Shown: positions 1 to 64,000 of the stretch, piece after piece
How positions within the stretch are numbered: the stretch's first letter is position 1
Layout of the letters: every line of letters starts with the position of its first letter
Source of the DNA: Zootoca vivipara
Lineage: Eukaryota
Direction of reading: 5' to 3'
Assembly: GCF_963506605.1 (NCBI RefSeq)
Contig: NC_083289.1
Location: forward strand, 28,024,001 to 28,088,000
Length of the DNA: 64,000 bases
Made by a program: the position numbers and the translations under genes
Notes under the pieces: model-generated
The model's input: only the letters and a program-made list of their open reading frames with translations
The model's database searches: none
Told to the model about the DNA's origin: nothing

Positions 1-213
1 TGCTGAGAGCTGACAGAGAGCTTGTACACAGCGGCAAAGGAAGGTAGCCAAAGGAGCTGGCACCACTGGACTTCCCTTCCGGGGTTAGGCAAAGCCGTGT
101 GCCTCCCTGCCTGGCCCTGTTGCCTGTGGCAATGGAGGCAGGGCCACTTTTAACTATTTGTTCCTTGTTTTTACCACAATTTTTTAAAACCATTTTTTTT
201 GTATATTAAAAAG

Positions 214-219
214 AATAAA
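214..219 (+). terminator. Possible poly(A) signal of a convergent neighbouring gene (PRC1 by synteny)
   Basis: AATAAA in AU-rich, 3'UTR-like sequence. PRC1 is tail-to-tail with RCCD1 in human, but no PRC1 coding sequence is visible in the window. Confidence 0.25.
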
Positions 220-1347
220 ATGTAAATGTTGCAAAGGGATTCTATAAGTAAGCCTACTCTAGTGCACAACTTGCTGTCTAGTCTAGGGTTCCAGCAGCAA
301 GGGAAGAGGGATCATGGCCCACCCCAAACTATACTCTTGCAAACCTCTGGAACATTTGCTCCTGCCCTCTGCTAGGCAAAGGGTGGAAGAGAGCCCACAG
401 TGGCAGCACTCCGTCCATCCTGTTTACGGGGGCAGAATCTTTACTGCCCTCCTTGGTGCTCATGCGGTTGCTTTTGGGGGAGGGAGTAGTTGCAACAGAA
501 GTGGGGAGGGAAAGCAGGCAGCCCCTAAACTTGCTTGCAGTAGAAAAAGTGATCAGGTCATGGGGCTTTTTAGGATGCTTCCCCATGCTTGCTTCAGGGG
601 TCTTGTTCCACTGGAGAGAAGCACAGCTTACCTTTAGTTATAACAAATGGGGCGGGGCTGACTTCTTGAGCTGGGCTAGTCCTGGTTTCCTCTTGGGATG
701 GGGAAGGAGGAGGAGAGGCTTCTGCCAGCCACCAACCACCCTCCCCATCATCGTGGCTAGATTTGCACCTTGTTTTCACTACAGTGTCCTTTTATTATTT
801 ATTTGTATGGCAGAATGTTCACATCTTGTTTATCTGCTGTTCTGTATAATGACTAATCAATTGTATTGTTCTGATGAGGGCTCTTAGCTGAGGAGAGCAG
901 TCTAACTACTCCATTTCTACCACAATGTCCTGCTGCCTGGCATCTGGCTTCTTGCCCGAAGAACCATGACTGTGTTGCTAATAAGGATGACGGTGGAAGC
1001 AACAGCTTTATTCACAAAATGACTGTTCCAACATCTGTTTTGTCTGTCATGGCAATTTAGTGCTACATAAAATATGCTCTGTATAACTCTGCCTCTGTGG
1101 TGTTCTTGGAGGTGCTAAAACAGCTCCCTCTTTTATCTAAAGATGCCCTTGTGTTGTCCATTGAAGTAGTTGTTACTGGAAGGCAGGTGGAGGGAGGATT
1201 AGATGGAGCCACTACCCCTGATCTGGGACTTGGATAAAGTCAGATTGAGCCTCAACTCAGACAGTTGGACTGGAGCGGCAGTAGGAGTAGGTCCTGTTCA
1301 TGCTGTCTTCCCAAAGGTTTCTGGCTTCTTGCCCTCCATCTCAGCTG

Positions 1348-4300
1348 TTATTGGGCCACAGCATGTACATAGGTAGTCCATGGTCCACATACCACGTCCA
1401 CTACACGTAGACCCCAATCCACAAAGCAGGACACCCTCTTTGCCTCATCAGAGCTCGCTGTCTGCCCATGCCCTAGCTGGCCATATTTACCTGCAACCAA
1501 GAAGAGCTATTGGCACCAGTTTGCCCTTGGAGCAGGAAGAGGAGAAGCCAGAGTACTAACCCTAAGGGCAGCTATAATCCTCCCCCCAGCTTACTTACCC
1601 CAGCCCCAGGTGTAGAGCTCTCCTGCACCTGAAATACAAGGATGACCTGTGTTTAACTGAGGTTGAAGGATAACAGTTGAGCACCTCTTTGGGGGAATGG
1701 GGCAGATCCAAGAAGCAATCGAAAAGGAGAAACCTTCAGGACCCTTTTACGCTATGTTGTGATTTCCCAACCATGCAAAAACCAAAGAGCTTGCGCTGTT
1801 TAGGAACTCCATTTTAAAGTGCAGCAATTTTGACAGCAGTTTTGGGAGGGCTGCTGGACATCCTTACACATAAACTGTGTTAGGAGTCACACATTTTATG
1901 CACATTTGTCTTTCACTCTTGGATGTTTCCCCTTCCACAAATGAGGCTCAGGCGGACAGCAACAGCCCCAGGATATTTTTCAGGTACTGGGCAGTGAAGC
2001 CTTCATCCTGCTGTCCCTGTGCTCCCCTCACTGAAAGACAAACCCAGCGTCCTCTTACATGTCACAGCAGCGGTGTGTCGTGAACCACAGCTGATCTTAC
2101 AGACATCTTCCCCATCTGGCATATCCAGCAAAGCAGGGAAGGCTTGGATCGAAATGAATGCAGCCTTGCAGGGTCCTTGTGCTGCCTCCTGCTCTGCCAA
2201 GCTCAACTCTGTGTCCCCTAGAAAAAACCCAGTATAAATAAAACTATCAAAGTCAACCCATATCCCAGCAACAGCTATGGGGGTGTAGTGTATGGTATGT
2301 TTGCCCTGGGCCAAGTTTGCCAACAGAACATCTAGCTCTGTCCCCGAAGTGGCCTCACCTCTCTTCACCTCTGTCGTGGTGACTCTACTCTCAGCCACAG
2401 ATTTGGAAGGTAGGGCCAGCTGTCCCGTCTCGTTCCAGCCCCAGACGTACAAATCACCTGCTTCTGGCAGAGAGCGAGAAAGAGAGGAACTAGGAGCTCA
2501 GTCCAGGACCAACGTGGCCTTTTTCCCAAGGAAGAGGCCTCACAGGGCTGGCGAAATCTATTCTCCAGCGAAGGCTGGTTCTAGCCCTATGAGGGATTTG
2601 GCTTCCCATGCAGAGGGGAGTTTATTATTTGAAAGTGATGGGAATGGGAAGGGTTGTAGCAGAAGCCTCACCCCCAACTTTATATTTTTGGGTTTATAAC
2701 TTTAAGAAAGATTAAGACAGAAAAGGTAAATAAGGGCAAAGGAGGTAACTGTTAGCAGTATCTTTAACAGCTGTGAAGAAAAGGGAATTTCACTTCTGTA
2801 GGAGATGCATCTCTCAAACCCCCATGAACTATTTAAGCAGTGGCAATGGCTGACTGGTTGCCTTAAGTCAGCTCTGGCCATTGAAGGAGGAGCTCCAACA
2901 AAAATATTTGGCCGGCCACAGGGTCGCTGCCTCTGTTCAAGGAGCAGGAGCCCAGTTAACCGGACACCACATCAACAATGAGGGAAATGGCCAGGTGCAA
3001 ATGAAAAGGAGGTTCCCTGCAGGTTTGTTCTTGCCAGCCTCAAAAAGTTGACATCAACAATTCCATTGATGTTTTTGTTGCTATTGTTATTATCAATGTA
3101 AAAAAGCAACACACAAACTACAGCAAGTCTATTTTGGGGTGCAGGAATTAGCTAGTCATTGCTTAAGATGGACCACTATAGACCATGCCCTCCCCCCTTA
3201 CCACTAATGCCAGCTGAATGCCATCCTCCAGCCGCCACATCCACCAGGGGCACCCCGTGCAAGGCTTCCACCAGCTGGGGCTCTGTCCTGCTCTCCAGCT
3301 CCCCATGGCCCAACTGCCCATGCCTGGGAAGAAAAGACAGGAGGAGGAGAAGCCACCATGATTCCCCTCCACCCAATGCAGAAGCCCACCTGGCACTAGG
3401 TAAGAACCTAAGAAGAGGCTTGCAGGATTTGGACCATTCTAGTCCAACATCCTGTTCTCATATTGGCCAACCAGATGCCTGTGGAAACCCACAAGCAGGA
3501 TCTGAGCCTAAGAGCACCTCTCCCTTCCTCTACTGGCTTCCAGTAACTATGGAGGCAGAACATAGCCATCATGGCTAGTAGTCATTGAGAGCCCTCTCCT
3601 CCATGAAGTTGCCCAACCCTCCTTTAAAGTTGCCAGCCATCACTGCCTCCTGCAGGAGGTCGGTCGCTAGTTTTAACTATAGCCCTGCCAGGAGGGCAAG
3701 GCTAGTCCTCACCTGTGCCAGACTCACCTGCCGCCTCCCCACGAGAAGAGGGCCCCCTCTGTGTTCAGCAGCACCGCATGCTCGTAGCCCAGGGCCAGCT
3801 TGCGAGCCTGCAAGGTGGAGGGCAGAGGGGTGAAGAAAGGGGGCCGAGGGGCCACGTACCCGCCAGGCACCAGGGGCAGCTCTGAGGCAGAAGAGAAAGA
3901 GGGTTAGGGGCAGAAGGGATGAGCCTCCTGGGGTGCAGCAACAGCGTCCTCTTCTTTCAGGGCGGCGCTTCTGCCCGCGCACCTACCTACCTACGGTCGC
4001 TGCTTCCTCAGGGAGGATCTCGCACCTCCACGCCGGCTCCCCTTCCAGGACCAGGGCCAAGCCCTCCACCGGCCAGCTCTCCATCGCCGCCTCCCGCAGC
4101 ACCAGCACGTGGGTCTCCGACGGCAGCACGTCCCGACAGTCCTCGGGCAACGCCGCGCATACCGCGCCTTGCAACAGCACCGGGGGGGACCCTGCGGGAG
4201 GCAGAAGGCAAGACGGGGCGAGGGGGGGGGCGGATTGGAGCTAAGTCCAAGCGGAGCAGGAGGCAAAGAAAGAATATCGGGGCCACAGAAAAGGAGGTCA

Positions 4301-4799
4301 CACACCCCCCGCCGCCGCCAGGGACGATCAGGCAGCAACCTAGAAAGGCGGCTTGGGGCCATCATCAAGGCTCATGGAAAAACGGGATGGGGTTCCTGTG
4401 ACCTGTCTGGCGTCGTGGGGTTGCATCTCCCACAGCCCCAGCAAGCAGGGGAGCGGAGTTTGGGTGTGCTGATGGGGGGTGCAGAGCAGCATCTTCCCCA
4501 CGGCCGGGATCCCTTAGTCTGTCCCTTTTATATGCCTTGGAGCGCGCGGTTCCCCGCTCCTGCTCAGCCTAAGAAAAAGGGGTGGGGAAGCATGAACCCC
4601 GGGACTCTGGTGGGCGCCTCTCACCGCCGGCGCGGACGATCCCGGAGAAGCTCCAGCTCGGCCTGACGCAGCGCACTGGCCCGGCCTCGCCCCCGACCAG
4701 CAGCGGCGCCACTTCCAGCCCGGCCTCCGTCGCCTTCCCGAAGCAGAATCCGAACTGGAACCAGCCACCGTCGCCGCCTCCCCGAGCTCCCTCCGCCAT
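1348..4799 (-). CDS. RCCD1: RCC1 domain-containing protein 1 (8 coding exons, ~362 aa)
   Basis: Exons: 4799-4625, 4191-3991, 3881-3728, 3323-3202, 2463-2359, 2217-2059, 1628-1599, 1490-1348 (TAA). All GT-AG with matching phases, 1089 nt in total. Peptides [72 protein letters not shown] and VCGPWTTYV match RCCD1 RCC1 repeats. Position next to UNC45A is syntenic. Confidence 0.95.
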
Positions 4800-4930
4800 C
4801 TCAGCCGCCCGGAAGGCGAGCGCCTCTTGCGGCGGGACGTGGACAAGACGCGCCTCGGTCGGCTGTTTCCACCCTTTCCCTGGCTCTGGCGGAGGCTGCC
4901 TTGGGTCGCCCTGGTGTCCCGCTACCCTCC
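3980..4930 (-). promoter_or_regulatory. RCCD1 CpG island (exons 1-2 and promoter)
   Basis: High CpG density around the ATG at 4799. Confidence 0.55.
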
Positions 4931-5579
4931 CCCCCACGCCCGAAAACAACTTGCTCTTTCCGCTCAAAGTTGATGGCTATTGCCATTCAAATAGTGTGCA
5001 TGCGCTGCATCATGTGATCGATTGTGTGGGGCGGGGCTTACCTGGCCCGCCCAATATTTTATTCAAGTTGGCACCCCTGGTCTGAGGAATCAACTGGAGG
5101 TGTCCCCCTTGCTTCCCACCCCCGAAAACAGAAGAAGGAACAGCTTAGCCTCGTAGGTGCCTGAGGCAGTGAACTGGGGCAGTACTGGACTTACAGTGCT
5201 TCTTAGAAGGTAATGGTTGTTCCTTCACATCTGTCATAAGTCATAGCTGCCAAGTTATCCCTTTTTTTAAGGGATTTTCCCTTATGCTGAATAGGCTTCC
5301 TCGCGAGAAAAGGGAAAACTTGGCAGCTATGTAGAGTCATAAGCTGCAAGCAACCCAGGTTGCCCCAAGAGCAAGTCCCATGCAGTTCAGTGGGATACTT
5401 CTGAGCAGACACACAGGAGCACAGTAACTGCCTCCCCCTCCCCCCTGTACAATGAAGCTGAGAGAGACAGTGGTAGAAGGAATGCCTCAACATATGCTAT
5501 AATTACGTGGGTTAAGTCCCCTTGGGCTTCCTGCTCAGTAGGCAAGCCTAAGAGTGCACATTAACTCTGCTTTTAAATA

Positions 5580-5680
5580 CAGGTAGGTAGACGTGTTGGT
5601 CTGAGTCGAAACAAAATAAAAAAATTCATTCAGTAGCACCTTAAAGACCAACTAAGTTTTTATTTTGGTATGAGCTTTTC
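5580..5680 (+). mobile_element. Penelope-like terminal fragment
   Basis: GTAGGTAG.CGTGTTGGTCTG..CAGTAGCACCTTAAAGACCAACTAAGTTTTTATTTTGGTATGAGCTTT; further copies at ~23040-23178 (minus) and ~23722-23920. Confidence 0.55.
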
Positions 5681-6322
5681 GTACTCTGCTTTTAAAATCA
5701 CCCAAGGCTTTTCTTCCCTGCCCCTTATCAGAGAAACAGCTTGATGCTTGTGTTACATGTGTTGTTGTTATCTTGAATGAAGCTGTGGAGAGAATATCCT
5801 AAATAATTCAAACCAGGAGCAGAGAGGAACTATTATGATGCCCCTACTACTGCCAAGCAGCTGGTGAAGAAGCTGGACCACAGAAAACCAGGGCAAGCCT
5901 GAAACCTTTCCCTGGTTGACAAAAGGCGCTGCTTTGGCAGGAGAGGGGGTGGGGGCTGAAGTACCTCTGCCCAGCTACCGATGGTGGTATTGCTAGTGAA
6001 TAAAACAGCCAGTGGAGAAAACCAGGAGCACTTCTGTGGCTTTCTTCGCGAAGGAGTTTGAAGGACTTTTCATTCTTCTGCAATTTCAAAAACCTCTGTG
6101 GGATGGCAGACCCCCCCAAATCACCTGAGAAACTTAACCTGACACCACCCCTTGTTGCACCCATATCAAATAGTCCATGGCTCTCTTGAGGGTTGAAAAC
6201 TAAAATCTCATTTTTTCTTTCCCCAACACATGAGGTGATATGAAGACTTTATCTTATTCTTCCCTGCAAATGACAGTTCATTCCATGACACCTACAGTAG
6301 AACCAGCTCCAGGCCCAGTTTT

Positions 6323-6378
6323 AAAGGCAGCTGGCCTGGATTATGGCCTGGATTCAAAGGCAGCTGGCCTGGATTATG
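6323..6378. repeat. Short local tandem duplication (AAAGGCAGCTGGCCTGGATTATG x2 with a partial unit between)
   Basis: Direct repeats visible in the sequence. Confidence 0.7.
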
Positions 6379-7376
6379 AAAGTGCTGCAAAGCCTCCGCC
6401 ATGCCCCCACTTGGTTTTTTAAAGTAAAATGGGGAGGGAGAGTTTAAAACCCTCAAAAGTATGCCATCTGTTAGTACATGGCAAGTGCGTGGTTGCTTGC
6501 AAGAGTTTAATATAAAGCAGGACGGAGGGGGCTTCAGCCTTCGCTCCTGGGCCATAGGACACTGGCTTGGTTGTTCTTCCTTGTGGGAGGGAGGTTGGAC
6601 CAAGTGGGAAGGGGTCCGATCATCTTCTCCCTCTGCCTGAGTCACTCTGGAGGTCAGACATATCCCTAAATGGTGATGGGTCCCGTCCCCCCAATTTACA
6701 TACAGCCTAGTACAGTTCTCTCCCCATTCGATCAATGCAATATTGAGAAACACAAGAAATCAGATTTACCGAAAAAGTCATCTGTATAGTTTCCCATAAT
6801 CTTTTCATACAGTTTACATTCTTTCCACATCATCTTTGCTTACAATAAACTGTGGTCCTGTCTGCCAAAGAGGGCAAGAGGAATGGATTGTCAGTAAGGC
6901 AGTTTCTTCCTACCCCAAGGGAGGGGAGGAGGCCTCAGGAGCTGCAGCCTCAGACCATGAAGGAGCAGCTCCAGAGGGACAAGAAGGCTGTGACTTCCAG
7001 CAGCAGGAAATTTTAAAAAGGCAGCCATGCAGCACAAGCAGCTCCGTGACCCCAAGCCTTGGGGTAGTTGGGGAGCCCACCACCCGTCACCACCAGCACT
7101 GCCAAGGTATGTGGCAGCAGCAGCCCAGCGAGACCCTCCTCCAGGTGAGAGGCAGCTAAGAGCACCAAGAGGCTGCAAAACAGGCCCTGGAGCTGCCTTC
7201 TGTGCCTCAAAATGGTGGCACCAGCCCCTGTGGCTCTGATGGGTTCTAGCGGCAATTGCTGTGGCTCACTCCCCTGGTCCCAGCAGCCCCAAGCCCCCTC
7301 CCTCCTGTGCCCTGGTGCCTGTGCCCAGCAGCAGCGACAGTGCAGTGTGCCCAAGCAGGTTGGAAGGGGGAAGCTC

Positions 7377-10300
7377 TCACTCCTCCTCCTTCTCAGCAGC
7401 TGCAGGAGGGTTGGGCTTGATCAAGCCATAAGCCACAGCCTGCGCCAGGCACTCCTGGGCCACTTGGGCAATTTGGGGCTTGTCCCTGGCCTTGGCCATA
7501 ACAGACAGGATCTCCATCGTCTCACTCTCCATCAGCTTCTCGGCCACCTCCTTGTCAGCAGCCACCATGTTCCTCACTACCACCACCCCACGGTGCTGGA
7601 GCTCAGTGCCAGGGCTGAGGAGCAGGGCCTGCAGGATCTCCAGCCAGTGAGTTGTCTGGGGAAAGAGGGTGAGAGGTCAGTTAGCAAGCAGGAAGGAAAC
7701 CCTGCCTCCACCAGTTCCTGGAGACCCTCCACAGGCCTGTCATGCCAAGTGGGCAGCTGCTGGGCTCAGCCCACCCTCCAGGCAGTACTCACCACTTGAG
7801 GGATGCGGGAGCAGATCTGGGGCAGCAATGAGGTCAAGACGGCCAGCGTCCCTGAAGCTGCCCGCTGCAGCCTCTCGTCGTCCTCCCCGCTGTACAGGAC
7901 CAGTAGCTTGAGCCGGTCACTGCCCTCCACCAGGAACAGCTCCCCAACCTGCCCGAAAGAGAGGTATGAGTGGAGATAAACCTCCTGAGGCCCCCGCACA
8001 GCCAGGTGGCCCAGTACCCCCACTCACCTCTGGGCTCAGTGCCATGTTGCACATGCACTCAGTGGCTGCCAAGCGGATCATTTCGTGCTCCTCAAACATG
8101 TAGCCCTCGATCATGGGCACGGCCTTCTCCTTCACAATCTTCTGCCTGCAGGAGGAGGAGCCAGCAGGAGAAGATAATGCCCCCTGCCTCCAAGGAACGT
8201 AACCGTCCCAGAGGACATGGCTGGGACCCAGGGAGATGGCCAGCCTGCCTGCCTCCCTGGCCTCCCTCTTCAGCCTTACCGGAGCCGCTCACTGGTCCCC
8301 GCCAGGTTGGTGAGAGCCATCAGCCCCTCGAAATTCTGCAGGGCATTGCGGTTCAAGTGCAGGAGGCCCACCAGGGGCCGGACCACCTCGTAGATCTGCA
8401 GGAGGAGAGAAAAAAGGCTCAGGGCGGTGAGGAGAGGTAAGGGGAACCCGACCCCATCCACTGCCTTGCTGTGATACTGCCCTGACTCCACACTGACCCG
8501 TTCTCCCGGAAAAGCCATCTCAGGGGCGGTGGTGATTGTGATCTTTGCCAGGGCCTGCGCAGCCTTCGTCTGCCCTATTTCAGTGCCTTCCAGGGCCAGA
8601 GGGATGAGTGCCTAGTGGTGGAATAAAATCCATATTCTGCTTGACTGTGAAAAAGCCTTGATGCCCCAGTGCTGCTGCAGGGAAAGCCAAACAGGAGAGG
8701 GTGTATATGCATGTGTGAGGCTCACCTTCCCGCCTCCAGCAGCCACCACAGCCCCTCGGTCCTCAGGGTCTTCCACGACAGCCAGGAACACCCTGTAGCA
8801 CACAATAGCAGGCACTGAATGTGGGACCCAGAACTCTCTCCACACAGACAACACACAGCAACTTGAGATCACAGGAAGGCGTCATCTTGGCTCAACTGAA
8901 TTTTCTGAGCTCCTTGGCTAAGCAGAAACCCACAGGTAAGAAGGCCAGCATGTCTCCTCTGTGTAGCAGGTCTGGAGGACTTGCCTTTGAATAGCAACTT
9001 CAGAGGGGCCAGCAGGGCAGCGAGGAGTGAAAAGGCACCCAGGGCTCAGGGAAAAGGGCAGGCTCAGGCCAGACTCTTCTATTCTACTGCTTCAAGTGGG
9101 ATATTTACAATGCAGTCAAAACCAACAGTTCATTATTGCTAGGTAGGCACTTGGTAAGAGCTGAAACTCACAAGTGTTCTCCTGTAAGTTTGCTAGAGTG
9201 AACTCTCTGAGAGACACTCCCACTGTGCTGTGACAGGGGAAGGGCATAGCTATATATATTCTTTTACCTGTTTGGGCAAATCCTCTTTTTTCATCACTTT
9301 CCATCAAACCAAAAATGCGAAGAATATCTGCTGTGTCTGAGCTCCAATGCTGAGACACCATTTTAAACTAGACTAAAGTATGTCTTTGTAACTGAATTAC
9401 CATTATAAGCCTGCCTGAACAAGGCTGATACTCTTCAACAAATATTCTGAGTGAGCAAATGTTACTTTGACCTTTTACAAGACTTTTTGTGTGATGGTTA
9501 TTTTAAGGGGGAGAAAATGGAGAAAGGCCAGGAGAAATCCAGTCTGCCTTAAAGCACCTTGGATTATTTAAACTAAAAGGTTAAAACTAGCTTATTTAAG
9601 CTTCCCTTTCAAGCTGCAAAGGGATGGCACTCTGCTGAACTCACAAACACGAGCAAGGAAGAATGTCTAATAAATATATCCCCTCCTAGCATATATTCAT
9701 ATCTTTACACTTCTATTTTACTGTTCTCTCAAAGAGCCCACTGGGGATACCCTCTCCTCTCAGGGGTGTATGGTCCAAGGGCAGCTCTTAGAAGCAGAGA
9801 AGTTGCCTTGCAATGTCAACAGTAGGTATGTGACAGGACCAGCTCCCAGCTGCCATGTTTAGCTTCTGCTTGATCAATGATGTTTCGGGCAAGACAACCA
9901 GAGGTATGAAGTCACCTTTCCCCCCCAACCTGGGCACCCCACAGCAGATTCAAATGACAAGAAAGGAGATTCTGACTACACATTACTAAGAGCTTTGGGA
10001 CAGCAGAACGGACTCCCTTAGAAGGTAGCAGATGCTCCCTTATTGGAGGTTTTAAAGCAGGGATTGCATGGCCATCCATCAGGGATTTTTTAACGACGAT
10101 ATCTGCATTGCATGGGGTTGAGCATGATCACCCTGTGGGTCCCTTCCCTTCTATGATTCTATGAAAGCTCTGCAGGGGTCAAGGCCTGTGGCCTGCTGGC
10201 CTCACCTGGAGATCAGCTCCCGGCAGGCAGGGCTCAGGGAGGGGCTTTCAGTCTTCACCATGCAGGTGAGTGCTGACACCACACCGGCGGCCAGCAGCTT

Positions 10301-13300
10301 CCTCACACGTTGGCGCACGAACTCTGGCTTGTCCTGGGCAGGAAGAGATGGAGAGAGAGGATGAGAACAGGCCGTGGGATGCCTCTCCTCCTCCTCCTCT
10401 CGCCCTCCTTGCTCCATCCACCAGCATCTCACACAAGAATTCTGGTCTTTGCATCACAAACTTCTAAAAGCTCCCTACTCCAGCCTCAACTCCCCATTAC
10501 CCGAAAAACCATCCCTGCGGAGGGCAGGGGGGCCAGGCCCAGCCACACACACCCCAGCCTGCTAGAAGGCTTCTATCGGCCCCCTCAGGGCACTCCTCTC
10601 CCCACTCTCACCTTTGGGTGCTTCTCAGGGATGTGTTGCTTGGCGTACTTCGCCAACTCCACCATCTGGGGGTCAGGCTCCTCTTGGTCGTAGCTGCTGG
10701 TGCAATTCACCAGCGTGGAGGCCACTGCGAAGAGAACGCTCCGGTTCTCTGACTGAGGGGAGCAGATCGGTGGCAGGAACAAAGACAAAGAAGGTGGTCA
10801 GTCAGGATCTTCATGATTCTTTGGGACCAGGGACCACCACTTGTGCATTTGTTACCTCAAGACTAGGCTACTACCAGGCAAAGTAAAGTGTGCCCGCCCT
10901 TGAGTACTATTCAGAAGCGTCAGCTGATGCAGAACAAGACAGCCCAGCCATCGAACACCAGAAGCTAATCAGAAGTGATCTCTTAATATCCTTGCACCCC
11001 TGATGAACCGAGTTGGGCAGGTAGGTTGGGCCACACACCTGTCAATCGCCAGATGTAATGGTGATGCTGCACTTTAAAGCCTCAGTTGCCCAGACTTCAA
11101 AGCACAGCATGGCGCTGTGTGAAAGGCTTTTTAGAAGCTGCCCTGCCCTGCTGGGAGGAGCAGTTTTTCCTGAATGGAATCCACTTTCCCGCCAACTTGA
11201 GCAAGGCTAATCAGCTGATGAGAGACTGGGAACAAGCCTTGCCTCAGCAAAGGAGCAACCCCCTTTAAGCTCTCAAGTGTTCCTTTGAAGCCCCCCTTAC
11301 CCCCCCCCCACCTAACATCAGGTGGCCGGGCATGGCTTCCCCAAAATGGTGGACCAAGTTTGGCCCACAGGCCGGAAGTTGCCAACCCCTGCTCCAGAGC
11401 ATGGTCTGGATTTGAAAGCCCTAAAGGGGCCGGGTGGGCCAACTCTACCCCTCTGGGCTGGTCTTCCTGGGGGCAACCAGCATGTCTCTGGGCTGTACAG
11501 AGCCCACTGCGGGGAGATATAATCAAAATGCTTCCGCACAAACAAGATATTTGCATACAGAGAAGAGGCATGTTGTTGCAAGGGTCCTCCAAAACACTCA
11601 TTTACTATGCAGAGAAATCCTTTTCTTCTTGGGTGTTGAAGTGGGGGAATAATTTCATCATGCGAAACTGCAGCTATGGATCTTAAGTGGTACAGCGGAG
11701 ACACTTCACTGAGACTCAGGAAATTTTGCCACAGAACAGCATTTTACATCTTCAAATATATGAAGGGCTATCACATAGAAGACAGAGCAAGGTGGTTTTC
11801 TTCTGCTCCAATGGTAGGAACCCAAACCAATGTATTCAAATGACAACAAAGAAGTTTCCCACTAAACATTAGGAAGAACCTTCTGATGGTAGTTGTTTGA
11901 CAACGGAACAGACTCTCTCAGAAAGTGGTGGGCTCCCCCTTCACTGAAAGTTTTTTAGCAGAGGCTGTATGGTCATCTGTCAGGGATTTTAAACTTTAAT
12001 TCCTGCATTGCAGGGGTTGGACTAGATGACCCTTGGGACCTCTTCCAATTCTACAATTCTAAAAATTACTGCGTACCATATACTACAGCTGGGTTGCTAT
12101 TCCTAAGCAAGGGAAATTCAACATAAACAAGGCAGAGGCAAAAAGAACCTCTGGACATGCCCTCCCACAGATACCCCACCCACCCACTTTGCCCTCCCTC
12201 TTGGAAGAGGACCTCACCCTGGCCAGCCAGAAGAGAGCCTGCAGGGCAGCCTTGTCCTCCAGGAGCTCCTCCTTAACATCCGCATCCAAGGAGAGGAAGG
12301 CCAGTCCCTCAGCTGCCCAGTAGCGGGTGCCGGCATCGATGGCCTCATTGCACAGCCACCTGGAAGCAGGAGAAGGAGAATCAGGATCCCTCCCTAGTGC
12401 CTCTACCAGTTGAGACCCTAGCGGGAAAGGGGCATAGGAAGCCCCACCACCCCATGCTTCAGTGGGGCATGGTCTGTTGCGCAGCCGCCAGAAGGACTCA
12501 TTCTTGTCATCCGTCAGCTCCCACCAGCCCCCAAGATTTTGAGCAGAAGGGGACAGGCAGCCTGACATCCTTCTAAAGGGGAAGGCAGTCATGTGGCACA
12601 GAAGAGGCTAAAGCGCCTGGGACATGGGGGAAGAAAGCAGCGCTCACTCACTTCCGGCACTGCTTGGCCAGCTTCAGGGTAGAGCCTTCCGCAAACTGCT
12701 TCATGCTGAAATCTGTGCCCCCTGCCGAGCCCAATTTGCAGAGGCCCTGGAAAGAGAAACTGTGATGTGCCACAGCCACCACCTGACCCTAGAACTTCCT
12801 TCAATCTGGGAAGATGGAGGAGGAACAGTGTTGGGTCTTGTTGCAGCCAGAAAATGGCTTCCCCCCCCCTCTCCAAGATCTGCTGCCTTTTGCTCACCAC
12901 CAGGGCCCGGATGCGAATGCTGTCGCGCTCACTGTGCTTGTAGATCTCCTTGAGTAGTGTCACCCCATTGGCAGTGATGAAGGTGGCCCGCTTGGCCTTG
13001 TCGGCAGCATGGATCAGGGCCTCCACGGCCACGAGCTGGTCGGCCTCCCGTGATGAGGCGCACAAGGCCAGAATGCTCTCCATGATGCCACTCATCTCCA
13101 GCACCCTGTTCCCAGCCTCAGAGGGGCCTTGCAGGAGACAGGAGGCCGTCTGGATGGCCCGCAATTTCCCAGGGACGCCATGGTCCTGGAACCAGCCCCT
13201 GGGAGGTGAAGGAAAGGCGGCCCGTCAGGAGCAGCCAGGACATTCCAAAGCTGAAACCCCAAGCTCTGCACCAGAAAGAAGGCTGGAGTCTCAAATCCGA

Positions 13301-16300
13301 GATTAACCAACAGCATCTCCTGGCAACAAAAGTCCTCCTCCCACCCCCTATTATGTATTTATTTCATAACATCTATATATCACATGACTGTAGAAAACCT
13401 CAAAGTGGTTTATAAAAAGAATAAGACAGTAAGATTATTGGTACAAACAACACATTCTAAAAATTAAAACCAGCAATAAACTAAAAACACACCAGCCTTT
13501 TAAATATATGGGTAGGCTTGGCTACACAAAAATGTTTTCAGCAGACACCGAAAAGAGTAGAATGAAGGTGCCTGCCTGATATCGCCACACTAGAAGATCC
13601 ATTTCTTATAAATGCAGAACAGGTATTATATGGCACTTGGAACAGTGCCAATTCTGCAGATGGAAGTGGTCGAGTGAGCGTATCTGGGTTAAGGCAATCT
13701 CACAGGTAAATTATTAAGGGCTTTGCATACTAATAGTAACTTTTTGAACCTGTCTCGGTAGCAAATCAGCAACCAGTACAGATTTCTGAGGACGGGTGCT
13801 ATATGCTGACAAGTTTTTGCTCCTTTCAGCAATCAAGCTGCAGCATTCTGTGCTAGCTTCAGCTTCCAGATCAGGTGCAAGGGAAGCCCCATATAGAGTG
13901 CACTGCAGTAATCCAGTCTTGAAGCAACCAGTACCTGAACAACAGTAACTGGGTGTCTCTGGCCAAGCTGATGGGCTGTTGTGACGCTTTCAATGTCTGT
14001 CAGCAACTAAGCGCTGAGCAGCACTCTCCGCCACCTCTGCACTACTTCATTTGCCCCCCCATGCCTTCCCAGCACCCCCTACCAGAAGCAGCAGGGGGTC
14101 AGGCCTACCTGACATAGTCCTCGCACAGCCGGTGAAAATTCTCCCGTTCCCCGTCACACTTCAGGTCCCCGAAGAGCTTGCTGAGGAGGACGGCTGCGCT
14201 CATGTGAGTATTCTCTGTCACCCGCAGGCCCCCAGGACTGTGGCTCACTGTGCCCCCCACCTCCAGGATCTGCTTGAGACCTAGCAAGGACAGACATGCT
14301 CACTGGCGCTGGCGAGGGACCCAGGCCAGGAAGAGGAGGAGCTCAGGAATGGGCTAGACGTACCCTGGTCAATGACCCAGAGGGTCAGGCAATTGTTTGG
14401 GTCCTTCAGCGACTTCCGGGGCACCACACTGATCAGCAGGTTGAGGATGCTGTCCCGGCCATAGGAGGAAATGTTCTCCCGTGTCAGGGCTTCCAGCAGC
14501 TGCTTGAGGAGCAATTTCAGCTCTTTGGATGTATCTACAGGAGCAGAATCAAGTTGAGGAGGTCTGAGCCTCCTCTGCTCCAGGCCAGCATTCGCAGCCC
14601 AGTCCCACCCAAGGCATCAGCACAAAGATGAGCTTGGCACGACACAAAGTGGATGCTGAGCCCAGCAGGGAGGTACCCAAGAGACTCACCCAAGACCACA
14701 GCTTCCTCCTTGCCACGCACGTCCCTCTGCAGCCCCTCCTTGAGGGCATCAAACATAACCTGCAGCAGGTTGTAGGATGCCAGCGAGACTTGCTCGTCCT
14801 CCATCTCTAGGATAGCAAAGAGGCGCTGCGGCCCCAGCTCAGCCAGGATCACTGCAGTCTGAAAGAAGGGCAGCATCCACTGAGACTTGGGGAGGAATCC
14901 AGGCCTGTCTCTCAAGAACCAGTTACCTCCCCAACAATGCTCAGAGCAGAGCTGGATACCTGCCTAGTAGGCAACTCCACAAGTGCAACTGTGGTTTGTC
15001 AGTAGGAACTCTGGGGACCCATAAACTTACCCAAGGAGACAGAGTTCAGGGTTTTTTAAAAAAAATATATTAGAGGAATATCTATGTTATCTTGCAGCAT
15101 GTATTACTTGAGGATTCAACAGTCTTGCTAGCCCCCTGTCCCCTGACTTCCAGTTCAACCCCCTGAAATGCAGGAATCACAGCTAAAGTATCCCTGACAG
15201 GTGGCCATTCAAACTCTGCTTTAAAACCTCCAATGAAGGAGAGTCCACCACCTGGAGGGTGTCCATTCCAAGAGGTTGAACAACACCAGGCTCAGGACAG
15301 AACCCTGCAGTACCCCGCTTGTCACTGGACAAGGAACTGTTGGGGAGCACTCTTAGTGAATCACTGGTGGTTAGCCAGACTCCAGCAAATAGGAAACCAG
15401 AGATTTCCTCTCAACACTGGAGCAGCAGAGAGGGAGGGGTGAATCCATCCCCTTTCCCAGGCTAAAAAATGGGTGAAAACTCAACTCTGTGCCTGCCAGG
15501 TGGATGGGGTTGCAACCTATAAGCAGGTGCAGAGGCAGAGAAAGCCCAAGTGCCTCTGCAACCCCTCCCTGGCTCTGTGCTGGAGGAGGACAGAAGAGAC
15601 CATTTGGTTTGCCTCTGACCTCCTTAGGCATTTCAAAGACGCAGTACAAGGTCAGGGACAAGTTCCAGGCACACACACCCTCAGAGAAGTGGCATGCCCT
15701 TGAAGCAACAGGTTTTGGAGAGAGTTTTATGCATAACCTGTCAGCAAACGGACTGAACCTGTTAACCCCCCCCCCAAAAAAAAAGAGTGAAGAAGCTTTC
15801 ATCTTAAAAAGTGAACATACCCGAGAACGATGCCCACTGCAAAGGCCAGTGAGGGTTCGCACAGCTGCTAGCACCGTGTCCGCCCGACCTGTATCTAGCA
15901 GCTGTAGCAAGAGGCGCACCCCGTCATTCTGGAAAATCTTCTCAGCACCAGGCTCCTCACGAGCCAAAACAATCAAATTCTGAGCTGCCTAGACAGGAGA
16001 AGAGCCAGTTAGCTAGACAATTCACTTTAACCACTCCCCATCAGGCCACACAGCTGATGGAGGGGCACAGCCAGAAGTTAGGGCTATAGAGGTTTGGAGA
16101 TCCTGGCCCATAATTCCATTGTCCTTGCTTCTCTAAGAGCCATGGGGGTGAGGATCTCCTCCTTGGGCAGAGTTCCAGGTGCATTTTATGTTATGAACCA
16201 CCCTGTGATTGTTGGATGAAGGGCGGTATACAAATCCCATGAGACAGAATGAATCACTCTACACTGAGACTGATAGTATTAAAATAAGCACCACCCTAAT

Positions 16301-18085
16301 ATATTCTGGTTTTGTCAGTCACGGAAAAGGAAGTTACGGTACAATGACTCAAAGTCCTCCTTCCTCCCTCAGGTATCCTGATCCAGGCATCAGAATCAAA
16401 AGCCCTCTGGCTTTTGCCTACAGGCAACTTTGGAAATGCAAAACTTGTATTTTGAAATAGAAAACAGAATTGAAGACTGCCTAATTCTACAACTGCATCC
16501 CACATATGTACAGTTGCAGCACCCCCAAAGTTGCTCTTCATCAGGGCACATCACACCTCCCACTTGCTTGCTGGTTAGAGGCGTACCTTTTGTTTCTTGT
16601 CCAGATCTTTTTCTTCAGGGTCGAGCAGCAACTTAAACATCTGCTCCACTTTGGAGTCTGTGCGGGACATGGCTGTCATCTGAGGCAAACAGGCAGTTGG
16701 TGAGAAACCCCACAGTCATACTTCAGAATCCCAGTACACACCTGAAGCCCAGAATCTTTCCTGGGTGGAGAGCTAGGCTGCCCCGCAAGGGAGGCGCCTA
16801 CCCTCACAATGCCCCTACTCCCCCAATGCTTCTCCTACCTTCTCATGCATGCTGCTGCCAAGGTTGCGCAGAGCCTCCTGGAAGGCCTTGTTCTTGGGCT
16901 CCAGGCTCACACACCTCTGCAGGTCCATGAGGGCCTGGTCGAGGCGGCCCAGTTTCTGCAGGGCTTGGCTGCGCCGGAAGAGGCTCTTCACGTCATGCCC
17001 ATCAGCTTCTATGGCTGTGAACAGGCAAGAAAGTATTAAGAGGCAGCAAAGAGGCTTCTGCAGAGAAAGTGACTTTGGAAGGAGAGTAGTCCCCCACCCC
17101 ACCCCTTGCAGCTCACCTTTAGAAGCATCCAGTTCTGCCTGGACATAGTCCTCCTGCAAAAGAAGCAGAATGCCAGAGAGGCATTGGTGAAAGGAGATGT
17201 AACGGGGGGTGGGAAGTGAGGGGAGAAGAGGGGGAACAGCTCCTGCCCCTTCCCAGAAATACTCGAGGAACTCAGGCTGAAAATGACAGCCCTGACTATC
17301 TTTCTGGGGGACACCTGTCGAATCCTAAATTCTCTGGAGGTTACAGGAGAAGGAGGAGGCAAGGGATCAGGCTGGCCTCTCACTATATGACCTCTGTCTT
17401 CCCGGTACTTCATAGCCAGACAGCCATGCCCAAGGGCTCCCCTTGACTGCGCATAAAGACATCTCAGCTTCTAAGGAGCAGTAGGGTGAGAAGAAGCCCA
17501 CCTAAAGGGGCTCAGCATAGTTAGAATGAGAAATGCACAGAACCGTTGACACGGGGGGCACAGGGAAGCTCTGTGACCATTTAGGGGAAAACTGACACAC
17601 ACACAATGTCTGCTACCTTCTGATGTGTGCTACGTTCACTTGAGAGCTTTGAGAACAAAAGACACGTGGGAATAATCACTTAAAATTCCCCCCCAAGAGT
17701 GTCCCCAAGAGTTTCTCCTCCTGCAGAAGTGAGCGGCAGGTAGGCAGGCTGGCAATGCCCCCCCCGGGGGGGGGCCTCCTGTAACTCAGGCAACCTTCCC
17801 GCTTTCCCCCCTTCCCCCCTCACCAGCTTGAGGTGGCAGGCGGCGCGGTTGCGGTGGAGGACAGCGCGGTGCGAGTCGGTCTCCTCGCCATCCCCAGGGC
17901 AGAGGCTGAGGGCCCGGGTGTAGGCGGCCAGCGCCTCCTCATAGCGGCCTGCCTGGAAGAGCTCGTTGCCCTCCCGGCGGAGCTCCGGGACCTGCGGAGA
18001 TAAGAGGGGCGGGGTGGATGAGCGATTCAGTTTGGGGGTCAGCTGGGCTCCCACCGTCCACCCCACTCACCGCCGTCTCCTCCAT
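7377..18085 (-). CDS. UNC45A: Protein unc-45 homolog A, myosin/Hsp90 co-chaperone (TPR, central and UCS domains; 20 exons, ~941 aa)
   Basis: Exons: 18085-18071 (MEETA), 17991-17824, 17153-17117, 17014-16839, 16679-16587, 15988-15821, 14858-14690, 14534-14364, 14280-14109, 13198-12898, 12746-12652, 12359-12218, 10752-10612, 10333-10206, 8792-8726, 8611-8498, 8395-8280, 8145-8028, 7948-7793, 7655-7377 (TGA); 2826 nt. TPR peptides [17 protein letters not shown] and [12 protein letters not shown]; UCS peptides [32 protein letters not shown] and [13 protein letters not shown]. Confidence 0.96.
10020..10163 (+). mobile_element. CR1 3'-end fragment
   Basis: Contains GGAGGTTTTAAAGCAG..GTCCCTTCC..TTCTATGATTCTATGA. 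Confidence 0.6.
11745..12060 (+). mobile_element. Degraded CR1 3' fragment
   Basis: Contains TTCAAATATATGAAGGGCT..CTAAACATTAGGAAGAAC..GGGTTGGACTAGATGACC..CAATTCTACAATTCT. Confidence 0.75.
13350..13935 (-). mobile_element. Degraded L2-clade LINE fragment
   Basis: Minus strand reads ..GACTGGATTACTGCAGTGCACTCTATATGGGGCTTCCC..AAGCTGAAGCTAGCACAGAATGCTGCAGC.., the L2 RT C-terminal DYC..LY.GLP..QNAA pattern. A related 3' end lies at ~47690-47975. Confidence 0.65.
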
Positions 18086-18230
18086 GGCGCGCTCTAGTGA
18101 CGTCACGCGAGCGCGACAGCCGCTCCCCAGCTGACCCACGTGCCACCAGCGCCTTTCTTGGAGCGCCCAGCGGAGAAGAGAGCGGGAGGCCCGCGAGCGG
18201 AGCTGCTCCACCTCCCGCCCCGCCCCGCGT
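18086..18230 (-). promoter_or_regulatory. UNC45A proximal promoter or 5'UTR in a CpG island: CRE palindrome, E-box, GC boxes
   Basis: GTGACGTCAC at 18097-18106, CACGTG at 18137-18142 and tandem CCGCCC at ~18215-18226. Lies within a CpG-rich segment (~17840-18720), immediately 5' of the UNC45A ATG (GCGCCATGG Kozak context). Confidence 0.6.
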
Positions 18231-18232
18231 AC

Positions 18233-19719
18233 CTTCTTGCCGCCTTCATGTTTCTTGCAGGGGCACCTCCCGAGGATTCGTCGGTGGAGGAGGCGGTGGA
18301 AGCTGCGCTGGTGGAGGCGGTAGAAGTGTAGGAAGTCGACCACCATGAGGGCCAGGACGAGGCAGCCGTAGAGCCCCACGCCCAGCAGCGGCCCCAACAG
18401 GCTCCTGTGGAGGGAAAGTGGGCTCAGACGGAAGGGCGGGAGGAAGAGGGGCAGAGGGGAACCCCCCAACGCCCCTCTCGCCGCCCCGTCCGTCCTTCCC
18501 CCCACAAGGGCATCTCACCGGGGCGCGGCTGGCGGAGCAGAAGCCGAGGCATTGCCGCGGAGCCTCTCAAATTCGGGCCGTGGACAGCAGGACTTGAAGC
18601 GGCGAGAGGCGGCAACGGCAGGCAGGCAGCAGTAGACGTGGGTCGGGGGGTCGGTTAGGCGTGGGCAGTAGAAGCCTGCGTGCTGGAGCCCGGCGGGGTC
18701 CAGGTAGCCCTCGCAAAGGTGCACGTTTTGGGTACCAGCTGGAAAGAGGAAGCGATTGGAACAAGCTGGGTGCTCCGTGGGCTGCCCTCCCTGCCTGGGC
18801 TCGCGGGGAGGGGGGAGGATACTGCCGCTCCAGCCCCGCTGAAAGCCCACACAGGAGAACCCCGGGGAGGGGGCAGGCAGGCCCAGGGACTGCAGTTTCA
18901 GCGTCTCTTTGGTCGCATGGCTATAGAGTGGTTGGCAGTCCTGTGGAAGAGGGCTGAACAGCGAGGGAAAGTATCCTAATAAATAAGGCTGCAAAGTCGT
19001 GGCCACTTATGCTATAGGAGAACCACTTCCTGCCCTGAGCCAGATCAGACCTCAAACAACCAGCACCCAGGTTCCGGGGACATTTGTTTCCCATAAAGAG
19101 TAAAGCCAAACCCAGTAAAGACTGAAGGTGACTGGTTCTGTGCTAAGGGATTTGAGGGTACCTAGTTCCGATCAGACAGATCTGCATTGGCAAGGCACAA
19201 AAGTCTGGTGAAGTTGTCCTTGAGTTGGAAGATGCAAGGATCTGGGAAAGGTTTTCCTCATACTGACTGGAAAACTGAGCAGAGCACCTGAAGGCAAACT
19301 GGCCTATGAACACAAGCTTAACTCTCTGTTTCAAACACATTCACACATGCACTCCAATTGTCATGCACACAAACACAGACCCATCATTCCTTGTCAACAT
19401 ACTTGGATCCTGGGTTGATTCCTTCCTCCAGCTGATGGGACATCCCAGAACAAGTGGCACCCTGCAAACAGGGCTTTTACTTAGCTCTAGGATGGCCCTG
19501 GAGCCCCTGAGAGTAAGAGTCTTGCTCGAAGCAGGTCTGCACATGGGCTGAGAAGCCCCTGGGAGGCTATAGAAACTGCAATTTCAAAGTGAGGGTTTGA
19601 CACACAAGTTGGAGCTCCTGGGGGGCTACTGGGCTGGTGGGAAAGGGAGAGAAGGGAGACCAGATGCAGGTACCTGTCCTGAGAAAGGCCAGCAGCAGCA
19701 GGCAGGGCAAGAGCAGCAT
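18233..19719 (-). CDS. SHISAL1/KIAA1644-like module (signal peptide, Shisa Cys-rich domain, TM helix); 3 coding exons in frame with UNC45A
   Basis: Exon A 19719-19674 (MLLLPCLLLLAFLRT, phase 1, GTACCT donor). Exon B 18738-18519 (AGTQNVHLCEGYLDPAGLQHAGFYCPRLTDPPTHVYCC..FKSCCPRPEF..GNAS, phase 1 to 2). Exon C 18404-18233 or 18404-18071 (LLGPLLGVGLYGCLVLALMVVDFLHFY.., phase 2 to 0). Motifs parallel SHISAL1 (CEPY..GFHCPRLSD..LCC..FKYCC..EF and [22 protein letters not shown]). Confidence 0.85.
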
Positions 19720-22700
19720 CTTCCCGGCAGCAGCAGCAGTGTTGAGGGCTGAGGCAGCTCTGACTGTCTCCTCCTAGGGAGGGAAAGCAGAGAAACCACA
19801 CTGAGCTGCCTGGCTCCCGCATCCATTACCGGGTACCATCAAGCACCTCCCTGCGCCATTAGGCCAGGCTGCACTTAACAGCTTGCCTCTGCAGGGACCT
19901 TGCCAAGCTGGGGGCAGGGAAGATCCATTAGGGAAGCGACCTGGCTAATGGGAGGGGCCAGAGTTTGGCCTAGTAGTGGGGGGAAACGATGTGGTCAGGA
20001 GCCTCCCCAGCGGGGTCTTCAGCTCAGGAGAAAGGACCAGGGGGCTTTTTACGCCAAGTCAGGCCTCCACTCAGAATCCAGGAGAGACAGACAAGCGCTT
20101 TATGGGCAGCATCCCATATTGGCGGGGGTGGGGGGCAGGCTTCAACAGAACAAACAGCCAATAATCCAGGAGCACTTCTTTGGGGTATGGGTTTTACTGG
20201 GCTAGATAATATGCATCTACTATAAGAATGTAAGAAGAGCCTACTGGATCTAGCCAGCATCCTGTTTTCATAGTGGCCAACAAGGTGCTGAACCCTAACC
20301 CTGTGGGAAATCCCCAAGCTGTAGGCAACAAAAGTTTGCATTTGGCTTCCTAATAGTGTCACTAGTGTTCTTGGTTGCATTTGTAACACTCAGTGGTTTT
20401 GACATTATCTAGATCTACGCCTTTTGATGAGGGTAACTGATGGGTCTCTAACCCTCAGTGAGTTAGGGACTTCCCCTGCATGCGAAGGCAGACTCCAGCA
20501 GAATGAGTGGACGAGACCAATAGTGGGTCCAACAGTCAAGAGGCGGTTTCTGCACATGCTGTAGAGGGAAGTGGAAGTGGGCAGATGGGACTCGTCAATC
20601 TGGGAAGGTAGCCTATCTAGGAGAAGGAAGACTCCTTGTGGGATACCTTCAGGACAAGAAAAGACTAAGGAGTAAACCCTTTAAAAATCTGAAGTGGGGT
20701 CCCCAAGACGGATGAATGGCACCTCGTACACCTGCTTCTGGAATCACCTGCAGCCAAGCTGATGCCCAATGTATTGTATTGTTTTGCTTTCCTTTGGACC
20801 ACATCAAAGAAGGGTCAGTTTCACCTAGTGGGCTTTGAAGTCCCGTCTCGTCCCCCGTCCTTGAGAGATCTTGAGGTGTCCTGCCCTTTCTAGGAAAGTC
20901 ACAACTGTTACTGAAACGTTCCAAATCTTTTCTGACTTGCAGAATGTTCTGTTGAATTTATGAAGCTGCCATACATTGAGTTCCCTCTAGGGATTCACCT
21001 GGTCCAGTATTGTTTATTTGGACTGGCAGTGGCTCTCTTAAGTTGTTGAGAAAAACCTTTTGGGGGAGATGCCACCAGGGATCGAGCCTGGGACCTTCTG
21101 TGTGCAAAGCCTGATCTCCACCCCCTGAGTGGTGGTCCTCCATTGCCTTCTCAGCTTAATCAGAGCAGGGGAGGTCCCTCTACAACCCACATCTGTAATA
21201 GGCAACAGGTAGATAATTCACACTTAAATGCAGTCATCAGTTTTGCAACTCTCTCTACAACTTTCAAATAACAGAATCAAGAATGAGTCTAAAAGGATTC
21301 TATATCCAGTCACTTCTTCAGTTTGACCCAATGTTTCACCTCCCAAAATTTCACAATATTGGATTATTATTTTTAATGGACACAGTATATGTTTGATTCT
21401 ATGGGGCATCATCCAGCAAAGTAGTTTCATTAGTGTGAGGATCTCTGGTTATATCACAGGGCTCCTTCCTTTCTTCTCCCCATGCACCCCTTAAATCTGT
21501 TCCAGAAGGGGACAACACAGGCAGAGTAAGGAGAAGTTCCACAAACAGAACAATGGAACCAGACATAATCTCTCTTGGTGTCAAAGTCCAGCTTTGGGCT
21601 ATGTTGCCATAACCACTCCATATTTCATTTCCAGGAGTTCTGCTCAGAACCTCATTTTTCATTGTCCCCAGTCAGAATTAGATTGCATTAATCATTCATA
21701 AAGCTAGCACAAGTCCTTTCAGAATTGATTGCAATTAGGGCTTCAGTTTTTCACTTAATTGGCCATACATATTTCTTTTAAGGGTGGGGTCTGTGCACGC
21801 TTGCCTATGTCCTGTCATATTTCCAGCTAATGATTCAAATGACTTTGCAGTTCTACTTTTTCCACTGCCTGCCTTTTTGTTTTCTTCCTTATGCTTGAAC
21901 TGCTCCCAGGGATTGAATCTGGGACCTTTCAATGTGCAAAGGCAGTTGCTTTGCCCACAGGTTCCATTCCTTCCTTCTGGAGATGCATAAAACCCCATGA
22001 GGCACATCCTGAGAACTCCCTTACTACTTTCACTGCCAGTGACCTAACCCCTCTGAGCTCCCAGGATGATTTTTCTATAAGGGTTGCCCCTCCACACTTC
22101 CTGCAGGATTGGCCCTTCACTCAGTGAGCTCCTGCCTTCTGTTTATACTAGGAGTTTAAGGAATAAAGGATGGGATGGGTGCTATTTCTCTCACCTTTTG
22201 AGCACATTTGCAAGGAGAGATGAGTCCTCTTGCCTGTCTACTGACTATGGGGCAGGGGGCAGGCAGGCTTGAGGCCAAGAAGCTGCTAGCTTGCCAGGCA
22301 TTGCTCCTTGCAATGAGAGATTGGCTGCTTGACAGGTGCTCCAGTCAACCTTTGCCCTGCCACCCCTCCTGAATCCCCACTTGAGACCCTGCACCACGGG
22401 TAAGGACAGGGCCTGGGAAACTACACCTGTGACCTCTTGTTCCTTCACCCATCCTCAGAGGGCTGCCACCCACCCCACAATGCCTGAGCTCAGAGGTGCC
22501 ATTCCCCTCTCAAGCATCAAAAAGCAGTCGCAGCACATGGAACCAGCCTACCTATCACTTCAGCCCAAGCCTCTCCGCAGCTGGTGTCCACATCAGTTTG
22601 CTCTCCTCCTGGCCAGGGTCTCTACGAACCCAGGTACAATCAGGTTTGGGCTGCCTTGATGCCTGCCCTATGAGACACGAATCATTTCCCTCACAAAGGG

Positions 22701-23194
22701 AAGCCACCTTTTCTGGTTCCTATCCTGGTGTCAATGCAGCTGTTCTTTCCACTGTCCCGTTGTGCAGCAAGAAGCAACAATCCAGGAGCCACCAGAGACC
22801 ATCCAGCTTGTCCAAAGCATGCCCAGGTGCTGGCTCAGTGCTGCAGATGGAATGTGGCTCTGCAGTAACCAGCATCCCCACTGGCCAGAGAGAGCGGGCG
22901 CTGCCTCTGTCCCTTCCTGGGGAGTTGCCTGAGCTTTGGTGATGTTGGTCCCCATGACAACCAGAGGTGCCCTAGAGGCAGGCGCCGCCAAGAGGGGAGG
23001 GAACTGGTGCCTGAGATGCCTAGCAAGGGCTGCTGTCTTGGCAAGTATCTGAAGAAATGTGCATGCACACGTAAGCTCATACCAATGACCAACTTGGTCT
23101 CTAATGTGCTACTGGAAGGAATTTTTTAATTTTTATTTTGTTTTGACTATGCCAGACCAACACGGCTGCCTACCTGTAACCATAATAATCATAA

Positions 23195-23597
23195 TAATTT
23201 ATTATTTATACCCCGCCTATCTGGCTGGGTTTCCCCAGCCACTCTGGGCAGCTTCCAACAAAATACAGGACCTTCAGGTCCTGTATACCTGAAGGAGGTT
23301 CTCCACCCCCATCGTCCAGCCCGGACACTGAGGTCCAGCTCTGAGGACCTTCTGGCGGTTCGCTCGCTGTGAGGTTACAGGGAACCAGGCAGAGGGCTTC
23401 TCTGTAGTGGCGCCTGCCCTGTGGAACGCCCTCCCAGCAGATGTCAAGGCAACAAGCAACTATTTTACTTTTAAAAGACAACTGAAGGCGGCCCTGTTTA
23501 GGGAAGTTTTAAATGTTTGATGCTGTATTGTTTTTAATATTCAGTTTGAAGCCGCCCAGAGTGGGCGGGGTATAAATTATTTATTATTATTATTACT
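23195..23597. mobile_element. L2-clade LINE 3' fragments
   Basis: Contains CAGAGGGCTTC..GTGGCGCCTGCCCTGTGGAACGCCCTCCC..GAAGCCGCCCAGAGT..(TTA)n. An inverted short end lies at 23195-23255; related pieces occur at ~26170-26390 and ~58640-58760. Confidence 0.65.
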
Positions 23598-24907
23598 AAA
23601 ATACAGTAGTCTGTCAAACATTAAAAGCTTCCTTAAATTGGGGGGGGGGGAAGGAGTGACCAGGGAGAGATCCTTCCCACACCTCTCTCCCCCACCCCAA
23701 GCAAACCTCACCTTTGTGGGAGTAAAATAAAAAAAAATCCTTCAGTAGCACTTTAAAGACCAACTAAGTTTTTATTTTGGTATGAGCTTTCGTGTGCATG
23801 CGCACTTCATCAGATACACTGAACCAGAAGTAGCCAGACCCTTATGTATATTCAGAGGGTGGGGGGGTGGGGTGATGGGAATGGGTGATGGGCTGATAGG
23901 AGTGGTAAATCTGTTGATGACTTTGTGGGAGTAATTAGCCAGTTATTCAAGTGAACATCCCATGCACTGCTTGGAGTTACAGGATCTCATTTGGGATTCC
24001 CTCATATTGAGCCATAATGGCTAGAGGCGGGAAAGGGGTGGCAGTACTGGAACCCACACACTGGACAGAGTGGCTTGGGCAAATCGCAGTGAGTTTTTCC
24101 ACCTGTAAAATGGGAATGCTGGCACCTGTTTGACAAATTGTTAAAAAGCAGCCGAGAGATATTTTAAACCACCTGGCTGTACAGACAGCAGTAGACACAG
24201 TCTGTCTCTGTCTTGCTTATTCTCCCTCCCACCCCCAATCCCTACCCCCACCCAGCCACCATTTTCTTCGGACAGAGAGAAGGGGAGCAAAAAGAAGCAG
24301 ATGGGGGTTCCCCTTCCCCATCCAATTTGAAATGGCTGTTCTGGGCTGTGGTAACACTAGCATTTTGCCCTGAAAAAAGCATCGAGTGTCCAGCATGCCT
24401 TTGCATTCTGAATCCTCCTACTGCAAACTTGAATCAGGAGGTGGGAAGGGAAATTGTCAGCCAAAGTTGCTCTGGATCCATTCACAGCAGGAACATTGAC
24501 ACTCAATGAGAAGGTCTTCCTGATAAGGCAATGGCACTCATACACTTTTCATTTTTGAAATTAAGCAGGGATAGGGGATTGGGCATGGCAAGAATTTTTG
24601 TGGGGGGGGGCAACCTTTTTTTGCTATGTTTTATTGAATTGTATTGATTGGGGGCCGCTGCCCCTCCCTGCTCCCCTTGGCTACACCCATAGAGGGGTGC
24701 AAGTCTCCTCAAGGATTTGAGAGGGGGGTCAAGTGGCTCCCTCTGATCACATGTCCTCCATAACCTTTCGGCTCTGGCTTTGCAGATCTAGAGGATTGTG
24801 CACACCCACACATAACTCCCCCCCCCCACACGTTCCCTTCCTGAGATCTGGACCATGAGAAGCCAGGCCCAAAGCACAACTCGAGAGGCAAACACTTGAA
24901 AAAACAT

Positions 24908-24913
24908 TTTATT
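24908..24913 (-). terminator. Candidate MAN2A2 polyadenylation signal (AATAAA)
   Basis: TTTATT on the + strand about 500 nt downstream of the MAN2A2 stop, followed on the minus strand by U/GU-rich sequence. Confidence 0.45.
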
Positions 24914-25416
24914 TTGTTTCTCTTTCCTAAAAGCTTGTTCTGAACTCCAGGAAGCTCACAAGTTGTAATGTCCTTCCAGTGTTTGCTACATCAAGTCTGC
25001 CTCCCTCTTGAAGGAACTGTGAAACGGAGCCTCCCGGGGTGCAGATGTAGAGATCTCCTGTCCTGAAAGCTGAGAGGGCGGGGCGGAGCAAAGATTTTTG
25101 CTGCTGCACCTGTTGCCACAGCGTCCCATTCTGACAGCACAGCCAGTCACCTCCAGCATCTAGCACCCAACTGCAACGGGTGTTGTCAAGCCTTTGCACA
25201 GGAGGCGTCACCATGCCAGGCCAGCCTGGTCTGGCCGGGCCTTTGGTGCCATACTGTCTTTTAGGAGCAGACAAATAAATAATGAATCTCTGGATCCTAG
25301 CGGCCTCCTGGTGCTGGGCCACACAGTGTCTGGTCTGGACACCAGTGGAGGAAGTGCTAACGTCCAGTCCGATGCTTGACTGGCCAGTGAAATCCAGTCT
25401 GGGCCAGTGAGGCGTC

Positions 25417-28400
25417 TTATCCGAGACGGAGGCGGAAAGTGGCAATCTCCATGGGGTCCAGGTGGACAGAGGTGCTGTTGGGGGAGGTCGTGGCCAGCGG
25501 GTACATAAGCGTCAAGGAGGAGGGCTGCAGGGATGCCAGTTCAAGGCCCTGGAAGAGGCCGCCCAGGGATAGCTGGGGATGACAACAAGAGGTCAAGAGA
25601 GGGGGGTCAGCACAAAAGCGGGCTCCAGTCCATGCATGCCAGAGGGAAGCAGTCTACCATTCCGTCAAGAAAGCAAAGCTCCTAGACACCAAAGCCCAGC
25701 ATCGTCGGCTGCCTCTTGCAGTAGCCCAAGGAACCCATCCTTCTACCCTCCCCACAGCACCAGAGCTCTTGCTCCCTCTCCCATGGGTTGCCCATTCCTG
25801 CCCCTCTCTCCCTCAGAGGCCCCATGGCATCTCCCCACTTACTGTGCCATGGGTGGTGGTGCAGTTGAATCCCAAGTTCCTAGCCTCCAGGCCACAGTCA
25901 AAGCCCTTTCGGTGCAGGATCAGAGCTGTCTCAGTGGAGGGCAGTGAATCGTCCTGGAGAAAAAGGCATGGGTTTTGGTCATAGAAGGGGACGGGGAGAG
26001 AAAGCAGGGCCCAGTGCAGGGGAGAAGCTGGGTCAGGGTGAGCTATGATTCGCACACTGGGCAAATGACCCTTTTTTGTCCCTTCCAATGCTACACTGGC
26101 TCCTGGTACATTTCTGAGCACGATTCAAAGTGTTGGTGCTGACCTTACATGGCCTCAGCCTATTATACCTAGGCCTTTTTCATAGTGGCACCTGCCCTGT
26201 GGAACGCCCGCCCATCAGATGTCAAGAAGATAAAGAACTATACAACTTTGAGAAGACATTGAAATCTTTAAGAAGGCAGCCCTGCATCTGGAGGTTTTTA
26301 ATGTCTGATGTTTTATTATGTTATGGAAGCCTCCCAGAGTGGCTGGGGCAACCCAGCCGGATGGGTGGGGTATAATATTCTTATTATTCTTACACTTCTA
26401 GAAAGCTGTGATTGATCCCCATCAGCGCCCTCCCACCCAGGGGGCAACTCACCTCTCCTTGCAGGGTGCGCAGGTTGAGAAGATGGAAGTCGCAAGGCAG
26501 GGGCCCCGAGAGGGGCAGGAAGGGCCTCAGGGTGGGGGGCGGTGGCTTCTCCTGGGCAACAGGCATGACCAGCACATCAGCATTTAGCTGCATGGAGGTC
26601 AGGTGGCTGAGCAGAGATGGGAAACTCGTTGCCTGGCCAGCCTCCGCCTGAGAAGGAAAGAAAGCCCAGCAATGACAGGCAGATGTGTGTCCCACCCCCA
26701 GGGGCCAAAGGTGCTCTGGGGGCCAGGAGGTCACCCACAGGAAGCCCACCCTCCCGCCTTCTAAGCTATGATGGCCACTGAGCTAGGAACCGGGCTACCA
26801 CACACACACGGGCACAGAGGTGGGCCCAGCAGCTACGTCACCACCAGCTAGCACACCAGACAGGGCCAGGCTTTACCTCTTGGCTGTTGGCCTTGTGGAT
26901 GGGAAAGACCAAGTCTCTAAGCATGGAGGCCAGTTTGGAAAAGAAGCTGGAGCTCTGGGTGGAAATGGGGGCAGGGAGAGGGGCGGTGAGAACAGCCATG
27001 TTACAACACGATCCGAAGGTGCACAGCCCTTGCAGAGCAAGGAGGCCAGGAACAGGCCGCCTCGCCTGGGCTGGAGGGACTCCTGGCATATGCGGGGGGG
27101 GGGAGGTCCCCCCCCAAAAAAAGTCCCTCTCTTTTACATGCTACTCAAGGCAACAGTCTGCTTCTCACTTCCCTTGTTTTGAAGCTGGCCTGCCAGGGGC
27201 TTCCTTCTGCTGACTCCATGGTATCTCTTCCCCTCACTGCTCAGCAACTTTCTCAGGCCGCTCCATTTCACACAGCCCAGGGCTGATCTCTGGAGGCATT
27301 CATGCTTCTCCCCAGGAGAGACTGACCACCCCACTCTCTCCACACTCAGTCTTCTACCTTTTCACCAGCGGCTGACAGGTGGGACCACCTTTACTTCTCT
27401 ACTGCAATTGTTCTGAAGGAGACCCTGCAGTTTGCCCCCTGAGAGCCAAAATCACTATTGCAAACACTGTTGGAATGTTTTGAATATGTATCATTCAGCA
27501 TTATTTTGTGCTTGCATGCACCTGTTTATTCTCGGGAGCCTTTCGGCTGAAACACAACAAAGGAATCCTGTCCCCAGGATGAAGAGACTCACTTCTCCTT
27601 TCTCTTCCCAAACAAAGCAGACAAAGATTGGAAGCATTTTGAGCCTAGCCTTTTTGATCTGTCTAAAGCGTTGCTGGAATGAAGGAATGGGTGCTCTGCA
27701 GTGTGTTGCAGGCAGGAGTTCCAAGGAAGAGCGAGGGAAAGGATAACATGCTGAACATCCTGGCCTGGAGGAATAATTTGTGCAATAGGGCAAATGTGGG
27801 GATTTTGAGCTAGCTCCAGGTTCCATCAGCCTGGGACAGGTGGTAGAACGCAAGACTTTTATCATGCGAATGAACTCCCAGCTATGAGATCATCCGTCTG
27901 GGAACTGCTGTGGCTTCCCAAACACAAAGGAAAATCCTTCCTTAGAGGTACTTGCAAGAGGTGCGGTGAGGGGCTGGTGCCCAGGAGACTGGCAAGCAGA
28001 AGCAACTCAGTGCCGCTCTTGAGCTGTAGCGCTGGCCTGGGCCCCGGGCCCCAAAGGAGCCTCAGATTTCGTGTCCTTCTGAACGTATCAGATAAGCCTG
28101 GATCAAACTCTGCACATGTTTGTTGACACTCTGAAAAACCCAAGCCAATTAGTGAGGGAGACACAGGTGCCTGGGCTGAGTGGCCAGGCGCAAGGGGTGC
28201 TCAGCACCCAGTCCTTGTACCTTGCTTGCTGCGCTGTGTCGCTCCAGGAGGAGGCGGAAGCGGTTGCAGGTCCGCTTGTTGTCCTTCAGGCCTTGTCCGA
28301 GGCCACGGTTGTCATCCTGCATGAGGCGCCGGTCCAGAATCACCTCCAGCTGGCCTGGAAGTTGAACCGGGGGAGGGAGAGGAAGGAAAAGGGGGAAAGT

Positions 28401-31400
28401 AAGAGGAGCTCCAACCTAGACAGGTGGCCTACTTCTGACACACAGGGGGGATCTTGCCAGCACAGAAGCAGCTGCTGAAGCCCCAACAAAGACCCCCTGC
28501 GGCTGACCTCCCATCCCACAAACTGTTCCTCCTCCCCACTCAGGCTTCTGGCTCAGTCCCAGGAGACCCTACTATCCCTAGACGTCATAAGAGTCTGCTG
28601 AATCAGGCCAGCGGCCCATCTAGTCCAGCATGTTGTTCTCACAGTGGCCAGTCAGATGCCTCTGTGGGAAGCCTGCAAGCATGATCCAAGGACAAGGGGA
28701 CTTTCTCCTCTCCTGTAGCCTCCAGCAACTGCGATTCGGAAACATTGCTGCCTCCAATTGGGGAGGCAGAGCACAGCCAACCTGGCTAGTAGCCATCAAT
28801 AGCCCTCTCTTCCATGAATTTCTCCAATCTTCTTTTAAAGCCATCTAGTTTGGTGGCCATCCCTGCCTCCCATGGGATAAAGCTTCACAGTTTGAATCTG
28901 CCTTGCAGGAAGGAGGACTTTCTTTCCTCTGTTCTGAATTGTCCAGCTTCCAGCTTCACGGGATGTCTGCATCCTAGTACCTTGGGAGAAGGAGAAGTCC
29001 CAGGCCTGGTGCTTCCCATCTGCAGCCACCCCAGGAGAGACACCTTTGCCCACTGTCCCAACCCGCTCACCACTGCTGAGGCTGGAGACGCCCAAGGCTT
29101 GGGCCGTGTGCAGCGTCAGGCGGCTCCGCGCATCTTGGATGTAGGCCATGACCGGCATGGGGTAGAAGTTGGCCTGGAGAGGCAGCTTCTTCAGGTACTG
29201 GCGGGGCTGGATCTGCCAGGAGAGGAGAGTGCTGAGAAGCCAAGAGGGCAGGCAGTCCCTCTCCAGCCTCTTCGCAAGGGCGGCAGGGTGTGTGTGTTTT
29301 CAGCCTCCCTCCCTGCCCATTACCTGAAAGCCATTCAGGTCAGTGAAGAAAGTGCCTTTGCTCTCAATATCTGTGCTAAATCGCAGGGCCAGCTCCTTGT
29401 TGATGTGGTCTCGGATGTCCACCAGGCAGGAGATCTCTAGGGACAGGCCGTCGACCCCTGCAGGGAAGAGCTCAAATCAAGCAATGATGGATGGGGAGCA
29501 GGGCTTGCTTGCCTGCCTGCTTATGAGGCAGGCGAAGGCAACCGCCTTGGTGACCAAAGTTCAAGAGGTGGTGGCCCCATGGGATCCTCAGCTGTCCCAC
29601 CACCTCTGTCATTGTTGTTGCTACTTTATGGCTGCCACCCTGGTAAGGGAGGCTTTGGTGGGGGCAGCACAGTGAGATGGGGCGGCACCTTCCCTTTTTG
29701 GCGGCAAAAGAGGATGCATCGCCCCTGAAGGCAGGGATGGGACAAGCTCTCCACTGCTGCTGCTCTCTCCCAGTCCCCAAAGCCCCTACCTGGCACGTTG
29801 TACAGCCGGACCACCTCCTGGATGTGCTGGTAGTAAATGGCCACCTCCGAGAAAAAGGGTCCCTCTGTCACCCGCACCACCGGGGGGTCCTTGGGGACAT
29901 AGGGCTGCAAGGGAGAGGAGTGTCAAGGAACTCTCTGCCAGTAGAGATTCAGCAGACGCCTCCCATGCAAACTGTTTAAACACCTGCTGAAAAGTGTTTT
30001 TTTTATTCTGCCAGGCCTATGCAAGCAATTCAGAGCAATTCCTTCCTCAATGATTACCTGATTGTCTGTTTTTAACTTCTGCTCTGCTTTCACAGTATGG
30101 TATTATGTATTTTTGTTGAAAACCACTTTGATTTTGATTTTTTTAATGAAATAGCGGCATACTAACTAACTAACCAGAACAGGCAGGAGTTCTTACCGGG
30201 GTAGGGTATGGATTTCATTTCCCACCATTTCTAAGCTGCCTTTTCTTGCCTCCCTAAATAACCCAGAAGGGTGTGACTAGTGTGGCTATGAAGGGACCTG
30301 CCCTTCATAGCCTGGACTGCCCGGGGTGAAGGGAGATGGAGCTGCCAAGGTGGGAATTTGCCAGGAAGAGACAAATATGCCCCTTTACCAAACATGGCAC
30401 AGGTTGCCTGGAAGCCCAAGAATGAAGCAGACAGAGAGGAACGTTGGCCCACTTGGGAGATTTTCAGGGGTGGAATTTCTGGCATGGAGGACTCCCCCTG
30501 CCTTAAAGGCAGGACTCCAGCCTGCCCTAATGTGGTCCCCTCCAGATGTTCTGAACTACACCTCTCATTAGCCACAGGGTACCGAATGGAAGTTCTGGCT
30601 GGGGCTGATGGGAACTGTGGTTCAAAATGTGTGGCCTGGCTATTTTGTCTTGAACGGTGTTTATAGTCCAAAAGAGAGGAAGTGGGCTATCTCTTGTGCC
30701 AGCCAGGACGATAATAATGCCAACCACAGAAAGTGAGACACCAACACCTGGTATAAGCTGGGAATAATTTCCCCCCAACTAGCCCACCTACCCAGGAGAT
30801 GTCCTACCAACCCCAGCCCCCACAGGGGCTCGCCCTGCCCAGACCTTGGCCTCTCCGTCAGGCAGGAAGAGGTAGGCACCGCTTTTGTCTTTGGTGCTCC
30901 GGGTCCCATAGATGAGGAACTGGCTGCTCAGCTTCTGCTCCTGGGTGTCGCCCGCCCGGTGCACACTCTGCCAGGGAACAAGTGGAGTCCTGGTGAGCAC
31001 AGGGGCCCACAAGGAGCCCTCCCTGTGGCCGTCAAGCTAAGCCGCACCTCTGTCCACTTGGTGGGCCCGCCCTCACCTTGAGGGACCCGCTGCCCCCAGA
31101 GAAGCAGGCTCGCATGTGCTGGTTCTCCAGGCAGAAGTCCTCCGTGGCCGTGGGGATGACCCGCACCGGGAAGGCCTCGTGCTTGTGCACGGGGAGGTCG
31201 CGCCCATGCAGGAAGAGGCGCGCCGAAGACTTCAGCGTGTTGTGGCTGTCAAAGGACTTACTCAGCTGCAGGATGTTGAGGCCCAGGGCCGGCAGGCGCA
31301 TCATGATGGACACCTGTCAATCGGAGCACAGGCAAGGGCAGCAGCAGTTCCCATTGCTCCTCCCAATCACACACATTTGATGCACTACAAGGGACCCAGC

Positions 31401-34400
31401 AGCAACCTTCAGCTGCCAGGTGAGAAGCAGAATTCCCTGTACAAATCCTTGGGAAAGGGGCATGCCGGTAAGGCTTAGTGCGCCCCAATGGCAAACTCGC
31501 AGGAGCAGCCCAATGGGAAGATGGGAGCCCGGCAGCATGGAAGGGCACCTGGGCACCTTCTCTAACCAATTTCCACCTCTGACAACAAAGAGCCTGGTGG
31601 CATCTAGAAGATTATCAAGCTATGGCCCTCCCAAGCCCCAGGTGGCTTAACACTGTTGTCCCCACTTCCGCCTTCCTTCCCTCCAGGCTCTACCTGGTAG
31701 ACATCCGGTGCCATGTCTGTGGCAGAGGTCCACTGGGCGCTGAGTTGCACTGCTAGGGGCTGCCCCTCCTCGTTGAGGACCCGGATACGAGGCGTGTTTA
31801 CCAGCAGGGACACAATGCTCAGCCGCTCCTGCTCCAGGGGGTTAAACACTACCACGAACCTGCAACAGAGAGCAGGGAGGTTGCAAGACTGGCCAGTTTG
31901 GCCCATCCCTCCCAGGCTCAAGTCCGTAACCCCATGATTTCCCAGCCCAGGGCCCAGGATACCCGCTTCCCTGCTGTGTCTCCTGCCTGCTCCCCACCCT
32001 CTTTTCTCAAGGGCAGCCCCCCCGCCCCACTCACCCACCTGGGTGTTGCATCCAGCTTGATGATGGTTTTCTCTGGCAGGGAGTCTTGATTGAGGCGGGC
32101 CTCATCCTGGAAGAGAGAATGGGTCAGGGCCGAGTGCCTGTGGGGTCTAGAAGCACAGGGTAGGACCTGGCTGGGCCCAGCTCATGAGCTGCAGCCCCCT
32201 TGCCATGGTCCCCTCTCCCTGGGGGCAGCAGAGCCAAGCCTCCCCACCCCTTATCTTCTAGATCGCTCCCTCTGGGCACAGAAGAGCAGGGGGCGGGGCT
32301 GTGACTCACTGCGCCAAGAAAGGGCACTGCCAGGTCGTAATGGTAGGCCTCCTTATCTGCCAAGACCAGGTAATGGGCAGCGTTGATGATGACCCGCTTA
32401 AGGTTCATTAGCGAGTGGAGCAGCCTAGAAGAGGGTGGGGGGAGAGAGAGAAAGATAACCATGAGGCCATGGGGCACAGAGCCCCACTGCCACACCCTGG
32501 TTGCAGGGAACCCATGTCAGGCCTTACCAACGCAGGCCAGGCCTTACACACACCTGACCCCATAGTCCACTACCACTGCCTCCTTGGCAGTGCCAGTGAT
32601 TGCATCGTGGTGCTGGAAGAGGCCCAGGTTGCGGCGTGCGTCCGTCAGCATGGCGTAGTCTGAGAGTGGGTACTTGCTGTCCATGCCGGCGTGGCGGGCA
32701 TGGCTGAGAGCCAGGCTGTACAAGATCTCGGCACCGCTGGGGGCAAAGATGAGGGGGGGGGGAGAAAGAGGTTGTGAGTAAACCTTGTTCTCCCAGGAGA
32801 AGATGCCAGGCAGGGAGTCTCCTCCCTCCCCTCTGTCACCCCCCCCCCAGGCCCCTCACCGGAGATGAGCCTCCAGCACCCTGCCCATGCTCTTGTAGAA
32901 GGGCCGTGAGGTGTAGTAGCCAGTCCAGTAGTGGTCCTCTCGGTCCGCGTAGGAGAAGAAGTCCCCGCTGACCACAGGGAAGCCGGGTGGGCGCATTCCA
33001 GGGACAATGCCCACTTGCTTGTACAAGGCGTCAAAGTAATCCGAGAGGGTCCCAAACTGTGCCTGTGGGGGAGGCATAAGCTGAAACCTTGGTGGGGGGG
33101 AGACACCCAGTACCTTGAGATGGTGACAGGAGAAGAAACTGCCCCCCAGAGCCCCAGAAGGAGACTCCGCCCCAAGGATCTGGAGTGAGGGGCTCTGCAG
33201 CAGCGACCCTTCTCCCAAGGGGGCAAATCACCCCACCCATTTCCAGGAAGCGCCCCACTCGAGCCAAGGTGGCTGTACCTGCACATGGAGATCCGGGTGG
33301 GCATTGAGGAAGTCAAAGAGGCGCTGGTAGTTGAGGAACTGAGCATCCCACTCCTGGGGCTTGTCGTAGCGAAAATCGTCCCCCAGCGGCACCAGGAGCA
33401 CTTTGCTGCGGTACAGCTTGGACTTCTTGCGGTACTGGTCAAGCAGGAGCTGTGCCCTGCAGAGAGGACGGGTGGTCAACAACCAGGACCAGGACATACC
33501 TGTAGGCCTGGCTGACATGGTCTGATCTTCATGTGCACCTCAAAGGCCAGAGCCAGAGAGACAGGTGGAGGCATCTAAAAACTATGGCACTTGCTGCCGC
33601 ATGAGGCAGTGGTGGCCACCAACTTGGACGGCTCTAAAAGAGAGTCAGAGAAACTCGACAGGGCAGAAGGGTCTATCAATGGGTGCTGGTCACAATGGCT
33701 ATATTCTGCCTCTGAATACCAGCTGCTAGAAAGCACAAGTGGGGAGAACGCTGTTGAGCTCTGGCCCTGCTTGGAGGCTTCCATAGGCACCTGGTTGGCC
33801 ACTGTGGGAAAAGGATGCAGGACTAGATGGGCCTGTCCGAGCAACCAGGCTCTTCTTAGGAGATGCTGGAATCAGAGGCAGTTGGTCAAACGGTCCCCAA
33901 GCACTCTGGGATCTGTGGGGGCTGCATCATCCTGGAGACACAGAACCCAGCTAGGAGAGCAGGGGGCAGGTGGTCAATGGAAGAAGCAAGTGTGTAAGCA
34001 GGCTTGGAAGGAAGGGGCATAGCTGCCAAGTTTTCCCTTTTCTCTCGAGGAAGCCTATTCAGCATAAGGGGAAATCCCTTTAAAAAAGGGATAACTTGGC
34101 AGCTATGGGAAGGGGGCAGGCCCACTTGGAGCCAAGGATGACCGTCAGAAGCCACTCACCGCTCAGCCACATTGGCACTGGTGATGGCCTTGGGGGGCAC
34201 TTTCCAGGGGCAGTTGATGCGCCCCCCGGGCAAACGTTTGAAGTCGAACTGGCAGCAGATCTTGGGGTCGGGACCGCAGGTGTGGGGCACGTCGTAGCTG
34301 TAGAAGGGCATCATGTGGCACAGGATGTCGGTGCTGGAGTCAGGATCTGAGGGGGCCAATGCCAGGGTCACTCTGTGCTGCTCAGTAAGGGCCCCAGGCA

Positions 34401-37400
34401 AACGGAGACTCGGGAACTGTCAGGAAGAACCTTCGCCTGCCACCCGCAATGCAGACACACCAGCAACACGCAACAGCATACACCAGGCAAGGGAGGAGTC
34501 CAGAGCCCCACAGAAGGTGTGTGTGGAGCAAACAACTCCCGGTGGCCGGTGCTGACTGCTGTGGGAGGAAGCCCCGACTGTGGGGGACGAGGGACAAAGG
34601 ACGCATTGGCCTCTAATGAGGGGGTGGAGGACACTGGCAACCAGCTGCTCCAGCTGCCAGGCTGTGAGGGGTTTGCAGGCAAGACTCTGCAGAGCCAAAA
34701 AGGGAGGTTGGGGCATAAACAATCCAGGGGCCTCCACTCACACACCCCTCACCCCAACTCTGCCGCCACATGAACTCCAGATTCTGGGTTGCTGCAAAAT
34801 GCTTCTTGATGGCGTAGTGGACCCGCTGGATGAGCATGCTGGTCAGATTGGCACGACGCAGCAGGTAAGGCATGGTGGAGCTGTGGCCAAAGGGATCCAC
34901 TGCCCAGCCAGAGCGCGGTGTCACCCCTGAAGAGCAAGGAGAAAAGGCAGGCGTCAGCAGCAGAAAAGGCAAGGGCCTGTGTTTCAGTCGCTATAACCTG
35001 CCCCACTTCAAACACACTTGAGATTCTGAAGAGCCGTGGGAAATGCCTTGTATCTTGTATCCTTTGGGTCTGGCAAAGCAGCAGAAGCTCTGCAGAACCA
35101 CACACAACAGAGGGGTTCACTATCCCCATCCAGTCTGCAGACCTCCATGGTGCTTCTCTCCATTCTATACCTCCCGCCACTCTCAGCGCTTCTGCCCGGC
35201 TCAAGCACTGGCTGTCAGCACAAATGTGGCTGGTGCCACCTCGCCACCCCTGATCTGCCCACCCCCCAAACTTGGCCCAGTCTGCACACAGCACTCACCA
35301 ATGTTCTTCTCCAGCCACTGGTGACCCTCAATGAGCTGGTCGATCATGGCAAAGTAGTGGGAATTGGCTTCATCTGGCATCACCCACCCGCCAGTTGCCA
35401 TTTCTAGCTGCCCATTGCCTACAAGCCTGTGAAGGAGAGGTCAAGGTCAGAGACAACCACCACTAGCAGCAGCAGCAGTAGCAGCAGCAGCCCAAGAGTG
35501 GACCTTCCCACAGAGGATGCAATCAATCAAGTCTGCCACATGAATGTAAAGCCTACTTCAGGATACAACACTAATATCTCATATCAAATGTACAGTGAGC
35601 GGGGGAAAGTATTTGATCTCCTGCTAAATTTGCCCCCTGACGAAGAAATGACCAGTCCATAATTTTAATGGTAGGTTTATTGTAGCTGTGAGAGACAGAA
35701 TAACAACAGGAAAACCCCTCAGAAACAAAAGCCAGAGATTGATGTGCACTATAATGAGTGAAATAAGTATTTGATCCCCTATCAACCAGCCAGATGTCAG
35801 GCTACCTGGTATCTTCACTGTATGTAACGAGCTGAGATTAGAAGCACCTGCTGTAAGGGAGAGGTCTTACCTGTAATCCCAGCTCGTTACAGTACCTGTA
35901 CAAAAGACACCTGTTGACACAGCTACAATAAACCTACCATTAAAATTATGGACAGGTCATTTCTTCGTCAGAGGGCAAATGGGCAAATTTAGCAGGGGAT
36001 CAAATACCTTTTCCCCTCACTGTAACTGATCTGTAGAAAAGACTTTATAACGTGAAAAAAGACTCAATGCACGTACTTTTGTGAATTGAGAAAATCTTTA
36101 ATAAAAATTATCTTCTTCTTTTTTTTAAAAAAACCCCTTACTTCAGCAGGACTTCTCATTTGCATGAAGTTTGTTCTTTCCATAAACATTTATGATATTA
36201 TTATTATTATTATTATTTATTAAATTTCTCTACCACCCTTCGTCCTTGGATGTCAGGGTGGTTCACAACTTAAAAATACAAGAGAAGAATACAAGGACTG
36301 TGTACACCACACCTTGAGTTATTTGGAGGAAAGGTGGGATATAAATGCTTTTTAAAAAATGAAAGAAATATTGTCCTAAACATCTTCCTACCAACCATCC
36401 TAAGAGTAGGGGAAATGATGAGTTAACCCCTTCCTCCCCTCTTGTTACCTGCGGACAGCAGCCCGTTTCTGGGCGCTGATGTTGTCCCACCATTTAGAGA
36501 AGAAGGAGATTTCGGACCAGATGAAGCGTCGTCGAGGATCCTCCTGCAGCTTCACCACCATGCTGTTGAGGATGTGCTGCGTCTGGTCGAAGTAGTACTT
36601 GTCAAATGTCTTGATCCAGCCTTGGGGAAGGAGAAAAGGTAACATCACTGCAGGCCTGTTTAGAGCAGCCTTCCTCAACAAATTACCCTCCTGGCACTTT
36701 GGACTACAACTCCCATCAACCCCTTGACGGCACAGCCAATGGTCGCCAGATTGGAAGAAGGTCAACATACCTCCTCCTGCACACATGCTTTGCTTCCTGT
36801 CTTGGGTTCTACAAGTGCTAGAGACTCTGAGGATTGTGGCTCACTGGGGTGAGGAGGTTGTGACTGAACCCCCTGCCTTCCCTGGAGATGCTCCTGGCTA
36901 CAAATGAGTCTCTCACCAAGCAATGGGGGAATGGTGCCTGCCGCCCCCCAGCTTGCTTACCTGGGTCATTGTGGGAATGTGGCACCACAAACACTTGCAG
37001 TGGTTCGGCGTCCCATTCATGTGGCTCATAAGTGATATCGAAGCCTTGCTTCCACACCCCACCATCCTGGTTGTCATAGGGGAGCAGTGCAGACACAGCC
37101 AACATCTGGGAAAGGACAAGAGAGTCAAACCAAGGCATAGCAATGAGAGAGTCTCCTTTCCGCCCACCCCAAGCCAGTCTGCCCTTTTCAGCCTCGCAGC
37201 TCAGTGCATCAGCTGCTCCCTTTGCCTTAGAAGGCCCTGGGTCCTGCTTGTAGGCTTCCCATCGGGGCATCTGGGTAGCTACCATGAGAAACAGATGCAG
37301 GACAAGATGGGTCACTGGAGGTGTAAATGATACAGACTGATACAGACTTTGAAAAGCTTTTTTTTTTTCCATGAATAATATTTATTTATTTTCCACTTCA

Positions 37401-39889
37401 ACAACAATATTATATACATTTTCCATATAACGAATAAGATTAAGGAATAAAAAATAAAACAAATCCCATATCTAGGAGCTCAACATAGAAAGATTAAGCT
37501 CTTAATAACAGTTATTCCTCACAGAACATTTGTAATCAATTGTCTAAAGGAAAAAAAAAAAACCAGAAAAAAACAGAAAGAAAGAGAAAAAAAAGAAAAA
37601 ATAAAAATAAAAAAAATAAAAAGGAAAAGGAAAAAAGAAAACACTCTGGGCTTCCTGTTACCACCGACGGCTTAGTTTTTGTTCTTCCATTATCGAATGT
37701 ATATACAATCAGTACTGTTTCTACTTTCAATATGTTTTCACATTCTATTTCTTTAAGTTTCCACAAATTCAATAAATCGAGCTATCTCCTTACCCTTTCA
37801 CTCAAACGCTATCATTTTAATTTTATCTTCAGTATATTTTCTAACATATTTCTTGTATCTATCCCATCTTTTAACAAATTCTTCCTTATCTTTCCCTCTC
37901 AAACTATTTGTTAGCTGTGCCATTTCGGCCATTTCCTGTAGCTTTTCCTGCCAGTCTATGATTTTTGGGGCCTCTCTTTCTTTCCAGTTTTTGGCAATAA
38001 CCAAACGAGCCGCTGCTAGAGCATATAGTAAAATTTCTTTTGTTTGTGATGGTATATCTTTTTGAAATGTTATACTTAATAAGAAAATCTCTGGTCTTTT
38101 TGGAATGTTTTTCCCTAGAATTTTTTGTATCTCATCATGAATTTTATTCCAAAATTTCTTAATGGTTTCACAAGTCCACCACATGTGAAATAAGTTCCCA
38201 TCGTTGCCACCACACCTCCAGCAAACGTTAGCTATATTCTTATACATCTTTGATAATCTGGAAGGTGTCAGGTACCATCTGTTATTCATCTTTAACATGT
38301 TCTCCCTTATATTGCAGCTCGACGTAAATTTCATATTGATTTTCCAAAGATTCTCCCATTCAAAACATGTAATTGGATAACCACAATCCTGTGCCCACTT
38401 AGTCATGGCAGATGTGACCTTTTCATCCATGACTTCGTGATCTAAAAGCAATTTGTACATTTTAGAAATAAGTTTTGTATTGTTTTTCAATAATTCTTTT
38501 TCAAATTTTGTACATAGACTTTGAAAAGCTCAATGGATCAAGTTCATCCATTTTGTTGAATTAAAAGTTTTAATTGGATTTTGAATAAACATGCAATTAA
38601 TTGTTACCGTCCTGAATTTAATTGTATTATCTTCAGCGCTTTTTTTCTTTAAGAAAATAAATATTTGGGGTACTCTTATTTCCCTACTCATATTGAAATA
38701 GCGCCCCTCAATGAGGCCAAACTTAGATTCACAAAATGTTTAGGGGTATGCGTCCCCCTACGTCCCCCCAGAAAAAGCATTATCTTCCATAATGTGTTGT
38801 GAAAACTGCTGTTCTGAATACTCCTTTTCATAGAGGAGGAGAAGTGTCACTGGGAATGAGTTTAGGGTACCATAATTTTGGGAACCACTGTGCTGTCATG
38901 TGAACACCAAAGGCACAGGGGTCCTGCTTCCAATCACAAGCGCTATGTTCTCCCTCTCCCTCCACTAAATAACTTCTTCTCATGCTCTTCACTCCTCTTT
39001 CTCCCTCCAACTCTTTCAGAAAGCACCATTTACACATTCCTGTCCCCCCCAACCCCTACCCCACCCAGCTAACCTGCAGGTCTTCCTTCTGGCTGTTGCT
39101 TTTCAGTGCAAACTGACAATCCTGAGAGGAGATGGAGTAGAAGCTGGGCCGGCTCTCGGGAGGCAGGACCCAGGAGCCATTAGGCATGTGGAAAGGCAGC
39201 ACCACCGGCTGGCCCTCCGCGTTGGCCGTCAGCTCCAGCACGGAGTCTTTGATGTGGCTGATGATTTCGTGGTTCTCCTCCAGGAGCTGCTCCAGCTGTT
39301 CAATCCGGTTCTGCAACACTGAGATCTGGCTCTGTGCGGGGGCAGGGGAGAGGACAAGGAGCAGAAGAGGTGGCACAAGTAGAAGGAAGTCGTGAGCAGT
39401 CTGCCAACACTCAAGCTTGCCCATCTTCTTCCTTGCCTCCCTTTGCCAAACACTGCCCGGCTGAGCAAAAAGGGTCCTCCAGCATGGCACGGCCCCACTC
39501 TTGCCAGCAGTTGTGCAAGTGCAGCCAAGGGACTAGGGCTGGGGGGAGCTCTTTAGAGTGTGGCAGGGGGGCTGCCGCTCTTCTCTGACCCTGCTGCTTC
39601 AGACCAGAGAATTGAGCCACTGCTGCGGAGACAGTCAGGGACCCCAACCCACCAAGTCACTCTTGGAAGCCCTTGGCAGTGACTCCTGTGTCTCTGCAAA
39701 GGGCACAAAGAGGGCAAAGCAGCAGCTGGAGGAAGGTCTTGCTCACAACACACTTACCCTGGGGAAATTGCCCCCATTCTGGTGCCGAGCAGGATCGTGC
39801 TGGACCCTGTCCAGCATCAGATAGAGGGAGAAGACAGCCACGCAGAAGATGGCTGCCCCACACACCGTCACCTGTTTCTTCAGCTTCAT
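25417..39889 (-). CDS. MAN2A2: Alpha-mannosidase 2x (Golgi GH38); 22 coding exons plus a 78-nt cassette exon; ~1151/1177 aa
   Basis: Exons: 39889-39758 ([29 protein letters not shown]), 39331-39074, 37105-36961 (VPHSHNDPG), 36620-36449, 35426-35299, 34926-34753 (WAVDPFGHS), 34346-34160, 33456-33279, 33062-32860, 32736-32554, 32424-32310, 32106-32039, 31859-31694, 31313-31077, 30967-30845, 29904-29790, 29457-29324, 29212-29071, 28354-28221, [26954-26877], 26647-26453, 25953-25843, 25572-25417 ([12 protein letters not shown]). Phases are consistent. Confidence 0.96.
35593..36022. mobile_element. Tc1/mariner-type non-autonomous element
   Basis: TA TSD on both sides; long imperfect TIRs (CAGTGAGCGGGGAAAGTATTTGATC / GATCAAATACCTTTTCCCCTCACTG); an internal copy of the AAGTATTTGATC motif near 35765. 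Confidence 0.85.
37359..38515 (-). mobile_element. 5'-truncated L1-clade LINE insertion with poly(A) tail and 15-bp TSD
   Basis: Open ORF at 38490-37798 resembles the L1 ORF2 C-terminus ([21 protein letters not shown] knuckle). T-run at 37358-37368. AGACTTTGAAAAGCT is duplicated at 37344-37358 and 38516-38530. Confidence 0.9.
38634..38778. mobile_element. Short hAT-type MITE nested in an older DNA-transposon remnant
   Basis: ATTATCTT is duplicated at 38626-38633 and 38779-38786; ends read CAGCGCTTTTT..AAAAAGC. Confidence 0.55.
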
Positions 39890-40199
39890 CCCGGGGGTGC
39901 CAAAGGGAACATCTGCAACCGAGCCAGGACAGGACACGGGTGTAGTCATCAGTCCAGGCGGGGGGGGGCTTCTCTGGGAACTCTGAGCCCCCACCTCCCC
40001 CTTTGGGCTCCCTTTTGCAACAGCCCGATCCCCTCCCAGGACCCCCATCTCCCCGAGATCTCCCCTGTACCAGGAAGGCCTTCTCCAGGCAAAGAAGCCT
40101 GCCTGGCATTGCCCAGCCCCTGCTCCTCCACAGCAGGGCTTGGTGGGGTTGCCGGGCCTTTCAGCTCCCTGCCCCACCAGCCGAGTAGGGAGCCCAGAG

Positions 40200-41050
40200 G
40201 CGCCAGAAGCCAAGCCGAAGCCGCCAGGCCTGCGCTGTCCAGCTGGGAAGGCAGCGGCGCTCACTCACCTGGCCTGGCGCTGGAGGGGAAGCCGCGGCCT
40301 CTCCCCCGGCTTCCGAGCGCTGCCTGCAGCAGGCGCGGCTCCCGCAGGCCGAGCAAGCGCCGGCCGCAGCGGCCGCGATATTCTTAGCAGTTGCCGGGCC
40401 TGGAATAGGAGGAGGAGCCGCGGAGCCGGGCCAGGGCGGTGGGGCGCTCACAGCGGCTCGAGAGCTGCACGACCCGCTTTTCCTCGCCTGTGCCCGAGCG
40501 GGCAGCGAGCGCGGCAGGTTGTTCGGGCGCTCCGAGGGAAGGGCCGGTGCTCCGGCCAGCAGGAGGAGCATCGTCGCCGGGCACTGCTCGGCCCCTCCCG
40601 GCCCTGCGCCTCCGTCGCCTCCCTCGCTGGAGTCCCCGGGCCGCACGCAGCCCCGTCCCCGCCTCGGGGCTGGCCTTGGGGTGAGGAGAAGGCTTACTTC
40701 GGGGCAGGTCTTGTTCAGAGCAGGCGCCTCGGAGCAGCCCCGGCGTGCTGCCGACGCCGCCACCGGCCTCTCAGCGCAGGGCTGGCCTTGGCGGAGGCCA
40801 CCAGCCTCCTTCCACACAAGCCCGCGGCGAGTCCCCAAGACGGAGACCTGAGCCTGTCAACAGTTCCTCTATTAATAGAGAGGCTCTTCCCTCCGCTCTA
40901 AGCTGGCAAAGGGCGCCGTCGGCGGCCTGGGCGATCACGTTTCAAGCAGGGAGAAAGAGAAGAGGAGGCGGGCGGGGGCTGCTGGGAGTCGGAGTCCGAA
41001 ATACGGAGCGGGATCGCGGGGAAGCGAAGGAGCCTACTGCTTGTCTTCTG
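40200..41050 (-). promoter_or_regulatory. MAN2A2 CpG-island promoter and non-coding first exon
   Basis: Dense CpG/GC segment. A CAG|GTGAGT donor ends the exon at 40269, and the acceptor at 39912 opens the ATG-containing exon. Confidence 0.65.
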
Positions 41051-41757
41051 GATGACCCGATCCCAAGACCCTCCTGCTCCTGCTTGGGGGTTTCTCCCCA
41101 TAGAATTGGGGCCCTGCGTGGCTTTCCCCCACCCCCACCCCGCATGTGCAGAAGGAACAAAGCGTGCAGGCAGAACCAGGCGTGGGTGGGTAGCTATTTA
41201 TTTATTTATTGCGTTTAACATCCCACCTTTTTTCTTTAAGGAGCTTAAAGTGGCATGCATGGTTCTCCCGCCTTCCACAGCAATCTTGTGAGGAAGGTTA
41301 GGCTGAAAAGGCAGTGCCTGGCCCAAGATTACCCAATGAGCTTCATGGCTGAATGGGGGGGTTGAACTCTGTGGTTTCCTAGTTCAACACATTGACCACT
41401 GCCCCACTCCTGACTCTAGTGTCAGACTAGTTAAAGGGGCTGGCGGTGCCCATGGCCATCCTGCTTGTCAGACTACGGAATGACTCTTCCCTTCCTCCTC
41501 CTCAGCCCTCCTGAGAAGCCCGCTGGGCTGGGTACAGGAGAAGGGTCAGGCAGAGGGCAGCAGGCATTGCCAGTCAGTGTGGACAATACTGAGCTAGATG
41601 GATTCTGTGTAAGGCAGTAGCATCCTGTCCACCTGTGATTTCTGGAAAGATCTAAATCACCTTCAGGGATGGTAAGTACTGTAGGTGGTAGCAGCAATAT
41701 TCACTGGGTTTTGAGCATAATCCCCTCTTTCAAGGCATCAGCTCTATCACTTTAACC

Positions 41758-42006
41758 CAGGGTTCCCAAACTAAGGCCCGGGGGCCGGATGCGGCCCAAT
41801 CACCTTCTAAATCCAGCCCGCGGACGGTCCGGGAATCAGCATGCTTTTACATTAGTAGAATGTGTCCTTTTATTTAAAACACATCTCTGGGTTATTTGTG
41901 GGACATAGGAATTCGTGCATATTTTTTTAAAAAATATAGTCCGGCCCCCCACAAGGTCTAAGGGACAGTGGACTGGCCCCCTGCTGAAAAAGTTTGCTGA
42001 CCCCTG
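41758..42006. mobile_element. hAT (Charlie-like) non-autonomous element
   Basis: CAGGGTTCCCAAAC..GTTTGCTGACCCCTG ends and subterminal GGCCCGGGGGCCGGATGCGGCCC motifs; the TSD is imperfect. Confidence 0.65.
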
Positions 42007-42124
42007 AAGTTTAACCCCTTCCCTTTGCAAATAGAGTTGCTTTAACAGTGCTGTATGCTGTATCCATTGCAGCAAGGGATCCATTGATCAAGGTTGGGAG
42101 GATCATCTCACTCTTCCCCTATAT

Positions 42125-42260
42125 CAGGCATCCCCAAACTTCGGCCCTCCAGATGTTTTGGACTACAATTCCCATCTTCCCCAACCACTGGTCCTGTTAG
42201 CTAGGGATCATGGGAGTTGTAGGCCAAAACATCTGGAGGGTCGCAATTTGGGGATGCCTG
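42125..42260. mobile_element. 136-bp palindromic hAT MITE, copy 1
   Basis: CAGGCATCCCCAAA..TTTGGGGATGCCTG TIRs; 8-bp TSD CCCTATAT. Confidence 0.9.
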
Positions 42261-42689
42261 CCCTATATGCACCGGTGTCAATTAAAACCCCTCTCTCCCT
42301 CAATATTTGGGACTGTCTAGTCAGCTGCCGAATGTTTTTTGGATCCCAGAAGCTGAGAAGCAGTTTGCTATTCCACTTCTGCCTTAAATTAAAACAGTTG
42401 AGGTCAGGTGCTGCTCAGTCATCCATGCCTTCTGAAGGCAGAAGAGCATCAGTGCTGTACTGTAGTTGCCATTTTCTGCCCCTTTTTCAGACATTCTCAC
42501 TAAATTCTCAGTAATAGGAGTAGCAAATACTATTGCACACTAAAATAGTGTTTGCTGCTGCTATTAATGATAGCATTATAGTAGTAGTAAATGCCATCTC
42601 CAGCAATTTGCTCCTCAACTTCCTTCCTCAGCCTCCCACCCTGTTACTTTATATCAGGGCTTCTTACTCCTCATGGGAAAAATATGTAA

Positions 42690-43295
42690 AATGTATAAAT
42701 CTAAATCAAATAAGTGTTTTTAAATGTAAAGAGAAAGAAGATTCTTTTTATAATATATGGTGGTCTGGTAGTAAGGTTAAAGCTTACTGGGAAATGATAT
42801 ATAATGAATCGAAAAGGATGTTTAAAATAATATTTGTCTTTTTAAAAAAAACCAGAAGCTTTTCTTTTGGGAATTATAGGGACAGAACTACCTAAACTGT
42901 ATAGAAACTTATTCATGTATGCTACTACAGTGGCAAGAATGTTACTTGCCCCAAAATGGAACTAAGTAGAAGTCCCAGCAAAGGAAGTAAAAACTTATGG
43001 AATATGCAGAAATGGCGGGACATACTGGGAAAATAAGAAATCAAGATAACAAACTTTTTTATAAAAGAATAGAAATGGTTTATTGAATATTTACAGATAA
43101 ATTGTAAACAGATAAGAATATTAAAGTAGATGAATAAATGAACAAATTAAGTTATTTTGGATATGCAGAAGATATTAAAATACATTTAATGAACCGCAGA
43201 AAGAGGGGGAAGGAAGTCAAGTTTTGAAATGTTAAAATGACTGTAAAATTATTGAAATGTATAAACCTAAAAATCATAATTTTTATTAAAAAAAA
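42690..43295 (+). mobile_element. Degraded L1-clade LINE 3' fragment
   Basis: AT-rich; translates to a disrupted KCKEKE..YNIWW..KVKAYW..I..KKPEAFLLG L1 C-terminal pattern; ends in an A-run at ~43288. Confidence 0.75.
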
Positions 43296-43633
43296 TCATC
43301 CCCAAAATATAATTATGTACTAATTTATCTGATTGTGCTTGCATCTTCCTGCCACAACAATGTGGCACACCACACACTTTGAGAACCACGGGGGTGAACC
43401 GCTGGGGTAAAGGGTCTACTGGCCATGGCGCAGCTGAGACCATTTGGCTGACTTTGGATGGAAGGCTCGCTGGAGGGGGGCGGGCAAGGTGTTCATGGCC
43501 AGAAAGGGGTGTCAAGAGCAAAGGTTTTGCATGAAGGTTGCAGGCTCGGCAGGAAGTCAAGTAGGTACAGCCTTGGTGCAGGAGATGGTTGCCACCCCTT
43601 GCTGCTGCCCAGCGGGTTCTGGAGTTAGTACTT

Positions 43634-54719
<11,086 letters not shown>

Positions 54720-54739
54720 GGCTGGCGGCAGGCAGGCAG

Positions 54740-55100
54740 ACCCGCAGCCTTCGCCCTGCAAGGGAGAGCTAGCGCCGTCAGCGTGCCCCGACGGAGCGGA
54801 CGCCCCGGCATGGTTTTCCTGAGAAGCGGCCGGGCCGCTGCAAGTTCCCTTTTGCGGCCGCAGCCTCGCGGCGCTCCCTAACTTAACACCCCTGCAGTTC
54901 CGGAAAGTGTCGGCGAAGAACCCAAGTCCCTACCCTGAGAAACTGGACTCAAGGCAGGCGCCGGTCCGGCTCGGGGGAGACCCCCGCCCACTCACCGCCG
55001 TCAGATTTGGTATACCAGAGCTCCCTTCCCCCACCCGAGCAAGTTTTGCAACCTGTTCAGAGCTCATCTGCCTACCCCAATTTGCAAGAGGCTTCAGCCA
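54740..55100 (-). promoter_or_regulatory. FES CpG-rich 5' region with a probable non-coding exon 1
   Basis: CpG-rich segment; GCG|GTGAGT donor near 54996, and an acceptor near 54757 upstream of the ATG at 54719. Confidence 0.45.
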
Positions 55101-56684
55101 GGCTACACTGTGGTGTTGCGATGGCACCCAGCACTCAAGTGTGCCTGCTGCGCATTGGTGCCCTGGACCACCCAAACTCCCTCTCCTGTTTTAGGAAGGG
55201 GGCATGCTGGTCTGTCTCCAGTTTCGAAGGCAACAGGAGTCTCCAAACATCACATTTTCAGTAGAAGCCCCCCCCCCCCATGCTGGTGGTGGTATACAGT
55301 ATTTGGGAAGGGGGCTGGTTGGGGGTCAGTGGAGCCTCTCTTGCATCCCTGAGGAAGCTCCCCCCTCTGCCCTTGGACATACCTTGCTGGGGTGTTGTCT
55401 GAATCACGCTTGACTCCTTCCTGGGCAGTGAGCACTAAAGAGGAACAGGAAGACTCCACAAAACCTCCAGGCATTGCAAGATCCCCCTTCCTGCCTCCTG
55501 CACTCTCTGTGGCTTCCACCCCACCCAGGCACTTGTACGCAATACCTCCTTAAGGACCAGGAGGCTCCCTCAAATTAAAGTGCTTTTTATCTAGTCCTGC
55601 CCTTGTGAGACAATCCATCAACTCAACTCCACCAGGTGACCAGTGGCCTTCACAAGATGCCTGCAGGCACGATACAAGTGCCATCACCTTCTCCAGCTGT
55701 TTGGGCCCCCAGAAGCGTGTGTGTGTGTGTGTGTGTCCTGCTCCTGCAGGTAGCATGTGGGCATCATAACTAGTGGCCATGGAGAGCCTTTGCCCCATGC
55801 AATTTGCCTAACCCCTCTTTTAAAAACAGGAAGTTGGAATCTGTGACTGTATGTCATGGGAGCAGATCCAATTTTCACTATTATGCTGTGTGAAAAAGTA
55901 TTTCCATTTGCCTGCCCTGAATCTTCCACCATTCAGTTTCATTTTGGAGTGCCTCGGGGAAAGTTGCCCTTGTCCACTTTCTCTAAGTGTAAAACATGGG
56001 CAATTTTACAAACTTCTGTCATGTTTCCCTCTTCCATACACACTTTACTCAATAAAAAAATTCGGTGTGGTGCGAGCAAATTTTTATTCTGAAAGTGTAG
56101 CTAAGAGAGAAAAAAAAGTTTGATAACCACTGGGTTAAACAAATGTCAAAATTCCAGGTAATGTAAATGATGCACATTTGACAGTGAAGCAGTTTTGTGA
56201 GCAGCCAGGGTCACTTGTGTGGCTTTAAAAGAGGATTAGACAGATTCATGGAGGAGAGGGATGTCGAAGACTATTGGCCATAATGGTTATGCTCTGTGCC
56301 TCCAGGTGGAGGCAGCAATGCTTCTGAATACCAGTTGCTGGAAGTCACAGGAGGCGAGGGGGCTCTTGGGCTCAACTTCGTCTTGTGAGATTCCTTTTGG
56401 GGCATTTGGCTAGTGACTATAAGAAGAGGACTAGGTGGGTCCCATTTGGCCTGATGCAGATGACTTAGGTTCTTACATCCGGACTGGCCTGTATCTGGGC
56501 AATACTTTGGCCTCCTTGATTCTGCCAGGGAGACCCCAACCAAACAACATGGATCAGCCAGAGAAAACCTGTTAGCAGCCTGGGAGGTGGGCCTGTGTCT
56601 GTGGTCAGGCACCTGCACCCCACAGACACAAAAGCTCTGTCTAGAGAACACAGCGGGACACAGCAAGTTTGCATAGTTCCAACA

Positions 56685-56700
56685 TTTAATAAACTTTAAT
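56685..56700 (-). terminator. Candidate FURIN polyadenylation signals (two ATTAAA)
   Basis: TTTAAT on the + strand at 56685-56690 and 56695-56700, at the end of an AU-rich distal 3'UTR about 1.15 kb past the stop. Confidence 0.5.
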
Positions 56701-57836
56701 CTCTCTAGCGTTATATCCACATCCATTAAATTAAAAAAACAAAACAACTGGCCACAGGAATTGGCTCCTTGTTTAAATTACAAGAAATTATTTGTGCACC
56801 AAAAAAGTTATGATAGAAAACGAGTCCTGGGCAGCCCGTATTTCCCCCTGCCCACAGCTGCACAGCCTCCACCTCCGCCAGCAGCAGAGAGCAGGGAACA
56901 AACCCGGAGGGAGAGAGGCAGGTGAGGCGGGCAGTGCAACCCCAGGACCAGCAACAGATTGTCATCAAGGAGGAGGAAGAGGAGGGGGGGGGAACAAGGC
57001 ACATGAGGAAAGATGGAAGCTCCAGTGACTTTGGGAGGATCCAGGGAGGGGCTGGGCACAGCTCAGTGGTCAAGCAGCAGCCGCCCCCAGGCCCCCTCCC
57101 CGTGGCCCCAGAGGAATTCCTGCTCCTGCAGGAGGGAGGGCGGAGCCGCCCACCTTGGGTCGAAGAGACACACCCATGGCATCATCGTCCATCTCAGTCC
57201 CAACTGTCACGGGTGGGAGGAGGGGAAGAGGAGGAGGAGCCCAGCTCACCTCCCAGTCTACCAAGGCTGAAGGACTGGCACGGATAGGCAGGTGGCCGGC
57301 TGCGCGAGGAAGAGGCCCCAAACGGTGGCACAAGCTCCGTGGATCAGTGGGAAGGGCACGGAACGGAGCAGGACAGGAGGAGTCAGGCTCTTATTGCTGC
57401 TGGCAGGGCAGGAAGAAGGCGACGGAGCTGGGGGCCTGTGCCACTTTGCCCCCCTGCCCTGCCCCGCCCCGCACTGGACAGGGCACTCTCAGCCATGCCC
57501 CTGCCTGGAGACAAAGGCTTGAGGCTTTTCCTGCGCCGCCCCAAGCAGCGAGGAAGGCAGCCCCGCGCAGATGCCCCTCCAACCACAGCGGAGGCAGGCA
57601 GAGAAACTGGTTCAGTCTTTAAAAAAATCACTTTGGCGAGTTAAAACCAGTGCCTAGGGTGCCTGGGCGCCTTCTCATCCAGCAGCATCCTGGCCCACAC
57701 GCAGAGTGCCTCTGTCCAAGGTCCCCACCCAGCCATGGGGGGGGTGGGGGTGGGGAGTGAGAGAGCAGACTGGTGCAGAGCCTCTGGCCCCTTGGTCCTT
57801 CCCCTGATGCGCTGGAGGGGGGGGGCTGCAGGCTCA

Positions 57837-60800
57837 TCAAAGGGTGCTTTGGTCTCTGATGAAGGCAGTCCTCTCGCCCTCCTCCTCTTCCTCAGGCCCC
57901 TCCTGCCAGGCATCCGAAGGCAGCCCCTTGTAGGCGATGATGCCTCCGCTCTCCAGCGAATACACCTTGACCCCACGCAGGCACAGCCCGGAGCGCAGCT
58001 GCAGCACCAGGAAGACCAGGACGAAGACCAGGACAATGAAGGCACAGCTCAGGATGGCCACCACCACAGGCAAGCGGGAGGGGCCGCCGGCAACCTCCAT
58101 GCCCTCCCTCAGGAGGGTGGGTGAGGCCCGGCTGCTCTGGGTCTGGTGGGAGCACGTCTGTTCCTGGCTGTTGTAGTGGGCGTGCACCGGGCAGGACAGA
58201 CACTCGGTGGCTTCCGGGCCCAAGCAGGTGGCACAGGACGGGTGGCAGGGCACGCATATGCGGGAGCTCAGCTGAGGCTCCAGGATGTTCTCCAGAGGGG
58301 GGGCCACAGTGCCTGGCGCAAAGGCAGGGGGGCACGTTTTGAGGCAGCTCTTCTGGTGGAGGTAGAAGCCCTCTTCGCACACTGCAAAGAGAGAGGGGCA
58401 AGAGAAGGGGTCAGGCCTCCAGGCTCTGGAAGAAAAGCCATTCAGACAGCGCCAAGGAGCAAGGTCCGCCCCGTACCTGTGGTGGAGAGAGGGTGTGGGG
58501 TCTCCTGTCCACACTGCCCCCTCTGTGGGGGGCCCCTTTGCCCAGGGACATGGGCAGAAGATGGCATGGTTCCCATTTGCCCCAAACACATTGGGCAGCT
58601 TATGAAAGCTGCCCTCTGTACCCCGAATCAGTCAGAGCAGTGCCTAGCGGGAGGGCCCCTGGTGGCAACCGCAGAGGGCCTTCTTGGTAGTGGCACCCTC
58701 CCTGTGGAATGCCCTTCCTTCAGATATCAAGGAGATAAATAATTCCACAACTTTCAGCCCTGTGGCTGGGGAAACCCAGCCAGATGGGCAGGAAAGGAAG
58801 GAAGGAAGGGAAAAAAATTCAGAGCAGGGCATAGGCTTTTCTAGTGGAGCATGTTTGGGAGCCGGTGGAGGTGTAGTGGTTGGGCTATGCCCTAGGAGAC
58901 CAGGGCTCATATCCTTGCTCAGCTGTGAAGCTCCCTGGGTGACCTTTGGCCAGTCGCTGCCTCTCAACCTCACAGGGTTGTTGTTGGAAGGGAAAGACTG
59001 TGGTGCCACCTTGAGCTCCTTGGAGAAACTGGTAAGATATGGATGCAATGAAACAAATGACTACAACAAAACTTACCCACGCAGGCCTGGCTGCTGGTCA
59101 GGGTCTTGCAGCCGCTGCTCTCAAACTCGTTGGAGAGGCTGGGGGGGTCGGTGGCTGTCCCGTACAGAACCAGTGTGAACTTGGTGAGGGTGCCTGCGGG
59201 TGGAAGGGCAGGAAGGTGTGAGGAGGTGGCAGGCAGGCAGGCAGGTGGAGGAGGAGGCAGAAGTCACCCATCCTGCCCTCCTCCCACACCAGAGCCCCTC
59301 CTTGTCACTCAAGGAGTTGTGCCTGGCACCCTCTGCTGTGCAACAGCCCCCAAGCAGGGCCTAACGCTGTGGAGCACTGGTTCCCGAACTGGGTGGTGGG
59401 ATTACAGGGGAAGGGGGAGCTTCAGGGAGTGACTTTCAGACTCTGAAAAGCTGGTATTGTTGGATCAAGGTCATCTGTTTTGTGGAATTAAATTGAATAG
59501 TTTTAATCGGATTTTGAATAAAGGTGCAATTAATTGTTTTGAATGTTATTGTGTTATGATCTACCCTTAAGGGGGTGGTGCAAACTGCTATTCTGAGCAA
59601 TGCTTTTTATAGGGTAACTGGGGGGTGGGGGCACACTGGGAATCAGCTTATGGAACCCGGTTTGTGAACCGCTGTTGTTGAGGTCACAGGTGGGGATGGG
59701 GGCCACATTCGGGAGCTCAGCACAGCATCCCCATCCCTCTCCTCCTTCTGTTCAGCCAGCAGCCTCTTAAACAGGAGGGGATGGCAGCTGGGGAAGGCCC
59801 CCTCCCCCTTTCTGGGGTTTCCGTCACAGGGAATTAAAACAGAGCAAAAGGGAATTAAACAGCTGCTAGCGTTGTGGGGTGGGTGGGGAGGGAGGGAATG
59901 CCCACAGCTGGGCCCTGTAAGGGGGGGGGGAGGTCAGGCAGCGCTCCCGGGAGGGAGACCAAATTGCAGCTGACTTGACAAGGAGCAGAAGAAGCTGAGG
60001 GGGTGGAGAAGTGACAGGTGGCTGTCACGGGGACTGGAGGGATTTGAGTCAAGGGGCGTGGGGCGCTGGATGGTTGAAATATTTTTCTTGCCACAACAAG
60101 TGGGTCTGGGCTTGTTGTTTAGCCTGGAGAAGAGAAGGTTAGGGGGTGATATGATAGCCATGTTCAAATATATAAAAGGATGTCATATAGAAGAGGGTGA
60201 AAGGTTGTTTTCTGCTGCTCCAGAGAAGTGGACACGGAGCAATGGATTCAAGCTACAAGAAAGAAGATTCCACCTAAACATTAGGAAGAACTTCCTAACA
60301 GTAAGAGCTGTTCGACAGTGGGATTTACTGCCAAGGAGTGTGGTGGAGTCTCCTTCTTTGGAGGTCTTTAAGCAGAGGCTTGACAGCCATCTGTCAGGAA
60401 TGCTTTGATGGTGTTTCCTGCTTGGCAGGGGGTTGGACTGAATGGCCCTTGTGGTCTTTTCCAACTCTATGATTCTATGATTTTATGGGCGTAGAGAAGT
60501 AGGTGCCCCTCCCCCATTACCAAAATTGTTGGCTTCACTGGTGTTCTCAATCTCCAGTGCCCACTCGCCAGTGGGGTCCTCGTCCCACGAATGTGTCGTC
60601 ATGAAAGCCCAGTCATTGAAGCCGTCAGCCGAGTAGTCGTGGGGCCTGGGGAGAGGACAAAAGTGAGAGGCATGGGGGGGGGCAGAGGCAGCTTCCTAGA
60701 AGGGAGTGGGTCCAGGGAAGGCAGGGGGCTTACCGGGCAGCCAGCAAGGTGGAGCGGGTTCCCATGGGACTGACAAGGTGGATGGCTAGGTCGCCCCGGC

Positions 60801-63686
60801 GGTTGTAGGAGAGGGTGAGCCGGGCCTGGACGTGCTCCAGCTGCCCCACATAGCTGGCCTTCCCCAGGCAGGCGTCCACTTTCTGCCGCACCTCCAGCCG
60901 CTTCCCGATGTCCCTGCAGGAGGCAACAGGCACCCATGGTCAGGGCCGGAACAGGCTGTGAAAGGAGCAAGAGCCCCGCCACTCCCCTTCCTGCAGGAGC
61001 TGGGATCCCTAGCCTGGCCAGAGGAGGCTTTGCCAGCCAGCAGCAACCTCAGAGAGCAGATTGTGCAGGGCAGAACTCTGGATAAAAAGAGGGTTGCAGT
61101 GGGCAGGAACGATGGGGCTGGCCTGCTCTAGCAAGGACCACCAACCCAGCCTCATCCCAACCCCTCAGCATCCTCTTATCCCCTGATGTCCAGCACCACA
61201 GGACCACAAGGTGTTGTCCACCAGCAGCAAAATATCCAGAATTAGCCTGAAAAGCAAACTCCAGCCCGGTCCTTGGCACTCAGCGGTGTTTGGAGGGGAG
61301 GGCAGGGCAAGAAATGGGAGCAGCCCCCGCTGCAGCAACACCCTGGAGAAAGGCAGCTCTGTCCTGTCCTTCAAAAGCCTCCTCTGTCTGGTTCATGTGG
61401 ACGGCTGGACACTCCCTCCCTCTCTCTCTCCAGCCGCTTCCTGCCAGTTCCAGCCCACGCCTAGGGAAGCTGCAGCCACTTCTCCTTCCCCAATTTCTAG
61501 GCCACTGCCCATTTCAGATCAGATACTCCTTAGGATTTCTACACATTGCCTGTGCAATGTTCAAAGACAGACGACACAATAGTCTAGTCCTCAAGGAGCC
61601 CGATGCCCCAAGCTTGTTTCACCCTCAGTAACTGGTGCCCCCTCCTTCCATATAGAGGCTGGCCCTCAGGACGGCCTGACCCCCAAACCCACCCACTCCC
61701 CGCTCCACTGTGGGGACGCACTTTGGCTCGGTGAGTATGTCCAGGACACACTTCCGCTGAGGCCCCACCGAGGTCCAGTTCCTGGCAAGAGTCACCATGG
61801 CACCGGCGTCCAGGAGTCCATAGCCGTATGAGTGGCTGACTGCAAGCAGAGGGAGGAACAAGAGTTTGTGAGAGCCTCAGGACCTGCTCCTGCACCCTGC
61901 TACCCCGCCAGAGTGGCATGCCCCCACTCCGTGGCAGGCGCCTGCTTACCTTTGCGTCCTACCCCATTGGTGGCCCAGTCGTTAGTGTTGAGGTGGGCGG
62001 GCTTGGAGGTCTGAACAACCAGGTGCTGCATATCACGCCAGGTCAGGTTCTTGCTGCGGAGAAGGAGCAGCCGTGTCTCACCGGAGAGGGCAAGGGTGCC
62101 AAACCCCTCATCTCCATCAGTGATCAAAGCAGCAGCACCCCCCACCCCCACAAGCCCTTCTCCCCTCCCTCCCTCCTGGCCCCCTTACTTGGCTTCCAGC
62201 GCCAGGGCGATGATTCCAGCTGCCAATGGGGCAGAGGCGGAGGTACCTGTGTGGGACTCGGTGCACTTCTGCCTCAGGTCTGTTGTCACCTGGGGAGGAG
62301 GAGGAGGAGGCACAGGGTGATTGCCAGGTTGTGACCCAAAGCCCACCCCCAACCCCCCTGTCAGGCCCGATGGAGACTCACAATCTGCTTCTCGTTCTGG
62401 CTGCCGCTGCTGTAGGTGGTGGCGAGGGTGGAGGAGCAAGCCTCGCTGTACCAGGGCACGTTCCCGTACTGGGTGGTGCTGCTGATCGAGAGGGTGTAGA
62501 TGCTGTTGGTGTAGCCGTCGCAGTTGCAGCTGTCGTGCTCGCGCCCGCCATTCCCAGAAGCCCAGACGAAGATGGAGCCCAGTCCGTTGCGGCCCTGGGG
62601 TGGGGTGGGGACTAAGTCAGGCAGAGGCAAGACGGGGTGGGGGGCTTGGCAGCAGCCCAATCTCGCCCCAAGAGCCGCCTTTCCTCCTCCCCTGGCTGCA
62701 GACCACAGGCTTACCTGGCTGACGCCCCGGTAGAAGGCCTCTTCGGCCAAGCGGGCCGGGCCGTCCACCGTCTTGCCGTCATCCTCGGGGCCCCAGCTGG
62801 CGCTATAGATGTGGATGTGGTTGGGGTTGAGGCCCAGGGAACGGGCCTCCACAGCATCCGTCACCTCTCCATCCAGCATGCGGACACCTAAGATGATGGT
62901 ACAGTTGGACATCACTAATGGCACTGCTCTGGTCTGCCTTGGCCAGGCCCCACCTGGAGTCCTGGGCACCACAGTTTGAGGAGGATACTGACAAGTTGGA
63001 AGAGGTGCTGAAGAGGGTGACCGAAATGATCAAGGGTCTGGAAGCCAAGCCTTATGGGGAACGGTGGAAGGAGTTAGGCATGTTTCACCTGGAGAAGGGG
63101 TGATATGAGAGCCACCTTCAAATATCTGAAGGGCTGCCACATGGAGGATGGAGCAAGCTTATTTTGTGATGCTCCAGAGCAGGCATCCCCAAACTTCGGC
63201 CCTCCAGATGTTTTGGACTACAATTCCCATAATCCCTGACCACTGGTCCTCTTAGATAGGGATCATGGGAGTTGTAGGCCAAAACATCTGGAGGGCCGAA
63301 GTTTGGGGATGCCTGCTCCAGAGTGTAGGGTCCAAACTAACGGATCCAAATGACAAGAAATGAGATTCCCACTAAACCTTGGGGGGGGGGGCAAATCTGA
63401 CTATACGAGCTGTTTGACAGGGGAACGACCTCCTTTTCCTGGATTCTTGTGATTCTTCCTTTGCAGGGGGGTTGGATTAGAAGACTCTCGGGGTCCCTTC
63501 CAACTCTACAATTTATGAGTTTAGCTCTGGGCAGCTAACCCAGTGTGAGAAGCTGGATGCAGAGCAGAGCCCAAGGCAGAGACGATGCCCTCCTCACCTC
63601 CGATCTTGGCGTTGTAAGCAACACCTACACCACAGATGCCATTGTTTGCCACGGCAGCTACTTCGCCTGCACACCGAGTACCATGC
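57837..63686 (-). CDS. FURIN: Furin (proprotein convertase), 3' partial; upstream exons lie beyond the window
   Basis: Exons: 63686-63598 (HGTRCAGEV, catalytic His), 62887-62715, 62594-62382 (SGNGG), 62289-62189 (HTGTSASAP, catalytic Ser), 62053-61950, 61839-61722, 60913-60734 (RRGDL, P domain), 60645-60521, 59193-59077, 58381-57837 (Cys-rich region, TM, YKGL tail, TGA). Confidence 0.96.
59430..59673. mobile_element. Old DNA-transposon remnant, same family as ~38516-38890
   Basis: Shares GACT.TGAAAAGCT..GGATCAAG.TCATC..TTTTAAT.GGATTTTGAATAAA..TGCAATTAATTGTT..AAACTGCT.TTCTGA..CACTGGGAAT..GAACC.CTG with 38516-38890. Confidence 0.55.
60107..60484 (+). mobile_element. CR1 LINE 3' fragment (well preserved)
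   Basis: ORF reads [50 protein letters not shown]; terminal TTCTATGA repeats. Confidence 0.9.
62920..63520 (+). mobile_element. Degraded CR1 LINE 3' fragment (split by a MITE)
   Basis: Translates to RPHLE.WAPQF..D.DKLE.V.KR.T.MIKGLE..YGER.KELG.F.LE, with a CR1 terminus near 63510. Confidence 0.8.
63180..63315. mobile_element. 136-bp palindromic hAT MITE, copy 2, inserted in a CR1 fragment
   Basis: Nearly identical to 42125-42260; 8-bp TSD CTCCAGAG. Confidence 0.9.
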
Positions 63687-64000
63687 CTGTAAGAAGGAGA
63701 GGGGGGGTCGGACTTGAGCTGGGTGAGGAGGGACTGGCAGCCATATGTTAGAACAGGGAGAAAACAGGGGACAGGGGACAAGCAAACCTGCCCCAAACTT
63801 CTCTCCCTCTTAGTGCAGCTGAACAACACAGTCAGGGTTCAAATGGGCAAAGGGGGGGAGGGGGACAGAGGGGGGAAGTGCGGTATTCCCAGGGGGTAGG
63901 AAGCTCCACCCACCTTTCCTTCTGCACAGCACCATTCCCAGCCCACATGTCACCAGCGACTGAGCTTCCAGGACTGAGCAGAACTGGTGTTCCTCTTTCC

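Follow-up and report, generated by a model that had tools for sequence, protein, structure and literature searches.

UNC45A is regarded as a soluble cytosolic chaperone of non-muscle myosin II and, in addition, as a factor that severs microtubules. In birds, turtles, frogs and some mammals, the gene that NCBI names shisa-like-1 or shisa-like-1a is usually annotated as coding for a 150-230-aa stand-alone protein (172 aa in zebra finch, 229 aa for Mauremys isoform X1 and 224 aa in Ascaphus). A Shisa N-terminus followed by full UNC45A is found in 14 mammalian database proteins of 1013-1319 aa, all named "Protein unc-45 homolog A", among them rat A0A8I6AVB1 (1086 aa), cattle A0AAA9T3T4 (1090 aa), horse A0A3Q2HES9 (1080 aa) and macaque G7P9H1 (1084 aa). 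The literature searched, a paper on the zebrafish Shisa family included, held neither a link between UNC45A and a Shisa module nor an account of these long forms. A fusion of this design is not unprecedented, being already annotated, yet unstudied, in at least 14 mammals. The sequence-only reading of the locus described here had called its Shisa module hidden, a description that does not hold for a widely annotated gene whose fusion to UNC45A is already among UniProt and NCBI entries.

The Shisa module upstream of UNC45A

In the window, i.e. the whole 64,000-nt stretch of Zootoca vivipara DNA that was analyzed, a Shisa module immediately precedes UNC45A, with both on one strand (Table 1). The three phase-compatible GT-AG exons that had been proposed are present in the sequence with all their coordinates and features; together they comprise 438 nt (146 codons), all three are open, all splice sites of the module are canonical, and exon 2 is entered in phase 1 and left in phase 2. 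The signal peptide, six-Cys ectodomain, N-A-S sequon, TM helix and basic, Cys-containing tail were likewise found as proposed, judged by hydropathy and residue positions. Thus, the Kyte-Doolittle mean is 2.92 for the exon 1 segment and 2.24 across the 19 aa of the TM helix, the cysteines occupy positions 8, 24, 36, 37, 50 and 51 of the exon 2 piece, and 13 of the 28 tail residues are K, R or H. On the hydropathy basis, the module has the type-I layout of a signal peptide and a single TM helix. Exon 3 is coding-like in its GC content by codon position (0.68/0.37/0.89), with strong codon periodicity. Nothing convincing as a fourth Shisa exon or as the C-terminal motif of frogs and turtles was found elsewhere in the window, and none of the ten ORFs searched at 22.5-35.3 kb, upstream of the module, had a Pfam match.

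Table 1 Features of the Shisa-UNC45A locus in window coordinates.
Feature	Position	Strand	Description
Exon 1	19674..19719	-	ATG and hydrophobic signal-peptide-like segment, 15 codons + 1 nt; donor CAG/GTACCT
Intron 1	18739..19673	-	935 nt, GT-AG; strong polypyrimidine acceptor
Exon 2	18519..18738	-	Shisa_N Cys-rich ectodomain, 6 Cys and N-A-S sequon; donor CCG/GTGAGA
Intron 2	18405..18518	-	114 nt; retention gives immediate in-frame TGA (...PR-stop)
Exon 3	18233..18404	-	TM helix and 28-aa basic Cys-containing juxtamembrane tail; phase-0 donor AAG/GTACGC
Linker	18086..18232	-	Open in Shisa frame; GC by codon position 0.78/0.63/0.80, not coding-like
UNC45A coding exon 1	18071..18085	-	ATG in GCCATGG context, 5 codons, phase 0; donor GCG/GTGAGT
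First Shisa-frame stop	17939..17941	-	Met only with 79-nt UNC45A intron 1 retained
UNC45A exon 2	17824..17991	-	First TPR, acceptor for both the 18233 and the 18071 donor; TPR_1/TPR_2 E = 1e-9
UNC45A body	7410..17994	-	14 tblastn segments colinear with rat long-form residues 157-1082

The exons were searched one by one, and exon 2 on its own matched the Pfam family PF13908 (Shisa_N) with 22.2 bits (E = 1.5e-4), a borderline result that nevertheless lies above the curated cut-off of 22 bits. Given this match and the 89 homologues of the module (best E = 1e-16; many of them precomputed as PF13908), its Shisa resemblance is clearly beyond chance. The nearest Atlas clusters of the module are also Shisa_N, and the pattern C...C...CC...CC is present in lizard exon 2, the same columns being nearly invariant in the alignment. 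The N-A-S sequon of the lizard occupies the position of N-L-S in birds, turtles and mammals. In a tree that rests on 64 columns only and in which the lizard branch is long, the module falls in a clade with the shisa-like-1(a) proteins of birds, turtles and mammals (support 100/96), split from KIAA1644 with support of 100/100. On this placement, the module represents the lizard orthologue of tetrapod shisa-like-1/1a, in the sister clade of SHISAL1/KIAA1644. Hence, of the earlier assignment to a SHISAL1/KIAA1644-type adaptor, the part that stands is a genuine Shisa-type single-pass module: the six-Cys Shisa_N-type domain and type-I layout are shared, with ~40-42% identity over the domain, whereas the lizard gene belongs to a paralogue lineage and is not SHISAL1 proper. 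Where Shisa adaptors carry a proline-rich cytoplasmic region and PY-type motifs, no [PL]PxY occurs in the 28-aa lizard tail; UNC45A would stand in for the usual Shisa adaptor tail.

The terminal branch of the lizard module measures 1.1 substitutions per site, compared to a median of 0.027, as might be expected if the lizard copy were a decaying relic that is losing function, with its stop codon and ancestral C-terminal motif gone and no stable protein made. The '..PLQ' motif with which the tail ends in mammals, turtles and frogs is indeed missing from the lizard, and the module has no stop codon of its own. Moreover, cysteines are lost from the module in two primate models, so that some lineages can dispense with it. 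However, the three open exons, the six cysteines, the sequon and the TM helix are intact, the splice sites are all canonical, exon 3 retains its codon periodicity, and squamates evolve fast in general, so we consider decay very unlikely.

Predicted junction with UNC45A exon 2 and the mammalian long forms

The UNC45A of the window is colinear with known UNC45A in the TPR, central and UCS regions, exon 2 being 59-65% identical to mammalian UNC45A; the search of the body covered the window apart from positions 14701-14800, and its segments cover rat residues 157-1082 apart from 379-444. The sequence-only reading had joined the Shisa tail to this exon 2 from the donor at 18233, and the two are phase-compatible, by itself a 1-in-3 event. 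The same junction, from tail to UNC45A exon 2, is present in seven of the seven long models checked, which come from several mammalian orders ('...PLQ/ASS.E.LRK.GN.LF'; rat has two extra residues, ...PLQVP/). The donor 9-mer AAG/GTACGC is identical to that of the real UNC45A exon that ends at 16587; this exon had been called the fifth and is the fourth coding exon by count.

The proposed check for an annotated long UNC45A isoform with a Shisa domain thus yielded, among database models, the same architecture in 14 mammals. The lizard pieces align colinearly with these proteins, sharing the signal peptide, the six-Cys ectodomain, a TM helix ending in HF(C/Y)R, a short basic tail and UNC45A from exon 2 on, joined in phase 0; the tail is 28 aa long in both rat and lizard. 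PF11701 and TPR/ARM are carried by the rat, cattle and horse long forms. The mammalian ectodomain and TM helix (93 aa, equal length) are 78-87% identical between orders, which indicates constraint. Lizard exon 2 is only 43% identical to the ectodomain of the rat long form (residues 39-99), the lizard TM helix is 58% identical to that of rat, and the lizard tail lacks the '..ARPLQ' end. A Shisa gene next to UNC45A is implied in mammals by the 14 merged models and in owl by one: the owl RefSeq model continues from a Shisa exon to UNC45A exon 3, which speaks for a fusion. All the mammalian long forms are automated gene models, which speaks against it; gene-model pipelines can copy each other or fuse tandem genes.

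The open frame into the UNC45A start

As proposed, the third exon has no stop before the UNC45A start: the Shisa frame stays free of stops over 18403-18071 and agrees with that of the UNC45A ATG at 18085, whereas both other frames hold stops, and a stop is indeed reached only when UNC45A intron 1 is retained. A run-through frame of this kind stays open in 37-43% of dinucleotide shuffles (43% for the linker), with the frame match a further 1 in 3; the openness is no more than chance gives (P about 0.4). Exon 3 with the run-through tail, used as a 154-aa query, matched nothing. The linker contains an E-box, CACGTG (18142-18137), and a CRE, TGACGTCA (18105-18098), and is enclosed by a CpG island (17800-19000). 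It likely represents the UNC45A core promoter and 5'UTR, and would be intronic when the 18233 donor is used.

The second path that had been put forward, in which exon 3 is not spliced but read on across the UNC45A 5' region and ATG as far as the 18071 donor, with about 54 residues added, fared poorly as the main product. In its favour, the frame reaches the UNC45A ATG in phase and without a stop, and two automated models, those of fin whale (993 aa) and woodrat (1111 aa), cross the UNC45A start in frame. Nevertheless, the stretch 18232-18086 lacks codon periodicity and resembles a promoter and 5'UTR, the good donor at 18233 would go ignored, and the seven long models checked all splice from the tail to exon 2. 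We regard this path as highly improbable. The join 18233>17991 is favoured over it in the window because the 18233 donor has the sequence of a working UNC45A donor and the resulting tail would be 28 aa, as in rat.

Stand-alone relatives and a putative conjoined gene

Bird, turtle and amphibian shisa-like-1/1a proteins belong to the orthologous clade. They are 52-62% identical to the lizard module across exon 2 and have the same cysteine pattern, sequon position and TM helix, as well as a juxtamembrane stretch that can be aligned up to 'HRRILGRC' (the lizard tail is alignable with turtle and frog tails to about 18263). They differ in that their annotation shows stand-alone proteins, each with a stop of its own, and some turtle isoforms skip the TM segment. 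The tails of frogs and turtles are long (60-100 aa) and have a common C-terminal '..C(E/D)....PL(Q/E)' motif, which suggests that the protein was ancestrally independent. Among mammals, the stand-alone proteins of vole and pangolin read on beyond the junction, with V (GTN codon) next, and end no more than 6-7 codons later; the lizard lacks a stop at this place. A search for stand-alone homologues 90-285 aa long with more than 60% identity to the lizard module found none, and hence none from a close relative of the lizard.

The lizard module could likewise be an independent small adaptor gene that makes only a stand-alone Shisa-like-1a of about 150-250 aa, its mRNA ending at the UNC45A promoter or first intron or close by; agreement of the two frames would then be coincidence and any chimera functionless low-level read-through. 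Birds, turtles and frogs have stand-alone models as a rule, an open linker and frame match of this kind are expected by chance (P = 0.37-0.43, plus 1 in 3), the long mammalian models are automated predictions, and read-through chimeras of tandem genes are common. The stand-alone lizard frame, however, has no stop up to the one inside UNC45A intron 1, and the 14 poly(A) hexamer variants gave only a weak AAGAAA from 19481 to 16615, with no strong signal for ~3 kb downstream and no AATAAA or ATTAAA on the minus strand above 13363. The recurrence of the junction in seven of seven long models and the equal length of the lizard and rat tails also argue against an independent gene, which we consider rather unlikely.

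The best explanation, to which we assign a probability of roughly 0.6, is that the lizard shisa-like-1a gene and UNC45A form a conjoined gene, exons 1-3 being spliced 18233>17991 into a membrane-anchored UNC45A. With the shisa-like-1a gene head-to-tail directly upstream of UNC45A, transcription would begin near 19.8 kb, at a non-CpG promoter belonging to the module; exons 1, 2 and 3 would be spliced in order, and the phase-0 donor at 18233 would then join UNC45A exon 2, so that the UNC45A promoter, its 5'UTR and the first exon of 5 codons are left out. This would yield a type-I membrane protein in which a Shisa domain, lumenal or extracellular, is followed by a single TM helix, a basic linker of 28 aa and complete cytosolic UNC45A, a layout that matches the ~1080-1090-aa mammalian "Protein unc-45 homolog A" models. 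Because there is neither a stand-alone stop nor a strong poly(A) signal, the fusion is the sole complete ORF for lizard transcripts of exons 1-3. We infer the transcript and protein of the lizard fusion, as well as the function of the tether, from the sequence; the long lizard branch, the cysteine losses in two primate models and the NCBI stand-alone models in many birds, turtles, frogs, vole and pangolin weigh against the fusion. In known conjoined or read-through tandem genes, a penultimate-type donor of the upstream gene is similarly spliced to exon 2 of the downstream gene, whose first exon is skipped; the present case differs in a junction that keeps the frame and is shared between mammalian orders and, by prediction, the lizard, and, in the lizard, in an upstream unit that lacks its own terminator.

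More tentatively, and with the balance against it, the locus may reflect a conserved, never-studied membrane-anchored isoform, common to amniotes, of the myosin and Hsp90 co-chaperone UNC45A, for which an upstream alternative promoter would add the Shisa-type ectodomain and TM helix. Full-length UNC45A would then be attached to the ER or plasma membrane from the cytosolic side, a partner in the lumen or outside the cell could control it there, and in the lizard the fusion would be the only product of the module. If so, a type-I membrane-tethered UNC45A would offer a direct way of localising the folding of myosin or the remodelling of the cytoskeleton to a membrane, and a first function could be assigned to this uncharacterised Shisa-like lineage; should the fusion instead be read-through noise, the locus would be a useful warning on merged gene models in public databases. 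Long models for rat, cattle and horse exist already, so the case is directly testable.

The Shisa-like exons and their relatives

All coordinates that the sequence-only reading had proposed for three Shisa-like exons upstream of UNC45A were borne out by reading the minus strand and translating it exon by exon. The three exons total 438 nt, all introns of the module (935 and 114 nt) are GT-AG, and 13 of the 28 tail residues encoded by exon 3 are basic. The exon 3 donor at 18233 (AAG/GTACGC, phase 0) has one further copy in the window as a 9-mer, ending a real UNC45A exon (16587), with 0.11 expected from shuffles. The Shisa frame is open from 18403 through the UNC45A ATG (18085) to the UNC45A exon-1 donor at 18071, and both other frames contain stops across 18403-18071; the Shisa frame reaches its earliest stop (17941-17939) only on retention of UNC45A intron 1 (79 nt). 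Upstream of the module, ten ORFs (122-265 aa, 22496-35294) matched no Pfam family; a run of 143 N at 45112-45254 is an assembly gap or masked stretch.

Features in and around the Shisa-like module (window positions)
Feature	Position	Strand	Description
Shisa exon 1	19719-19674	-	ATG start and hydrophobic segment; donor CAG/GTACCT
Shisa exon 2	18738-18519	-	preceded by strong polypyrimidine acceptor; encodes six Cys and N-A-S sequon
Shisa exon 3	from 18404	-	19-23-residue hydrophobic helix and 28-residue tail
E-box CACGTG	18142-18137	-	within 60 bp upstream of UNC45A ATG; inside stretch open in Shisa frame
Palindromic CRE TGACGTCA	18105-18098	-	within 60 bp upstream of UNC45A ATG; inside stretch open in Shisa frame
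CpG island	17800-19000		GC 0.60-0.72, CpG o/e 0.5-0.9; spans Shisa exons 2-3 and UNC45A exons 1-2

Exon 2 alone scored 22.2 bits against Pfam Shisa_N (cut-off 22), and an exhaustive HMMER search returned 89 relatives with a top identity of 62%. These relatives go by the source names 'protein shisa-like-1' or 'shisa-like-1a' and come from many birds and turtles, from frogs, a caecilian, newts, sturgeons, rays and coelacanth, and from a few mammals (vole, pangolin, whales); true KIAA1644/SHISAL1 proteins show ~40-42% identity. In a tree of 107 rows, where the lizard entry is window exon 2, this exon lies on a long branch (1.1) within the starred clade (100/96) that unites the mammalian shisa-like-1a group with birds and turtles, with frogs as sister, and is separated from KIAA1644 by a 100/100 branch. 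It is equally distant from birds and from turtles, as suits a lizard gene. Thus, the label 'SHISAL1/KIAA1644-type' originally given to the module was close but inexact, because the tree places it in the paralogous shisa-like-1a lineage. The module is a genuine, intact orthologue of a Shisa-like gene that is annotated yet uncharacterised.

Fused counterparts among gene models of mammals and an owl

A 126-aa whale 'shisa-like-1' shares a 90%-identity cluster with a fin-whale protein of 993 aa that has the UNC-45 central domain. When the first 125 residues of the latter were used as query against candidates of 546-1738 aa, 14 mammalian entries named 'Protein unc-45 homolog A' (1013-1319 aa) were matched, all of them, like the long forms throughout, automated models whose mutual independence is not assured. 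They come from cattle, rat, horse, squirrel, macaque, mandrill, snub-nosed monkey, capuchin, sifaka, muntjac, woodrat, cotton rat, star-nosed mole and desman; TPR, UNC45-central and ARM regions are present in the rat, cattle and horse entries. In seven of the seven long models checked, a signal peptide, the six-Cys domain, a TM segment ending HFC(R) and a basic tail of 20-32 aa follow in this order, and the tail end '...PLQ' (rat '...PLQVP') passes directly into 'ASS.E.LRK.GN.LF', where UNC45A exon 2 begins. Splicing of the lizard exon 3 donor at 18233 to UNC45A exon 2 at 17991 (Route 1), as previously proposed, therefore has its structural counterpart in an arrangement that public databases already contain. 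In vole and pangolin, the stand-alone proteins continue past the junction point with V, encoded by GTN, and terminate within the next 6-7 codons, as would be expected of an unspliced donor. In the fin whale and woodrat models, the open frame instead continues across the UNC45A start, resembling Route 2, i.e. exon 3 left unspliced through the UNC45A ATG to the 18071 donor and then joined to exon 2. An owl RefSeq model continues from the Shisa exon through UNC45A exon 3 into the following intron; the end of the model aligns at window 17153-17085.

For alignment to the rat long form (A0A8I6AVB1, 1086 aa), the window pieces were kept apart. Window exon 2 corresponds to rat residues 39-99 (43% identity), the TM segment to 106-131 (58%) and UNC45A exon 2 to 165-213 (65%); the remaining UNC45A follows in further minus-strand segments, colinear with rat, down to 7410, except that window 14734-14772, inside the UNC45A span, was left out of the mapping and rat UNC45A residues 379-444 are hence unmapped. 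From TM to donor, the tail is 28 residues long in lizard and rat alike. Between mammalian orders, UNC45A is 95-96% identical, and the ectodomain with the TM segment, equal in length at 93 residues, is 78-87% identical, whereas the tail is 23-64% identical and variable in length, a pattern indicating that the module is under constraint and that the tail behaves like a linker.

A Shisa-UNC45A fusion is thus of a kind already known at the database level; the literature searched, including a zebrafish Shisa-family paper, gave no description of such a protein. The in-frame link to UNC45A in the window fits the existing mammalian models and plausibly represents a conserved conjoined or alternative-promoter isoform, to which we assign a probability somewhat above one half (about 0.58); that the fusion is expressed and functions in the lizard, we infer. 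The long UNC45A models of Cebus (P0170) and Propithecus (P0171) have lost at least one of the six Shisa-domain Cys, which suggests that the module is decaying in some primates.

A possible separate shisa-like-1a protein

Long tails that share a C-terminal motif are seen in the frog and turtle proteins, and this argues that the ancestral gene made its own separate protein. For the lizard, the window sequence offers no stop codon for a stand-alone mRNA. The minus strand has no AATAAA or ATTAAA above 13363, and among 14 poly(A) hexamers tested over 19481-16615, the weak AAGAAA alone is present. A collection of 5.8 billion proteins contained no stand-alone homologue above 60% identity in the size range 90-285 aa; squamate annotations therefore either omit the gene or place it inside a longer protein. 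An unnamed 132-aa protein (P0013) from a 3488-bp Logan contig has a lizard-like signal peptide and an N-A-S sequon, and its last residues are '...PR', the ending that retention of intron 2 gives in the window; its source may be an incompletely spliced transcript from a related species. Turtle isoforms X2/X3 skip precisely the 28-residue TM segment (P0110, P0114 and P0120 compared with P0115 and P0121), predicting secreted or soluble shisa-like-1a variants in turtles; unlike this separable segment, the lizard TM and tail share one exon.

The stretch before the UNC45A start

In stretch 18232-18086, codon periodicity is absent (GC at the three codon positions 0.78/0.63/0.80, compared with 0.68/0.37/0.89 in exon 3 and 0.79/0.48/0.91 in UNC45A exon 2), and the stretch remains open in 43% of dinucleotide shuffles. 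The E-box and CRE within it probably belong to the core promoter of UNC45A, whose start context, GCCATGG, lies just downstream. The stretch, open at chance level and situated in a CpG island with both elements, has the look of a promoter or 5'UTR of UNC45A, and we therefore favour Route 1 over Route 2. Shisa exon 1 and the region upstream of it are CpG-poor (o/e 0.06-0.28), whereas the UNC45A start lies in the island; the two starts therefore differ in promoter type.
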